Assembly (NCBI GenBank): GCA_023150375.1
Contig: JAKLLA010000020.1
Coordinates: 13,389 to 77,388, forward strand
Direction: 5' to 3'
Length of the DNA stretch: 64,000 nt
Source of the DNA: Burkholderiaceae bacterium
GTDB lineage: Bacteria; Pseudomonadota; Gammaproteobacteria; Burkholderiales; Burkholderiaceae_C
The position numbers were made by a program, and so were the translations under genes. The notes beneath the pieces are model-generated. The model had not been told where the DNA came from and ran no database searches. It saw nothing but the letters and a program-made list of their open reading frames with translations. Numbering within the stretch: the first letter of the stretch is position 1; each line of letters opens with the position of its first letter. This document shows positions 1-64,000 of the stretch, in pieces.

Positions 1-1028
1 TGCAGCAGGCGCACGGTGAAGGCGTCGGTGATCGCGGTCATGATGTGGCCGCTGCTGTAGGCGCTGGCGCCGGCCGCTGCCAGGCTGCGCTGCAGGTCGC
101 GCACCTTGCCCGCGCAGGTCACCAGGCCCTCGAGCGTCTCCTGGGTGTGGATGCTGCGCGCCAGGTAGACCGCCGAGGTGCTGTAGTGCTCGGTCAGGTC
201 GCTGGTGGTGATCATGCCGACCACCTTGCCGTCGTCCATCACCGGCACGTGGTGGATGTTGTGCCGCGCCATCATCAGCATGGCGTGGAAGGCCGGCGCC
301 GAGGCCGCGATGCACATCGGTGCCAGCGTGGCGATGTCCATCACCGGCCGCTCGATGTCCAGGCCCTGCGCCACCACCCGGTTGCGCAGGTCGCGGTCGG
401 TGATCAGGCCGAACAGATGGTCGTGCTCGCCGATCAGCACCGAGGAGATGCGCTGCTCGCTCATCGTCTGCGCGGCCGAGCGGATGCTGACCTGCGGTGC
501 CAGCAGCACCGGCGCACGCCGCACCAGCGAGCCCACCGCCCGCGTCACCAGGCTGATGTGCAGGTCGTTCGAGGCGGTGCCGCCCATCGTGTCGCTGCCG
601 TCCAGGGCGGCCTCGTCGTCGGCGGTGGGCGTCAGGCCGGGGAAGTGGAACTGCAGCCCGGGGATGCGGCGCAGCCAGGGCGACAGCAGCGTGGCCGGCA
701 GGCGCGCCAGCAGGCTGGGCCGGGCCGCGCTGGCCGACCAGCGCCCCTCCAGCCGGCCGGCCACCGTGCCCGCGCCGATCAGTTCGTCCACCGGCAGGGC
801 CAGGGTGGCCGCCGCGTCGTCCAGCGCCAGCGCCAGTTCGCCCTCCAGCAGCCAGCACAGCTGCCGGTCCCAGTCGTCGGCGGACAGGGCCAGTTCCCCT
901 TCGGCCACCGGCGTGAGTTCCCAGCGCGTGGCCAGGGCCTGGCGCCCCTCCTCGCCGAACAGGGCGAACACGCGATGCACCGCCATGTGCTCGGCCAGTC
1001 GAGCGGGCGTCCAGGTCTTGATATCCAT
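1..1028 (-). CDS. CBS-pair / DUF294-type putative nucleotidyltransferase signalling protein, N-terminal part (gene runs off the left edge)
   Basis: Absent from the ORF track because it has no stop inside the window. Reverse-complement translation from the CAT at 1026-1028 gives MDIKTWTPARLAEHMAVHRVF.... Two CBS-like units follow (...ISSVLIGEHDHLFGLITDRDLRNRVV... and ...IHHVPVMDDGKVVGMITTSDL...), then ...SSGHIMTAITDAFTVRLL, which is typical of CBS+DUF294 proteins. The + strand ORFs 45..1169 and 205..1164 are Arg/Ala/Gly-rich shadow frames. Confidence 0.7.
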   Translation of the reverse strand, partial: MDIKTWTPARLAEHMAVHRVFALFGEEGRQALATRWELTPVAEGELALSADDWDRQLCWLLEGELALALDDAAATLALPVDELIGAGTVAGRLEGRWSASAARPSLLARLPATLLSPWLRRIPGLQFHFPGLTPTADDEAALDGSDTMGGTASNDLHISLVTRAVGSLVRRAPVLLAPQVSIRSAAQTMSEQRISSVLIGEHDHLFGLITDRDLRNRVVAQGLDIERPVMDIATLAPMCIAASAPAFHAMLMMARHNIHHVPVMDDGKVVGMITTSDLTEHYSTSAVYLARSIHTQETLEGLVTCAGKVRDLQRSLAAAGASAYSSGHIMTAITDAFTVRLL

Positions 1029-1131
1029 CAGGGAACTGTACGGCCGGCCCGGCCTGGTGGATTTGTTCCAGGGCAAGCCGCCGTGGCATCCGGCCGATCG
1101 TGCGCGATGCGCACGGCGTTGCTGCGCCATC

Positions 1132-1145
1132 CTGACGCCGATCAA
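1132..1145 (+). promoter_or_regulatory. FNR/Anr-type box candidate upstream of the usp gene
   Basis: cTGACgccgATCAA matches TTGAT-N4-ATCAA at 8 of 10 positions, with a perfect right half. A TAGAGT -10-like hexamer lies at 1167-1172, so the box centre sits about 41 nt upstream of a predicted start near 1180, 20 nt before the ATG at 1200. Usp genes are often Anr/FNR-controlled. Confidence 0.3.
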
Positions 1146-1199
1146 GTTCCAGGCCCTGTGCTGAACTAGAGTGTGCACATCCAACTTGGGTGATCCACC

Positions 1200-1643
1200 A
1201 TGTTCAAGCATCTCCTCGTCCCCGTCGACGGCTCCGAGCTGTCGCAGCGCGCCATGACCTCCAGCCTCGAGCTGGCGAAGTCGCTGGGCGCGAAGGTCAC
1301 CGGCTTCGTCGTCGAACCGGACCTGCCGATGTCCACCATCAGCACCAACCCGACGGTGTTCACCGAGCAGGTGCGTGCCCACGAGGCCAAGTCCGAGGCT
1401 CACGCCAATGCCGTGCTGCGCAAGTTCGAGACCCTGGCGCAGGAAGCCGGCGTGTCCTTCGCCGCCGACCACACCAGCGCCGGCCAGGTGGACCGCGCCA
1501 TCGTCGAGGCGGCCGAGCGGGTCGGCGCCGACCTGATCCTGATGGTCACCCACGGCCGCGGCGCCTTCGGCGAGCTGCTGTTCGGTTCGCACACCAAGCA
1601 CGTCATGTCGATGACCAAGGTGGCAGTGCTGGTGCTGCACTGA
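1200..1643 (+). CDS. universal stress protein (UspA family)
   Basis: 147 aa. MFKHLLVPVDGSELSQRA... and ...ADLILMVTHGRGAFGELLFGSHTKHVMSMTKVAVLVLH are the canonical Usp N- and C-terminal ATP-binding motifs. Confidence 0.9.
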   Translation: MFKHLLVPVDGSELSQRAMTSSLELAKSLGAKVTGFVVEPDLPMSTISTNPTVFTEQVRAHEAKSEAHANAVLRKFETLAQEAGVSFAADHTSAGQVDRAIVEAAERVGADLILMVTHGRGAFGELLFGSHTKHVMSMTKVAVLVLH

Positions 1644-1818
1644 AGCCTGGGCGGGCCCGGGCAGCCCGTGGCTTCTGTGGTCAAGGCGCCGCAGCGGATG
1701 CCGGCCGAGGCGTGACGGGGGTCACGATCGCTTGCGCTGCCCCGGTGCGGCCCTAGACTGAGGGCTCCCCTTCGCACCCCGACGGCCGTGGCACCGCGCC
1801 CGGCCGGGAGCCCGCCGC

Positions 1819-4800
1819 ATGTCCCGATCTCCCCGCCGCCCCGCCGCATCCGACCTCCCCGGCGTGACGGCCGACGACGCTCGCCTGCGTCGCCGGCGCT
1901 TCGGGGTGGGTACCACGGCGCTGCTCGGCCTGGCCGCCGCGCTGGGCCTGGCGGCGCCGGCCGGCGCGGTGCAGGTGCGCAGCGTCAGCCCCAGCGGCGA
2001 GGTGGCCGAGGTGCGCCAGGTGCTGCTGCGCTTTGCCGCGCCGGTGGTGCCCTTCGGCGCGCCGCACCTGGCCGACCCCGCCCGGCTGCGCTGCGAAGGG
2101 CTGGGGCCGGCCGCGCTCACGCCGGCCGGGCAGGGCCGCTGGCTGGGCCCGGCCGAGTGGGCCTGGGAGCTGGCCGAGCCGCTGCCGCCCGGGGTGCGCT
2201 GCACCCTCACGCTGGAGCGCGACTGGCAGCCGATGGTGGCGGTGCAGCCGGCCTCGGGCGCCGCCGCCCCGCCGCCCCGCCTGGAGGGGCCGCGCGCGTT
2301 CAGCTTCTCCACCGGCGCGCCCACCGTGCTGCAGGTCTGGCCCTGGGAGGGCAGCGAGGTCGAGGAGGACGCCCACTGGCTGCTGCAGCTCAACGGGCCG
2401 GTGCAGCCCGCCTCGCTGGAAGGCCGCGTGGCCTGCGAGGTCGAGGGCCTGGGCGAGCGCCTGCCCGCCGTGCTGGTGACCGGCCCGGTCCGCGACGCGG
2501 TGCTGAAGACCCACCGCCTGAGCGCCGCGAAGGCCGCCGATGCGCTGCTGCTGCGCTGCCAGCGCCCGCTGCCGCCGGGGGCGGCGGTGCGGCTGGTCTG
2601 GGAGCCGGGCATTGCCTCGGCCAAGCTGCCGCAGCTGGTCGGGCGCGAGCGCCTGAGCTGGCGCTGGCAGGTGCGCGAGCCCTTCCGCGCCGAGTTCGCC
2701 TGCGAGCGCGAACGGGCCGAATCCCCCTGCCTGCCGCTGCGCCCGATGCGGCTGCACTTCTCCGCCCCGCTGCCGCGCGCCCAGGCCGCCGGCGTGCGCC
2801 TGCAGATCGACGGCCCGCCCGGCGCCGCGAGCGGGGCCGCCGGGGCCGGCCGCGTGATCACGCCGCGGCAGGACCCCGACGACCGCAGCCCCACCGTGCA
2901 GGAGGTGATCTTCGACGCCCCGCTGCCGGAGAACACCGCCTTTCGCCTCCTGCTGCCCGCGGGCGGCCTGCGCGACGAGTCCGGCCGTGCGCTGGACAAC
3001 GCCGCGACCTTTCCGCTGGCGGTGCGCACCGGCGCGCTGCCGCCGCTGGCGAAGTTCGCCGCCGCGCCCTTCGGCGTGCTCGAGGCCGGCACTCCCGCCG
3101 AGCCGGCCGCGCTGCCGATCACGCTGCGCCACCTGCCCTACGCCGGGCGCGCCCAGCTGGCCGTCAAGCGGCTCGACGCCACCACGCCCGACGCCGAGCT
3201 GATGCGCTGGCACGCCCGCCTGGCCCAGTACCATGAGAGCCGCCTGACCGCCCGCGAGGCCGGCCTGCCCGAGGCGCGCTGGTGGATCGAGGAGGAGCGC
3301 CGCGACGGCGACGGCGCGCCGCGCCGCGTGCGTGAGGAACGCCGCATCGCCAGCCGCGAGCTGTCGCTGCTGGCGCGCGAGCGCGGCGTGCAGCGCCAGC
3401 CGCTGCCGGTGGGCGTGGGCGCCGCGGCGTCGGCGTCGGCGGCTTCTGCGGCCTCCGCGCCGGGCCGCCCCCCGCGCGAGGCCGAGGTGCTCGGCCTGCC
3501 GCTGCCGCAGCCGGGCTACCACCTCGTCGAACTGGAGTCGCAGCTGCTCGGCCGCGCGCTGCTGGCCGCGCCGCCCGGCGCCGAGCCGCCGCCGATGTAC
3601 GTGCGCAGCGGCGTGCTGGTCACCGGCATGGGGGTGCACTTCAAGCGCGGCCGCAGCAGCAGCCTGGTCTGGGTGACCACGCTCGACCGGGCCCGCCCGG
3701 TGGCCGATGCCGAAGTGGCGGTGAACGACTGCCGCGGCCAGCGTCTGTGGGCCGGGCGCACCGACGCCGCCGGTCTGGCGCACATCCCGCGCGGCTTTGC
3801 CGACGAGATGGAGCCCGAGGGCCAGCCGCGCTGCATCGGCGAGCCGGCCTACTTCGTCAGCGCGCGCAAGGCCCTGCCCGGCGGCGGCAGCGACCTGGCC
3901 TTCGTCTACAGCCACTGGAACCGCGGCATCGAGCCCTGGCGCTTCGCCCACCCCACCTGGGGCGATGCCGAGGGCGGCCTGCGCGTGCACAGCCTGCTCG
4001 ACCGCAGCCTGCTGCGCGCCGGCGAGACCCTGTCGATGAAGCACCTGGTGCGCGCCGAGACCCCGCAGGGCCTGGCGCTGGTGAACGGCGCCGACTGGCC
4101 CACCGAGCTGCAGATCACCCACACCGGCAGCGGCGAGGTCACCCGCGTCGCGCTGCCGGCGCCGGCCCAGCCGGGCGCGCCGCTGCGTGCCCTGCCGATG
4201 CAGTGGCGCGTGCCCGAGCAGGCGAAGCTGGGCCGCTACGAGCTCACCCTGCACCGCGAGGCGCAGCAGTGGAGCGCCGGCGCCTTCCGCGTCGAGGCCT
4301 TCCGCGTGCCGCAGCTCGACGCCCGCCTGATCCCGCCCAAGGGCCCCCTGGTGGCGCCGGCGGGGCTGGACTTCGCGGTGCAGCTCACGCATCTGTCCGG
4401 CGGCGGCATGGCGCTGCCGGCCAGCTTCTCGGCCCTGCTGCGCGAGCGCGAGCCGCAGTTCGCCGGCTGGGAGGAGTACCGCTTCGCGCCCCCGCGCGAG
4501 CGCGTGCCCGGCGAGCGCCTGCTGCCCGAGGGCGAGGGCGCGGACGACGGCGCCGGCGCGCGCCTGATCGTCGACCGCCACGCGCTGCGCACCGATGCGC
4601 GCGGCGCCGCCCGCATCGCGCTGCCGAAGCTGCCCGCGCTGGCCGAGCTGAAGCGGCCGGCCGAGCTGCTGGCCGAGCTGACCTTCGACGACCCCAACGG
4701 CGAGCGCCAGACTGTCGCACAGACCCTGCCGCTCTGGCCGGCGGCCCTGCAGGTGGGCCTGCGCGGCTCGACCTGGCTGGCGCCGGGTGGCCGGGTGCCG

Positions 4801-7800
4801 GTGCAGGCCGTGGTGCTGGACACCGCCGGGCGGGTGCAGGCCGACCGCGAGGTACGCGTGCGCGCCCGCCTGCTGCGCAGCACCAGCATCCGCCAGCGCG
4901 TGGTGGGCGGCTTCTACGCCTACCAGGAACGCCAGGAGGTCGAGGAGCTCGGCGAGGTCTGCCGCGGCCGCAGCGACGCGCGCGGCCTGCTGCTCTGCGA
5001 GGCCACGCTGGCGCGCAGCGGCGAGGTGGAGCTGATCGCCCGCGTGGTCGACGACGCCGGCCGCGCCAGCGAGGCCGCCGTGACGATGTGGCTCAGCCAG
5101 GGCGGCGAGCAGTGGTTCGCCCAGGACGACGACGACCGCATCGACCTGCTGCCCGAGAAGCGCGAGCTGCAGCCCGGCGACACCGCCCGCCTGCAGCTGC
5201 GCATGCCCTTCCGCGAGGCCACCGTGCTGCTCACCGTCGAGCGCGAAGGCGTGCTCGACGCGCGCGTGCTCACGCTGCGCGGGCGCGACCCGGTCATCGA
5301 GCTGCCCATTCCGAAGGACGGCGCGCAGGCCGACGCCTGGGCGCCCAACGTCTACGTCAGCGCCCTGGTGCTGCGCGGGCGGGTGCGCGAGGTGCCCTGG
5401 TACTCCTTCTTCCAGTGGGGCTGGCGCGCGCCGGTGCAATGGTGGCGCGCCTGGCGCGACGAAGGCCCCGACCACCGCCCGCCCGGGCCGATGGTCGACC
5501 TGGCCAAGCCGGCCTTCAAGCTCGGCGTCGCGGCGCTGCAGATCGGCCTGGCCGGCCAGCGCCTGGACGTGCGCGTCGAGACCGACCAGCCCCAGTACGG
5601 CCCGCGCCAGACCGCGCGCGCCACCGTCACGGTCACCCGCGGCGGCCAGCCCGTCAGCGACGGCGAGATCGCCTTCGCCGCGGTCGACGAGGGCCTGCTC
5701 GCCCTCGCCCCGAACCCGAGCTGGGACCTGCCCGAGCGCCTCTACCCGCAGCGCCCCTGGGGGGTGGAGACCGCCACCGCCCAGAACGAGATCGTCGGCC
5801 GGCGCCACTACGGCCGCAAGGCCCTGCCGCCGGGCGGCGGCGGCGGCCTCAACCCCACCCGCGAGCTCTTCGACACCCTGCTGATCTGGCGGCCCACCCT
5901 GCGGCTGGACGCGCTGGGGCGTGCCCGCGTCGACGTGCCGCTGAACGACTCGCTCAGCGCCTTCCGCCTGGTCGCGCTGGCCGAGTCCGGCGCGCAGCGC
6001 TTCGGCCGCGGCGAGGCCCGCATCCGCGTCACGCAGGACCTGCAGCTCATCGCCGGCCTGCCTGCGCTGGTGCGCGAGGGCGACCGCTGGGATGCCCGCT
6101 TCACCCTGCGCAACACCACCGCGCGCCGCCTGCACCTGCAGGCCAGCCTGAAGGCCCAGCCGACCGTGGCCGACAGCGCCGACCTGCTCACCCCGGCGCG
6201 GCCCGCCGGCGACGCAGGCCGGCTCACCTTCGCGCCCCAGCGCCTGACCCTGGAGCCGCAGGGCGCGGCCGAAGTGGTCTGGCCGGTCGACGTGCCCGCC
6301 GGCCTGCGCAGCCTGAGCTGGGAGGCCGCCGTGGTGGAGGTCAACGCCGACGGCGGTGCCCAGGCCAACCCGCTGCGCGACGCCCTGCGCTTCGTCCAGC
6401 AGGTCGAGCCTGCGCTGCCCCTGCGCGTGCTGCAGTCCAGCCTGCAGCCGCTGGAGGGCAGCCTGCAGCTGCCCGTGGCCCCGCCCCCGCGCGCCAGCGC
6501 CGGCGCGCCACCGCCGCCCGGCGGCCTGCGCCTCGAGCTGCGCCCGCGCCTGACCGGCGCGCTGCCCGGCATCCGCCAGTGGTTCGAGGCCTACCCCTAC
6601 CGCTGCCTCGAGCAGCGCGCCTCCCGCGCCGTGGGCCTGCGCGACCTGGCCGCCTGGAAGGCCCTGCTGCAGGAGCTGCCCGCCCATCTGGACGGTGACG
6701 GCCTGCCGCACTACTTCCCCCTGCGCCCCGAGGACAGCGCGGGCGGCGGCAGCGACCGCCTGGCGGCCTACCTGATCGCGCTGTCCGACACCGCCGCCTG
6801 GCCCCTGCCGCCCGAGCAGCGCGACCGCCTGCTCGAGGGCCTGACCGCCTTCGTCGAAGGCCGCATCGAGCGGCGCTTCCCCACCCCGCGGGCCGACCGC
6901 GACGTGCGCAAGCTCGCCGCCCTCGAGGCCCTGTCACGCCACGGCCGCGCCCAGGCGCGCCAGCTCGCCAGCCTCGAGATCACCCCGGCGCAGTGGCCCA
7001 CCTCGGCCCTGCTCGACTGGCTGGCGCTGCTGCAGCGCGTCGATGCCATTCCCCAGCGCGACGCCCGCCTGGCCGAGGCGCAGCGCCTGCTGCGCAGCCG
7101 CCTGGTGGCCGGCGGCAGCGTGCTGCGCTTTGCCGACGAAAGCGCCGACCGCTGGAGCTGGCTGATGGAAGGCCCCGACGCCAACGCCGCCCGCCTGCTG
7201 CTGCACGCGGTGCACTCGGCCGACGCGGGCTGGAAGGCCGATGCCCCCCGCCTGGCCACCGGCCTGGCGCTGCGCCTGCACGGCGGCGACGGCCCGCAGC
7301 GCGACCCGCTGGCGCGCGGCGCCTTCTCCACCACCACCGCCAACGCCTGGGCCAGCCTGGCCTTCGAACGCTTCTCGCTGCAGTTCGAGACCCAGCAGGT
7401 CGACGGCCGCAGCCGCGCCAGCCTCGGCCCTGCGGTGCGCGAGCACGACTGGGCCCGCCAGCCCGAAGGCGGCCGCCTCGTGCTGCCCTGGCCGGCGCAG
7501 ACCGCCACCCTGCAGCTCACCCAGCAAGGCAGCGGGCGGCCCTGGGTGGCGCTGCAGAGCCTGGCCGCGCTGCCGCCGGCCGGCCCGGTGTCGGCCGGCT
7601 ACCGCCTCGAGCGCCGCGTCGTCCCCGTCGAGCAGAAGCAGCCCGGCCGCCTCAGCCGCGGCGACGTGCTGCGCGTGCAGATCGTCGTCGACGCCGCGGC
7701 CGACTTCGGCTGGGTGGTCCTCAGCGATCCCCTGCCCGCCGGCGCCACCCTGCTGGGCAGCGGCCTGGGCCGCGACAGCCGCATCGCCGCCGAGCGCGCC

Positions 7801-8061
7801 CCCGCGGGCGAAGCGGCCAACCCCGCCGACGCCGCCGACCGCGCGAGCACCGGCCGCGCCTGGCTGGCCTGGGAAGAACGCCGCCCCGAGGCCTGGCGCG
7901 CCTACTACCGCTGGCTGCCCGGCGGCCGCCACGAGATCAGCTACACCCTGCGCCTGAACACCAGCGGCCGCTTCGCCCTGCCGCCCACCCGCGTCGAGGC
8001 CATGTACGCGCCCGAGCAGCACGCCGAGCTGCCGCAGGCCACGCTGGAGGTGCTGCCCTGA
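1819..8061 (+). CDS. bacterial alpha-2-macroglobulin family protein (large extracellular protease-trap type)
   Basis: 2080 aa. N-terminal signal-like segment (LRRRRFGVGTTALLGLAAALGLAAPAGA), long beta-rich MG-type repeats, and the thioester motif in YPYRCLEQRAS. The exact start is uncertain. The antisense ORFs 1753..6711 and 1722..3122 are shadow frames. Confidence 0.85.
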   Translation: MSRSPRRPAASDLPGVTADDARLRRRRFGVGTTALLGLAAALGLAAPAGAVQVRSVSPSGEVAEVRQVLLRFAAPVVPFGAPHLADPARLRCEGLGPAALTPAGQGRWLGPAEWAWELAEPLPPGVRCTLTLERDWQPMVAVQPASGAAAPPPRLEGPRAFSFSTGAPTVLQVWPWEGSEVEEDAHWLLQLNGPVQPASLEGRVACEVEGLGERLPAVLVTGPVRDAVLKTHRLSAAKAADALLLRCQRPLPPGAAVRLVWEPGIASAKLPQLVGRERLSWRWQVREPFRAEFACERERAESPCLPLRPMRLHFSAPLPRAQAAGVRLQIDGPPGAASGAAGAGRVITPRQDPDDRSPTVQEVIFDAPLPENTAFRLLLPAGGLRDESGRALDNAATFPLAVRTGALPPLAKFAAAPFGVLEAGTPAEPAALPITLRHLPYAGRAQLAVKRLDATTPDAELMRWHARLAQYHESRLTAREAGLPEARWWIEEERRDGDGAPRRVREERRIASRELSLLARERGVQRQPLPVGVGAAASASAASAASAPGRPPREAEVLGLPLPQPGYHLVELESQLLGRALLAAPPGAEPPPMYVRSGVLVTGMGVHFKRGRSSSLVWVTTLDRARPVADAEVAVNDCRGQRLWAGRTDAAGLAHIPRGFADEMEPEGQPRCIGEPAYFVSARKALPGGGSDLAFVYSHWNRGIEPWRFAHPTWGDAEGGLRVHSLLDRSLLRAGETLSMKHLVRAETPQGLALVNGADWPTELQITHTGSGEVTRVALPAPAQPGAPLRALPMQWRVPEQAKLGRYELTLHREAQQWSAGAFRVEAFRVPQLDARLIPPKGPLVAPAGLDFAVQLTHLSGGGMALPASFSALLREREPQFAGWEEYRFAPPRERVPGERLLPEGEGADDGAGARLIVDRHALRTDARGAARIALPKLPALAELKRPAELLAELTFDDPNGERQTVAQTLPLWPAALQVGLRGSTWLAPGGRVPVQAVVLDTAGRVQADREVRVRARLLRSTSIRQRVVGGFYAYQERQEVEELGEVCRGRSDARGLLLCEATLARSGEVELIARVVDDAGRASEAAVTMWLSQGGEQWFAQDDDDRIDLLPEKRELQPGDTARLQLRMPFREATVLLTVEREGVLDARVLTLRGRDPVIELPIPKDGAQADAWAPNVYVSALVLRGRVREVPWYSFFQWGWRAPVQWWRAWRDEGPDHRPPGPMVDLAKPAFKLGVAALQIGLAGQRLDVRVETDQPQYGPRQTARATVTVTRGGQPVSDGEIAFAAVDEGLLALAPNPSWDLPERLYPQRPWGVETATAQNEIVGRRHYGRKALPPGGGGGLNPTRELFDTLLIWRPTLRLDALGRARVDVPLNDSLSAFRLVALAESGAQRFGRGEARIRVTQDLQLIAGLPALVREGDRWDARFTLRNTTARRLHLQASLKAQPTVADSADLLTPARPAGDAGRLTFAPQRLTLEPQGAAEVVWPVDVPAGLRSLSWEAAVVEVNADGGAQANPLRDALRFVQQVEPALPLRVLQSSLQPLEGSLQLPVAPPPRASAGAPPPPGGLRLELRPRLTGALPGIRQWFEAYPYRCLEQRASRAVGLRDLAAWKALLQELPAHLDGDGLPHYFPLRPEDSAGGGSDRLAAYLIALSDTAAWPLPPEQRDRLLEGLTAFVEGRIERRFPTPRADRDVRKLAALEALSRHGRAQARQLASLEITPAQWPTSALLDWLALLQRVDAIPQRDARLAEAQRLLRSRLVAGGSVLRFADESADRWSWLMEGPDANAARLLLHAVHSADAGWKADAPRLATGLALRLHGGDGPQRDPLARGAFSTTTANAWASLAFERFSLQFETQQVDGRSRASLGPAVREHDWARQPEGGRLVLPWPAQTATLQLTQQGSGRPWVALQSLAALPPAGPVSAGYRLERRVVPVEQKQPGRLSRGDVLRVQIVVDAAADFGWVVLSDPLPAGATLLGSGLGRDSRIAAERAPAGEAANPADAADRASTGRAWLAWEERRPEAWRAYYRWLPGGRHEISYTLRLNTSGRFALPPTRVEAMYAPEQHAELPQATLEVLP

Positions 8062-8132
8062 GCCGCGGCGCAACGGCGCAACGCAGCGGCTGAACGGCCG
8101 CGTCGTCGGGCGGCGGAGCCGGCACTGCGCAT

Positions 8133-8159
8133 CCCGGCCCGGTCGCGGCGCGGGCCGGG
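8133..8159. terminator. GC-rich hairpin between convergent genes (possible bidirectional terminator)
   Basis: cccggcccg-N9-cgggccggg forms a 9-bp perfect stem between the A2M stop (8061) and the stop of the minus-strand gene (8172). There is no U-tract, so intrinsic-terminator function is unproven. Confidence 0.25.
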
Positions 8160-8171
8160 CGAGCGAGCGAG

Positions 8172-9248
8172 TCAGCGCACCGCCTCCGGCACCCCCCGCA
8201 GTTCCACCCGACCACGCGCGACGGTGGCCTGGCCGCCACGGCGCGGCGGCGCGAAGCGCCACTGGTTCAGCGCGGTCAGTGCCGCCCAGCCGAAGCCCGG
8301 GTCGCTGGCCGACACCAGCTCGGGCAGCAGCACCCGGCCCAGCGGGTCGACATGGAAGTCCAGCACCGCCCGCGCATCCGGCGGCGGCCCCGGCGCCGCG
8401 TGCTGCGGCGCCACCCGCCGCAGCACCCGCAGCGGCGCGTCCAGCTCGCCCGCACCCGCCCCGCCCGGCTCCCCGGCCGCCAGCCGGCCGATCAGCACCG
8501 CCGCCGTCGCCGGCACCCCGGCACGCGCCGGCCGCTCCGCGTCGAAGACCTGCTCGTACTCCAGCTGCGCCAGGTGCCCCGCCTGCCCGGCCGGCGTGAA
8601 GCGCCAGGCCTGCAGCATCGCCAGCGTCGCCGCGCCGAAGTCCGGGTGGCTGGCCGACAGCAGGGCCAGCTGCACCGGCTGCCCTGCGGCGCCGATCTGC
8701 ACCCGCACCCGCGCCCGCCCGCTCACCCCGGCCCGCAGCAGTGCGCTCGGGTAGACCGGCCACACCGCCTGCTGCACCGCCGGGGCGATCGCCAGCCGGG
8801 CATCGGCCTCCACCGGCAGCCCCGGGCCCAGCACCGCGCCCAGCCCGCCGTCCTGCATGCTGAAGCGCACCACCCGCGTCACCCGCATCGGCACCGGCTG
8901 GCCATCGCGCTGCGCCGGCCGGTAGGGCGTGGCCAGCAGCGCATCCAGCGTCGCCTCCACGAAGGCCGGATGCGCGCCGGCCAGCACCTCCACCTGCTCG
9001 GGCTGCCCCTGGCCATCCACCACGAAGGCCACCCGCACTTCGCCGCGCTGCCACGCCAGGTCCACATGGGCCGGCACCACCACCTGCACCGTCGCCAGCG
9101 GCACCGGCACCGACGCCCCCCCCGCCGCTTCCCCCGGCTGCGCCTGCGCCCACACCCACCCGGCCCCCGAGGGGGCCAGGCCGAGCAGCAGGACCAGCGG
9201 AACGACAGGCAGGCGCATGAGGGCAGCAAGGGCAACAGGCCACGACAT
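8172..9248 (-). CDS. periplasmic protein with three TonB C-terminal-like domains
   Basis: Signal-like N-terminus (MSWPVALAALMRLPVVPLVLLLGLAPSGAGWVWAQA). Three repeats of the TonB_C pattern follow (e.g. GEVRVAFVVDGQGQPEQVEVLAGAHPAFVEATLDALLATPYRPAQRDGQPV; GRARVRVQIGAAGQPVQLALLSASHPDFGAATLAMLQAWRFTPA; AVLDFHVDPLGRVLLPELVSASDPGFGWAALTALNQWRFAPP). The start could be 9284, 9248 or 9218. Confidence 0.6.
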   Translation of the reverse strand: MSWPVALAALMRLPVVPLVLLLGLAPSGAGWVWAQAQPGEAAGGASVPVPLATVQVVVPAHVDLAWQRGEVRVAFVVDGQGQPEQVEVLAGAHPAFVEATLDALLATPYRPAQRDGQPVPMRVTRVVRFSMQDGGLGAVLGPGLPVEADARLAIAPAVQQAVWPVYPSALLRAGVSGRARVRVQIGAAGQPVQLALLSASHPDFGAATLAMLQAWRFTPAGQAGHLAQLEYEQVFDAERPARAGVPATAAVLIGRLAAGEPGGAGAGELDAPLRVLRRVAPQHAAPGPPPDARAVLDFHVDPLGRVLLPELVSASDPGFGWAALTALNQWRFAPPRRGGQATVARGRVELRGVPEAVR

Positions 9249-9408
9249 CGGCCGCTGCAGCGCCCGATCCATGCGGAACCGCACGGGCGCCCCCGGCCAT
9301 TGTGTGCAATCGTGACATATCGCACGCCTTGCACGCGACCTGCCGGACCCACCCCGGCCCCTGCCGCCCCCGCAAGCCTGCCGCTGGCCGCCGGCCCGAT
9401 GGCTGCCT

Positions 9409-9543
9409 TAGACTGCGCTGCGTGACGACCCCCCGTGCCGCAACGCCTACCCCCGACCGTCGCGAGGCCGCTCCCCGACCGCCGCGAAAGTTGTCAAGCA
9501 CCCTCGCAAGTGCTTGTCGCCATTGGACTTTTCGGCGCGTGGA
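9409..9543 (+). promoter_or_regulatory. CRISPR leader of array 1
   Basis: About 135 nt directly 5' of the first repeat, largely identical to the sequence 5' of array 2. The shared block is cgcgaaagttgtcaagcaccctcgcaagtgcttgtcg.cattg.acttttcggcgcgtgga, and both copies start at tagactgc. It contains the inverted repeat CAAGCAC-N8-GTGCTTG (9495-9516). Confidence 0.6.
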
Positions 9544-12543
9544 GTCTGAATCGATGCCCTGTTTTCGAAGGGATTAAGACAAATGGCGGATATGCTGGTG
9601 TGGACGAGATAAGTGTCTGAATCGATGCCCTGTTTTCGAAGGGATTAAGACGAGTGTGGAGGAGACTCCGAAGGAGATGCGGGATCGTCTGAATCGATGC
9701 CCTGTTTTCGAAGGGATTAAGACTCCAGGATTCTTGTCCCACGAACTCCTCGATCAGTCTGAATCGATGCCCTGTTTTCGAAGGGATTAAGACTTCCCTC
9801 CCCTCCGCCTATAAATCCACCATTCCCGTCTGAATCGATGCCCTGTTTTCGAAGGGATTAAGACGCGGCTTGCATAAGCGCCGCTTCCACCAATGGGCGG
9901 TCTGAATCGATGCCCTGTTTTCGAAGGGATTAAGACCCGAGATGTTGCCGATGCCGTCGTCATACGAACGTCTGAATCGATGCCCTGTTTTCGAAGGGAT
10001 TAAGACGCCGCCGTGTAGTTCCCCTCGGAACCGCCGCCAGTCTGAATCGATGCCCTGTTTTCGAAGGGATTAAGACGCTTCGGCAAGTGTTGCCATGTTG
10101 ATCCCCATGGTCTGAATCGATGCCCTGTTTTCGAAGGGATTAAGACCATACGGGCCAGAAGGGGTTGCTACGGGTCGGGGCGTCTGAATCGATGCCCTGT
10201 TTTCGAAGGGATTAAGACCCGGCCGGCACGTCGGTGGTGCCGGCGGCCCAGCGGTCTGAATCGATGCCCTGTTTTCGAAGGGATTAAGACACACGGTCCC
10301 GGACGGGGTGTACGGCGTGTCCTGTCTGAATCGATGCCCTGTTTTCGAAGGGATTAAGACGTGGAACATGGTGCGGTTCTCCAGGGGGTTGGGTCTGAAT
10401 CGATGCCCTGTTTTCGAAGGGATTAAGACGCGGCGCTGAAATTGTGGTTGGCTCATGTGCGAAGTCTGAATCGATGCCCTGTTTTCGAAGGGATTAAGAC
10501 GATCGGCCCAGGAGGGCCGCAAGGTGGGTGATGGGTCTGAATCGATGCCCTGTTTTCGAAGGGATTAAGACTGTCCAGGTTGTCGATGGACAGGGTGATG
10601 GCGGGTCTGAATCGATGCCCTGTTTTCGAAGGGATTAAGACATGTTCAGGGTGTGGGGGGTCAGGTTCACAAAGCGGTCTGAATCGATGCCCTGTTTTCG
10701 AAGGGATTAAGACGCGCCGTTGGTGCGGTGGTAGGCCACGGTTTCTGTCTGAATCGATGCCCTGTTTTCGAAGGGATTAAGACATTGCGGGGCAGCGGTC
10801 AGTCGGGATCCCGCGCGGTCTGAATCGATGCCCTGTTTTCGAAGGGATTAAGACGAACTGTTCGCGCGCTCTGCGCTCGACGCTGGTCTGAATCGATGCC
10901 CTGTTTTCGAAGGGATTAAGACCATAGTGGCCGCCCTTGAGTTACGCGGCCTCGGTGGTCTGAATCGATGCCCTGTTTTCGAAGGGATTAAGACCCCAGC
11001 TCGCGCACCGGGCGCCCGGGGTGCGCTGTCTGAATCGATGCCCTGTTTTCGAAGGGATTAAGACTCGCGCAGCCAATCCTCCTCGAAGCCAAGCTGCGTC
11101 TGAATCGATGCCCTGTTTTCGAAGGGATTAAGACCACGCACTCAGGCGCGCCCAGCTCGCGCACCGAGTCTGAATCGATGCCCTGTTTTCGAAGGGATTA
11201 AGACCCCGCAGGGCCCGGAGCTCGAGCATCAGGGCCCGTCTGAATCGATGCCCTGTTTTCGAAGGGATTAAGACCCAGTGCGTCCGCGCTGGTGACAAGC
11301 CGCGCGGGTCTGAATCGATGCCCTGTTTTCGAAGGGATTAAGACCCCCGTGTCCGGGGCGAACACGTCCACCCCGACCCGTCTGAATCGATGCCCTGTTT
11401 TCGAAGGGATTAAGACCCAGCCGGTCAACGACGACAAGGTGGCCGCCGGTCTGAATCGATGCCCTGTTTTCGAAGGGATTAAGACTTGCGGCCTCTTCGA
11501 CGGTGCAGCCCAGGGCTTGTCTGAATCGATGCCCTGTTTTCGAAGGGATTAAGACGTCGGCGCTGCTTGGCGACCTCCTGCGACTTGGGGTCTGAATCGA
11601 TGCCCTGTTTTCGAAGGGATTAAGACGGCCGTGCGGCCGGCGTCTTCCGCTCCGGAGCGGGTCTGAATCGATGCCCTGTTTTCGAAGGGATTAAGACGGT
11701 GACGGACGCGCCGCACTTTGCACAGTCGAAGTCTGAATCGATGCCCTGTTTTCGAAGGGATTAAGACTCCTCGCCCTCCTTGCTCACCTTCACCAGCACG
11801 GTGTCTGAATCGATGCCCTGTTTTCGAAGGGATTAAGACCTCCTCAGATCCGGGCAACATCGCCCTGATCTGGGTCTGAATCGATGCCCTGTTTTCGAAG
11901 GGATTAAGACGGTCGTCCTGCGACGGGCGCAGGCCGAATGCCTGGTCTGAATCGATGCCCTGTTTTCGAAGGGATTAAGACGTGTCGTAGTCACTGTAGC
12001 CGTGGCGCACCAGCAGTCTGAATCGATGCCCTGTTTTCGAAGGGATTAAGACACACGGAATCTTCCCGGTCGCCCTTCAGGGCAGGTCTGAATCGATGCC
12101 CTGTTTTCGAAGGGATTAAGACAATAATGTCGGCCACGTCGTGCCACACGCTGCTGTCTGAATCGATGCCCTGTTTTCGAAGGGATTAAGACACGTAGCG
12201 CGCCGATTCGATCAAGGGGGCCGGTCTGAATCGATGCCCTGTTTTCGAAGGGATTAAGACCCGCTCGGAGCGAGCGGTGCCCGGGCACCTTGGTCTGAAT
12301 CGATGCCCTGTTTTCGAAGGGATTAAGACGCAGAGAACCAAGAGTACGCACGGAAATCCATGCGTCTGAATCGATGCCCTGTTTTCGAAGGGATTAAGAC
12401 CGCTCGGCCTGCGCCGGTGATCCACAGTCGAGAACGTCTGAATCGATGCCCTGTTTTCGAAGGGATTAAGACTCCAACAGCGTGCGGTCCTCGTCCTCGA
12501 TCTCGCGTCTGAATCGATGCCCCGTTTTCGAAGGGATCAAGAC
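9544..12543 (+). CRISPR. CRISPR array 1: 43 repeats and 42 spacers (hand count)
   Basis: The 37-nt repeat is GTCTGAATCGATGCCCTGTTTTCGAAGGGATTAAGAC with a period of 69-72 nt and spacers of 31-36 nt. The last unit (12507-12543) is degenerate (gtctgaatcgatgccCcgttttcgaagggatCaagac), which marks the leader-distal end. The 3' 8 nt ATTAAGAC resembles the AUUGAAAC/G crRNA 5' tag of Cas6-processed type III repeats. Confidence 0.97.
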
Positions 12544-12853
12544 TTTTCGATCATCACCGGCAGGAGTTCATCGCGAGCGTGAAACGCTGTTCGCCCGGCC
12601 GGACAGTCGGCGCTGGCGTTTCCAGTGTCGACGGCCGGCCGAGCCTGTCTCCCACGGGCCACGTCGGGTGTGCGGTTGCACCGGCAGGGTGCGTGGCAGC
12701 GTGCAGATGTCACGTCGCCATGCCGTCCGATGGGGGATGGGCGGCAGGCGGGCGGGCCCGATCCGCTAGGCTCGACGCGAAAAATCGGCACCCACAGCAA
12801 GAACAAGTCGGGGCTTGGCCGAGCCCCTGCACGCAGGCACCAGGAGGCTGCGG

Positions 12854-14149
12854 TTGACCCTTCCCCAACCTGATGACGACCCTGCGCCGCCCGGCACTGC
12901 GCCGGCGGCAGGCGGCGGCGATGCCGCGCGACGCCGGCCCGGCGATTGGCCGCGGCGGGTGCTGTTCACGGTCTGCGGGTTGAGCCCGCAGGTGGTCACC
13001 GAGACGATTTACGCCCTGGCGGTGGCGGCGGCGCCGGGTGAGCGCTTCGTGCCCACCGAGGTACATGTGCTCACCACCAGCGAGGGCGCACAGCGGGTGC
13101 GCCTGGCGCTGCTGTCCGAGCATCCGGGCGGCTTCCACCGGCTGCGGCGCGACTACGCGCTGCCGCCCATCACCTTCGGCGAGGCGCAGATCCACCTGGT
13201 CACCGGCGACGACGGCCAGCCGCTGGCCGACATCCGCTGCGAGGCCGACAACGCCCGCATGGCCGATGCGGTGACCGAGCTGTTGCGCGGCTTCACCGCC
13301 GACCCGCAGTGCGCGCTGCACGTCAGCATCGCCGGCGGGCGCAAGACCATGGGCTTCTACGCCGGCTATGCGCTGTCGCTGTTCGGCCGCGAGCAGGACC
13401 GGCTGTCGCACGTACTGGTGAGCGCGCCCTTCGAATCCTCCTGGGAGTTCTTCTACCCCACGCCCTACCCGCAGGTCATCGCCACCGCGGGCGGGCGCGA
13501 GCTGGCCGACGCCGCGCAGGCCGAGGTGCGGCTGGCGCAGATCCCCTTCGTGCGGCTGCGCCCGGTCCTGCCCGCAGCGATGCGCGACGCCGCGGCCGGT
13601 TTCGTCGACGTGGTGCAGGCCGCCGGTCGCCACCTGGCGCCGCCACGGCTGGTGCTGGAGGTGGCAAGCCGCTGCATCGAGGCCGACGGCCGGCGCATTC
13701 CCCTGCCGCCCTGGTCCTTCGCGCTGATGGCCGTGCTGGCGCAGCGCGCCCGGCGCGGCGCAGCCGCGCTGACCGCACCGACCAAGGACGTGCACGACGC
13801 TGATTGGGCCGCCGCCTTCCTGGCCGACCTGCGCGCCGTGGTGGGCCAGGCCGGCGTGCCGGACTCGGTGGAGCAGCAACTGGCCGGCAGCTGCACGGGC
13901 GACCGCTTCTCCCAGCACCGCTCGCGCCTGGTCCGCACTCTCACCGAGGCCCTGGGCCCCGGGCGTGTGCCGCGCTACTTCGACGACGGCGGGCGGCACC
14001 GGGGCAAGCGCTACTGCATCCCGCTGCCGCCCGAGTCCATCGAGATCCGGCGGGGCGGCGACAGGCCCGCAAGCTTGCGAAACGACCCCGCGCGAGCGCC
14101 CGATGCCACAGTGCCCTCCCGTCACCACTCCCCTGTTGCCGATGACTGA
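12854..14149 (+). CDS. CRISPR-associated CARF-domain protein, NE0113 (TIGR02584/PF09623)-like, paralogue 1
   Basis: Family motifs are present: RRVLFTVCGLSPQVVTETIYAL, EVHVLTTSEG, HVSIAGGRKTMGFYAGYALSLFGREQDRLSHVLVSAPFES. The track ORF begins at a TTG at 12815. I prefer the in-frame TTG at 12854, which lies 6 nt after AGGAGG; the start remains uncertain. The C-terminal third looks winged-helix-like (see findings). Confidence 0.75.
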   Translation: MTLPQPDDDPAPPGTAPAAGGGDAARRRPGDWPRRVLFTVCGLSPQVVTETIYALAVAAAPGERFVPTEVHVLTTSEGAQRVRLALLSEHPGGFHRLRRDYALPPITFGEAQIHLVTGDDGQPLADIRCEADNARMADAVTELLRGFTADPQCALHVSIAGGRKTMGFYAGYALSLFGREQDRLSHVLVSAPFESSWEFFYPTPYPQVIATAGGRELADAAQAEVRLAQIPFVRLRPVLPAAMRDAAAGFVDVVQAAGRHLAPPRLVLEVASRCIEADGRRIPLPPWSFALMAVLAQRARRGAAALTAPTKDVHDADWAAAFLADLRAVVGQAGVPDSVEQQLAGSCTGDRFSQHRSRLVRTLTEALGPGRVPRYFDDGGRHRGKRYCIPLPPESIEIRRGGDRPASLRNDPARAPDATVPSRHHSPVADD

Positions 14150-14723
14150 TGCCCTCCATCCCACCGTGGCCCACCTGCTGCAAAGCGCCACGCCCGTGCT
14201 GACCATTCACGGTCTGGCCGGGCGCCGCTGGGTGCGCAACGTGCCGGCATCCGACGCCCGCCACGGGCCCTGGCTGCAGGCGGGCTACGAGGTGCTCGAC
14301 GAGGCCACCTGGCAGCGTCCCGGCGCCTGCCTGTACCTGGTCACCGGCCGCGACGCCGGCCTGCGCTACGTGGGCATCTCGCGCAACGGGCTGAAGCACC
14401 GCTGGCGCCTCTCGCCCGCGCTGGACGCACAGACCCGCGCCGCGCTGCCAGACAGGCAGCTCTTCCACAGCCAGTGCTGGAAGCACATCGAGTCCGAATG
14501 CGCTGCCGACAGCCAGGCCCGCTTCACGGTGCACTGCCTGGGCGAGCGCACGCTGATCGAGGTCCTGCGCACGGTCGACGACCCCATCCGCCACCTGGCC
14601 GAACTCGACGAGGACGGCGAGACGGTCACCGCCGGCGTGGAGCGCTGGATCTGCAACCGCGCCAGCGCGAGCCTGGCGCGCTGGAATGTGGCGATGACGG
14701 CGCGGCGCGCCGCCTCGCGCTGA
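14142..14723 (+). CDS. hypothetical protein with GIY-YIG-nuclease-like motifs
   Basis: 193 aa from the internal ATG of track ORF 13965..14723. This ATG overlaps the upstream stop (ATGACTGA). Motifs CLYLVTGRDAGLRYVGISRNGLKHRW and GVERWICNRASASLARWN match the GIY...Y(I/V)G...R...E...N order. GC3-rich coding signal. The stop lies 16 nt before the cmr1 GTG. Confidence 0.5.
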   Translation: MTDALHPTVAHLLQSATPVLTIHGLAGRRWVRNVPASDARHGPWLQAGYEVLDEATWQRPGACLYLVTGRDAGLRYVGISRNGLKHRWRLSPALDAQTRAALPDRQLFHSQCWKHIESECAADSQARFTVHCLGERTLIEVLRTVDDPIRHLAELDEDGETVTAGVERWICNRASASLARWNVAMTARRAASR

Positions 14724-14739
14724 GAACAGGAGGATTGCC

Positions 14740-15816
14740 GTGATTGAACTCGAGTACCGACTGCAGTTCCTGACACCCGCCTTCCTCGGCAATGCCGAGC
14801 AGACGGCCCAGTGGCGCACGCCGCCGATCAAGGCGCTGCTGCGGCAGTGGTGGCGGGTGGCGTTTGCGGCCGATCAGCCCGGCGGCGTGGATGTGGCCGC
14901 GATGCGGCAGGCGGAGGGGCGGCTGTTCGGTCATGCCTGGCTGGAAAACGATCGCGACGCCCGTGGACAGAAGGTGGCAGCCCGGCGCAGCGCCATCCGG
15001 CTCAGGCTGAGCGACTGGAGCCTGGGGGACATGCCCGCGTCGCGCTGGGAGTCCTTGTCCACGGTTCGCCACCCGGAGGTGGCACAGCCGGTCCCGGCGG
15101 ATCTCTACCTGGGCTATGGGCCTGTGACGCTGCCGCGCGGTCAGCGTGTGCCCACCTTGAAGGCCGGTGCGGCGATTCAGGCCGGCAAGCGCGCGGAGCT
15201 GCGTCTGGCCGTCGTCGACCACGAGGCTGAGCGCCTGCAGCGCGCCCTGTCCCTGATGAACCTGTACGGCACGCTGGGCGGGCGCAGCCGCAATGGCTGG
15301 GGCTCGTTCAGTCTCACGCCGATGGAGGGGACGCCAGCCTTGTCCGCCACGCTGGACCACCGCGTGACCCTGCCTTGGCGCGATGCCTTGACCAGCGACT
15401 GGGCGCAGGCCATCGGCACCAGCGACCAACGCCCGCTGATCTGGCAGACCGGGCCCTGTGACGACTGGAAGAAGGCCATGGTCCAACTCGCCAGGACGAA
15501 GATCGAGCTGCGAACGCAGTTCCGATTCCCGCAGGACCGACCGGATGGCCAGATCCATGAGCGCCATTGGCTGAGTTACCCGGTCACCCGGCATGACGTC
15601 GCGGCGTGGAAGCGCGACAACCTGCGCCTGCCCAACTCCCTGCGCTTCAAGGTCCGAGCGGATGCCGACGGCAAGCTGCGCGGCGTGATCTTCCACATGC
15701 CCTGCCAGCCGCCCCCCGCCTTCCGCCCTGATCGCAGGGCCCTCGAGCAGGTCTGGGCGAAGGTGCATGCCTACCTGGACCAGCCGACGTCGAACCTGAA
15801 GCGCATTGCCGCCTGA
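14740..15816 (+). CDS. cmr1: type III-B RAMP protein Cmr1
   Basis: GTG start 7 nt after AGGAGG. LQFLTPAFLGNAE...WRTPPIKALLRQWWRV and the G-rich loop YGTLGGRSRNGWGSF are Cmr1 hallmarks. It is the first gene of the cmr block. Confidence 0.85.
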   Translation: MIELEYRLQFLTPAFLGNAEQTAQWRTPPIKALLRQWWRVAFAADQPGGVDVAAMRQAEGRLFGHAWLENDRDARGQKVAARRSAIRLRLSDWSLGDMPASRWESLSTVRHPEVAQPVPADLYLGYGPVTLPRGQRVPTLKAGAAIQAGKRAELRLAVVDHEAERLQRALSLMNLYGTLGGRSRNGWGSFSLTPMEGTPALSATLDHRVTLPWRDALTSDWAQAIGTSDQRPLIWQTGPCDDWKKAMVQLARTKIELRTQFRFPQDRPDGQIHERHWLSYPVTRHDVAAWKRDNLRLPNSLRFKVRADADGKLRGVIFHMPCQPPPAFRPDRRALEQVWAKVHAYLDQPTSNLKRIAA

Positions 15817-15824
15817 GCCCCGCC

Positions 15825-18800
15825 ATGACGATTCCACACGACACCCTCTGGCAGACCAAGCTGCATGCCCGTCTGCACGATCCGGCCGAGAAGGCGCTGG
15901 TGCTGCTGCGCGACCCCGAGGGGCACGAGGGCGGCAGCTCGCGCGCCTTGCACCGACTGATGGGCTTCCAGCGCATCGATGCGGCCAACATCGACCCCGA
16001 CAACGACGAGGTGCTGCACCGCGCCCTGTTCAAGCAGGGTATTCCGGCCGCGATGTACCAGACGGTCAAGCGCGCCGACTGGTGGGCCGCCGCGGCCGAC
16101 CGCCCGCAGTGGCCGATGCAGGAGATCACCGTCACCACGAAGAAGGGGGAGCAGAAGACGCTGAAGGTCGCGCCCGGCAGCCAGGTGCGCTGGGCCAAGG
16201 AGCCGGTGCTGATCCACCCGCTCACCGGGGCCGAGTACCACCTCGGCGGCCTGCGCGACACCGAGCTGGACGACCTGAAGTCACGCTGCTTCGAGCACAC
16301 CGCCGCGCTGATCCAGCGTCGCCCCGACGGCGAGGTCGACTGGACCCGCACCCTGTTCGCCCTCTGGCGCTTCGGCCCCGAGCTGAGCGAGGCGCAGGAC
16401 AACGGCACGCTGGGCGCCCTGTGGCCGCTGCTGCCGGCCGACACCCGCGTGCCCGACCACAGCATCTGGGATCACCTGGACCTGACCTCGGCCTTTGCCG
16501 GTGCGTTTGCCGCCGACCCGCAGGGCGAGGTGGCCCTGCTGACGCTGGCCATCGGGCCGGTGCAGAACTTCATCGCCGCGGCGCGCAGCACCTCCGACCT
16601 GTGGGCGGGTTCGCACCTGCTGGCCCGGCTGGCCTGGGAGGCCATGAAGCCGGTGTGCGAGGCGCTCGGCCCGGATGCCATCCTCTTCCCGCGCCTGCGC
16701 GGCGTGCCGCAGGTGGACGCCTGGCTGCGCGACGACCTGGGGCTGCCCGCCCGGCTGTTCGACGGCGCCCCCTGGACCGGCAAGGCCACCGACGCCAACC
16801 CGCTGTTTGCCGCCGCGCTGCCCAACCGCTTCGTGGCGCTGGTGCCGGCCTCCCGGGCGCGTGAGCTGGCCTTCCAGGTGGAGCGCGCGGTGCGCGGCTG
16901 GCTGCAGGCCCAGGGCCAGACCGTGGTGGACCGCCTGCTCCAGGAAGCGGGCCTGGACGCCGGGCGTGACAGCCATGCGCACCGCCAGATGCGCCAGCAG
17001 CTCGAAGGGTTCCCCGAGGTGCACTGGGCCGCGGTGCCCTTCTCGCTGATCCAGCCGCGCAACGCAGAGAAGCAGACCGACCTGGACACCCGCGCCCTCA
17101 GCGCCGCGATGGCGCCGTTCTTCGGCGTGCCGCCGGGCCAGCCCTGCGGCTTCCTGACCTCCAAGGCCTGGGAAGTGCTGCAGAAGAGCGTGCGCTGGGA
17201 GGGCAACACCGTCTTCTTCGACCCCAACCCCGGTGCGCTCTACCCGGCGGTGCACGATCTGGCCGAGCGCGCCCTGGCCGCCGCCAAGGCGGTGCGGCCA
17301 TTCCAGCAGCAGCCGCAGGCGGGCTGGCGCTGCTCGCTGACCGGCGAGACGGAGTGGCTCACCACCGACCCGGCCCATCTGCAGCTGCCGCCTGGGCAGC
17401 GCAAGGACACCCTGTGGACGATCATCGCCCGCAAGCGCCCGGCCTGGGCCAAGAAGGGTGAGCACCTGGGCGCGCTGCCGGCCCTCAAACGCCTGTGGCC
17501 GCAGTTGTTTGCCGAGGAGGTCGGCAAGCGGGTGGGGGACGCTGAATCCGGCCGCAGCGCGCGGCGCTTCGTGGTGTCCACCCACACCATGTCGCTGGCC
17601 CACCAGCTCGACCAGTGGCTGGAACGTGGTGCGATCACGCCGCCGGACCTGGACCGCGCCCTGGACGATCACGGTGGCGAGACCGTGGCGCTGCCACGCA
17701 GGCTCATGCGCAAGCACGCGCGACAGGTCGGTGCGCTCGACGATGCGCGCCGCCTGCCGGCGCTGCTGGATGCGGCCGACCAACTGGACGACGAGTCCGC
17801 CGCGCGCGATCTGCAGGGCCTGGTGCGGCGCACGCTCGGGCGCGATGCTGGCCGGCTGGAGACCTACTACTCGCTGCTGCTGATGGACGGCGACCGCATG
17901 GGCGCCTGGCTGGCCGGCGGCGACCAGTACGCCATTCCCTATCGCGAGAGCTTCCACCCGCAGACCCGTGCCGGCTTCGAGCAGCATGCCGAGCGCGAGC
18001 CGACGCTGCGCGCCTACGGCCGGCAGCCGCGCGCCGTGTCGCCCAACCGCCACCTGTCGATCTCCGCGGCGCTGAACGACTTCTCGCTCACCGTCGTGCC
18101 GCATGTGGTGGAAGAGGAGTTCCTGGGCCGGCTGATCTACGCCGGTGGCGACGATGTGCTGGCCATGCTGCCGGTGGCCGACCTGCTGCCGGCGATGCAG
18201 CGCCTGCGCCTGGCTTACGCCGGGCACGACCCGGCACATGAGCTGGGCGAACGTGACCGCCAGGGGCTGACCCTGCACCGCGGCTTCGCCATGCTGCGCC
18301 AGGGCCCCCGCATGCGGCTGATGCGCATGATGGGCCACAAGGCCACGGCCAGCGCCGGCGGCGTCATCGCCCACCACCAGGCGCCGCTGGGCGCGGTGCT
18401 GCGCGAGCTGCGTGCTGCCGAGAGCCGCGCCAAGAACGCCGGTGGGCGCAATGCCTTCAGCCTCACCGTGGTCAAGCGCTCGGGCGGCGCGCTCACCGTC
18501 ACCGCCAAGTGGGGTGAGCCGGTGGCCCTGCTGGACGCGCTGCGCCGCTGGCTGGGGCAGGACGGCGTCTCGCGCCGTGCGGTCTACAACAGCCTGGACT
18601 GGATCAAGGACCTGCCGCAGGACGACCCGGCCATGCTGGCGTCGCTGCTGAGCTACCAGTTGCAGCGCCAGGCCCAAGGCGACGAGGCCAGGGCCCAGGC
18701 GCCTGAGCTGGCCCGGCGCCTGGCGGCGCTGGCCTTCGACGACGCCCTGCGGCCTGCGCCAGGCTCCAAGGACAAGCGCCTGGACTGGCTGGCCCACTTC

Positions 18801-18851
18801 ATGGGCGTCGCGGAGTTCCTGGCCCGCGAAACCCGCAGCGCCGACCGATGA
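15825..18851 (+). CDS. cas10: Cas10/Cmr2, type III-B large subunit
   Basis: 1008 aa. N-terminal HD-type motif (KLHARLHDPAEKALVLL), the Palm/cyclase motif LIYAGGDDVLAMLP, and its position between cmr1 and cmr3. Confidence 0.92.
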   Translation: MTIPHDTLWQTKLHARLHDPAEKALVLLRDPEGHEGGSSRALHRLMGFQRIDAANIDPDNDEVLHRALFKQGIPAAMYQTVKRADWWAAAADRPQWPMQEITVTTKKGEQKTLKVAPGSQVRWAKEPVLIHPLTGAEYHLGGLRDTELDDLKSRCFEHTAALIQRRPDGEVDWTRTLFALWRFGPELSEAQDNGTLGALWPLLPADTRVPDHSIWDHLDLTSAFAGAFAADPQGEVALLTLAIGPVQNFIAAARSTSDLWAGSHLLARLAWEAMKPVCEALGPDAILFPRLRGVPQVDAWLRDDLGLPARLFDGAPWTGKATDANPLFAAALPNRFVALVPASRARELAFQVERAVRGWLQAQGQTVVDRLLQEAGLDAGRDSHAHRQMRQQLEGFPEVHWAAVPFSLIQPRNAEKQTDLDTRALSAAMAPFFGVPPGQPCGFLTSKAWEVLQKSVRWEGNTVFFDPNPGALYPAVHDLAERALAAAKAVRPFQQQPQAGWRCSLTGETEWLTTDPAHLQLPPGQRKDTLWTIIARKRPAWAKKGEHLGALPALKRLWPQLFAEEVGKRVGDAESGRSARRFVVSTHTMSLAHQLDQWLERGAITPPDLDRALDDHGGETVALPRRLMRKHARQVGALDDARRLPALLDAADQLDDESAARDLQGLVRRTLGRDAGRLETYYSLLLMDGDRMGAWLAGGDQYAIPYRESFHPQTRAGFEQHAEREPTLRAYGRQPRAVSPNRHLSISAALNDFSLTVVPHVVEEEFLGRLIYAGGDDVLAMLPVADLLPAMQRLRLAYAGHDPAHELGERDRQGLTLHRGFAMLRQGPRMRLMRMMGHKATASAGGVIAHHQAPLGAVLRELRAAESRAKNAGGRNAFSLTVVKRSGGALTVTAKWGEPVALLDALRRWLGQDGVSRRAVYNSLDWIKDLPQDDPAMLASLLSYQLQRQAQGDEARAQAPELARRLAALAFDDALRPAPGSKDKRLDWLAHFMGVAEFLARETRSADR

Positions 18852-20008
18852 GCATGAGCACGAGCATGAACCCGAACCCGAACGTCGTCCATCACCGTTT
18901 CATCGAGCCGCTGGACGTGCTGTTCCTGCGCGGCAACAAGCTCTTCGGCGACGCCGGCAGCTATGGCGAAAGCCTGGTGCCGCCCTGGCCTTCGGTGGCC
19001 GCGGGTGCCCTGCGCAGCGCCATGCTGGCCCGCGACGGCGTCGATCTGGCGGCCTTTGCGCAAGGGCGTGTGACGCACCCGCTGCTGGGGACGCCTGCAG
19101 CGCCGGGTGACTTTGCCGTCGCCGGCTTCGCGCTGGCGCGGCGGCTGGCCGATGGCCGCGTGGAGTCGCTGCACCCGCTGCCCGCCGACCTGGTTGCCCT
19201 GGCCGACGAGAAGGGCGCCGCGCAGCGCTTGCAGCGGCTCGTGCCCACGACGCCGGCGGCCGGGCTGGCCAGTTCGGCGGCGCTGCCCCTGTGGCCCGTG
19301 CTGCCGCAGGGCGAGCGTGGCAAGCCCCTGGGTGGCGTCTGGCTCACGCAGGCGGGCTGGGCCGAGCATCTGGCCGGGCGCACGCCGTCCGTGAACCAGC
19401 TGCTGAAGACCTCCGACCTGTGGGGCCTGGACGAGCGCGTGGGCGTGGGCCTGGATGCCGAGCGGCGCCGTGCCGCCGACGGCCAGCTGTTCACCGTGCA
19501 GGCCGTGGCCCTGCGCGACGGCATCGGCTTTCTGGCCGGCGTGACGGGCTGCGAGCCGCCGTCCGACGGCGTGCTGCGCCTGGGTGGCGACGGCCGCGGC
19601 GCTGCCGTGCGAGTCGCGCGCCATCTGCCGGTGGCCGTGGACCTGGCTGCCATTTGCAAGGCCCGCCGCGCGCGCGTGCTGCTCACCACCCCGGGCCTGT
19701 TTGCAGAGGGCTGGCGCCTGCCCGGCACCGATGCCGATCTGCGCCTGCGCTGGCCGGGCCTGAGCGCCCGGCTGGTCTGCGCCGCGGTGGCACGAGCCGA
19801 CGTCGTCAGTGGCTGGGACCTGGCCCAGCGCGCCCCCAAACCGGCCGAGCGCGTGGCGCCGGCCGGCAGCGTCTACTGGCTCGACGACCTGGAGGCCACG
19901 CCCGAGACGCTCGGCAAGCTTGCCGAGCAGGGCCTCTGGATGCACGACTCACACAATGCCCAGCGCCGTGCCGAGGGCTTCAACCGCTACACCTTTGCCG
20001 CCTGGTAA
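18848..20008 (+). CDS. cmr3: Cmr3
   Basis: The start overlaps the cas10 stop (ATGA). HHRFIEPLDVLFLRGNKLFGDAGSYGESLVPPWPSVAAGALRSAM matches the Cmr3 N-terminal signature. Confidence 0.85.
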   Translation: MSMSTSMNPNPNVVHHRFIEPLDVLFLRGNKLFGDAGSYGESLVPPWPSVAAGALRSAMLARDGVDLAAFAQGRVTHPLLGTPAAPGDFAVAGFALARRLADGRVESLHPLPADLVALADEKGAAQRLQRLVPTTPAAGLASSAALPLWPVLPQGERGKPLGGVWLTQAGWAEHLAGRTPSVNQLLKTSDLWGLDERVGVGLDAERRRAADGQLFTVQAVALRDGIGFLAGVTGCEPPSDGVLRLGGDGRGAAVRVARHLPVAVDLAAICKARRARVLLTTPGLFAEGWRLPGTDADLRLRWPGLSARLVCAAVARADVVSGWDLAQRAPKPAERVAPAGSVYWLDDLEATPETLGKLAEQGLWMHDSHNAQRRAEGFNRYTFAAW

Positions 20009-20031
20009 GCCGGGCTGAACGCTTCACCTGA

Positions 20032-20943
<912 letters not shown>

Positions 20944-20948
20944 AGACC

Positions 20949-21329
20949 ATGGCACAGACCCTCGAACAGAAACGTGCGGCCGATGCCTGGGCCCGTGCGC
21001 AGGGCTGCAGCAGCGACTACCAGAACCTGGCCAAGGGGCTGCCTGCGCTCATCATGAACAGCGGGCTGATGCAGGTGCTGGCCTTCCTGCACGAGAAGGG
21101 CAGCAAGTCCTCCCAGGCGCACTGCCAGGTGCTGGGCGACCACCTGCGCGCGTGGCTGTGCCAGCGCTTTCCGAAGGAGCTGCCCAAGGCCGACTTTGCC
21201 AGCTTCATGCAGGCGCTGATGAAGGCCGAGCCGCGCAGCTTCCAGGCCATCACCACCGAGGCCTTTGCCTGGCTGCGCTGGGTGCGGCAGATGGCGCCCG
21301 CCGCGCGGGCGTCGGGCGGGGAGCGCTGA
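20949..21329 (+). CDS. cmr5: Cmr5 (small subunit)
   Basis: MAQTLEQKRAADAWARAQ...GLPALIMNSGLMQVLAFLHEKG is the Cmr5 pattern. The track start at 20940 is a TTG; the ATG at 20949 is preferred. Confidence 0.8.
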   Translation: MAQTLEQKRAADAWARAQGCSSDYQNLAKGLPALIMNSGLMQVLAFLHEKGSKSSQAHCQVLGDHLRAWLCQRFPKELPKADFASFMQALMKAEPRSFQAITTEAFAWLRWVRQMAPAARASGGER

Positions 21330-21330
21330 C

Positions 21331-22602
21331 ATGGCCATTGCCGCCGTACCGGCCTACCTGGGCCAGGACCACTCGCAGGCCTCGCCCGGCCTGCGCTTTG
21401 GCATGTACCTGCCGCTGTGGGGGGTGGATGCGCGAACGGGTCAGCCGTTGTGGACGACGCATGACCTCAATGAACGCACTTCGGGGCCACGCCAGGAGCT
21501 GCGCGAGTTCAAGGACGAGAACAAGTCGGCTGCGCTGAAGCAGGCCTTGAAACTGGGGAGCCGTGACCTGGCTTTGATGCGCGCTGTGGCCGACCGGCAA
21601 TCTGCTGCTGCCGCCGCGCAGGCCGCAGCGGGCCATCTGCTGCGGCTCGATGCCCTCTCCACCGCCCCCTTCACCACCGGCCTGGGCAACGAACACCCGC
21701 TGGAGAACGGCTTCGCCTTCCTCAACCCCTACGGCCTGCCTTACCTGCCCGGCAGTGGCGTGAAGGGCGTGCTGCGTCAGGCGGCGCGCGAACTGCACAG
21801 CGGCGACTGGGGAGACGCGAAAGGCTGGACCGAAGACGCCATCACCCATCTGTTCGGGCTGGAAAGCGACGACGGCGACAAGAACCACCAGCGCGGCGCG
21901 CTGAATTTCTGGGACGTCCTGCCGCAGCTGGCCGGCGACTGCCTGCAGGTGGAGGTGATGACACCCCACCAGAGCCACTACTACCAGCAGCGCCGTGACG
22001 CCCGCAGCGGTGACAGCACCACCCCGCACGACAGCGGCCAGCCCAACCCGATCCACTTCCTGACGGTGCCGCCCGGCTCGCGCTTTGCGTTCCATGTCCA
22101 GTGCGACGTGCCGTTCCTAGCGCGTCATGCCAAGGAACTGGCCGAAGGCGGGCGCTGGCAGGTGCTGCTGCGGGCCGCCTTCGAACACGCCTTCGCCTGG
22201 CTGGGCTTCGGCGCGAAGACGGCTGTCGGCTATGGGGCGATGGAGATCGATGTCGAGCGCGAGCGCAAGGCAGCGCAGTTGCAACGGGAGAGGGCGCAGG
22301 CCGAGGCCGAACAGCGCCGCCAGGAAGAACGGGAGGCAGCCAAGACCAAGATGTCTCCCGCCGACCGCGCGATGGCCGACCTGTACGACCAGCGCATCGA
22401 CAAGAACCAGGACGAGCGCTCGGTGCTGTTCTCGGCGCTGAAGGCCGGCAAGCTCGTTGAGCACCGCGCTGCAGCCGCCGAGCGACTGAAGGCGTTGATG
22501 CAGCAGCAGGGCCGCTGGCGGGAGAAGTCGGAGAAGAAGAATCCCGACAAGGACCAGCCCTACCAGGACACCCAGCAGGTCAAGAGGTGGCTGGGTTCCT
22601 GA
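21331..22602 (+). CDS. cmr6: Cmr6 with about 108-aa C-terminal extension
   Basis: The ATG at 21331 lies 1 nt after the cmr5 stop. LPYLPGSGVKGVLRQAAR, EVMTPHQSHYY and WLGFGAKTAVGYGAM are Cmr6 RAMP motifs. The canonical end (about residue 315) is followed by a charged helical tail (ERERKAAQLQRERAQAEAEQRRQEEREAAK...). Confidence 0.85.
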   Translation: MAIAAVPAYLGQDHSQASPGLRFGMYLPLWGVDARTGQPLWTTHDLNERTSGPRQELREFKDENKSAALKQALKLGSRDLALMRAVADRQSAAAAAQAAAGHLLRLDALSTAPFTTGLGNEHPLENGFAFLNPYGLPYLPGSGVKGVLRQAARELHSGDWGDAKGWTEDAITHLFGLESDDGDKNHQRGALNFWDVLPQLAGDCLQVEVMTPHQSHYYQQRRDARSGDSTTPHDSGQPNPIHFLTVPPGSRFAFHVQCDVPFLARHAKELAEGGRWQVLLRAAFEHAFAWLGFGAKTAVGYGAMEIDVERERKAAQLQRERAQAEAEQRRQEEREAAKTKMSPADRAMADLYDQRIDKNQDERSVLFSALKAGKLVEHRAAAAERLKALMQQQGRWREKSEKKNPDKDQPYQDTQQVKRWLGS

Positions 22603-22606
22603 TTCC

Positions 22607-22999
22607 TCACCGCCCCGCCATGACCCCCCCCCAAGCCTCCCGCGGCCCCACGACCCTCATGCCCCCACGCGGATCCCAGCCCAGCACCCGCTGGTCGCCG
22701 GTCACGAACAGCTCGGCACCGGCCCGTTCGGCGGCGGCCACCAGCCGTGCGTCGGCATCGTCGGCGGGGTCGTCCACGTCAGGCACACCCGTGGCACGGG
22801 CCCACAGCAGATCGAAGCGCAGCACCGCCTGCGCATGGCGGGCGAACTTGCGCTGCAGCACCTCGTGGGTCTCGCGGCGCACCAGGTTGCTGGTCAGGAC
22901 CTCATGCCCACCTTCGTGCAGCGCGACCAGCAGTTCGGCGCACAGGCCCGGGAAGACGATGGCCGACAGCCAGACGTTGGTGTCGAGGAAGACCTTCAT
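22607..22999 (-). CDS. PIN-domain toxin (VapC-like)
   Basis: MKVFLDTNVWLSAI...ADARLVAAAERAGAELFVTGDQRVL is the PIN acidic-residue pattern. Start taken from the internal ATG of track ORF 22607..23176. Its stop lies 5 nt from the cmr6 stop (convergent). Confidence 0.8.
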   Translation of the reverse strand: MKVFLDTNVWLSAIVFPGLCAELLVALHEGGHEVLTSNLVRRETHEVLQRKFARHAQAVLRFDLLWARATGVPDVDDPADDADARLVAAAERAGAELFVTGDQRVLGWDPRGGMRVVGPREAWGGVMAGR

Positions 23000-23022
23000 G
23001 GCCGGCTGTGGCGGCACAGGCT

Positions 23023-23241
23023 TCAGGATACGTCGCGCAGGATGTCGTCTTCCGTCAGCCAGCCGCCGGCGCGGGCCTGCGGGCCCAGTTCGTCGTGCAG
23101 CTGGCGCAGCGTCTCGCGCAGCGCCTGGGCGCGCAGGGCGTCGCGCACCAGCTCGCTGCGGGTGCGGCCGGTCCACTGCACCAGTCGGTCCAGCTCGGCG
23201 GCTTCTTCGTCGTTCAGGCGCACGGTCAGGACGGCGGACAT
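23023..23241 (-). CDS. ribbon-helix-helix (CopG-type) antitoxin
   Basis: MSAVLTVRLNDEEAAELDRLVQWTGRTRSELVRDALRA is an RHH fold signature. It lies directly upstream of the PIN gene. Start taken from the internal ATG of track ORF 23023..23406. Confidence 0.75.
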   Translation of the reverse strand: MSAVLTVRLNDEEAAELDRLVQWTGRTRSELVRDALRAQALRETLRQLHDELGPQARAGGWLTEDDILRDVS

Positions 23242-23260
23242 GGAAACTCCAGGAGGGTGT

Positions 23261-24430
23261 ATGACACTGTCAGACGACTTCGATTGTGGAGTGGTATCGA
23301 CCGAGCCGCAACCCACCGCGGCCGCGTCTCTTCGCGGTGATCTGCCGGTGGTGGCGCAGCCCCTGCCGACCACGCTCCCCCTCACCCGCCTGCGCCTGAC
23401 CGCCATCGCCCAGGCCGACCTGCCGCTGCCCGACTACGCCGGCTCGCTGCTGCGCGGCGCTTTCGGTGCCGCCCTGCGCCGCGGCGCCTGCATGACCGGT
23501 TTGACGCAGTGCCGCGACTGTGCGCTGTGGCGCAGCTGTCCCTACCCGGCGGTGTTCGAGACGCCGCCGGCGCCCACCCAGTTCGGCCAGCAGTTCAGCG
23601 CCGTGCCCAACCCCTACGTGATCGAGCCGCCGCCCATCGGCCTGCGCCGTGTGGCGGCCGGGCAGCCGCTGGTGTTCCACCTCGTGCTCTTCGGCGAGGC
23701 CACGCTGCGCCAGCTGCCGTTGATCGTGCACGCCTGGCAGCGCGCGCTGCGCCACGGGCTGGGGCGCGAACGCATCGGCAGCGAGCTGGTGGAGGTGGCG
23801 GCCGTCCTGCCCGCAGCGGCGGGCGGTGACGAGCGGATCCCGGTCTGGGATGCCGAGAGTGCCCGTGTCCAGTCGCAGTCGTTGGCGCAGACGGCGCTGC
23901 CGTGGCCGAACCAGGCGCCGGCCGGGCTCACCCAGCTGACCCTGCAGATCCACACCCCCCTGCGCCTGCAGCACGACGGCCACGCACTCGGGCCAGGCGA
24001 GTTGAGCCTGCGCACCCTGCTCGCCCAGTTGCTGCGCCGGCTGAATCTGGTGCTGGACCTGCACTGCGGCATCCGGCCCGCCCCCTTCGACGCGCCGGCC
24101 CTGCTGGCCGCCGCCGAAGCCGGTCTGCGCGACGACCGCAGCGGCCTGCAGTGGCAGGACTGGCGGCGCTACTCCGCCCGCCAGCGCCAGGAGATGACCC
24201 TGGGCGGCGTGCTCGGCCGCTGGACGCTCAGCGGCGACAGCGCCGTGCTGGCGCAGCTCTGGCCCTGGCTCTGGCTGGGCCAGTGGCTGCACCTGGGCAA
24301 GAACGCGACGATGGGGATGGGCGGCTATCGCCTGGCTTGGGGCGCCGACGGGCCGGTCCCCGATTTGCCTGCCTGCATGAAAGAATCCATCACCTCAACG
24401 GCGCAAGCGCGCAAGGAGCCGGCATGCTGA
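23261..24430 (+). CDS. cas6: Cas6-family pre-crRNA endoribonuclease (DUF2276/PF10040-like RAMP)
   Basis: The ATG at 23261 follows AGGAGGG. It has a Cys cluster (CMTGLTQCRDCALWRSCPYPAVFE), NPYVIEPP, and a C-terminal G-rich loop (HLGKNATMGMGGYRL). The longer track ORF 22835..24430 runs antisense through the TA pair. Confidence 0.8.
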   Translation: MTLSDDFDCGVVSTEPQPTAAASLRGDLPVVAQPLPTTLPLTRLRLTAIAQADLPLPDYAGSLLRGAFGAALRRGACMTGLTQCRDCALWRSCPYPAVFETPPAPTQFGQQFSAVPNPYVIEPPPIGLRRVAAGQPLVFHLVLFGEATLRQLPLIVHAWQRALRHGLGRERIGSELVEVAAVLPAAAGGDERIPVWDAESARVQSQSLAQTALPWPNQAPAGLTQLTLQIHTPLRLQHDGHALGPGELSLRTLLAQLLRRLNLVLDLHCGIRPAPFDAPALLAAAEAGLRDDRSGLQWQDWRRYSARQRQEMTLGGVLGRWTLSGDSAVLAQLWPWLWLGQWLHLGKNATMGMGGYRLAWGADGPVPDLPACMKESITSTAQARKEPAC

Positions 24431-24741
24431 CCCAGCAGGTGATCGACCAGGCGGTGCGGGTTCTGGCCGATGCGGCCCAACCGCGCAGCATCGTGTTGTT
24501 CGGCTCGCACGCGAGGGGTGAGGCACGAGCCGACTCGGATCTCGACCTGCTCGTGGTCGAAGACGAGGTCCATGATCGGGCCGGCGAGATGGTCAGGCTG
24601 CGACGCGCCCTGCGGCCGCTGCGCATTCCGGTGGACATCCTGGTGGCCTCGGTGGCGGAGGTGGAAAGCCGCCGTGTGCAGCCTGGCCACGTGCTGTACT
24701 GGGCGATGCAGGAAGGGCGGGAGGTCTATGCCGGATCCTGA
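24424..24741 (+). CDS. nucleotidyltransferase-domain protein (MNT-type antitoxin)
   Basis: MLTQQVIDQAVRVLADAAQPRSIVLFGSHARGEARADSDLDLLVV is the GSxxRGxxxxxSDxDL minimal-NTase motif. The ATG overlaps the cas6 3' end by 7 nt. Confidence 0.85.
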   Translation: MLTQQVIDQAVRVLADAAQPRSIVLFGSHARGEARADSDLDLLVVEDEVHDRAGEMVRLRRALRPLRIPVDILVASVAEVESRRVQPGHVLYWAMQEGREVYAGS

Positions 24742-25120
24742 CTTTGCCGAGCAGTTGCTGACGGCTGCCGAGCGTGACCTGACGGTCTGGCGAAAGCTGG
24801 TGAACGATGCCGATGTGCATGACGCCGTGCTCGGGTTCCATGCCCAGCAGGCGGTGGAAAAGCTGCTGAAGGCGGTGCTGGCCCGGGCTGGCGTGGTCTT
24901 TCGCCGTACCCACGATCTCGCGGAGTTGCTGGACGTCCTGCATGACGCCGGCCTGCCGGATCCGCCGCATGCCGAGCGGCTCGATGAGCTGAACCCCTTT
25001 GCCGTCGAGGCTCGCTACGGCATGGGGGGAGAGGGGTCGCTGATGCGTGAAGAGGTGGGGCGCTGGCTCGATGCGCTGTGGGCATGGGCACTGGCTCAGG
25101 TCCGTGGCGACGCCTGCTGA
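24728..25120 (+). CDS. HEPN-domain protein (partner of MNT)
   Basis: LLTAAERDLTVWRKL...HAQQAVEKLLKAVLARAGVVFRRTHDLAELL is the HEPN (PF05168-like) pattern with the R..THDL motif. It overlaps the MNT 3' end by 14 nt. Confidence 0.85.
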   Translation: MPDPDFAEQLLTAAERDLTVWRKLVNDADVHDAVLGFHAQQAVEKLLKAVLARAGVVFRRTHDLAELLDVLHDAGLPDPPHAERLDELNPFAVEARYGMGGEGSLMREEVGRWLDALWAWALAQVRGDAC

Positions 25121-25440
25121 TGCCGATGAGCCGCACCTTCTTCCTCTCCCGCCACCCCGGCGCCATCGAATGGGCACGCCGCCAGGGACTGGGGGTCGAC
25201 CAGTGGCTGGCGCACCTGGACGTGGCGCAGGTGCAGCCGGGCGACACCGTGATCGGCACCCTGCCCATCCACCTGGCCGCGCAGGTCTGCGCGCGCGGTG
25301 GGCGTTACCTGCACCTGAGCCTGGATGTGCCGCCGCAGTGGCGCGGGCGGGAGCTGACGGCCGATGAGCTGGAGGCGGCGGGGGCGCGGCTGGAGGGATT
25401 CACAGTGACTTCGATGCATGAGGAAGAGGGCCATGCCTGA
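25120..25440 (+). CDS. csx16: Csx16 (VVA1548-family) CRISPR-associated protein
   Basis: MSRTFFLSRHPGAIEWARRQGLGVD...VQPGDTVIGTLPIHLAAQVCARGGRYLHLSLDVPPQWRGRELTADEL matches my memory of the Cas_VVA1548 consensus. The start is either 25120 (overlapping the HEPN TGA) or 25126. Confidence 0.65.
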   Translation: MPMSRTFFLSRHPGAIEWARRQGLGVDQWLAHLDVAQVQPGDTVIGTLPIHLAAQVCARGGRYLHLSLDVPPQWRGRELTADELEAAGARLEGFTVTSMHEEEGHA

Positions 25441-26584
25441 CAAAGAGAATCACCAGCGGGTGGTGCATGTGTGCATCGCCACCGGCCAGAACGCGGCGAA
25501 CCTGATCCCACTGGAACAGTACGACGCGCGGGAGGTCTGGATCCTGCAGACACCGACGATGCGCGCCAACGCCGCCAATCTGGCGCAGGCGCTCAAGAAG
25601 GAGGGACGCCAGATCGAGCGCATCGACTTCGATGACAGCAGCCCTCGGCAGCTGGAGACCAGCGCCGAAGCCGTTGCACACCGCCTCGATGGCTGCCACG
25701 TGGTGCTGCACGCAACCGGAGGGACCAAGCTGATGGTCCTGGCCCTGCGCGACGGTTTGCGGCTGGTCGAGGCGGGCAGTGGCACGCTGGAGATCCTCTA
25801 TGCGGAAACCAGCAAGCAGCAGATCGACTGGCTCGGGCATGCGCCGCGGACCGATGCCATGGCCGACGTGCTGGATCTGCGGCTGGCGCTGCTGGTTCAG
25901 GGCTATCGCATCGAAGGGGACAGCCGGCACGCAGCGGCGCAGCAGCGTGCGGCCACGCGTGCCGGCGTGACGCGCGAGATGGGCGAAAACGCCGGGCGTT
26001 ACCGGGGCTCCCTCAGTGCGCTGGCGGGTCGTGCCCGGCGGGCCGCCGACGGCGGGCAGGAACGCGATCTGGTTCAGCACTTCGAGTACGCGCCGGGCGG
26101 GGCACTGGGGCAGCTCCTCGCCAAGGCCGCTCATCACGGGCTGGTCGACTGGGATGGCGGTGAGACGGTCCGTTTCACCAGTCGGGAGGTGGCCGAGTAC
26201 TTTGCGGGCGGCTGGATCGAGGAATTCGTCCTGCTCAAGCTCACCGGCGGCCTCGTGAAGCCGGGGCGCTTCAGCAGCAACCTGCGTGTGCTGTCGGTGG
26301 ACAAGAACGTCCCGAACGAAATCGACGCGATCGTCATCCACCGCAACCGGGTGCTGCTCATCGAATGCAAATCCGGAAAGCAGAGCCGCGCCCAGGATGC
26401 GCTGTACAAGCTGGCTCAGCTGCGCCAGCAGCTCGGCGGCAGCGTCGCCTCGGCCCTGTACCTGAGCGCCCAGCGCGTGGATGAGCAGGTGCTGCAGCGC
26501 GCGGCCGAATACCGCATCGATGTACTGTGCGCCGATGAGGTCGCGAAGTTCGTTCCCTGGCTGCGGGACTGGTTGGAGCGCTGA
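25433..26584 (+). CDS. Card1/Can2-type cOA-activated effector (CARF + PD-(D/E)xK nuclease)
   Basis: N-terminal CARF with VVLHATGGTKLM. C-terminal nuclease motifs GGWIEEFV and NEIDAIVIHRNRVLLIECKSGK (D...ExK). The ATG overlaps the csx16 stop. Confidence 0.8.
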   Translation: MPDKENHQRVVHVCIATGQNAANLIPLEQYDAREVWILQTPTMRANAANLAQALKKEGRQIERIDFDDSSPRQLETSAEAVAHRLDGCHVVLHATGGTKLMVLALRDGLRLVEAGSGTLEILYAETSKQQIDWLGHAPRTDAMADVLDLRLALLVQGYRIEGDSRHAAAQQRAATRAGVTREMGENAGRYRGSLSALAGRARRAADGGQERDLVQHFEYAPGGALGQLLAKAAHHGLVDWDGGETVRFTSREVAEYFAGGWIEEFVLLKLTGGLVKPGRFSSNLRVLSVDKNVPNEIDAIVIHRNRVLLIECKSGKQSRAQDALYKLAQLRQQLGGSVASALYLSAQRVDEQVLQRAAEYRIDVLCADEVAKFVPWLRDWLER

Positions 26585-26619
26585 GACCTGCGGGACGGCC
26601 CGTCCCCACTGCCGCCTGC

Positions 26620-26774
26620 GCCCGCCCCCGCGTACGCCGCAGCGCACCGGGATAGACCGCGCCGCGGTGAAGACGCCTGATGGAGGCCGCCTTTCGGTGG
26701 GCGACCGGTGGGTCGAGGGCCTGGAGGTGAAGGGATGGAGAGTCGACTAGCGACAGAATCGGGTCGTACCGGAT
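26620..26774 (+). repeat. decayed copy of the cas2-like 3' end plus CRISPR leader
   Basis: By eye, gcccgcccccgcgtacgccgcagcgcaccgggaTAGACCGCgccgcggtgaagacgcc aligns with gcccgccgccgcgtgcgccgcagcgccctggcgTAGACTGCacagcggtgacgacccc at 33057-33114. About 27 of 33 nt match before the TAG and about 20 of 25 after it. A gaggccgc block follows, then the similarity fades. Confidence 0.45.
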
Positions 26775-26950
26775 ATCTGGACAATGCCCTGTTTTCCAAG
26801 GGATTGAGACCTGGGGTTGACAAAGACGATGGACTTTTTCATCGCGGCTGAACCGATTCCCTGCTTTGGAAGGGATTGAGGCTGGAGTTTGATCTGGTTC
26901 TTGATCAACGTGTGGCCTGAGCCGATGCCCTGTTTCGAAGGGATCAATGG
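26775..26950 (+). CRISPR. degenerate 3-repeat remnant CRISPR array
   Basis: Three units: atctggacaatgccctgttttccaagggattgagac (26775-26810), ggctgaaccgattccctgctttggaagggattgaggc (26846-26882) and gcctgagccgatgccctgtttcgaagggatcaatgg (26915-26950). They are separated by 35-nt and 32-nt spacers of lower GC. The units resemble the array-2 variant (aaCcg). Confidence 0.6.
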
Positions 26951-27019
26951 TTGCAGGGGGCTCCGATCCCACCGCGTCAACGTTGACGCGGCACGGCGCC
27001 GAAGCGGTCGGCAAACAGA

Positions 27020-27277
27020 ATGGCTGCATTGCAGGACAACCGAAGCAACGCAGCCATGCACAGCACCAACAGCACCCAGACCCGTTCCTCCACGCAGCGT
27101 CGGCGCGACGCTGCGGTCGTGGCGCCGATTGCGCCTGTCGTGAAGGCCGTGGACCTCGGGCCCGGCAAGGCGGGAGTCGTCGTGGCGGCCGGCGCGATGC
27201 TGGTCGGCGGACCGCTCGCGCTCGGACTGGGGGCGGCCTGGGGCGCCTGGCGGCTCTGGAAGGGTGGCCGCGACTGA
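27020..27277 (+). CDS. small membrane protein (C-terminal glycine-zipper TM helix)
   Basis: 85 aa, or 73 aa from the ATG at 27056. It has GC3-rich codons and a polar N-terminal part, then GKAGVVVAAGAMLVGGPLALGLGAAWGAWRLWKGGRD. There is no clear SD, and the start is uncertain. Confidence 0.5.
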   Translation: MAALQDNRSNAAMHSTNSTQTRSSTQRRRDAAVVAPIAPVVKAVDLGPGKAGVVVAAGAMLVGGPLALGLGAAWGAWRLWKGGRD

Positions 27278-27336
27278 TCCGTCGCACCCCGGCGGTTCAC
27301 GACCCAGACACACGACCATCACGACAGGGAGGATCC

Positions 27337-28185
27337 ATGCAGAAGACGCAGCCACCGCAGAAACCCGGCACGCACGCCAGCCACATCGGCAGCTCGGCCA
27401 AGGCCGCCTACGAGTCCACGGTGATTCATCGTGCGATGCGTCGGGCCGGCGGCAATCCGCAGCTCAAGGGGCACATCCATGAGGTGCTGCTGCAGGACCG
27501 CATGAACCTGCGCAACGTGGCGAAGCTTTCGGGTCAACGCACCGCGCTGACCCAGAGCAGCAATGCGCCGGTGGTGGATCTGGTCACGCAGCGTGGCGGC
27601 AAGGTGGTCGAGCGGCTGCAGGTCAAGGACACGGTTTCCCCGGGTGCAGTCCAGAAACTGGTGCGGCAGGTGGCGGACGGCAAGTACCGCAGCGCCCGGA
27701 TCGTGGGCAGCGAGGAAACGGCGCGTGCAGCCAATCGGGCGTTGGAGACGGCCGGGCTGAGCAAGCGGGTCAGCAGTTCGGGCATCAGCTCGCGCACCAC
27801 GACCAGCCTGGCGCAGCGGGCCGGGGCGGCAGGCTCGGGCACGCTGGGCTCGGCGACGCTGCGTGCGGCGCAGTCCGGCGGCGCTGCCGGGGCGGCACTG
27901 GGTGCCGGGGTGGAGCTGGTGCGGGGTGTGTCGGACCTGATGGACGGCCGGCGCGATGTGGCCGATGTCGGCCTGTCGGTGGCCAAGGCCGGCGCCAAGG
28001 GCTACGCCACCGGTGCGGCGGCCAGTGCGGCGGCCACCGCGGGCGGTGCGGCCGTGACCAGTGGCCTGGCGGCCGTGGGTGCGGGGGCCGGTCTGAGCGC
28101 AGCGGCTGCGGTGGCGGCACCGCTGGTGATTGCCGTCGGGGTCGGCTGGGCGGCTGCGAGCCTCTGGGATGCGCTGTTCGACTGA
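27337..28185 (+). CDS. hypothetical protein: about 130-aa globular N-domain (possible PD-(D/E)xK-like fold) plus Gly/Ala-rich glycine-zipper/TM C-terminal half
   Basis: The ATG at 27337 lies 6 nt after GGGAGGA. The N-domain carries GHIHEVLLQDRMN ... APVVDLVTQRGGKVVERLQVKD ... AVQKLVRQV ... ARIVG. The C-half is GAAGAALGAGVELV ... GGAAVTSGLAAVGAGAGLSAAAAVAAPLVIAVGVGWAAASLWDALFD. The upstream part of track ORF 26947..28185 looks non-coding. Confidence 0.7.
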   Translation: MQKTQPPQKPGTHASHIGSSAKAAYESTVIHRAMRRAGGNPQLKGHIHEVLLQDRMNLRNVAKLSGQRTALTQSSNAPVVDLVTQRGGKVVERLQVKDTVSPGAVQKLVRQVADGKYRSARIVGSEETARAANRALETAGLSKRVSSSGISSRTTTSLAQRAGAAGSGTLGSATLRAAQSGGAAGAALGAGVELVRGVSDLMDGRRDVADVGLSVAKAGAKGYATGAAASAAATAGGAAVTSGLAAVGAGAGLSAAAAVAAPLVIAVGVGWAAASLWDALFD

Positions 28186-28277
28186 TCCGCGCGCACCGGC
28201 TGGGGCTATCGTTCACGCAGGCGTACGGCTCTGTCCCGGAGCCGTGTACCGCCATCGCCGCGTAGCCCCCTGCCGTC

Positions 28278-29468
28278 ATGAACCGAGATCCTTTCCTCTG
28301 CGAGCGCCGCGTTCTGGCCTGCGTCTGCGGCATGTCGCCTGCCGTCGTGACCGAGACCCTGTACGCGCTGGTGACGCAGCAGGACTTCGTTCCGGATGAA
28401 GTTCATGTGATTACCACCACGCAGGGGCGCGCTCGGGTGCTGCGGGACCTGCTGGGGGTGGGGGAGGCCGGCGGGACGGCGGCTTTCGAACATTTCGTCC
28501 AGGCCTACCTGCCCGGGCGTCGGCCGCGCTTCGGCACCGACTGCGTGCATGTGCTCGGCCAAGGCAACGGTGACGGTGACCGTGAGGGGCTGTCCGACAT
28601 CCGCAGCGACGATGACAACCGCAGGGCTGCCGACACTGTCTATCGCGTTCTGCGGGCACTGAAGGACCTTCCGGGAACCCGGCTGCACGCGTCGGTGGCC
28701 GGCGGCCGCAAGAGTATGAGCTTCTACATGGGGCACGCGTTCTCGCTGGTCGCCGAGCCCGGTGACCAGCTCAGCCATGTGCTGGTCGACCCCCCTTTCG
28801 AAGACCGGGTGCCGGACTTCTACTTTCCGACGCCTGAGTCGCAGTTGCTGCCGCTCTGGCAGCACGGCCAGGTGGTCGGCACGGTCGACGCGCAACTGGC
28901 GCAGGTGCGGCTGGCCGAGCTGTCCGTCCTGAAGTTGGGCGGGCTGCTGGCGAACCTGCCGGCCAAGGCGCGGGAGCGCTTCGATCTGGCTGTGTGCATT
29001 GCGCAGGCCACGATGCTGCCGCCTCAGGTTCGGCTGGTCTGGAGCGTCCAGGCCGAGCGGGGCCATGTCGACATGCTGGGTGAGCGCATCGACCTGTCGC
29101 GTCAGCAGTTCGCGGTGCTGCTGCTGCATGCATTGGTCCGATCTCACGAGACGGAGCTGCCCGGCGGTGCAGGGCTGATCGTCGAAGACTTGCCCGCCGG
29201 GCTTCTCGAGGAGATCGGCGGTCAGTCCGTCAGGGCGAGCAGTTTCAAGTCCGTGCGCTCGAAGATTCGCGCGCTGGCCCAGGCGCAGGTCGGGCCGGCA
29301 GCCGACTGGCTGCTGATCGAAGCGGTGGGCGAACGCCGGCGCGAAGAAGAACGACCACAGGCGCTGCGATTGCCGGCCCATTGCCTGACGCTGGTGGGCG
29401 TTCCCAACACGTGGTGGCAATCGTTGCGGCGAGTCCTGCTCACCCAGCGCAGCAGCGTGGCGGATTGA
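28278..29468 (+). CDS. CRISPR-associated CARF-domain protein, NE0113-like, paralogue 2
   Basis: It shares family motifs with 12854..14149: RRVLACVCGMSPAVVTETLYAL, EVHVITTTQG, HASVAGGRKSMSFYMGHAFSLVAEPGDQLSHVLVDPPFED. Confidence 0.75.
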   Translation: MNRDPFLCERRVLACVCGMSPAVVTETLYALVTQQDFVPDEVHVITTTQGRARVLRDLLGVGEAGGTAAFEHFVQAYLPGRRPRFGTDCVHVLGQGNGDGDREGLSDIRSDDDNRRAADTVYRVLRALKDLPGTRLHASVAGGRKSMSFYMGHAFSLVAEPGDQLSHVLVDPPFEDRVPDFYFPTPESQLLPLWQHGQVVGTVDAQLAQVRLAELSVLKLGGLLANLPAKARERFDLAVCIAQATMLPPQVRLVWSVQAERGHVDMLGERIDLSRQQFAVLLLHALVRSHETELPGGAGLIVEDLPAGLLEEIGGQSVRASSFKSVRSKIRALAQAQVGPAADWLLIEAVGERRREEERPQALRLPAHCLTLVGVPNTWWQSLRRVLLTQRSSVAD

Positions 29469-29574
29469 GTTGCGCCGCCGCAGCCTGCTGTCGCGCCCTG
29501 GGGCCGCGGTTGCGCGAGCACGCGTCCTGTCGGGTGACCCGCGGGCAAGAATGGCCGCGGTTGAGCGTACGGCC

Positions 29575-29961
29575 TCACCACAGCCGCCGCACCCCGAACT
29601 GATCCAGCGCCGCATCGCAACTCACCAGCACGGCGTCCTCGATCTCGGCTTGCGCGGCCAGCATGCGGTCGAAGGGGTCGCGGTGCTCAGCGGGGTGGTA
29701 GCCGGCGAGCATGGCGTGCTCCAGGGTGATGGCCAGTAGTTCGAAGCCGCTGGCGGACACCTGCCGGGTGAAGGGCGCTGCCTCGGCGGGTACGCCGGAC
29801 AGGTGGCCGCGACGCTGCTTGATCGCAATCTCCCAGGCACTGGCAACGCTGACGAGAACGACACTGTCGGCGTCGGCCATGGCGTGTCGTGCGGCGTTGC
29901 TCAGTCTCGGGCTGTCAGCCCACCACCAGAGCAGCGCATGGGTGTCGAGCAGCAGCCTCAA
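29575..29961 (-). CDS. vapC: PIN-domain toxin VapC
   Basis: MRLLLDTHALLWWWADSPRLS...SVASAWEIAIK...HRDPFDRMLAAQA is the classic VapC pattern. It has a 4-nt overlap with the upstream antitoxin gene. Confidence 0.85.
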   Translation of the reverse strand: MRLLLDTHALLWWWADSPRLSNAARHAMADADSVVLVSVASAWEIAIKQRRGHLSGVPAEAAPFTRQVSASGFELLAITLEHAMLAGYHPAEHRDPFDRMLAAQAEIEDAVLVSCDAALDQFGVRRLW

Positions 29962-30200
29962 CGCCCGCCCTCCCAGTCGGCGAGATCCTCTTCGGACATG
30001 GGGTCGAAGAAGCTGTCATCCAGCACGATGCCAGGGAGGGCGCCGGGTTTGCGTGCCTTCTTCGGCGCATCCAACGGTACCAGCCTCGCATAGGGCTTGC
30101 CTGCCTTGGCCAGCACGATCTCCTCGCCGGCATGAGCCCGTTCGAGCAACCGCGAGAAGTGGGTTTTGGCTTCGTGAACGTTGATCACGGTCTGGGCCAT
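29958..30200 (-). CDS. Phd/YefM-family antitoxin
   Basis: MAQTVINVHEAKTHFSRLLERAHAGEEIVLAKAGKPYARLVPL is the Phd/YefM N-terminal signature. Confidence 0.85.
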   Translation of the reverse strand: MAQTVINVHEAKTHFSRLLERAHAGEEIVLAKAGKPYARLVPLDAPKKARKPGALPGIVLDDSFFDPMSEEDLADWEGGR

Positions 30201-30249
30201 GACTGGGCTCCATGCAGGTCGAGGGGCGCATCTTAACGCTCCGCCGCAA

Positions 30250-30268
30250 AGTGGACCAAACAGTGGAC
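30250..30268. promoter_or_regulatory. direct repeat AGTGGAC-N5-AGTGGAC in the divergent phd / cas2 intergenic region
   Basis: aAGTGGACcaaacAGTGGACtaa lies in the lower-GC centre of the 155-nt region between the phd start (30200, minus) and the cas2 start (30356, plus). It is a candidate operator. No functional evidence. Confidence 0.25.
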
Positions 30269-30355
30269 TAACCCGAACGAGGTGTTCGCAAGCTTGCCGT
30301 TCCCCCCCGCCCGGCCGCAGCCCGCGAACAATGGCGTCACCCCCCAGCCGACGCC

Positions 30356-30643
30356 ATGTCCAGCCTCTCCCGCCACCTCTACCTCGCCGCCTACGACATC
30401 GGTGACGACCGCCGCCGCATCGGGGCGCTGAAGCTGCTGCGTGCCTATGCCACCGGCGGGCAGAAGTCGGTGCACGAGGTCTGGCTGACCGACGGCGACA
30501 AGCGCAGCGTGCTGGCCGACATGGCCTACATCCTCGACGTGCAGGACCGCTTCGCGCTGATCCGGCTCGACCCGCGCAGCGCGCCGCGCATCATCGGCCG
30601 GGCCCAGCCGCCGGCCGACCCGGACTACTTCTACATCGGCTGA
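30356..30643 (+). CDS. cas2: Cas2
   Basis: 95 aa. HLYLAAYDIGDDRRRIGALKLLRAYATGGQKSVHEVWL has the Cas2 ferredoxin-fold pattern with the YDI Asp. Confidence 0.85.
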   Translation: MSSLSRHLYLAAYDIGDDRRRIGALKLLRAYATGGQKSVHEVWLTDGDKRSVLADMAYILDVQDRFALIRLDPRSAPRIIGRAQPPADPDYFYIG

Positions 30644-30657
30644 GGAGGCCCTGCCCC

Positions 30658-31674
30658 ATGTCCACCCTGCTGCTCGACCGTGCCGGCCTCGAAGTGCGCC
30701 GCGACGGCAACGCCCTGGCGCTGTACGAAGCGGGCGAGCGCCGCGGCAGCGTGCCGCTGGCGCTGCTCGAGCGCTGCGTCATCCAGGGCGTGCAGACCCG
30801 GCTGGACTCGGGCGTGCTGCTCGCCCTGGCCGAGGCCGGCGTGACCACCGTGCTGTTCAGCCCGCGTGCCGGTCGCCGCGTGGCCACCGTGCTCGGTCCG
30901 GCGCACAACGACGCCGCCGTGCGCCTGGCCCAGGCGCTGCGCTGCGCCGATGCCCCCTGGTGCGCGCAGTGGGCCCGCGAGCTGGTGCGCGCCAAGCTGG
31001 CCCGGCAGCGCCGCGTGCTGCGGCAGTGGCTGGCGGCCCGGCCGGATGCCCGCAAGCCGCTGGCCGACGCCCTGGCTGCGGTGGACGCTGCGCTGCAGCG
31101 CCTGGCCGATGCGGCGGCGCAGCCGGACAGCGCGCCCGACGCCGCGGCGCTGCGTGGCATCGAAGGCGCGGCCGCGCGCGCCCACTTCGCCGGGCTGGCG
31201 GCCGTGCTGCCGCCCGCGCTGGGCTTTGCCGGGCGCAACCGCCGCCCGCCGCGCGACCCGGCCAACGTCTGCCTGTCGCTGGGCTACAGCCTGCTGCATG
31301 TCGAGGCCGTGCAGGCCTGCTGGATGCGCGGGCTGGACCCGCTGCTGGGCTTCTACCACCGCCCCGCCTTCGGCCGCGAGTCGCTGGCCAGCGACCTGAT
31401 CGAGCCGCTGCGCGCCGCGGTGGACCTCTGGGCCTGGGAGCTGCTGCGCAGCCGCCGCCTGCGCGAGGAGCACTTCAGCTTCGACCGCGGCGCCTGCCTG
31501 CTCGGCAAGGCCGGCCGCAGCATCTTCTACGCCGCCTGGGCCGGCGACGTGCCGCCGCTGCGCCGCTGGCTGCGCCTGCGCGCCGCAGCCCTGGCCCGCC
31601 AGCTGCGTGGCGAAGGCCTGGCCTGGGTGGACGCCGACCCCGACGACGAGGAAGCCGTGCCCGCCGGCCCCTGA
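30658..31674 (+). CDS. cas1: Cas1 integrase
   Basis: 338 aa. N-terminal beta domain, then LRGIEGAAARAHF (Glu), NVCLSLGYSLL, and GLDPLLGFYHRPAFGRESLASDLIEPLR (His and acidic residues). This is the full Cas1 catalytic set. Confidence 0.9.
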   Translation: MSTLLLDRAGLEVRRDGNALALYEAGERRGSVPLALLERCVIQGVQTRLDSGVLLALAEAGVTTVLFSPRAGRRVATVLGPAHNDAAVRLAQALRCADAPWCAQWARELVRAKLARQRRVLRQWLAARPDARKPLADALAAVDAALQRLADAAAQPDSAPDAAALRGIEGAAARAHFAGLAAVLPPALGFAGRNRRPPRDPANVCLSLGYSLLHVEAVQACWMRGLDPLLGFYHRPAFGRESLASDLIEPLRAAVDLWAWELLRSRRLREEHFSFDRGACLLGKAGRSIFYAAWAGDVPPLRRWLRLRAAALARQLRGEGLAWVDADPDDEEAVPAGP

Positions 31675-31808
31675 CGGCCCGGGCGCCCCAGGCCCTCCAG
31701 GCCCCCCGGACCCCCGCACTTGCACCTCGACACCCGGCCCCTTCCTCGTCCCCCAACGCCTGAGCGCACCGGCTTCCACCGCTTCCCTCGACCCTTCACC
31801 GCCCCGCC

Positions 31809-32696
31809 ATGCACACCCCGCCCCGCGACGGCCTCCCCCGTGACCCTGCCCGCAGCCCTGCCGCGGCCGGTGCATCGGGCTGGGCGTCGGCCGGCGGCGG
31901 GCCGCTACGGCGCGGGCCGTTGCCGCGCGCGGCCGACGCCCGCACCCTCTACCTGGCCGCCGCGGAGCGCCTGCGCGTCACCTCCACCGGTGAGGCCCTG
32001 GTGATCGGCCGGCCCGATGCGCCGCATCTGGGCGCGCAGCGCATTCCCGTGGCGCGGGTGCTGCGCATCGTCTGCGGCGACAGCGCCGAATGGAGCGGCG
32101 CCGCGCTGGCGCTGTGCCAGCAGCGCGGCATCACCATCACCTGGCTGAACGGCCGCGGCGAAGCTGCCGGCCACCTCTGGCCCGAACGCCCGCGCCGGGT
32201 CGACCTGGCCGATGCGCTGAACGTGCTGGCCGCCGACGACCCAGGCTGGAGCGATGCCTACCGCCACTGGCTGCGCCACCAGCGCCTGGCCGTGCTGCAG
32301 ACCTGGCAGGCCGAGCGCGGCGCGGCCGGCCAGCCTGTGCGCGAGGCCGAGTGGCAGGAAGCCAAGCGCCGCTGGGTCTACCGCGACGAGCCGCCCGAGC
32401 TGCTGCCCGCCCTGCTGCACGGACTGGCCGCCGCGCTGGTCACGCACCGCCTGAGCGAATGCGGCCTGCTGCCGCACTACTGGTGCTGCGTCGGCGAGCC
32501 GGTCGAACTGGCGCACGACCTGACCCGCCTGATCTGGGCCGAGATGAACTACTGCGCCGGCCCCCTGGCCGCTGCCGTCGACCAGCCGCGCGAGGCCGCC
32601 GCCATCTTCGAGCGCTGGAGCGGCCGCTGCGTCGGCGCCCTGCACCAGCACCTGGCCAACCTGCGCGCGCATGCGCTGCGCGAGCTGGCCTGCTGA
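31809..32696 (+). CDS. divergent Cas1-like protein (probably lacking the catalytic His/Glu)
   Basis: TLYLAAAERLRVTSTGEALVI...RIPVARVLRIVCGDSAEWSGAALALCQQRGITITWLNGRGEAAGHLWP parallels the Cas1 N-domain. CGLLPHYWCCVGEPVELAHDLTRLIW aligns by eye with GLDPLLGFYHRPAFGRESLASDLIEPLR, but His and Glu are replaced. The N-terminal 45 aa are low-complexity, so the true start may be further downstream. Confidence 0.6.
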   Translation: MHTPPRDGLPRDPARSPAAAGASGWASAGGGPLRRGPLPRAADARTLYLAAAERLRVTSTGEALVIGRPDAPHLGAQRIPVARVLRIVCGDSAEWSGAALALCQQRGITITWLNGRGEAAGHLWPERPRRVDLADALNVLAADDPGWSDAYRHWLRHQRLAVLQTWQAERGAAGQPVREAEWQEAKRRWVYRDEPPELLPALLHGLAAALVTHRLSECGLLPHYWCCVGEPVELAHDLTRLIWAEMNYCAGPLAAAVDQPREAAAIFERWSGRCVGALHQHLANLRAHALRELAC

Positions 32697-32750
32697 GGAC
32701 CTGCCCGGTTCGTCCGCCCCTGCCCCGTCGCCGCCTCCAGGAGCCGCCCC

Positions 32751-33092
32751 ATGAGCCTGCACGAGAAGACCCGCTGGATCGTCACCTACGACATCCACGA
32801 CCCGCGCTGCGGCGTCAAGGTGCACCGCCTGCTCGAGGGCTGGGGCCTGCCGCTGCAGTACAGCGTCTTCGTCGTGCCGGCCAGCGCGGCCGAACTGCAG
32901 CAGCTGATGCAGGCGCTGGAAGAGCTGATCGACCCCGTCACCGACGACGTGCGCGCCTACCGCTGGCCCGAACAGGCCGAGGTGCACCTGCTCGGCCGCC
33001 CCCTGCTGCCCGACGAGGTGCTGCTCGGCCCCCCGGCAAAAAACCCCGCCGCCCCCGCCCGCCGCCGCGTGCGCCGCAGCGCCCTGGCGTAG
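32751..33092 (+). CDS. second Cas2-like protein
   Basis: TRWIVTYDIHDPRCGVKVHRLLEGWGLPLQYSVFVVPASAAELQQLMQALEELIDPVTDDVRAYRW is the Cas2 pattern (YDI ... Q.SVF ... D.vR.Y). Its TAG stop is the first triplet of the conserved leader block. Confidence 0.75.
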   Translation: MSLHEKTRWIVTYDIHDPRCGVKVHRLLEGWGLPLQYSVFVVPASAAELQQLMQALEELIDPVTDDVRAYRWPEQAEVHLLGRPLLPDEVLLGPPAKNPAAPARRRVRRSALA

Positions 33093-33233
33093 ACTGCACA
33101 GCGGTGACGACCCCGCCCCGCCGAGATGCGCCCTGCACCCCGACCCCTGCCGCGAGGCCGCTTCCCGGCCGCCGCGAAAGTTGTCAAGCACCCTCGCAAG
33201 TGCTTGTCGGCATTGAACTTTTCGGCGCGTGGA
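33093..33233 (+). promoter_or_regulatory. CRISPR leader of array 2
   Basis: Homologous to 9409-9543 and contains the same CAAGCAC-N8-GTGCTTG inverted repeat (33185-33206). Confidence 0.6.
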
Positions 33234-36200
33234 GTCTGAACCGATGCCCTGTTTTCGAAGGGATTAAGACGCACTTGCCAGACTGGCAAGCGTCAGGGAG
33301 ATGTCTGAACCGATGCCCTGTTTTCGAAGGGATTAAGACAGAGCTGGCAGCCGGTGGACTCGCGGCGTCTGGCGTCTGAACCGATGCCCTGTTTTCGAAG
33401 GGATTAAGACACGGCGCGGCGCATGTTGTTTTCGATGCGTTCGGTCTGAACCGATGCCCTGTTTTCGAAGGGATTAAGACCGCACGGTGCTTGCGGTCTC
33501 GGGGCCGTCGTGCGGTCTGAACCGATGCCCTGTTTTCGAAGGGATTAAGACCGCGGCGGCGGCGGCCACCTTGGCGCGCCCCTTGGTCTGAACCGATGCC
33601 CTGTTTTCGAAGGGATTAAGACGTAACAAGACGCGCGGCGGCGGCGCTGGTGGCGGGTCTGAACCGATGCCCTGTTTTCGAAGGGATTAAGACGACTGGC
33701 AAGCGTCAGGGAGATGGAATCTTCACGGTCTGAACCGATGCCCTGTTTTCGAAGGGATTAAGACTCGGACGCGCCTTGCCCTTCGCCACGGCTTGTTGTC
33801 TGAACCGATGCCCTGTTTTCGAAGGGATTAAGACGAACCGCCTGACGCGCCTTCTTGGTTGCCTGAAGTCTGAACCGATGCCCTGTTTTCGAAGGGATTA
33901 AGACTCGCCTGACATCACGATGAAGCCTTCGTGGCCGGTCTGAACCGATGCCCTGTTTTCGAAGGGATTAAGACCCCCAGCATGACACTGACTTTGTGTT
34001 GCCCGTGCGTCTGAACCGATGCCCTGTTTTCGAAGGGATTAAGACGATGCGGGCGCCGCGGGTGTTCGTCGGGCCGTGGGTCTGAACCGATGCCCTGTTT
34101 TCGAAGGGATTAAGACAAGTCGCGCTTGGCGGAGAGGTAGGCGCGGAACTGTCTGAACCGATGCCCTGTTTTCGAAGGGATTAAGACTCGGGCGGTGGTA
34201 CTTCCTGCGCGGCTCTTCCTGTCTGAACCGATGCCCTGTTTTCGAAGGGATTAAGACCCGTCATCGCCGACGTACAGATCCACGGACCCGTGTCTGAACC
34301 GATGCCCTGTTTTCGAAGGGATTAAGACGCCGCCGACATACCGGGCCGACTCAATCAAGGGGGTCTGAACCGATGCCCTGTTTTCGAAGGGATTAAGACG
34401 TGGCCTTGGTGCACCAGCCAACAAGGCCGGCGGGTCTGAACCGATGCCCTGTTTTCGAAGGGATTAAGACTTCTCGGCGGCGGCGGTGGCCTTGGTGGCC
34501 TCGGTCTGAACCGATGCCCTGTTTTCGAAGGGATTAAGACGACATCAGCGGGGCCGCATCATCGTGGGTGGCTTGTCTGAACCGATGCCCTGTTTTCGAA
34601 GGGATTAAGACAACAAGGTGTCCACCATTGCTTTGGACAGCCGATGTCTGAACCGATGCCCTGTTTTCGAAGGGATTAAGACGCGTGGTAGGTTTCTTCC
34701 CCTTCCATCCGAACGGTCTGAACCGATGCCCTGTTTTCGAAGGGATTAAGACTCTTGTTCTAGCGCGCTGCAGCGCGCCCGGTAGTGTCTGAACCGATGC
34801 CCTGTTTTCGAAGGGATTAAGACGCAAGGCTAGCCAACGTCAACGAGATGGAATCTTGTCTGAACCGATGCCCTGTTTTCGAAGGGATTAAGACAAGGTA
34901 GCCATGCTGTGCCCATAGTTCTGGTTCGTCTGAACCGATGCCCTGTTTTCGAAGGGATTAAGACTAAAAGCGGCGTCTAGCTGGCTCTTGTCCAAGTCTG
35001 AACCGATGCCCTGTTTTCGAAGGGATTAAGACGCCAGACGATCCACAACGGTGAGATGTCCACCATGTCTGAACCGATGCCCTGTTTTCGAAGGGATTAA
35101 GACCAAGCTGCAGGCCCGGCCGGCGCCGGCCGACAGCGTCTGAACCGATGCCCTGTTTTCGAAGGGATTAAGACTCAGGGCCCGGTTCTGGGCCCGGATC
35201 TCGGCCAGGTCTGAACCGATGCCCTGTTTTCGAAGGGATTAAGACACCATCTTGACGACGTGCTTGTCGCAGTGGGCTGTCTGAACCGATGCCCTGTTTT
35301 CGAAGGGATTAAGACTTAACTATGCTGCCGCGATTCACGCCGCATAGGGTCTGAACCGATGCCCTGTTTTCGAAGGGATTAAGACGCCTTACCTTTCTCT
35401 TCAGCCGCCTTGCACGCCGTCTGAACCGATGCCCTGTTTTCGAAGGGATTAAGACGTCGATTTCCAGGCGCAGGCGGACGTTCGTTTCGTCTGAACCGAT
35501 GCCCTGTTTTCGAAGGGATTAAGACGATCGGCTCGGATCGCCCGCAGGGTCGCAATAAGTCTGAACCGATGCCCTGTTTTCGAAGGGATTAAGACTCTTC
35601 CTCGAGGCTGGCGCAACGGGCCTTGTAGGTCTGAACCGATGCCCTGTTTTCGAAGGGATTAAGACAATCCTCACGGTCGCCTTTTACGGCAGCGCGAAGG
35701 TCTGAACCGATGCCCTGTTTTCGAAGGGATTAAGACCAGGCCGCTTTCAGTGTTGCCAGTTCCTCTTCAAGTCTGAACCGATGCCCTGTTTTCGAAGGGA
35801 TTAAGACTGACCGTCGTCCCGTTCCTGGGCATGCTTCAGGTCTGAACCGATGCCCTGTTTTCGAAGGGATTAAGACCACGACCCCGGCCCTGGACGAGCG
35901 CTACCTGTCTGAACCGATGCCCTGTTTTCGAAGGGATTAAGACTGATCTGGACCATGTTGGCCTTGGTGTTGGGGATGTCTGAACCGATGCCCTGTTTTC
36001 GAAGGGATTAAGACTTGTTCGGACATGATGATGATGGTGAAGATGAAGGTCTGAACCGATGCCCTGTTTTCGAAGGGATTAAGACTCCAGTAGGCGATGT
36101 CACGGGCAGCTCCAGCCGCGTCTGAACCGATGCCCTGTTTTCGAAGGGATTAAGACTGGAATCTTCGCGATCATTCTTGACGGCAGCGCGGTCTGAACCG

Positions 36201-37274
36201 ATGCCCTGTTTTCGAAGGGATTAAGACGCTTGGAGGGTCAGGATGACCCGTCCCTGCAGGGTCTGAACCGATGCCCTGTTTTCGAAGGGATTAAGACCGC
36301 TGGAATTTGTACGTGCAACGATCCTCGTCCAGTCTGAACCGATGCCCTGTTTTCGAAGGGATTAAGACAAGTGAAATTCCATGTCATATCCGCCAGCCCG
36401 GTCTGAACCGATGCCCTGTTTTCGAAGGGATTAAGACGTCCATGTAGCGGATGCAGTGAATGCTGCATCAAGGTCTGAACCGATGCCCTGTTTTCGAAGG
36501 GATTAAGACCCATCCCCTTCCATCCTAGCCGTAGGCTACATGTCTGAACCGATGCCCTGTTTTCGAAGGGATTAAGACCACTCGGGTTTATTTTCTTTTG
36601 TTCGTGAATCGGTCTGAACCGATGCCCTGTTTTCGAAGGGATTAAGACAGGTATCGAAGACCTCCCCGATGAAGTCGGTCGTCTGAACCGATGCCCTGTT
36701 TTCGAAGGGATTAAGACAGTCGTCAAAATCCCAGTCGTCGGGGTTATACCGTCTGAACCGATGCCCTGTTTTCGAAGGGATTAAGACAGCATCGGGCACC
36801 TCAGGTGCACTGAGGCACTCAGTCTGAACCGATGCCCTGTTTTCGAAGGGATTAAGACTGTTGCGACGAAGCGGGAATAATCGCGAACCTTAGTCTGAAC
36901 CGATGCCCTGTTTTCGAAGGGATTAAGACGACAACGCCGGCACCCTGGCCCCGCCCAGCAGTCTGAACCGATGCCCTGTTTTCGAAGGGATTAAGACTGA
37001 TGTGGACGACGAAATCACCTGCTGCGATGTCTGAACCGATGCCCTGTTTTCGAAGGGATTAAGACGGGCCGTCTGCGCCTTCGCAGGCCAGCCCTTCGTC
37101 TGAACCGATGCCCTGTTTTCGAAGGGATTAAGACATGCCGCTGCTGCTGATGCTGTCGGCCAGCTCGGTCTGAACCGATGCCCTGTTTTCGAAGGGATTA
37201 AGACGGAAGACGTTTCGGCCCTGCGGGCATCGGGAGCGTCTGAACCGATGCCCTGTTTTCGAAGGGATTCAGAC
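33234..37274 (+). CRISPR. CRISPR array 2: 58 repeats and 57 spacers (hand count)
   Basis: The repeat is GTCTGAACCGATGCCCTGTTTTCGAAGGGATTAAGAC, the same as array 1 except T to C at repeat position 8 in every unit. The mean period is about 70 nt. The terminal unit (37238-37274) is degenerate (...gggattCagac). Confidence 0.97.
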
Positions 37275-37371
37275 CCGACGAGGTGAGCCGTGCACCGCGG
37301 ATCGCAAGGGGGCGAGGAGCCGGCAGCGCCGGTCGGCGCCCGGATGTGACGGCCGGGTGGCCCGGCGTGGT

Positions 37372-37992
37372 TCAGCCGGCCGGTGTGGCCGCGGCGTCGT
37401 CAGGGCCGGTCGAGGCCTGACCGGCCGACGTGTCCTCGTAGATCGCTTCCATCGTCAGCGTCAGTCCCACGCTGTCGAGCCGCACCACGCCGCCCGGCCC
37501 GCTGGGGTGGAGCACCCACAGGCCTTCGGCGTTCTTGCGGAACAGGTCGGCATGCGCCCGCTGCGGTTCGATCAGCAGGTACTCCTGCAGGCTGGGCAGG
37601 CGCTGGTAGAGCTCGAACTTGAGGCCGCGGTCGTAGGCGGCGGTGGAGTCGGAGAGCACCTCCACCACCAACTTCGGGGCGGTCTTGGTCAGCTCGGCCT
37701 GCTCGCCCAGGTCCTGCGGGTCGCAGGTGACGAAGACGTCGGGGTAGAACACCGCATCGGCGGCCTGCACCTGCAGCTTCATGCCTTCGATGTGGGTGCG
37801 GCAGGGGCTGCCGCGCAGGTGCTGGCGCAGCGCCATGTAGACGTTGCCGGCGATCAGGTTGTGGGTGCCGCGCGCCCCGGTCATGGCGAACACTTCGCCA
37901 GCGATGTACTCGTGGCGTTCCGGCTGGGTGGCCTCCCAGTCCAGGTAGGCCTGGAGGTCGAAGTCGGCTCGGGGCTTCGGGACGGCGGACAT
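37372..37992 (-). CDS. Uma2-family (DUF820) endonuclease
   Basis: AYLDWEATQPERHEYIAGEVFAMTGARGTHNLIAGN...PDVFVTC...PKLVVEVLSDSTAAYDRGLKFELYQRLPSLQEYLLI is typical of the Uma2 PD-(D/E)xK family. Start from the internal ATG of track ORF 37372..38079. Confidence 0.85.
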   Translation of the reverse strand: MSAVPKPRADFDLQAYLDWEATQPERHEYIAGEVFAMTGARGTHNLIAGNVYMALRQHLRGSPCRTHIEGMKLQVQAADAVFYPDVFVTCDPQDLGEQAELTKTAPKLVVEVLSDSTAAYDRGLKFELYQRLPSLQEYLLIEPQRAHADLFRKNAEGLWVLHPSGPGGVVRLDSVGLTLTMEAIYEDTSAGQASTGPDDAAATPAG

Positions 37993-38101
37993 GGTGGGGG
38001 CGCTCCGGTGCGGCGAGGGCGGTGGCGTCATCGTAGCGCCAGAGTCGCCCTGTCCCCCTCTTCGCCCTGCGCCCCGCACCCGGCCGGGTGGCCGGCGACG
38101 C

Positions 38102-39118
38102 TTACTGCGGCTGGAAGCCGCTGGTCTTGATGATGTTCGCCCAGACCCGGGCGTAGGCGCGCTCGCGCTCGGCCAGCTGCTGCGAGGTCATCAGTCCGAC
38201 GCTGAGGCCCATGGTGGTGAGGCGGTCGTGCACTTCGCGCTGCGCCAGCACCTTGCCCAGGGCGGCGGTGAAGCCGTCGATGCTGGCCCGGGGCGTGCCG
38301 GCGGGGGCGAAGACGCCGTAGTAGGGCATGTCCTCGAGGCCGGCGAGGCCGAGTTCGCGGAAGGTGGGCACGTCGGGCAGGGCGGCCTGGCGGGCGCCGC
38401 CGAGCACGGCGACCACGCGGATCTTGCCGCTCCTGTGGTTCTCGATGAAGTCGGGGATGGAGCCCACGCCGGCGGCGATCTGGTTGCCCAGCATGTCGGC
38501 CATCATCGGTGCGCTGCCGCGGTAGGGCACGGGCACCAGGTCGAGCTTGTACTTCTCGCCGATCACCTTGACCAGGAACTCGGGCGTGGAGGCCGGGGCG
38601 GGAATGCCCACCGAACCCTTGCCGCCGCCCGCGCCGCGCAGCCAGCCGACGTAGTCGTCGAAGCCCTTGGCCGGGGTGCCGCCGGAGACGGCCAGCGCGT
38701 TGACGAAGCTGGCGAAGCCGGCCACCGGCACGAAGTCCTTCGTGGCGTCGTAGCCGGGGTTCTTCACCACCATCGGCAGGATGGTGATGGTGTGGTCGTG
38801 CGACAGGAAGAGGGTGTGGCCGTCGGCCGGCGCGGCCTTGAGGGCCTGGGCGGCGAGCTGGCCGCCGGCGCCGGGCTTGTTCTCGACGATCACCGGGGCG
38901 CCCAGCTCGTCCTTCAGGCGCTCGGCCAGCAGGCGGGCGATGGCGTCGGTGCCGCCGCCGGCGGGGAAGCCCACCAGCAGCTTGTAGGGCTTGGCGTCGG
39001 CCGCGAAGGCGCCGGAGAAGGGGGCGGCCAGGGCGGCGGCGGCGAGCACCGCGCCGGCGAGCAGGCGGCGGCGGGTGGCGGTGGCGCGCGGCAGGTGCCG
39101 CGGGGTGGTGCAGGTCAT
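38102..39118 (-). CDS. Bug-family (TctC-like) tripartite tricarboxylate transporter substrate-binding protein
   Basis: Tat-like signal (TATRRRLLAGAVLAAAALAAPFSGAFA), then KPYKLLVGFPAGGGTDAIARLLAERLKDELGAPVIVENKPGAGGQLAAQA. Confidence 0.85.
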   Translation of the reverse strand: MTCTTPRHLPRATATRRRLLAGAVLAAAALAAPFSGAFAADAKPYKLLVGFPAGGGTDAIARLLAERLKDELGAPVIVENKPGAGGQLAAQALKAAPADGHTLFLSHDHTITILPMVVKNPGYDATKDFVPVAGFASFVNALAVSGGTPAKGFDDYVGWLRGAGGGKGSVGIPAPASTPEFLVKVIGEKYKLDLVPVPYRGSAPMMADMLGNQIAAGVGSIPDFIENHRSGKIRVVAVLGGARQAALPDVPTFRELGLAGLEDMPYYGVFAPAGTPRASIDGFTAALGKVLAQREVHDRLTTMGLSVGLMTSQQLAERERAYARVWANIIKTSGFQPQ

Positions 39119-39215
39119 GGGGGCTCCGGAGCGGGAATGTCGAGGGGAAACGTCCGGAATGGTAACGGTCGGTGTGGGAGCTGACGCGGCAGCGCATGCC
39201 GCCGAGGAGCTGTCG

Positions 39216-39496
39216 ATGTACAGCGAGCGCTGGATCAGCCCGATCACCTGGATCGAGGCTCAGGTGAAGGCGCCCGCCGGGCTGGAGGCTGCCACGAGGG
39301 CAGCGGTCGATGCGATGTTCCGCCGGCTCGACCTGGATGCCGCCACGCTGGATCAGGCCCTGGTGCTGCGCCGCAGCCTGCGCATCAAGTGGCCGGACGC
39401 CCTGATCCTGGCCAGTGCCCGGGTGCGGGGCTGGCAGCTGGTGACGCGCAACACGAAGGACTTTCCGGCCGATATGCCGGGGGTGCGGGTGCCGTA

Positions 39497-39506
<10 letters not shown>
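39216..39506 (+). pseudogene. PIN-domain (VapC-like) C-terminal fragment
   Basis: ...ISPITWIEAQV...LRIKWPDALILASARVRGWQLVTRNTKDFPADMPGVRV matches the C-terminal two-thirds of VapC. The N-terminal (L)DT(N) segment and any antitoxin gene are missing, because the Bug gene start lies 98 nt upstream. Confidence 0.4.
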
Positions 39507-40804
<1,298 letters not shown>

Positions 40805-40810
40805 CGCGCC

Positions 40811-41770
40811 ATGGACATCCTGCTGACCGGCCGCTGGGCCGACGACGACGAGTGCGAGGTCTGGCGCGCCGCGCTGCAGGCGGCGCTGCCGGGGGCGCGC
40901 TGGACGGTGGACCGCGGCGAGGCGGTGCCGGCCTGGCCGCGGACGATCGAGGCCGCCGTGGTGGCCAACCCGCCGCCCGGGCGCCTGCAGGGGCTGCCGC
41001 GGCTGCGGCTGATCCAGTCGCTCTGGGCCGGGGTGGACCGGCTGCTGGCCGACCAGACGCTGCCGGTGGACGTGCCGATCGCCCGCATGGTCGACCCGGC
41101 GATGAACGCCGCGATGGCCGAGACCGCGCTGTGGGCGGTGCTGATGCTGCAGCGCGGCTTTCACCACTACGCGGCGCAGCAGCGCGCGGGCCTGTGGCGC
41201 CAGCGGCCGCAGCGGCGTGCCGACGAGGTGGCCGTCACCGTGCTGGGCTGCGGGCAGATGGGTGCGGCCGCCGCGCGCCGGCTGGCCGCGCAGGGCTTTC
41301 GGGTGCGGGGCTGGCGGGCCACGCCGGGCCGGCCCCCCGAGGGCTTCGAAGGCATCGAGGTCCACGCCGGTCCCGCGGCGCTGCCGGCGCTGCTGGCCGA
41401 CAGCGACATCGTCGTGAACCTGCTGCCGCTCACGCCGGCCACGCGCGGGCTGATCGACGCGCGCTTCCTGGCCGCGCTGCCGCCCGGCGCCGCGCTGGTG
41501 AACCTGGCGCGCGGGGCGCACGGGGTGGAGGCCGACCTGCTCGCCGCGCTGGACGCCGGCCGGCTCGACCATGCGGTGCTGGATGTCTTCACGCAGGAGC
41601 CGCTGCCGGCCGGCCACCCCTTCTGGCGCCATCCGCGCGTGACGCTGCTGCCGCATGTGGCGGCGCTCACCGATGCGCGCAGCGCCGCCGCGGTGGTGGC
41701 CGCCAACCTGCAGGCGCTGGCCGAGGGCCGGCCGATCGCCCACCGGGTCGACCGCGCGCGCGGCTACTGA
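40811..41770 (+). CDS. D-2-hydroxyacid dehydrogenase family (glyoxylate/hydroxypyruvate reductase A-like)
   Basis: [29 protein letters not shown] (NAD-binding fold), [70 protein letters not shown]. Confidence 0.8.
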
Positions 41771-41834
41771 TCCAGCGCTCCCCTGCGGCGCGGCGGGCGT
41801 GTGCAAGTCACGCTTTCCGGCGCATCATGCGGGC

Positions 41835-43757
<1,923 letters not shown>

Positions 43758-43799
43758 GACCGCACGTCCTGACAGCGGCAGGCCGGCCCGACCGCCTGC

Positions 43800-44141
43800 T
43801 CAGGCGGAGCCCGGCGCCGGCGCCGGCGCCGACCCGCTGCCGGCCTGCCAGCCCAGCAGTTCGGCCAGGCGGCCGGTCAGCCAGGGCAGTTCGGCCTCGC
43901 GCAGGCCCGACTCGGGGTTCGCCAGGGTGGCCTCGATGCGGGCCAGCACTTCGTCCTCGACCACGCCCAGGTCGAAGTGCAGCTGCTGCGCCATGGGCTG
44001 GAGCTGCTGGGCCAGGTCTTCGCAGAGTTCGGCCCGTGCGGCCAGCTCCTCGCGCGAGACGGTCAGCCGGCCGCGCCGGTCGGTGTAGAGGGCGCGGAAG
44101 GCGTCGGGGATCAGGATCTGGGAGCTGCAGTCGTCGGCCAT
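43800..44141 (-). CDS. hypothetical protein
   Basis: 113 aa with GC3-rich, plausible amino-acid composition (MADDCSSQILIPDAFRALYTDRRGRLTVSREELAARAELCEDLAQQL...). It lies downstream of the MCP on the same strand. No family recognised. Confidence 0.45.
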   Translation of the reverse strand: MADDCSSQILIPDAFRALYTDRRGRLTVSREELAARAELCEDLAQQLQPMAQQLHFDLGVVEDEVLARIEATLANPESGLREAELPWLTGRLAELLGWQAGSGSAPAPAPGSA

Positions 44142-44183
44142 GGGTGAGAGTGTCGCTCAGGGCCGCGGCGCAGCACACTCCGG

Positions 44184-45944
44184 TCAGAAGGTTTCCCAGT
44201 CGTCGTTCGGCGCCGTCAGCGCCGCGGACGCCTTGGCCGGCGCTGCGGACGCCTCGGCCGCCGCCGCCGTGGCGACCTGGGGCGCCACCGGGGCCGGCGT
44301 GGGGGACGGCATGCGGGCGCTGGGCGCCTTCGGCAGCATGGCCGGACGGCTCGCTGACGCGGTGGCCAGCGGGGCAGCGGGCAGCGATGCCGTGGACGCC
44401 GGCAGCTCGCCTGAGCCGGTCTCGAAGCGCTGCACCAGCTGGTTCAGGCGCTGGGCCTGCTCGCGCATCGAGTCGGCCGCCGCGGCGCTCTGCTCGACCA
44501 GCGCGGCGTTCTGCTGGGTCATCTCGTCCAGCCGGGTGACGGCCTGGTTGACCTGGCGGATGCCGTCGTTCTGCTCGCGCGTGGAGGCACTGATCTCGCC
44601 GATGATGTCGGTGACGCGGCGCACCGAGGCGACCAGGTCGGTCATCGTGCTGCCCGCGTCCTGCACCAGCTTCGAGCCCTGTTCGACGGTGTCCATCGAG
44701 GCGCCGATGAGCGACTTGATCTCGCGTGCCGCGCCGGCCGAACGCTGCGCCAGCGCGCGTACCTCGCCGGCCACCACCGCGAAGCCGCGGCCCTGCTCGC
44801 CGGCGCGCGCGGCTTCCACCGCGGCGTTGAGCGCCAGGATGTTGGTCTGGAAGGCGATGCCGTCGATCACGCCGATGATGTCGCCGATCTTGCGGCTCGA
44901 GCCGGCGATCGCGTCCATGTTGCTCACCACCTGCGCCACCACCTCGCCGCCGCGCGCGGCGGTGTCGGCCGCCGAGGAGGCCAGCTGGTTGGCCTGCGCG
45001 GCCGCGTCGGCGCTCTGCTGCACGGTGCTGGTGAGCTGGGCCATCGCGCCGGCAGTCTCCTGCAGGCTGCTGGCGGTCTGCTCGGTGCGCACCGACAGGT
45101 CGTTGTTGCCGGTGGCGATCTCGGTGCTGGCGATCTGCATGCCCGAGGCGCCGGCGCGCACTTCGCCCACCAGCTGGCGCAGCGAGGTCGTCATGCGCTC
45201 CAGGCCGCGCATCAGGTCGCCGATCTCGTCGCGCCGGCTCGTGTCCACGCGCACGGTCAGGTCACCGGCGGCGATGCGGTCGGTGACTTCCTGCGCCCGC
45301 CGCAGCGGCTGCAGGATGGCGCGCACGCTCGACCAGGTCGTCCAGAGCAGCCCGCCGGCCACCAGCAGCATCAGGCCGATCACGCCGACGACGGTGCGGT
45401 GCCGCTCGGTCGCGGCCGCCTCGGCCTGGGCCTCGGCACGCCGGTGCTCGAGTTGCACGAAGGCCTGTTGGGCTTCCAGATAGCGCCCGAGCTGTTCGCG
45501 CACGGCCTGCACGCGATCGGTGGGCACTTCGGCGGCCTCGCCGCGTTCGGCCAGCACCTGGCGCCGCAGGTCGATGTAGGCCTTGCGGGTTTCGGCCACG
45601 CGGGCGAGGGCGCTGCGCTGCTCGGGGTCCCGGCTGCTCGCTTCGATGTCCTTCTGCAGCGCGCTGATGCGCGCCGAGGTGGCGCTCATCTCGGCCTCGA
45701 GGCGCGGGCCCAGCATGGTGTCGTGGCTCGCCAGGGCCGCCATCGTGCGTGCGGCGTTGGCCTCGGTCAGGCCGGCCCACTGGGCCACCTTCTCCAGGGT
45801 CGTCAGCTGGTCGAGCTGGGCCTGCCGGTTGGACTCGATCTGGTCCTGGGTGCGCAGCGAGATCACCGTGGCGGCGGCCACGATGGTGGCTACCACGGCC
45901 AGGTTCGGCAGCCACAGACGGCGGGAGAGGGTGAGGGACGACAT
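44184..45944 (-). CDS. methyl-accepting chemotaxis protein
   Basis: N-terminal TM and sensor region, a HAMP domain (DRIAAGDLTVRVD...RRDEIGDLMRGLERM), and the conserved MA signalling hairpin (IAFQTNILALNAAVEAARAGEQGRGFAVVAGEVRALAQRS). Confidence 0.9.
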   Translation of the reverse strand: MSSLTLSRRLWLPNLAVVATIVAAATVISLRTQDQIESNRQAQLDQLTTLEKVAQWAGLTEANAARTMAALASHDTMLGPRLEAEMSATSARISALQKDIEASSRDPEQRSALARVAETRKAYIDLRRQVLAERGEAAEVPTDRVQAVREQLGRYLEAQQAFVQLEHRRAEAQAEAAATERHRTVVGVIGLMLLVAGGLLWTTWSSVRAILQPLRRAQEVTDRIAAGDLTVRVDTSRRDEIGDLMRGLERMTTSLRQLVGEVRAGASGMQIASTEIATGNNDLSVRTEQTASSLQETAGAMAQLTSTVQQSADAAAQANQLASSAADTAARGGEVVAQVVSNMDAIAGSSRKIGDIIGVIDGIAFQTNILALNAAVEAARAGEQGRGFAVVAGEVRALAQRSAGAAREIKSLIGASMDTVEQGSKLVQDAGSTMTDLVASVRRVTDIIGEISASTREQNDGIRQVNQAVTRLDEMTQQNAALVEQSAAAADSMREQAQRLNQLVQRFETGSGELPASTASLPAAPLATASASRPAMLPKAPSARMPSPTPAPVAPQVATAAAAEASAAPAKASAALTAPNDDWETF

Positions 45945-46111
45945 CTAGTTGCGACTCCTGCCCCGTCGCGGGGCTGCATGCAGGGCGGACGCCCCCGGAG
46001 GATCGTCCGCGACCTGCCGATCTTCGGCGCCAGGCGCCGCGGGGTTCGCGTGGATATCGGCCGGAAAGGCCCGGTAATTCAGGGCGGAAGGCGCGGCCGG
46101 GGCGGGGGATG

Positions 46112-51670
<5,559 letters not shown>

Positions 51671-51690
51671 CTTAGGCCGACTCGGCCCGG

Positions 51691-52659
51691 CTAGAGCGTG
51701 ATCACGGCCTGCGCCAGGAAGCCCGCCTGCTCGCCCTTGTGCGCGTAGCCCAGCGGATTGGCCCGCACGCAGCAGCGGCCCACCCGGTAGTCCAGCGCGC
51801 AGTGCAGGTGGCCGTGCAGCCAGAGGTCGGCCTGCTCGAACAGATCGTCCAGCGCGTTGCAGAAGCCGGCCGTGCCGGGAGTCAGGCCGTAGCGGGGGTC
51901 GGCGCTGCGCAGGCTGGGGGCGAAGTGCGTCACCACCACGGTGGCGCCGTCGTGCGGCTCGGCCAGCGCAGCGCGCAGCCAGGCCTGGTCGGCCAGCGCC
52001 AGCTCGCGCAGCCGGGCGGCGAGCATCGGCGCGCCGTCGGCGTCGAGCGGGCTGTGGCGCTGCAGGTAGAAATCCGCGGCGCGAAAGGCCTTCTCACGCT
52101 CGCGCCGCTGGCGCTCCTGCGCGATCAGCGGGTCGAGCGCGGCGGCGGCCGCCTCGCGCAGCGCGCGCCGCAGCGTACGCCGGGTGGGCTGGCCGGGCGG
52201 CGGCCTGCCGCGGCCCGTCGTGTCTGAAGGGGCGGCCAGGCCCGCCTGGGCGGCCTGGGCCTTCAGGGCCAGCGCCTGCGGCGAGGCCAGGGCGTCGAAG
52301 TCGCTCCACAGCGTGCAGCCGAGGAAGCGCACGCCGTCGATCACCCGCACCTCGCGGTCCAGCCAGTCGATGCCCAGCTCGGCGCAGAGCTGGCGCAGCC
52401 GCTCGCGCGTGGCCGCATAGGGCAGCCGGTCGTACTCGTGGTTGCCCGGCACATAGAGCACCCGCGGCCAGGGCGCACCCGGCCGGCGCGGTGAAAAGCG
52501 GCGCAGGCCGAAGCTGTCGTCGCGCCCGGCCAGCCGTGAGCCGGCCTGGTAGGAGCCGACATCGCCGGCCAGCACCAGCAGCGAAGCCCCCGGCGCCGCC
52601 TCGAAGTGCCGGTCGGGGTCCTGTTCCAGGTGCAGGTCGGAGAGCAGTTGCAGGCGCAT
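51691..52659 (-). CDS. calcineurin-like metallophosphoesterase
   Basis: MRLQLLSDLHLE, LVLAGDVG, YVPGNHEYD, VVVTHFAP, LWLHGHLH are the ordered MPE metal-binding motifs. Start from the internal ATG of track ORF 51691..52929. Confidence 0.75.
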   Translation of the reverse strand: MRLQLLSDLHLEQDPDRHFEAAPGASLLVLAGDVGSYQAGSRLAGRDDSFGLRRFSPRRPGAPWPRVLYVPGNHEYDRLPYAATRERLRQLCAELGIDWLDREVRVIDGVRFLGCTLWSDFDALASPQALALKAQAAQAGLAAPSDTTGRGRPPPGQPTRRTLRRALREAAAAALDPLIAQERQRREREKAFRAADFYLQRHSPLDADGAPMLAARLRELALADQAWLRAALAEPHDGATVVVTHFAPSLRSADPRYGLTPGTAGFCNALDDLFEQADLWLHGHLHCALDYRVGRCCVRANPLGYAHKGEQAGFLAQAVITL

Positions 52660-52800
52660 CGGCCGAGTATGCGGTGCCATCCGCCCGCCCGCCCGTCTGC
52701 CTGCCGGCCTGGGCGCCGGCGTCGGCGGCGCTGGCATCATCGCGGCCATGCCGGCCGGGTCGATCCGATCGCCCGCGGCAAGACTCCGGAGCCTGCCGCC

Positions 52801-52977
52801 ATGGGACATGCCCTGATCCGCCCCCGCCCGAGCGTCGACGACTTCCTCGCCGGGGAGCCGGCACAGGCCGAGCGGCACGCGTTCGTCGGTGGCGAGGTCT
52901 TCGCGAGGGGCGAGGCGCGCCGCATCCACGGCCTCGTCGGCCTCGATCCGGCCGCGCCCGCGGCGCCTGGCGGCTGA
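52801..52977 (+). pseudogene. N-terminal fragment of a Uma2-family endonuclease
   Basis: SVDDFLAGEPAQAERHAFVGGEVFARGEARRIHGLVGL parallels AYLDWEATQPERHEYIAGEVFAMTGARGTHNLIAGN of the intact Uma2 gene at 37372..37992, but it ends after 58 aa. Confidence 0.35.
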
Positions 52978-53054
52978 GCCTGCGCTGCCGCGACCGCCGC
53001 TTCCGCGAGAATCGCGCCGCCCCGACCGGCTCCCGCCCTGCGATTGCCTTGCCC

Positions 53055-53810
53055 ATGTTCCGTTGCGGCGCCCTGTGGCGCAGACTTCGCCGCCGTGCGC
53101 ACGACCCGGCCTACGCCGACACCGCGATCATCCCGATCCTGCAGCCCGGGTCGCTGGACCGGCCGGCCCGGCTGCTGCATCCGCGCCAGGCCCGGCGCGC
53201 CACCGCCCGGGCCGCCGGGGTGCAGCGCCTGCGCCGCGGGGCGGCGCTGCTGGGCCTGCTGGGGCTGGCGGCGGCGGTGGGTGGCGCCTGGTGGAGCCGG
53301 GAGCCGGCCGGTGAGGTCGCCGTGGCAGGCGCGGCGCCCACGGCCTCGCGGGCAGGCGCGGCCGGCGTGCGGCCCGCGGTGTCGAATCCGACGCAGGCCG
53401 CCGCCTCACCCGCTTCGGTGGCCGCTCCCGTGGGGGCCCCGATCGGGGCGCCGGCTGCATCGGCCGTCGAAGGGGTGGCCGGAACAGCCGCCGAAGGGAC
53501 CGACCTCCCGACCGCCGCGAGCGCGGCCAGGGCGGCAGCCGGGGCGCTGCCGGCCTCCCGGCCGCCGGCCCGCGCGCCGCGGGACGCGGCCCAGCGCGCC
53601 CGGCTGGCCGCGCTGCAGCACGAATGGCAGGTGGCCGAGGCGATGCGGCTGCGCTACCGCGCGCTGTACGCCCAGGGCCTGGTCGACTGGGAGACCTGGC
53701 AGGCGCGCGAGAACGAGGCGCTGCGCCTGCGCCTGCAGTTGCAGGCGCTGGGCCATCCACCCGGACCGCCCCCGGCACCTCCAGGCCCCGGCCGGCGCCA
53801 CTCGGGCTAA
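53055..53810 (+). CDS. hypothetical single-pass membrane protein, Ala/Pro-rich
   Basis: Internal ATG of track ORF 52491..53810. TM segment [18 protein letters not shown] and a C-terminal helical segment [52 protein letters not shown]. Coding status is uncertain in this GC-rich context. Confidence 0.35.
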
Positions 53811-53881
53811 GATGCTCCCCGGCCGCGCCCTGCGGCCACGTCGCTCGGACGGTTCCGGGCGCCTACGTGAAAGTCAGCACC

Positions 53882-55090
53882 ATGTCGTCTGCCTCCCCAG
53901 GCAAGCGCCGCTTTGCGCGCATCGATCGCCTGCCTCCCTACGTCTTCAACATCACGGCCGAGCTCAAGATGGCCGCCCGCCGGCGTGGCGAGGACATCGT
54001 CGATTTCTCGATGGGCAACCCCGACGGGGCCACGCCGCCGCACATCGTCGCCAAGCTGCGCGAGGTGGCCCTGCGCCCGGACACGCACGGCTACTCGGCC
54101 AGCAAGGGCATCCCGCGGCTGCGCCGGGCGATCTCGCACTGGTACCGCGAGCGCTACGACGTCGAGATCCACCCCGACAGCGAGGCCATCGTCACCATCG
54201 GCTCCAAGGAAGGCCTGGCGCACCTGATGCTCGCCACGCTGGACCGCGGCGACACCGTGCTGGTGCCCGACCCGAGCTACCCGATCCACATCTACGGCGC
54301 GGTGATCGCCGGGGCGGACATCCGCTCGGTGCCGATCGCCGAGGGCATCGACTTCTTCGCCGAACTCGAGCGGGCGATCCGCGGCAGCTACCCCAAGCCC
54401 AAGATGATGATCCTGGGTTTTCCGAGCAACCCCACCGCGCAGTGCGTGGAGCTGGACTTCTTCGAGCGCGTGATCGCGCTGGCGAAGAAGCACGACATCC
54501 TGGTGGTGCACGACCTGGCGTATGCCGACATCGTCTTCGACGGCTGGAAGGCGCCGTCGATCATGCAGGTCAAGGGCGCCAAGGACGTGGCGGTGGAGTT
54601 CTTCACCCTGTCCAAGAGCTACAACATGGCCGGCTGGCGCATCGGCTTCATGGTCGGCAACCCCGACCTGGTGCACGCGCTGGCACGCATCAAGAGCTAC
54701 CACGACTACGGCACCTTCACCCCGCTGCAGGTGGCGGCGATCGCCGCGCTCGAGGGCGACCCGCAGTGCGTGAAGGACATCGCCGCGACCTACCAGAAGC
54801 GCCGCGACGTGCTCCACAAGGGCCTGACCGAGGCGGGCTGGCCGGTGGAGTGCCCCAAGGCGTCGATGTACCTCTGGGCGAAGATTCCCGAGAAGTACGC
54901 CCAGCTGGGCTCGCTGGAGTTCAGCCGCCTGCTGCTCGAGCGCGCCAAGGTCTGCGTCAGCCCGGGCATCGGCTTCGGTGACCACGGCGACGGCCATGTG
55001 CGCTTCGCGCTGATCGAGAACGAGAACCGCATCCGCCAGGCCGTGCGCGGCATCAAGGCGATGTTCAAGGCCGATGGTGTGAGCGGCTGA
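53882..55090 (+). CDS. alaC: glutamate-pyruvate (alanine) aminotransferase AlaC, class I PLP enzyme
   Basis: Near-collinear with my memory of E. coli AlaC: [47 protein letters not shown]..., PLP lysine context [17 protein letters not shown], and C-terminal [23 protein letters not shown]. Confidence 0.9.
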
Positions 55091-55233
55091 CCCCGAAAGC
55101 GGCACGCTGTCACGAAGCGGGCCGGGCCCGTTGCTGCGGTGCGGCGCCGGGGCGCTTTCAGGTCGCTTTCAGGGGGATTTAGGGGCGCTTCTCGGCGCAT
55201 CGACCGCAGGGGGGCGGTGCGAACCTCCGGGGC

Positions 55234-56997
55234 ATGATTTCGCCTTCTGCCCCGAGCAATCCCCCGAACCCGGGGGGCGGTGCCTCCGACGACGAACTGC
55301 GTGCGGCCTTTGCCGAGTTGCGGCCGGCGCTGCGCCGCGCCGCCGGCTTCGGCGCGGCGGCCAGCGTGCTGGCGCTGGCGCCCTCCTGGTACATGCTGGA
55401 GGTCTACGACCGCGTCGTGAACTCGCGCAGCGGCATGACGCTGGCGATGCTGACGCTGGCCATCGTGCTGGCCTACCTGCTCACCGCGGTGCAGGAGTGG
55501 GCCCGCGGCGCCCTGCTGCATGCGGCCGGCGCGAGCCTGGATGCCCGCCTGGGCCCGCGGCTGTTCGACGCGGCCATGGCGGCCCAGCGGCGCCGCCTGC
55601 CCGAGGGCGGTCCGCAGGCGCTGGCCGACCTGCGCAGCCTGCGCGAGGCGCTGGCCTCGCCGGCCTTTCACGCACTGTTCGAGGCGCCGATGGTGCTGAT
55701 CTGCTTCGCGCTGCTCTACGCGCTGAACCCCTGGATCGGTGTCGTGGCGATGGGGGCCGCGCTGCTGCAGGGCGGCATCGGCTGGATGAACCAGCGCCGC
55801 AGCGGCGAGCTGCTGCGGCAGGCCAACCAGCAGGCCATGGCCGCGCAGGCCGATGCCGACCGCAGCTTGGCACAGGCCCCGACCGCGCTGGCGCTGGGCA
55901 TGCTCGGCGGCCTGCAGGCCCGCTGGCAGCAGCGCCAGGGCGAGGCGCTGGCGCTGCAGGCGCAGGCTTCCGTCATCGCCGGACGCTGGCAGGCGGCGGC
56001 CAAGCTGCTGCAGAACGGCGTCAACTCCGGCTTCCTCGGGCTGAGCGCCTGGTTCCTGCTGCAGGGCCAGCTGGCCGGCGGCCAGGGCATGCTGATCGTC
56101 GCGGGCATCCTCGGCGGGCGAGCGCTGACGCCCTTCGTGCAGGTGATCACCCAGTGGAGCACCGTGCAGCAGGCCCGCGAGGCCTGGCAGCGCCTGCAGC
56201 GCCTGCTGGCCGCCGAGCCGGCCCCGCAGCCGGGCATGCCGCTGCCCGCACCGCGCGGCGAGCTGCGCGTGGAGGGCCTCAGCCTGCTGCTGCCCGGCAG
56301 CAGCACCGCGCTGCTGCGTGACCTGAACTTCGCGCTCGCCCCTGGCCAGGTGCTGGCGGTGCTGGGTGCCTCCGGTGCCGGCAAATCCACCCTGGCGCGC
56401 CTGCTGGTGGGCCTGCAGGCGCCCACCCAGGGCAAGGTGCGGCTGGACGGCGTGGATGTGGCGAGCTGGCCGAAGGCGGAGCTCGGTCCCCACCTGGGCT
56501 ACCTGCCGCAGGGCGTGGACCTGCTCGACGGCAGCCTGGCCGAGAACATCGCCCGTTTCGGCGACGTGAGTCCCGAGCAGCTCGACGCGGTGATCGAGGC
56601 CTGCGGCCTGCGCAGCCTGGTCGAGGCCCTGCCCGAGGGCCTGCAGACCCGGCTGGGGCCGGACGGCGCGCGCCTCTCGGGTGGCCAGCGCCAGCGTGTC
56701 GCGCTGGCCCGGGCGATGGTCGGCAAACCCGCCCTGGTGGTGCTGGACGAGCCCAATGCTCACCTCGACGAAGAGGGGGATGCTGCGCTGCTGCGGCTGA
56801 TCGAGGCCGCCCGCAGGCGCGGCTGCAGCTTTGTGGTGGTCACGCACCGCATCGGCGTGCTGCAGGCCGCCGACCGGGTGCTGGTGCTGCACGAGGGCCA
56901 GCAGCGCGCCTTCGGCCCGCGCGACGAGGTGCTGGCCGCGATCCGCAAGGCCGGCGAGGCCGCCCGCCAGCGCGTCGCTGCGCCGGTGGCCGCCTGA
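55234..56997 (+). CDS. type I secretion system permease/ATPase (PrtD/HasD type, no C39 domain), copy 1
   Basis: 587 aa. N-terminal 6-TM domain. Walker A LGASGAGKSTLARLL, signature LSGGQRQRVALARAM, Walker B LVVLDEPNAHLDEEG, H-loop VVVTHR. Confidence 0.9.
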   Translation: MISPSAPSNPPNPGGGASDDELRAAFAELRPALRRAAGFGAAASVLALAPSWYMLEVYDRVVNSRSGMTLAMLTLAIVLAYLLTAVQEWARGALLHAAGASLDARLGPRLFDAAMAAQRRRLPEGGPQALADLRSLREALASPAFHALFEAPMVLICFALLYALNPWIGVVAMGAALLQGGIGWMNQRRSGELLRQANQQAMAAQADADRSLAQAPTALALGMLGGLQARWQQRQGEALALQAQASVIAGRWQAAAKLLQNGVNSGFLGLSAWFLLQGQLAGGQGMLIVAGILGGRALTPFVQVITQWSTVQQAREAWQRLQRLLAAEPAPQPGMPLPAPRGELRVEGLSLLLPGSSTALLRDLNFALAPGQVLAVLGASGAGKSTLARLLVGLQAPTQGKVRLDGVDVASWPKAELGPHLGYLPQGVDLLDGSLAENIARFGDVSPEQLDAVIEACGLRSLVEALPEGLQTRLGPDGARLSGGQRQRVALARAMVGKPALVVLDEPNAHLDEEGDAALLRLIEAARRRGCSFVVVTHRIGVLQAADRVLVLHEGQQRAFGPRDEVLAAIRKAGEAARQRVAAPVAA

Positions 56998-57014
56998 ACC
57001 GGACAGGGAACCCC

Positions 57015-58781
57015 ATGGACAGGATTCAAACTCCCCCATCGGCCGGCGAGGTCGACCTGCGTGCCGGCGCGGCCGAGCTGCGCGGCCTGCTGCAGCGCAT
57101 GCGCACCACCTGGGCGCGTCTGGCGCTGGCCAGCTGCACGATCAACCTGCTGATGCTGGTGCCCACGCTGTACATGCTGCAGGTCTACGACCGCGTCATG
57201 ATCAGCCAGAACCCGCTGACCCTGCTGGCGGTGTCGCTGGTGGCCGCGGCGCTTCTGGTGCTGATGGCGATGGCCGAGAGCTGGCGCAGCCGCTGGCAGG
57301 TGCGCGCCAGCCTGGGGCTGGAATCGGCGCTGGCGGCCCGGGTGTTCCGCGCCAGTGCCGAAGCCGGCCTGAACCGCCTGAATGCCCCCGGCGCCCAGCC
57401 GCTGGCCGACCTGACGTCGCTGCGCCAGTTCCTGGCCGGGCCGGGGGTGCATGCCCTGTTCGACACGCCCTGGACGCCGATCTTCCTGGCCGTGCTCTGG
57501 CTGCTGCACCCGCAGCTGGCGCTGCTGGCGCTGGTCTTCGTCGGGCTGCAGTTCGCCCTGGCAGGGTGGAGCCAGCGCAGCCTGGCCGGGCCGACGGCGG
57601 CGGTGCACACCGCGCTGCGCCAGGAGCAGCTGCTGCTGCGCGGCACGGCCCGCCATGCCGAGGTGGCCGAGGCGCTGGGCATGCTGCCCGCACTGCGCCG
57701 GCACTGGGCGGCGCGGCGCGCGCAGCAGTGCGGCCTGGGCGTGGCGCAGCAGGACCTGACCCAGCGCCTGGCGGCGGCCAGCCGGCTGCTGCGCCACTGC
57801 CAGCAGTCCGCCTCGCTGGCGCTGGGCGCCTGGCTGGTCATCGACGGCCAGATCAGCGTCGGCGCGATGATCGCCGCCAACGTGCTGATGACCCGCGCGC
57901 TGGCGCCCATCGATGCGCTGGTCGGCCACTGGCGCCAGGCCCTCGGTGCGCGGGAATCCTTCCAGCGCCTGGCGCAGCTGCTGCAGGAGCAGCCGGTGCG
58001 CCGCGGCCTGCCCGTGGAGGTCGAGCCGCACGGCCAGCTCGAGCTGCTCGGGCTGCGCGCCACCGCTCCCGGGCGGCAGGCGCCGCTGCTCGACGGGGTG
58101 AGCCTGCGCTTCGAGCCCGGCACGGTCACGGCCGTGATGGGCGCCTCCGGTGCCGGCAAGTCCACCCTGGCCCGGGCGGCGGTGGGCCTGTGGCCCCAGG
58201 TCGAAGGCGAGCTGCTGCTCGACGGCCGGCCGCTGGCGCAGATCGACCGCGCTGCCCTGGGCCGCCACCTCGGCTATCTGCCGCAGGATCTCGAGCTGCT
58301 GGACGGCAGCGTGGCCGACAACATCGCCCGCTTCACGCGGCCGGATCCGGCGCAGGTGATCGCCGCGGCCCAGGCCTGCGGCCTGCACGAGGCCATCCTG
58401 CGCCTGCCGCGCGGCTACGACACCCCTGTGGGCGAGGGCGGCCACCTGCTCTCCGGCGGCATGCGCCAGCGCATCGCGCTGGCCCGCGCGGTGTACGGCG
58501 CACCCCGCCTGCTGGTGCTCGACGAGCCGAACGCCAACCTCGACGAGGCCGGCGAAGCCGCCCTGCTGCGCCTGCTGCAGACCCTGCGCCAGCAGGGCAG
58601 CACGGTGCTGCTGGTCTGCCACCGCCCCGCGGTGCTGGCCGCGGCCGACCGCATCGTGCGCCTGCACGAGGGGCGCGTGGTGGCCGACGGCCCGCGCGAT
58701 CAGGTGCTGGCGGCGCTCACCCCGGCCCGGCCCGGCGCGCCGGGACGCCCGGGCCTGCCGATCCGGCTGCAGCCCGGCTGA
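57015..58781 (+). CDS. type I secretion system permease/ATPase, copy 2
   Basis: 588 aa. Walker A MGASGAGKSTLARAA, signature LSGGMRQRIALARAV, Walker B LLVLDEPNANLDEAG, H-loop LLVCHR. It starts 17 nt after copy 1. Confidence 0.9.
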   Translation: MDRIQTPPSAGEVDLRAGAAELRGLLQRMRTTWARLALASCTINLLMLVPTLYMLQVYDRVMISQNPLTLLAVSLVAAALLVLMAMAESWRSRWQVRASLGLESALAARVFRASAEAGLNRLNAPGAQPLADLTSLRQFLAGPGVHALFDTPWTPIFLAVLWLLHPQLALLALVFVGLQFALAGWSQRSLAGPTAAVHTALRQEQLLLRGTARHAEVAEALGMLPALRRHWAARRAQQCGLGVAQQDLTQRLAAASRLLRHCQQSASLALGAWLVIDGQISVGAMIAANVLMTRALAPIDALVGHWRQALGARESFQRLAQLLQEQPVRRGLPVEVEPHGQLELLGLRATAPGRQAPLLDGVSLRFEPGTVTAVMGASGAGKSTLARAAVGLWPQVEGELLLDGRPLAQIDRAALGRHLGYLPQDLELLDGSVADNIARFTRPDPAQVIAAAQACGLHEAILRLPRGYDTPVGEGGHLLSGGMRQRIALARAVYGAPRLLVLDEPNANLDEAGEAALLRLLQTLRQQGSTVLLVCHRPAVLAAADRIVRLHEGRVVADGPRDQVLAALTPARPGAPGRPGLPIRLQPG

Positions 58782-58884
58782 GGCGCCGCCGCACGCACGA
58801 CCCTCCCCGGCCGCCATTCGATTCACCCCCGCCGGCAGGGCGCTCCGCGCCCCCTTGCCGGCCGCATCGCAGGACCTGCGCAGC

Positions 58885-60222
58885 ATGGAACTCAGTCTCC
58901 CTTCCGCCGACGCCGCCTCCCGACCGGCGGCCCCGCCGGTGTCCGACGCGCCCCGCACCCTGCGCTGGGCTGCGCTGGCCAGCGCCCTTTGTCTGGGGGC
59001 GCTGGGCCTCTGGGTGGCTACGGCCCCACTGGACGAGGGCGTGCCAGCGCCCGGCCAAGTGGTGATCGACTCCAAGCGCAAGCCGGTGCAACACGCCAGC
59101 GGCGGCATCGTGCGCCAGGTCCTGGTGCGTGAGGGCATGCAGGTGCGCGAGGGCCAGCCCCTGTACCTGCTGGACGACGTGGCCGCGCGGGCCAACCACG
59201 AGGAGGTGCGCCAGCGCTACCTCGGTCTGCGCGCGATGGAGGCCCGTCTGCAGGCCGAGCGCGACGGCAGCCCGGCGATGACGCCGCACCCTGACCTGCA
59301 GGCGGCGCTGGCCGATCCGGCCATCCAGCTGCAGTGGCTCACCCAGCAGCAGCTGCTGGCCAACCGCCGCGCGGCGCTGCAGGCCGAGCTGGACGGCATC
59401 GAGCAGGGCATCCAGGGCCAGCGCGCGGCGCTGCAGTCCTACCGCGGCATGCTCGAGAGCCGGCGTGGCCAGCTCGCGCTGCTGGAGGACGAACTGGGGC
59501 ACACCCGCGGCCTGGTGGCCGAGGGCTACGCGCCGCGCAACCGTCAGCTCGAGCTCGAGCGCCAGGCGGCCGAACTGCGCGCTACCCTGGCCGACCTGCA
59601 GGGCAATATCGAACGCGCGCAGCGCAGCATCGCCGAGTTCGAGCAGCGTGCCCGCCAGCGCCAGCAGGAATACCGCAAGGAGGTGGCCGGCCAGCAGGCC
59701 GAGGTGCTGCGGGAGGTGCAGGGCGGCGCAGCCAAGCTGGCGGCGCTGCGCGACGAGCTCGGCCGCACCGAGGTGCGCGCCCCGGCCGACGGCCAGGTGG
59801 TCGGGCTGGAGGTGCAGGGGGTCGGCGCGGTGATCCAGCCGGCGCAGAAGCTCGCCGACGTGGTGCCGGCCGAGGAGGCGCTGCTGCTCGAGGTGCGCGT
59901 GCCGCCCCATGTCATCGACCGCGTGCGCGCCGGCCAGCCGGTGGACGTGCGCTTCTCCGGCTTCGCGCACACGCCGCAGCTGGTGGTCGACGGCCAGGTG
60001 CGCTCGGTCTCTGCCGACGCGCTGACCGACGCGGCCACCCACCAGACCTACTACCTGGCGCGCGTGGCCCTCACCGAGGCTGGCCAGCGCGCGCTCGGCG
60101 CGCGCGAGATGCAGCCCGGCATGCCGGTGGAGGTGCTGCTGCGCACCGGCGAGCGTTCCTTCCTGGCCTACTTCCTGCAGCCGCTGCTGCGGCGCGTGGC
60201 CGCCTCGATGACCGAGGAGTGA
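58885..60222 (+). CDS. HlyD-family type I secretion membrane-fusion protein
   Basis: TM anchor (LASALCLGALGLWVATAPL), GQVVIDSKRKPVQHASGGIVRQVLVREGMQVREGQPL, long coiled coil, and C-terminal GMPVEVLLRTGERSFLAYFLQPL. The track start at 58855 is a TTG; the ATG at 58885 is preferred. Confidence 0.88.
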   Translation: MELSLPSADAASRPAAPPVSDAPRTLRWAALASALCLGALGLWVATAPLDEGVPAPGQVVIDSKRKPVQHASGGIVRQVLVREGMQVREGQPLYLLDDVAARANHEEVRQRYLGLRAMEARLQAERDGSPAMTPHPDLQAALADPAIQLQWLTQQQLLANRRAALQAELDGIEQGIQGQRAALQSYRGMLESRRGQLALLEDELGHTRGLVAEGYAPRNRQLELERQAAELRATLADLQGNIERAQRSIAEFEQRARQRQQEYRKEVAGQQAEVLREVQGGAAKLAALRDELGRTEVRAPADGQVVGLEVQGVGAVIQPAQKLADVVPAEEALLLEVRVPPHVIDRVRAGQPVDVRFSGFAHTPQLVVDGQVRSVSADALTDAATHQTYYLARVALTEAGQRALGAREMQPGMPVEVLLRTGERSFLAYFLQPLLRRVAASMTEE

Positions 60223-60227
60223 GCCGC

Positions 60228-61775
60228 ATGACCCGACGCCTTCCGAAGCCGCGCCGCCGGCCCGCTGCAGGGCCCGCCTCCCCTGGCGCCCTGCGGCGCA
60301 GCGCATGGCTGGCCGGCCTGACCGTGCTCGCCGCCCTGCTCGCCCCCGCTGCGGCAGCCCAGGAGGCCCAGGTCGTCGCGCCTGCGGTCGCCGCGCCGGC
60401 ACCCCCGGCCGTACCGGAGCTGCCACGCATCGACGGGCCGCTGAACCTGCGCAGCGCCTGGCGGGCCGCGCTGGCCCACGATCCCGGTCTGCAGGCTGCC
60501 CGCGCCGGCGCCCAGGCCGGGCGCGAGGGCGTGGTGGTGGCCCGCTCGCAGTGGCTGCCCCAGGTCACCCTGAGCGCCAGCCGCCAGCGCAACGACCTGC
60601 GCACGCGCAGCGCCGCCAGCTCCACCCAGCCGGGCGGTGTGACCGAACAGGCCTACACCAGCAGCACCCAGCAGCTCACGCTGCGTCAGGCGATCTGGCA
60701 GCCCGCCCAGGACGCGGCGGTGGCCGTGGCCGCCGCCCAGGCCGCCGAGGCCGAGTCGGGCGAGCTGCAAGCCCGCCAGGACCTGGCCCTGCGTGTGGCC
60801 GAGGCCTACTTCGAGTACCTGCTGGCCGAGCAGCAGATCGCCCTGGTCGAGGCACAGACCGCCGCCCATGCCCGCCAGCTCGAGGCAGCGCGCCGGGCCC
60901 TCGAGGCCGGCAGCGGCACGCGCACCGACATCGACGAGGCGCAGGCCAGGCTGGACCTCGACGGCGCCGATGCGCTGCTGGCGCACCAGCAGCTCGAGCG
61001 CGCTCGGCTGATGCTCGAGCAGCAGGTCGGCCAGCCGGTGGAAAGTGCGGCCCGGCTCGATGCAGCCCGCTTCGACGCCACGCCGCCCGAGCCCGGCGCC
61101 CTGGACGACTGGCTGCGGCTGGCGGCGCACTTCAGCGCCGAGCTGCAGGCTCTGCAGGCGCGCCGCGATGCCGCGGCCCATGAGGTCGAACGCGCCCGGG
61201 CGCGCCACCAGCCCACCCTGGACCTGGTGCTGCAGCACAGCCGCAACAGCCCCGAGAGCAGCACCCGGCAGGACAGCCGCAGCCTGAACCGCAGCATCGG
61301 CCTGCAGTTCAACCTGCCGATCTACGCCGGCGGCGGCCACGACGCCGCGCTGCGCCAGGCCCAGGCCGAGCTGCAGCGCCAGGAAGCCCTGCTTGCGGCC
61401 GCGCGCCTGGACCTGCAGCTGCGCGTACAGCAGACCCACCGCAGCGTCCAGGAAGGCCTGCAGCGCGTCAGGGCGCTGCAGCAGGCGCTGCGCTCGGCCG
61501 AGCAGATGGTGCGCTCGGTCGGCCGCTCGTACCAGGCGGGCGTGCGCAGCACCGTCGATGTGCTCGATGCCGAGCAGCGCCTGGTCGAGGCGCGCCGCAA
61601 CCTGCTGCAGACCCGGCTGACCACGCTGCTGTCCACCCTGCGTCTGCGGGCCCTCGGAGGGGTGGTGGCCGACGCCGAAATCGAACGGCTCGACGCCTTC
61701 TTCGCCCCATCCGTCGGCAGCGCCACCTCCGGCCTGAACCCCGCGGATGCGGGGCGACCGGGGGCTGGGTCGTGA
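60228..61775 (+). CDS. TolC-family outer-membrane channel
   Basis: The ATG at 60228 lies 5 nt after the HlyD stop. It has a signal peptide and two repeats of the TolC helix pattern (LRSAWRAALAHDPGLQAARAGAQAGREGV... and ...QPTLDLVLQHSRN...GLQFNLPIYAGG). It lies inside track ORF 59334..61775. Confidence 0.85.
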   Translation: MTRRLPKPRRRPAAGPASPGALRRSAWLAGLTVLAALLAPAAAAQEAQVVAPAVAAPAPPAVPELPRIDGPLNLRSAWRAALAHDPGLQAARAGAQAGREGVVVARSQWLPQVTLSASRQRNDLRTRSAASSTQPGGVTEQAYTSSTQQLTLRQAIWQPAQDAAVAVAAAQAAEAESGELQARQDLALRVAEAYFEYLLAEQQIALVEAQTAAHARQLEAARRALEAGSGTRTDIDEAQARLDLDGADALLAHQQLERARLMLEQQVGQPVESAARLDAARFDATPPEPGALDDWLRLAAHFSAELQALQARRDAAAHEVERARARHQPTLDLVLQHSRNSPESSTRQDSRSLNRSIGLQFNLPIYAGGGHDAALRQAQAELQRQEALLAAARLDLQLRVQQTHRSVQEGLQRVRALQQALRSAEQMVRSVGRSYQAGVRSTVDVLDAEQRLVEARRNLLQTRLTTLLSTLRLRALGGVVADAEIERLDAFFAPSVGSATSGLNPADAGRPGAGS

Positions 61776-61967
61776 CCTTCGACACGTTTGCCGCCCGTAA
61801 CAGCGGCTCGCTGCACCAAGTTTCTCCAGTTCTCCGTCGCCGTGCCGAATGCACGCGATGGCCGGTCTGATGTAACTGCCCCGTCTTCCCTTCGCATTTC
61901 CGGAAATCGCCCCACGGTCGTCGCCCCGACGATGACCGACGCCCCCATCACCGTCAGAGGAAACCGA

Positions 61968-64000
61968 ATGTCTGCCCAATCGACCCAGATCCTGTTCATC
62001 GACGCGCGTGTGAGCGATGTCGACAGCCTGCTTGCCCATGTCGACCCGTCCCTCGAGGTCGTCCGTCTCGACGCCGCCCAGGACGGCCTGCTGCAGATCG
62101 CCCAGGCGCTGGCCGGGCGCAGCGGGATCGAGGCGCTGCACATCGTCTCGCACGGTGAGCCGGGGCGGCTGGTGCTGGGCAGCGGCGTGGTCGATGTGGC
62201 CTCGCTCGAGGCCGCCGGCGCCGAGCTGGCGTCGATCCGCGACGCCCTGACCGAACAGGCCGACCTGCTGCTGTACGGCTGCAACGTGGGCGAGGGTGAA
62301 TTCGGCGCGGCCTTCCTGGGCGCGCTGGCCGGTGCGACCGGGGCCGATGTGGCGGCGTCGGTGGATACCACTGGCGCGGCCTGGCTGGGGGGGGACTGGT
62401 CGCTCGAGGTCTCGACCGGCACCATCGAGGCGACTGCGCTGGAAGCGCCAGGGTACGAAGACGCAATGGCCGTGACATCGACCGTCACGGTCACGAGCGG
62501 CCCGTCGTCCAGCCCGCTGCCGTTTGCCAGCCGTGTCGTGAACATCGGCTTCAATTACGGTGGCTTCGGAGACACGCAGCCGCTGGCCGAAGCCAAGGAT
62601 TACTACGACCGGGATCCCTCCCACTATTCCACGCGCACTGTCTCCAGCATCACCGCCGGCAACGTGAGTGGGTTGGATCTGCTGTTCGTGTTTCAGCCGG
62701 CCAATGCGTTCACGAGTGCTCAGATTCAAGTTTTCCGAGATTTCCTGACGGCGGGTGGGCGGATCTTCTTCATCGGTGAGCACAATTACTACGCGCCGGT
62801 TCCGAACGCCAACATCTCGGCTGCCATCGCAGCCTTGGGTGGAAACATCAGCGTCGTTACCGAGGCTCTCTCGGATTCCTTGCACGACAACGGCGGTGAC
62901 GGCTACAAGGAACTGAGCAACTCGCCGCTCATGGCCGGTGTCACGAGTTTCAGGACGGCCGCCTTTGCGCCGCTCTCGGTCGAGACCACCATTTCCAAAG
63001 CCGTCATGGTGAACGACACGGGCCGTGTCGTCATCGCCGACCAAGCCTTGCTGAATGGCCGTGTCACGGTCATCGCCGATCAGAACTGGCTGGACGACTC
63101 TTTCCGGATCGCCGGCAATGAAACGTTCCTGCGCAACCTGGCCGCGGATTCGGCCGGCATGGTGGAGACCCAGGCCCAGGGTCTTCCTCCTCCGCCTGTC
63201 GAGCCTGTCTCCAACGCGGCGCCCACATTGACCACCTTCGCCGCAGCAGTCGGCACCGTCCAGGAAGAAGGCACCGTCCAGATCACGCTGGCGGACCTGA
63301 AGGCGCAGGGCAACGAAAGCGACGACAACGGGGTCGAGAGCTTCGTCGTCAAGGCCGTCACCAGTGGCACCCTGAAGATCGGTACATCCCTGGCCACGGC
63401 CACCGCATGGGTGCCCGGCAGCAACGATGTCGTCAGCGGATCGCTGAACGCCTATTGGACCCCTGCCGAGAACGCCAACGGCAGCCTGAATGCCTTCACG
63501 GTGGTGGCGCGAGATGCGGCAGGTCTGACGTCCTCGCCGGCCGTGCAGGTGCCCGTCTCGGTTACCCCCGTCAACGACGCACCCACGCTGGCCTCCAACG
63601 CCAGCCTGAATTCGATCTCGGAGGATCAGCCCTCCGACGCCAACCCCGGCAGCACGGTGCAGGCGCTGTTCGCGCCGCGCTTTGCCGACGTCGATGCTGG
63701 CCAGACCCTGGGCGGCATCATCGTCACCGGCAACAGCGCCGACGCCGTCACGCAGGGCAGCTGGCAGTACTACTCCGCCGGCCAATGGCATGACATCGGA
63801 TCCGTCGGCAGCGCCTCTGGTCTGGCCCTGTCGGCCTCGACCGCCATCCGCTTCGCGCCGGTGGCGAACTACAACGGCACGCCGCCCGGCCTGACCGTGC
63901 ATGGCACCGACAGTGCCTACGCCGGCGGCTACACCAGCGGCGCCAGCCGCGTGACCTTCGACACCACCAGCGACGCCGTGACCTCCGGCGTCACCGTGGC
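61968..64000 (+). CDS. giant DUF4347-domain / cadherin-like-repeat secreted protein, 5' part (runs off the right edge)
   Basis: Absent from the ORF track because it has no stop in the window. The ATG at 61968 follows GAGGAAA. ILFIDARVSDVDSLL...ALHIVSHGEPGRLVLGS...LLLYGCNVGEG...ATGADVAASVDTTGAAWLGGDWSLE is the DUF4347 pattern. Repeated ...PVNDAPT... VCBS/cadherin-like modules follow. It lies immediately downstream of the T1SS genes. Confidence 0.8.
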   Translation, partial: MSAQSTQILFIDARVSDVDSLLAHVDPSLEVVRLDAAQDGLLQIAQALAGRSGIEALHIVSHGEPGRLVLGSGVVDVASLEAAGAELASIRDALTEQADLLLYGCNVGEGEFGAAFLGALAGATGADVAASVDTTGAAWLGGDWSLEVSTGTIEATALEAPGYEDAMAVTSTVTVTSGPSSSPLPFASRVVNIGFNYGGFGDTQPLAEAKDYYDRDPSHYSTRTVSSITAGNVSGLDLLFVFQPANAFTSAQIQVFRDFLTAGGRIFFIGEHNYYAPVPNANISAAIAALGGNISVVTEALSDSLHDNGGDGYKELSNSPLMAGVTSFRTAAFAPLSVETTISKAVMVNDTGRVVIADQALLNGRVTVIADQNWLDDSFRIAGNETFLRNLAADSAGMVETQAQGLPPPPVEPVSNAAPTLTTFAAAVGTVQEEGTVQITLADLKAQGNESDDNGVESFVVKAVTSGTLKIGTSLATATAWVPGSNDVVSGSLNAYWTPAENANGSLNAFTVVARDAAGLTSSPAVQVPVSVTPVNDAPTLASNASLNSISEDQPSDANPGSTVQALFAPRFADVDAGQTLGGIIVTGNSADAVTQGSWQYYSAGQWHDIGSVGSASGLALSASTAIRFAPVANYNGTPPGLTVHGTDSAYAGGYTSGASRVTFDTTSDAVTSGVTV

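Follow-up and report, generated by a model that had tools for sequence, protein, structure and literature searches.

X193, a putative divergent GIY-YIG-type gene overlapping a CARF5 gene ahead of a type III-B cmr operon

Genes and junctions of the locus

The window, by which we mean the whole 64,000-nucleotide stretch of DNA that was analysed, carries a type III-B CRISPR locus in which a 193-aa gene, here called X193, lies between an NE0113/CARF5-type CARF gene (CARF1) and cmr1. The features of the locus are as follows.

9544..12472, no strand assigned: CRISPR array 1, located upstream of the operon, in which the 37-nt repeat GTCTGAATCGATGCCCTGTTTTCGAAGGGATTAAGAC occurs about 43 times
12854..14149, + strand: CARF1, NE0113/CARF5-type CARF gene, 431 aa (PF09623, TIGR02584, PADLOC CARF5--CARF)
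14142..14723, + strand: X193, 193 aa, with an N-terminal part (residues 1-58) and a putative divergent GIY-YIG-like domain (59-190)
14142..14149, + strand: overlap ATGACTGA, where X193 starts within the final codons and stop codon of the CARF gene
14724..14739, + strand: 16-nt spacer gaacaggaggattgcc, carrying AGGAGG, the cmr1 ribosome-binding site
14740..15816, + strand: cmr1 (RAMP)
15825..18851, + strand: cas10/cmr2, with the cyclase motif GGDD at residues 774-777
18848-20008, + strand: cmr3
20047-20943, + strand: cmr4
20940-21329, + strand: cmr5
about 21331-22602, + strand: cmr6
22835..24430, + strand: cas6, 531 aa, Cas6 domain from about residue 180
25418..26584, + strand: Card1/Can2-like CARF4-PD-D/ExK nuclease, a conventional fused cyclic-oligoadenylate (cOA) effector in the same locus
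28278..29468, + strand: second NE0113/CARF5 gene (CARF2), with no X193 homologue adjoining it in the window

The initial annotation had called the gene upstream of X193 an NE0113-type CARF gene, and all three family resources agreed, with CARF1 matching Pfam PF09623 (2.3e-44, 152 bits against a cutoff of 23), TIGR02584 (9e-67, 225.1 bits against a cutoff of 80.65) and PADLOC CARF5--CARF (4e-115 over residues 34-399). The CARF domain lies at about residues 36-248. The C-terminal ~180 aa searched alone against Pfam matched no family at E ≤ 10, and a sequence search of the PDB with CARF1 found nothing. The 412-aa and 157-aa genes also matched no family at E ≤ 10.

The CARF gene starts with TTG at 12854, 7 nt behind an AGGAGG, and its ORF ends with TGA at 14147-14149. 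The ATG of X193 at 14142 lies inside the overlap, X193 runs for 193 codons to its own TGA at 14721-14723, and cmr1 begins with GTG at 14740; both junctions, described in the initial annotation as an ATG overlapping the CARF stop and a 16-nt interval containing AGGAGG ahead of the cmr1 GTG, can be read directly from the sequence. The ATGACTGA overlap is predicted to couple translation of X193 to that of the CARF gene. No terminator-like site was found when the + strand was scanned from 12854 to 15000, and the earlier proposal that the CARF gene, X193 and the cmr genes form one expression unit fits the sequence and the recurrence of tight junctions in diverged loci. The CARF/X193 overlap takes another form, TGATG, in the 89% identity lineage, and it gives way to gaps of 44 and 62 nt in the 74% and 68% lineages, respectively.

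X193 is a real gene under purifying selection. Its dN/dS, calculated against two diverged orthologous loci, was 0.18-0.39, close to the values for cmr1 and the CARF gene, and the 431-aa and 193-aa products were recovered identically by independent gene calls on other contigs. Two ORFs on the minus strand (12710-14206 and 13941-14831) were rejected as high-GC artefacts because of the protein-level conservation of the + strand, the dN/dS and the independent gene calls. A total of 425 X193 homologues were found at E ≤ 1e-3, compared to more than 5600 relatives of the NE0113 CARF gene. X193 itself gave no significant match in Pfam, NCBIfam, PADLOC or PHROGs, in agreement, for the first three, with the earlier statement that it belongs to no recognised Cas family. 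Distant family members did not match PHROGs, PADLOC or NCBIfam either, and neither a CARF nor a SAVED domain was found in X193 with Pfam, NCBIfam or PADLOC. A family of ~190-aa proteins with at least 425 members that has no Pfam or NCBIfam model merits a family definition.

Distribution of the X193 family

Comparison of loci with near-identical operon architecture showed X193 to be present in the window and in loci L056, L057 and L188 and absent from L182, L184 and L186. In the closest CARF1 homologues (81%, 72% and 71% identity), cmr1 follows the CARF gene directly, indicating that X193 is dispensable for that operon and that the CARF protein does not need it. The polymorphism falls at one precise intergenic position flanked by conserved genes. 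In L182 (CARF identity 81%), the CARF gene and cmr1 overlap (GTGA), and the window has the X193 ORF at the homologous point. The insertion consists of the ORF only, ~20 nt ahead of the ribosome-binding site of cmr1, the flanks in the empty allele are homologous, and the 16-nt spacer before cmr1 has its homologue in the CARF-cmr1 junction of the loci that lack X193. In L188, X193 is 68% identical to that of the window, compared to 57% for the flanking CARF gene and 42% for cmr1.

The initial annotation had looked to linkage of X193 homologues with NE0113 CARF genes or type III loci. The neighbourhood survey found mostly non-CRISPR contexts with no CARF gene, and linkage at few loci, with cas or CARF genes near 2 of the 47 genome loci (47 species genomes) and 6 of the 80 metagenome loci. 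The family as a whole is not associated with cas10-containing loci; two scattered cases apart (L084 and L096), only a single clade shows such association. The other loci, from beta- and gamma-proteobacteria, lay on genomic islands, integrative elements and a few plasmids or in temperate phages, and included solitary insertions between ilvD and argA and in an integrase island, and two phage contigs in which the homologue stands beside terminase and HNH genes; no match was found in 50,697 GenBank phage genomes. The only recurrent non-CRISPR neighbours were a pair, c1 (HTH/RHH) and c2 (~90 aa), at 17-20 loci, and neither gene is present in the window.

Within the family, the CARF-adjacent homologues form one clade, and all homologues of at least 65% identity adjoin an NE0113 CARF gene and cmr1. 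This clade keeps its CARF neighbour in two gene orders, CARF1>X>cmr1 and cmr1< >X>CARF2-like, that is, with two CARF5 paralogues; in loci L001, L002 and L058, an orthologue of CARF2 (53% identity) follows the X193 homologue. The persistence of CARF adjacency in a single clade through two gene orders speaks in favour of some functional link between X193 and CARF proteins.

These data bear on the main rival to the explanation that we favour, namely that X193 is a selfish passenger, a mobile gene resembling a homing endonuclease that sits between the CARF gene and cmr1 and rides the expression signals of the operon with no part in immunity. The patchy presence, the ORF-only insertion between homologous flanks and the solitary insertions elsewhere would all be expected of such a gene, the excess identity of X193 over its flanks in L188 is what horizontal spread predicts, and GIY-YIG, the fold discussed below, is the classic homing-endonuclease fold. 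We nevertheless regard this reading as doubtful, since X193 is found downstream of CARF1 in one gene order and upstream of a CARF2-like gene in the other, and a single homing site gives no explanation for CARF adjacency in both positions. X193 has also been retained under purifying selection while its flanks diverged strongly, a Pfam search of X193 for a homing-endonuclease DNA-binding module recognised none, and the GenBank phage genomes lacked the family. If the passenger reading were nevertheless true, the locus would present a mobile endonuclease parasitising a CRISPR operon at the CARF-cmr1 junction.

Sequence resemblance of X193 to GIY-YIG nucleases

The motif strings on which the GIY-YIG assignment was originally based are present in X193, CLYLVTGRDAGLRYVGISRNGLKHRW at residues 63-88 and GVERWICNRASASLARWN at 165-182. 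The family alignment bore out Y65, Y76 and R87 as originally picked and moved two other positions, as the Glu of VERW is E167 and not E157, and the Glu...Asn pair exists with its conserved Asn at N182 (RWN) and not at N172, which is not conserved. Conserved positions in domain 59-190 are Y65, Y76-V-G78, R87-W-R89, H109, E167 and W181-N182, and those in the N-terminal part are W30, R32, R40, G42-P43-W44 and W57. Y65, G78, R87, H109, E167 and N182 are kept down to 25% identity, with Y65, G78, E167 and N182 near-invariant and R87 conserved at 90% or more over that range. A distant clade has L, A, M or H in place of the second Tyr (Y76) and does not match PF01541.

GIY-YIG (PF01541) was the sole Pfam line for X193, at E 0.3 and 11.9 bits against a cutoff of 22.6, over residues 63-89. 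The same family was matched at E ≤ 1 by 16 of 43 family members (best 8.5e-5), and no other was matched by more than one of the 43. One member is labelled 'GIY-YIG domain-containing' in UniProt. Because I-TevI residues 1-97 as a query returned only 9 fragments, 40 IMG/VR loci found with a small alignment were used instead, and hhalign was run between the 43-sequence X193 family alignment and a 27-sequence I-TevI-type alignment. The comparison gave a score of 30.0 (P 4.8e-4, probability 32%) over 100 columns, ~7.7 sd above a column-shuffle null (mean 11.5, sd 2.4, maximum 17.7) in which 0 of 99 shuffles reached the real score. It paired Y65 with I-TevI Y6, Y76VG with Y17VG, R87 with R27, H109 with H40, E167 with E75 and N182 with N90, the spacing from Glu to Asn being 15 in both proteins.

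The AlphaFold model of X193 (pLDDT 93.4, pTM 0.89) places Y65 and Y76-V-G78 on predicted strands 63-69 and 74-80, and the order of its secondary-structure elements fits beta-beta-(alpha)-alpha-beta-alpha, with a short turn and beta-hairpin in place of the canonical helix alpha-1 and an insertion of ~25 aa. The 'GIY'/'YIG' beta-hairpin, the Arg after YIG (R87) and the Glu and Asn (E167/N182) are thus all present. Structure searches returned less. Foldseek against the PDB found no GIY-YIG entry with either the full model (best E 0.17, CRP, TM 0.24) or the trimmed domain model (best E 0.64), and against BFVD the full model gave GIY-YIG endonucleases below threshold (E 0.3-1) under an unnamed top match, M1HWP8 (8.7e-4). 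In PDB profile searches, family alignment A1 found nothing relevant and alignment A2 placed the GIY-YIG domain of UvrC (1yd6) at the top, at E 0.69.

The GIY-YIG assignment made at the outset therefore stands in part, upheld by hhalign, by PF01541 in 16 of 43 members and by UvrC at the top of the PDB profile search, with the structural comparison by Foldseek not bearing it out. The two empty PDB searches with high-confidence models, the replaced helix alpha-1, the insertion and the distant clade that has neither the second Tyr nor a PF01541 match would suit a new fold, in which Y..YVG..RW and E..WN arose by convergence and the function is unrelated to nucleic-acid cleavage. This is unlikely given the hhalign score relative to its null, six catalytic positions in register with a shared Glu-to-Asn spacing, PF01541 as the only recurrent family match and the fitting order of secondary-structure elements. 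Sequence comparison points to X193 as probably a divergent GIY-YIG-type nuclease.

Proposed role and comparison with known systems

We favour the explanation, at a probability of roughly 0.4, that X193 is a nuclease derived from mobile genetic elements and captured as an optional, co-translated accessory of the type III-B system. The C-terminal two-thirds of X193 would most likely be a divergent GIY-YIG-type one-metal endonuclease with the proposed catalytic set Y65, R87, H109, E167 and N182. Taken as a whole, the family would be mobile cargo, carried as single genes on islands, elements, plasmids and phages, and one clade may have been captured into type III-B loci beside an effector-less NE0113/CARF5 gene. 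In the window, the bare X193 ORF would have been inserted between the CARF gene and cmr1, so that its transcription and translation would go together with those of the CARF protein and the Cmr complex. Since the family lies mostly on mobile DNA outside CRISPR and close relatives of the operon lack X193, it would be an optional add-on, most likely an ancillary nuclease that adds nucleic-acid cleavage to the response to cOA made by Cas10 (GGDD), and its link to CARF5 may be direct contact or merely co-expression. The nuclease activity of X193, what it would cut and any reliance on CARF5 or cOA are inferred. Counted against the favoured explanation are the fused Card1-like CARF nuclease already in the locus, the Foldseek nulls, the E of 0.3 for PF01541, the low counts of 2/47 and 6/80, the CARF1 operons without X193 and the disparity in family size (>5600 against 425).

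A stricter arrangement would make CARF5 and X193 an obligate pair, in which the cOA-bound CARF dimer allosterically switches on a separate GIY-YIG nuclease. Coupling by overlap in two lineages, a clade that keeps CARF adjacency with two CARF5 paralogues, a CARF5 protein with no recognisable effector domain, the cyclase motif in Cas10 and the cOA-binding or cleavage signatures described for CARF5 members (PMC12669630) agree with such a pair, but close CARF1 homologues do without X193, most X193-family members have no CARF gene beside them, the overlap is lost in two lineages, and a role in transcription regulation has instead been predicted for NE0113 proteins (PMC4012209). In the papers searched, the function of effector-less NE0113/CARF5 members was the subject of none, no NE0113 protein was reported to have a dedicated nuclease partner, and GIY-YIG was linked with CARF or type III accessory genes in none. 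The split CARF-plus-nuclease reading of the operon is not established; the obligate pair is improbable, and so is its fuller version, an effector-less CARF5 (NE0113) dimer and a separate GIY-YIG-like protein forming a two-component cOA-gated DNase with a nuclease recruited from mobile elements. Very improbable is a signal-degrading or regulatory enzyme that cuts cOA, comparable to a ring nuclease in the host locus and to an anti-CRISPR on mobile elements, for which the need to reset a cA4-type (Card1-like) effector in the locus and a distribution resembling that of Crn2/AcrIII-1 and Crn4, small stand-alone proteins of type III loci and mobile elements, are outweighed by the lack of known precedent for a GIY-YIG fold cleaving cOA, a DnaQ-exonuclease fusion that points to polynucleotide substrates, the GenBank phages that have no match and the lack of type III context in most host genomes.

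To our knowledge, cOA-controlled type III effectors are almost all single polypeptides in which a CARF or SAVED sensor is fused to the enzyme. The NE0113/CARF5 group is large and has no effector domain, and a clade that persistently pairs a CARF gene with a stand-alone, probably GIY-YIG-type nuclease offers a test of whether effector-less CARFs use separate partners. If the split model were true, X193 would be the first GIY-YIG enzyme in cOA signalling.

Several known systems offer comparisons. A DnaQ exonuclease fused to a GIY-YIG domain is the Cho/UvrC-like architecture, and one family member, P0209, likewise carries RNase_T (DnaQ exonuclease, 9.5e-31) fused N-terminally to an X193-type domain, unlike the unfused X193 of the window; this fusion partner would speak for DNA or RNA end processing and not for CRISPR. 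The Crn2/AcrIII-1 and Crn4 ring nucleases share the small, stand-alone form and a distribution over both type III loci and mobile elements, with folds unrelated to X193. Among effector-less CARFs (NE0113/CARF5, and Csa3, which is CARF-HTH), CARF1 is a full NE0113/TIGR02584 member and, unlike Csa3, has no DNA-binding domain confirmed in its C-terminal 180 aa. As in Can1/Can2/Card1/Cdn1, the putative nuclease belongs to a type III locus and has a genetic tie to a CARF sensor, but those are one polypeptide of CARF4 and PD-D/ExK, whereas X193 lacks both CARF and SAVED domains and comes from a family found mostly outside CRISPR. Compared to I-TevI and the free-standing phage GIY-YIG homing endonucleases (Seg-type), X193 has its catalytic domain at the C-terminus, behind a novel conserved 58-aa N-terminal part, has no NUMOD, zinc-finger or HTH DNA-binding module, shows a replaced helix alpha-1 and two inserted helices, gives no Foldseek match and falls below the PF01541 cutoff. 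It resembles them in the Y-x10-YVG-x8-RW ... H ... E-x14-(Y/W)N motifs in register, in its patchy, ORF-only insertion between conserved genes and in the phage and mobile-element contexts of its family.

The type III-B locus and its operon junctions

The type III-B CRISPR-Cas locus in the window lies between two arrays with a 37-nt repeat, and the repeats of the two arrays differ by one base (GTCTGAATCG... versus GTCTGAACCG...).

Features of the locus
6934-9501, minus strand: 855-aa ORF just upstream of array 1, in a stretch of 71-78% GC; candidate gene, no match in Pfam
9544-12472: CRISPR array 1, ~43 repeats
12854-14149, plus strand: CARF1, NE0113 family, 431 aa, 3′ of array 1
14142-14723, plus strand: X193, 193 codons, ATG within the end of CARF1, ending in TGA
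22835-24430: cas6, product unusually long (531 aa); Cas6 models cover only the part from about residue 180 on, the N-terminal 180 aa lying outside the matched region
24470-25120: HEPN-only protein (216 aa; PF05168, 3e-18), no CARF domain, between cas6 and the Card1-like gene; no match in PADLOC
26784-26892: a pair of degenerate repeat-core copies (ATGCCCTGTTTTCCAAGGGATTGAGAC...) separated by 72 nt, within the cas locus and flanked by the Card1-like and 412-aa genes; resembles the remains of a mini-array or leader
26947-28185: 412-aa gene
28278-29468: CARF2, second NE0113/CARF5 gene
29711-30184: 157-aa gene
30658-31674: full Cas1 (7e-67)
31809-32696: neighbouring Cas1-like gene (295 aa), with a Cas1-profile match (8e-8) confined to the profile's N-terminal part
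33234-37275: CRISPR array 2, ~58 repeats

The 412-aa and 157-aa genes on either side of CARF2 matched no Pfam or PADLOC family even when thresholds were relaxed, and may be further uncharacterised accessory genes.

The junctions that the initial annotation had described were all found where it placed them: ATGACTGA (14142-14149) contains both the CARF1 stop and the X193 ATG, and the cmr1 GTG, preceded by AGGAGG, lies 16 bases past the X193 TGA. cmr1 is followed by cas10/cmr2, cmr3, cmr4, cmr5, cmr6, and cas6, and no terminator-like site was found on the plus strand of the CARF1-X193-cmr1 unit. Its naming of the upstream gene as an NE0113-type CARF also held, as CARF1, judged by its matches to PF09623 (Pfam, 2.3e-44), TIGR02584 (NCBIfam, 225 bits, cutoff 80.65), and PADLOC 'CARF5--CARF' (4e-115, residues 34-399), is a full member of that family. 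The NCBI product name for TIGR02584 proteins is 'CRISPR-associated ring nuclease Csm6', yet they have no HEPN domain, and the name could send automated annotation of such loci astray. For NE0113 proteins the literature offers predictions only, as transcription regulators (PMC4012209) or, for the CARF5 clade, as carrying cOA binding or cleavage signatures (PMC12669630).

X193 as a gene and its probable relation to GIY-YIG nucleases

The X193 ORF is a genuine gene. Its homologues at E ≤ 1e-3 number 425, nearly all of them 185-200 aa long; when 1.84 billion cluster representatives were searched exhaustively by profile, 138 clusters were found; and the X193 product is identical to a 'hypothetical protein' of a Burkholderiaceae MAG. 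Calculated against two orthologous loci (89% and 74% protein identity), dN/dS came to 0.18 and 0.39 for X193, compared to 0.24 and 0.30 for cmr1 and 0.20 and 0.32 for CARF1. The AlphaFold model is one compact domain arrangement (pLDDT 93.4, pTM 0.89).

No Pfam or NCBIfam model exists for the family. X193 itself had no match in NCBIfam, PADLOC, or PHROGs, and its sole Pfam match was GIY-YIG (E 0.3). Of 43 diverse members, 16 matched PF01541 (best 8.5e-5), the only family matched by more than one of them. The UniProt label 'GIY-YIG domain-containing' is carried by one member, and a fusion to a DnaQ/RNase_T exonuclease (9.5e-31) is seen in one member. Among PDB sequences, the best match to the family profile was the UvrC GIY-YIG domain 1yd6 (E 0.69), aligned over the Y..YVG..R segment. 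An independent I-TevI-type alignment was built from 27 distinct IMG/VR domains, its starting sequence (I-TevI residues 1-97) being 100% identical to a T4-like contig. Against it the X193 family scored 30.0 in hhalign (P 4.8e-4, 100 aligned columns), compared to a mean of 11.5 (sd 2.4, maximum 17.7) for 99 column-shuffled controls and 18.1 for the reversed alignment. The alignment pairs Y65 with Y6, Y76-V-G with Y17-V-G, R87-W with R27-W, H109 with H40, the strand FTV with FEC, E167 with E75, and W181-N182 with Y89-N90. Conservation of at least 90% down to 25% identity was observed for Y65, G78, R87, H109, E167, and N182; of the catalytic residues initially proposed, Y65 and R87 are therefore conserved and Y76 falls below this level, as does N172, while E157 and N172 were misnumbered for E167 (the Glu of 'VERW') and N182.

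The proposed nuclease fold drew no support from Foldseek, as neither the full model (best E 0.17, TM 0.24) nor the trimmed domain model (pLDDT 94.4; best E 0.64) retrieved a GIY-YIG structure from the PDB, and in BFVD GIY-YIG endonucleases appeared only below threshold, with one unnamed match at 8.7e-4. The predicted secondary structure follows the GIY-YIG order; unlike GIY-YIG domains, the model has helix alpha-1 shrunk to a turn and hairpin and two helices inserted ahead of the Glu helix, differences that may account for the Foldseek result. Taken together, we place the probability of GIY-YIG ancestry at roughly 0.7-0.75.

Distribution inside and outside CRISPR loci

In a survey of one genome per GTDB species, 47 X193-family loci were found, all in beta- or gamma-proteobacteria. 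The linkage that the initial annotation proposed to survey, here any cas or CARF gene within 10 kb, was present at only 2 of these 47 loci and 6 of 80 metagenome loci. All homologues at least 65% identical to X193 adjoin an NE0113 CARF gene and cmr1. The remaining loci have almost no conserved neighbour. In Methylobacillus the gene sits in a small integrase island flanked by secG and nuo; at another locus it belongs to an integrative element that also carries two integrases, toxin-antitoxin pairs, and MobC. Elsewhere it neighbours a NERD-UvrD helicase, or is inserted alone between ilvD and a gene for an amino-acid kinase/acetyltransferase that is probably argA. The family occurs on 2 of 72,556 plasmids and 4 IMG/VR contigs, and none was found among GenBank phages. 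Two of the four contigs are clearly phages, with the gene adjoining the large terminase (L136, 5708-7088, directly 3′ of an HNH endonuclease gene; L137, 6079-8558), a position where free-standing endonuclease genes are typically found.

The sole recurrent neighbours, just upstream of X193 relatives, are c1 (17 loci; ~240-330 aa, C-terminal HTH_3 or RHH) and c2 (20 loci; ~90 aa, no family), neither of which is present in the window. Away from CRISPR loci, the c1-c2 pair often precedes the X193 relative (20 loci in total, for example L008, 8932-10543, and L044, 8726-10546), which hints at a c1-c2-X module. One 511-aa protein, P0164, is an apparent fusion of a c1-like N-terminus with a GIY-YIG-like domain (pairwise BLAST 3.7e-4).

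X193 is optional in the CARF-cmr operon. CARF1 has more than 5600 relatives at E ≤ 1e-20, a family far larger than that of X193, and the closest that could be placed on contigs all lack X193: in L182 (CARF 81% identical) there is no gap, the CARF stop overlapping the GTG of cmr1, in L184 and L186 (72% and 71%) a gap of ~30 nt precedes cmr1, and in L187 (66%) the CARF gene stands ahead of a type III-A csm operon. The window sequence ...caggaggattgccGTGATTGAACTC is homologous to ...caaggaggaaagacGTGATCGAACTC of L182, which makes X193 an insertion or deletion of the ORF alone, ~20 nt ahead of the ribosome-binding site of cmr1, with only the last ten or so CARF residues changed. In a Logan contig, L050, cas1b-cas2 is joined directly to the CARF gene, probably by assembly collapse across the arrays.

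In a neighbour-joining tree the CARF/cmr1-adjacent homologues form one clade. Two cas-proximal relatives, L084 (6481-8564; cas1-cas2 then X, cmr operon divergent) and L096 (1-1130; X following the 3′ end of a Card1-like gene), are placed elsewhere and could be independent captures or chance placements in defence islands. Within the clade, CARF1, X, and cmr1-6 share one strand in the window, L055/56 (89%), L057 (74%), and L188 (68%), while in L001, L058, and L002 (65-66%) the cmr operon diverges from X followed by a CARF gene 53% identical to CARF2 and only 35-40% to CARF1. The CARF-X junction is tight, varying from an 8-nt overlap in the window to a 1-nt TGATG overlap (89% lineage) and gaps of 44 nt (74%) and 62 nt (68%). 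Among the one-strand lineages, the three with junctions read at sequence level (window, 89%, 74%) all retain the 16-nt spacer with AGGAGG ahead of cmr1, and the gap is 35 nt in L188, where X is 68% identical to the window compared to 57% for CARF and 42% for cmr1.

Possible roles of X193

The data are compatible with X193 deriving from a gene family that is mobile and probably nucleolytic; one of its branches would have settled between NE0113 CARF genes and cmr1. The initial observation was confirmed and its interpretation, a CARF sensor with a separate GIY-YIG nuclease, partly supported. X193 is a divergent GIY-YIG-like family member and a candidate optional type III-B accessory. A real role in immunity is likewise a candidate, favoured by purifying selection and long retention, by CARF adjacency in two gene orders and with two CARF paralogues, by CARF1-X193 translational coupling, and by a Cas10 whose GGDD (residues 774-777) predicts cyclase competence. 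The alternative of a selfish, homing-endonuclease-like gene accounts for the patchy presence, ORF-only insertion, and mobile-element contexts, but poorly for the divergent arrangement with the CARF2-like gene. That CARF1 and X193 form an obligate effector pair is improbable, since each family is mostly found without the other, the nearest CARF-cmr operons lack X193, and the locus is already equipped with a CARF4-PD-D/ExK fusion nuclease (Card1-like) and a HEPN protein. Our full-text literature searches combining GIY-YIG with either CARF or type III accessory genes found no connecting paper. A ring-nuclease or anti-CRISPR-like function is suggested only by the distribution pattern, which would be comparable to that of Crn4.

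Follow-up and report, generated by a model that had tools for sequence, protein, structure and literature searches.

Endonuclease-fold proteins with a predicted glycine-zipper membrane tail form a large family that recurs beside type III-B CRISPR loci

Introduction

The list of ancillary effectors of type III CRISPR systems is growing and, to our knowledge, nearly all of them carry a recognisable cyclic-nucleotide sensor. In NucC- and Cap4-type effectors an endonuclease fold is under allosteric control by cyclic oligoadenylate. Tse4, Ssp6, TelE, and VacA are examples of pore formers with glycine zippers and of small membrane toxins. NucC has been described as a cyclic-oligonucleotide-activated effector of endonuclease fold (PMC11229360). 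Known membrane effectors of type III loci combine TM helices, mostly N-terminal ones, with a defined soluble domain for ligand binding, i.e., a CARF domain, the C-terminal domain of Csx23, the cytosolic domain of CorA, or a REC-like domain (PMC11229360). In one large screen for effectors, loci were left out if they already encoded a known one, for instance Can2/Card1 (PMC11229360). The family reported here would therefore have stayed hidden. It is abundant and highly conserved and, where sampling is good, mostly lies beside type III-B systems, but no recognisable cyclic-nucleotide sensor is found in it.

The founding member has 282 aa. It is encoded in a stretch of 64,000 nucleotides from a Burkholderiaceae bacterium (contig JAKLLA010000020.1, positions 13,389 to 77,388), which was analysed as a whole and is termed the window. 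The protein shares its nuclease fold class with Card1, Can2, and VC1899, which are among its top Foldseek matches in the PDB. The genes for Card1 and the 282-aa protein are also encountered in loci of one type, with 750 bp between them in the window. However, the 282-aa protein differs from Card1 in that it has no CARF domain, carries QxK instead of ExK, ends in a predicted glycine-zipper membrane region, and shows no profile relationship. With Cam1, Csx23, CorA, Cam2/Cam3, Cap1, and Chp1 it has in common that all are membrane proteins of type III loci, the membrane part being predicted in the present case. Unlike these, it has a soluble domain of endonuclease fold with catalytic-type residues and a C-terminal Gly/Ala tail. 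PADLOC and Pfam models of Cam1/Csx23/CorA-type effectors do not match it. The initial annotation had set the protein apart from the characterised type III membrane effectors, and architecture and profile searches bear this out.

An endonuclease fold and a defence context are shared with NucC and Cap4. The differences are a predicted membrane anchor, no SAVED domain, and no sequence or structure match to NucC. Finally, small-xxx-small repeats in hydrophobic helices are reminiscent of Gly-zipper_Omp proteins and small membrane toxins. The comparison of the family with Tse4, Ssp6, TelE, and VacA is a putative one of general properties; no homology to a characterised pore former emerged.

The locus in the window

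The type III-B locus encodes a Cas10/Cmr2 (15825..18851, + strand) with an intact GGDD cyclase motif, a Csx16 (Cas_VVA1548; 25078..25440, + strand) recognised by profile match, and Card1 (25418..26584, + strand), the known cA4 effector of the locus, which consists of a CARF domain and a PD-(D/E)xK nuclease. The Csx16 family is a cA4-specific ring nuclease (PMC12409355). Because the GGDD motif, Card1, and Csx16 are all present, the locus should, judged by its gene content, be able to signal. It also carries an MNT-HEPN pair and a VapC/Phd pair.

Downstream of card1 a small ORF, the 282-aa gene, and a gene termed NE0113-2 follow each other. All three are genuine genes and, within the range annotated initially (27020-29468), are co-oriented on the + strand. 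The vapC/phd pair sits between NE0113-2 and cas2.

The 282-aa protein and its family

The gene for the 282-aa protein (27337..28185, + strand) is preceded by the Shine-Dalgarno sequence AGGGAGGA (27326..27333, + strand), 4 nt 5' of the ATG at 27337, and the strong ribosome-binding site noted earlier is thereby specified. The protein consists of an N-domain (residues ~21-165) and Gly/Ala-rich helices (166-282), which include a hydrophobic tail (238-282).

We retrieved 261 homologues with 53-70% identity, and the family comprises 347 clusters at 50% identity. These sequence comparisons make the 282-aa protein the founder of a large family without a name. Searches with the models of Pfam, NCBIfam, PADLOC, and PHROG gave no match to it, in agreement with the initial statement that it belongs to no known Cas or ancillary family. 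Pfam searches with 110 family members returned just scattered Gly-zipper and MamC-type low-complexity matches. A profile search of PDB sequences gave only compositional matches in the Gly/Ala region. The literature searched on glycine zippers or membrane nucleases with type III CRISPR, and on DUF3825, does not describe the family. No plasmid matches to the family were found, and one phage-like contig only contains a member.

A Firmicutes-like subfamily possesses Sec signal peptides. This would render the 'nuclease' domain extracellular in that subfamily, which ill fits a universal role as a cytoplasmic nuclease.

The nuclease-like domain

An AlphaFold2 model was calculated from a 100-sequence alignment; 22 close sequences had given a pLDDT of 56, which was unusable. 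The pLDDT is above 90 for residues 21-165, and the C-terminal region is of low confidence. The predicted elements (helix 43-62, strands 68-71, 82-86, and 89-97, helix 102-113, strand 121-124) form an alpha-beta-beta-beta-alpha-beta core. In a Foldseek search of the PDB the restriction enzyme EcoT38I was the best match (E 2.4e-3, probability 0.99), followed by VC1899, Card1, and Can2. Among viral structures the top entries were 'Restriction endonuclease', 'Nuclease', and VRR-NUC. The Foldseek E-values are modest in both libraries (2.4e-3 and 8e-4), and the use of the full-length model as query keeps the TM-scores low.

The residues support the fold. E49, D81, K97, G45, and Y117 show no variation among 110 diverse family members. 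Q95 is invariant in two further alignments; over all alignments, which comprise 74-110 diverse sequences, it is invariant or almost so. In the model E49 is located in helix 43-62, D81 opens strand 82-86, and Q95-x-K97 is in strand 89-97. The catalytic signature is present, i.e., an acidic residue in helix 1, an Asp at the start of strand 2, and (D/E/Q)xK in strand 3, and its modelled placement corresponds to the canonical PD-(D/E)xK layout. The QxK variant is known from active enzymes such as HinP1I. An alignment of the 282-aa family against that of Card1 by hhalign found no relationship, so the assignment rests on structure prediction together with the motif. On this basis the N-domain is confidently modelled as a restriction-endonuclease (PD-(D/E)xK) fold, and the invariance of the E/D/QxK residues argues for an enzyme. 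A PD-(D/E)xK-like core had been suspected at the outset from the elements H-E, VVDLV, and ERLQVK; model and Foldseek ranking uphold the suspicion, and the residues flagged then are the conserved positions across the family.

A sensor was sought by several routes. In the 282-aa protein, Pfam, NCBIfam, and PADLOC models revealed neither CARF nor SAVED nor any other domain described as binding cyclic nucleotides. Pfam likewise revealed none in 110 members, and Foldseek matched the domain of the protein itself to no CARF or SAVED structure.

The predicted membrane tail and its small partners

The C-terminal 120 residues of the 282-aa protein are Gly/Ala-rich helices with the hydrophobic tail at the very end. 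In this tail (residues 238-282) the Kyte-Doolittle 19-residue mean reaches 2.11. Gly-zipper_Omp of Pfam is weakly matched by 5 of 110 family members, the protein of the window not being among them.

In many family loci a small adjacent protein is homologous to the predicted membrane tail alone. Such partners, recognised by their homology to the last 55-90 residues of the large protein, were found in the loci L008/L033, L022/L034, L031, and L009. In tblastn they match positions 27901-28182 of the window with E-values of 9e-12, 2e-9, 7e-7, and 1.5e-4, and Smith-Waterman comparisons of partner and tail attain z-scores up to 11.5.

In the window the corresponding slot is held by the small ORF (27020..27277, + strand), which encodes 85 aa, or 73 aa if the ATG at 27056 is the start. 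Its C-terminus is a Gly/Ala hydrophobic helix with a Kyte-Doolittle 19-residue mean peaking at 1.97 (residues 49-77). An independent gene caller predicts the 73-aa form. GC3 is 0.84 vs 0.57 in the intergenic DNA 5' of the ORF. Compared with two contigs of 96-97% DNA identity there are three nucleotide differences, all at third codon positions, and no amino acid changes. This pattern indicates, at the sequence level, a coding type of evolution. On the other hand, the sequence is not conserved. As a tblastn query against all family loci it has no match, and an HMM of the tail run against the six-frame translation of the window finds the 282-aa gene alone and misses the small ORF. With composition-preserving shuffles the Smith-Waterman z-score is 2.9 against the 282-aa tail and 5.2 against the partner from L033. 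Homology to the membrane tail of the 282-aa protein thus appears only marginal. Scans of the small protein with Pfam, NCBIfam, PADLOC, and PHROGs yielded nothing meaningful, and no recognisable Shine-Dalgarno sequence precedes either ATG. The coding character of the small ORF, initially annotated as ending in a glycine-zipper helix, stands by virtue of the exclusively synonymous changes, GC3, and the gene caller.

A perfect 20-bp palindrome, CCGCGTCAACGTTGACGCGG, is located 29 nt 5' of the small ORF (26972..26991), without a second copy in the window. It could be a putative operator or hairpin. The region folds no better than shuffled sequences. Between 26500 and 29700 we observed neither a sigma-70-like promoter nor a convincing terminator.

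Genomic contexts of the family

The census comprised 72 non-redundant family loci, 34 of which have at least 8 kb of flank; the search radius was 10 kb. Type III cas genes or arrays are present in 20 of the 34 well-flanked loci and in 31 of all 72. A type III locus accounts for well under 1% of a genome; by this rough comparison the excess is very large. When linked to CRISPR, the family gene usually has cas genes or an array no more than 2 kb away, and such loci span several proteobacterial orders plus two distant lineages. A distant member is part of a csx1-NE0113-GZ operon. Position and orientation of the gene vary among loci as is usual for accessory genes. By its recurrent location the 282-aa family is a CRISPR-linked, ancillary gene family. 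The enrichment near type III loci, on which the initial annotation had made its proposal depend, is evident (20/34).

A second context emerged. In 8 of the 34 well-flanked loci a NUDIX-like protein of 540 aa and/or an OST-HTH/DUF3825 protein replaces the type III genes, and cas1 and cas2 are absent. Both contexts together occur in none of the 34. Two recurrent and mutually exclusive contexts suggest functional coupling rather than a random mix of defence genes. The alternative partnership with the NUDIX-like protein and DUF3825 flags a candidate new defence system. Some distant members reside in mobile elements or other islands together with integrases, a relaxase, MqsRA, or HEPN.

The CARF gene NE0113-2

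The third gene (28278..29468, + strand) encodes a CARF of the CARF5 clade (residues ~10-230) followed by an uncharacterised C-terminal domain of ~170 aa. It is a full-length member of Cas_NE0113/TIGR02584, annotated at NCBI as 'CRISPR-associated ring nuclease Csm6', and is unusual only as a second copy. TIGR02584 matches with E 6e-51 and 173 bits (cut-off 80.65), PF09623 with 111 bits (cut-off 23), and PADLOC CARF5 with 1e-69. It shares 40% identity over 292 aa with the first NE0113 gene of the locus, NE0113-1 (12815..14149). The initial identification as a second NE0113 CARF paralogue was therefore correct. The C-terminal domain has no match in Pfam or the PDB, DNA-binding families included; a likeness to a winged helix, which had been considered, was unsupported by Pfam and PDB and was dropped.

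Do the three genes constitute one set, as was initially proposed? The NE0113 family has ~3,850 matches of uniform architecture, and a fusion of NE0113 to the tail is absent among its best 120 relatives. Of the NE0113-2 orthologue loci examined, the closest lacks a membrane gene. Conversely, NE0113 is within 10 kb in only ~7 of the 20 well-flanked CRISPR-linked family loci, and an adjacent NE0113 is missing from most family loci. In the window a gap of 93 bp separates the 282-aa gene from NE0113-2, and NE0113 is near the family gene in L020 and L021. According to these sequence surveys NE0113 is common among type III-B systems as one of their components, also where the membrane protein is missing. 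A three-gene unit, as initially proposed, is consequently not supported.

Discussion

The explanation which we tentatively favour, at somewhat less than even chance, is that the 282-aa gene and the small ORF are a membrane effector cassette recruited to type III-B loci signalling via cA4, and that NE0113-2 is outside this cassette. Trigger and activity are what we infer. The glycine-zipper tail would anchor and oligomerise the 282-aa protein in the inner membrane. The nuclease domain would be cytoplasmic because the subfamily to which the protein of the window belongs has no signal peptide. Upon infection the protein may act as a second, membrane-localised effector beside Card1; it may cut nucleic acid at this site and/or create openings in the membrane via the zipper helices. 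The outcome would be cell arrest or destruction of the invader. By analogy to known membrane effectors, perturbation of the membrane in abortive infection is plausible. The small tail-copy protein may co-assemble with the tail and tune or block oligomerisation, comparable to an immunity- or antitoxin-like partner. Should the protein be an effector, a membrane-tethered nuclease architecture would be added to type III defence, raising the question of how it is triggered.

Several points count against such an effector cassette. Card1 already exists in these loci, so an extra effector is unneeded to explain immunity. Further, the 282-aa protein has no recognisable cOA sensor, about a quarter of the well-flanked loci have a non-CRISPR context, the C-terminal model is of low confidence, and the small ORF has no Shine-Dalgarno sequence and is missed by the tail HMM.

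A possible, yet on balance unlikely, explanation is an autonomous defence-island or toxin-antitoxin-like cassette operating in abortive infection, exclusion, or addiction, which CRISPR loci merely collect without any coupling to Cas10. The company it keeps is consistent with this: MNT-HEPN and VapC/Phd pairs in the same locus and integrases, relaxase, MqsRA, and HEPN around members in mobile elements and islands. So are the second conserved context devoid of cas genes and the 282-aa protein without a sensor domain, and a full-length protein accompanied by a tail-only paralogue would resemble a toxin/immunity pair. However, the neighbours of the family are not randomly mixed but define only two contexts, each recurrent and exclusive of the other, and in CRISPR loci the distance to cas genes or arrays mostly does not exceed 2 kb in several proteobacterial orders and at least one distant lineage.

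We regard it as distinctly unlikely that the family is a new signal-responsive effector class in which the endonuclease-fold domain senses a nucleotide and gates a zipper pore or a membrane nuclease, the cassette being common to type III and to an undescribed NUDIX-like/DUF3825 defence system. The domain would sense unaided or together with another protein, for example NE0113. If the cassette were indeed common to both systems, this would point to a second nucleotide-based signalling pathway.

It is rather improbable that NE0113-2 serves as the sensor, binding cOA and activating the membrane proteins or their transcription, with killing by pores and a merely regulatory endonuclease-like domain. 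CARF5-clade domains do bind cA4/cA6 in Cad1 (PMC12825302), and the PADLOC model 'CARF5--CARF_TM' implies that CARF5-membrane fusions exist. NE0113 adjoins the gene in the window and in the distant csx1-NE0113-GZ operon and is not far from it in L020 and L021, and a unique palindrome is located 5' of the small ORF. Yet NE0113 is far commoner than the membrane family, none of its top 120 matches bears the tail, the nearest orthologue locus is devoid of the membrane gene, and only ~7 of 20 CRISPR-linked loci have NE0113 within 10 kb. Moreover, the C-terminal domain matches no DNA-binding family, and the invariant E/D/QxK residues suggest an enzyme rather than a regulatory domain.

Very improbable is an adaptation-associated nuclease, i.e., a PD-(D/E)xK enzyme which cooperates with Cas1-Cas2 in Cas4-like prespacer processing in type III-B loci without Cas4. 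The gene is directly beside cas2 or cas1 in L004, L005, L009, L035, L042, L044, L075, and L032; in other loci, however, cas6, an array, or NE0113 is closest to it, and the non-CRISPR context has neither cas1 nor cas2. The 282-aa protein has no Cas4-type cysteine cluster, and a membrane tail with a tail-copy partner has no obvious role in adaptation.

A three-repeat CRISPR remnant separates card1 from the small ORF. This degenerate mini-array (26774..26950, + strand) has decayed copies of the CRISPR repeat of the locus at 26774-26810, 26846-26882, and 26915-26950 and two spacers; intact arrays with the same repeat exist. Its position directly 5' of the small membrane ORF calls to mind CreTA, in which case a crRNA-like RNA would guide repression of a membrane toxin by the Cmr complex and make the cell addicted to CRISPR; this is scarcely credible and was rejected, as the two spacers match nothing elsewhere in the window beyond 10 nt, and the orientation of the gene to full arrays varies freely among related loci, some of which have no array nearby. 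Relatives from Methylococcales have a normal array after card1, which makes a decayed remnant the simpler reading. The mini-array probably is what is left of an array like those located after card1 in the relatives.

The type III-B locus and three additional genes

The 282-aa protein encoded at 27337-28185 (+) is the founder of an unnamed family which we regard as a newly recognised candidate among the ancillary families of type III CRISPR-Cas. Its gene is located in a window with a G+C content of about 72%, within a complete type III-B system on the plus strand. Two large arrays bracket the locus, array 1 (9683-12472, about 39 repeats) and array 2 (33234-37275, about 57 repeats); their 37-nt repeats are one base apart (GAATCG vs GAACCG). 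Array 1 is followed on the plus strand by a first NE0113 gene (NE0113-1, 12815-14149), cmr1, cas10/cmr2 with an intact GGDD motif (15825-18851), cmr3-6 and cas6, a toxin-antitoxin-type MNT/HEPN pair (24422-25120), csx16 (25078-25440) and card1 (25418-26584). For Csx16, cA4-specific ring nuclease activity has been demonstrated (PMC12409355), and its presence together with Card1 marks the system as cA4-signalling.

After card1 the small ORF (27020-27277, +; 85 aa, or 73 aa from an ATG at 27056), the 282-aa gene and a second NE0113 gene (NE0113-2, 28278-29468, +) follow in this order. A second toxin-antitoxin-type pair inside the locus, VapC(PIN)/Phd, is on the minus strand (29575-30200). Then come two tandem adaptation modules (30356-33092), i.e., cas2-cas1 (30356-31674) and a divergent cas1-like gene (31809-32696; a weak Cas1 match, E 8e-8) paired with a second cas2 (32751-33092). 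Between NE0113-1 and cmr1 an ORF of up to 252 aa (13965-14723) has a coding-like GC3 and no Pfam match; its true start is probably later.

The initial annotation had singled out the three co-oriented genes after card1 as a candidate membrane-acting ancillary module. That these ORFs are real is confirmed one by one. The 282-aa ORF has AGGGAGGA 4 nt 5' of its ATG and, in Beta- and Gammaproteobacteria, 261 homologues with identities of 53-70%; a profile search collected 347 clusters at 50% identity, and for 131 of these E is <1e-30. No Shine-Dalgarno sequence is visible before the small ORF, and a search with its sequence gives no match in the other family loci. The GC3 of this ORF, 0.84, is that of its neighbours, compared to 0.57 in the preceding intergenic DNA. 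Two metagenomic contigs with 96-97% DNA identity differ from the small ORF at three positions, all in third codon positions and none changing an amino acid, and on these contigs a gene caller annotated the 73-aa form. The third ORF encodes a full-length Cas_NE0113/TIGR02584 (CARF5) protein, a paralogue of NE0113-1 with 40% identity.

An endonuclease-like domain with a putative membrane tail

Pfam, NCBIfam, PADLOC and PHROG models do not match the 282-aa protein, and in none of 110 diverse relatives does Pfam cover the N-terminal domain. G45, E49, D81, K97 and Y117 are invariant in the 110 relatives; Y25, R36, G38, D54, N57, Q95, D98, T125 and E127 are nearly so, and Q95 is invariant in two further alignments. 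AlphaFold2, using a 100-sequence alignment, predicts residues 21-165 at pLDDT >90 as helix-helix-strand-strand-strand-helix-strand-helix. In this model the second helix carries E49, the second strand has D81 at its start and the third strand carries Q95-x-K97, the canonical layout of a PD-(D/E)xK nuclease. A Foldseek search of the PDB ranks the restriction endonuclease EcoT38I first (E 2.4e-3, probability 0.99), with VC1899, Card1 and Can2 also among the top 20; against viral models, proteins named restriction endonuclease, nuclease or VRR-NUC lead. The modest scores reflect that the query was the full model with its poorly predicted tail. As, further, a profile comparison of the family with Card1 found nothing, the assignment holds at the level of fold and motif and not of a specific family. 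At this level the PD-(D/E)xK-like core proposed initially, with the residues then named, is borne out. In one member, P0240 (568 aa), the endonuclease-like domain is joined to an N6_N4 DNA methyltransferase and the glycine-rich tail is absent; it could be a genuine fusion, or two genes merged in gene calling.

Residues 166-282 consist of Gly/Ala-rich predicted helices with conserved glycines, of which, e.g., G185 and G222 are invariant, and the protein ends in a strongly hydrophobic stretch (238-282). AlphaFold confidence is low over this half, and the Pfam Gly-zipper_Omp model is touched by 5 of the 110 relatives. That the C-terminal end is a membrane tail is a well-founded inference. One cluster of members (alignment A2 cluster 1, e.g., P0159, P0164, P0172, P0239) carries signal peptides of the Sec type N-terminal to the conserved domain. 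This subfamily comprises about 33 representative clusters of Firmicutes-like composition, with a possible lipobox in one; its sequences imply an extracytoplasmic location of the endonuclease-like domain.

The tail also exists as a separate protein. In several family loci a small gene adjoins the large one and its product is homologous only to the C-terminal 55-90 residues of the large protein. It follows the large gene in L008/L033, L022/L034 and L031 and precedes it in three loci of Methylococcales, L004, L005 (two copies) and L009. Against window positions 27901-28182 these partners have tblastn E values of 9e-12, 2e-9, 7e-7 and 1.5e-4, and in Smith-Waterman comparisons with composition-preserving shuffles their z-scores go up to 11.5. 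The small ORF in the window shares the upstream position of the Methylococcales partners and, like the partners, consists of a polar N-terminus and then a single Gly/Ala helix. Sequence similarity is marginal (z 2.9 to the tail and 5.2 to one of the partners), and a tail HMM does not match the ORF. It is a probable diverged member of this class.

Genomic contexts of the family

Family loci from complete and species-representative genomes as well as from metagenomes were screened for arrays with a simple finder and for cas genes with the Cas proteins of the window; 72 loci were left once near-duplicates had been removed. Type III cas genes or arrays lie within 10 kb in 20 of the 34 loci with flanks of at least 8 kb (31 of all 72). 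A NUDIX-like 540-aa protein and/or an OST-HTH/DUF3825 protein accompanies the family gene in 8 (16 of 72), and neither context is seen in 6 (25 of 72, 19 of which have flanks below 8 kb). The two contexts never coincide in the 72 loci. As a type III locus takes up only a small fraction of 1% of a genome, the excess of CRISPR-linked loci, gauged by genome share, is very large.

The CRISPR-linked loci are from Burkholderiales, Rhodocyclales, Neisseriales, Methylococcales and Xanthomonadales. Mostly, cas genes or arrays are at most 2 kb from the family gene, and the arrays belong to the same repeat family, ending ATTAAGAC. Where the family gene lies in these loci, and in which orientation, is variable: it may follow cas2, adjoin cas6 or flank an array on one or the other side, as accessory genes usually do. 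Two distant members are CRISPR-linked as well, one beside cas1-cas2-cas10, the other in a low-G+C type III operon (L089, 7479-12023) of csx1 (CARF-HEPN), NE0113, a 352-aa family member and proteins of 170 aa, with an LRAT/NlpC-P60-like 'NCHQF' motif seen by eye, and 157 aa, a membrane protein. Other distant members are in mobile elements or unremarkable regions. PLSDB plasmids contain no family member, phage records one partial match. The locus of the closest homologue (L035, 2637-6989; 70% identity) has an NE0113 gene as well; between it and the family gene, the opposite strand encodes a PP2C phosphatase, a VWA protein and a 945-aa kinase.

A possible effector cassette at the membrane

An endonuclease fold with catalytic-type residues, a hydrophobic Gly/Ala tail which also occurs as a separate protein, the strong association with cA4-signalling type III-B loci and the alternative one with the NUDIX-like/DUF3825 pair lead us to infer, tentatively, a membrane-anchored effector cassette. 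The tail of the 282-aa protein would insert and oligomerise in the inner membrane, the nuclease-like domain would face the cytoplasm in the subfamily of this protein, and the small tail-copy protein might modulate the assembly. During infection nucleic acid would be cut at the membrane and/or the membrane permeabilised, alongside Card1. The chief weaknesses of such an effector cassette are the absence of a known sensor domain, the signal-peptide subfamily and its derivation from sequence and models.

The main rival, a cassette which is autonomous and a mere co-resident of defence loci, is somewhat less likely.

In the non-CRISPR loci the family gene travels with the 540-aa NUDIX-helix (REIEEELGL) protein and the OST-HTH/DUF3825 protein (L034 11227-14090; L033 15226-16860; L015 6991-9757; L013 92-3140; L029 8461-9678; further L043, L045, L047, L050, L051, L059-L061, L063, L065, L085). 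Together they look like a conserved gene cluster not described before, possibly a defence system; PADLOC and NCBIfam models do not match it, and a literature search for DUF3825 was empty.

The CARF-sensor/membrane-effector set of the initial annotation is improbable. The roughly 3,850 matches of the NE0113 family are uniform in architecture (365-400 aa), none of the top 120 carries the membrane tail, and the C-terminal domain of NE0113-2 has no Pfam or PDB match. As a unit the three genes are not conserved: a Sphaerotilus locus with a close NE0113-2 orthologue has a Cmr system and no membrane gene, and NE0113 is within 10 kb in only about one third of the well-flanked CRISPR-linked family loci. 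As NE0113 directly adjoins the family gene in the window and in L089, a functional link may still exist. CARF5-clade domains in Cad1 bind cA4/cA6 (PMC12825302).

Very doubtful is a Cas4-like role of the 282-aa protein in adaptation.

Our literature search yielded no description of the family. The named membrane effectors of type III systems (Cam1-3, Csx23, CorA, Cap1 and Chp1) do not include it, and its architecture is unseen among characterised effectors. The screen of Hoikkala 2024 left out loci in which a known effector was already present (PMC11229360), which may explain why the family was missed. An earlier neighbourhood survey reported uncharacterised membrane families without identifiable soluble domains in type III loci (bioRxiv 10.1101/270033); these may or may not include it.

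DNA upstream of the small ORF

card1 is followed, ahead of the small ORF, by three decayed CRISPR-repeat copies with two spacers (26774-26950). Methylococcales relatives have a full array at this position after card1, and the simplest reading is an array remnant. The spacers match nothing in the window, which argues against a CreTA-like repression circuit, a hardly credible alternative. A perfect 20-bp palindrome, CCGCGTCAACGTTGACGCGG (26972-26991), unique in the window and 29 nt 5' of the small ORF, may act as an operator or form a hairpin in RNA.
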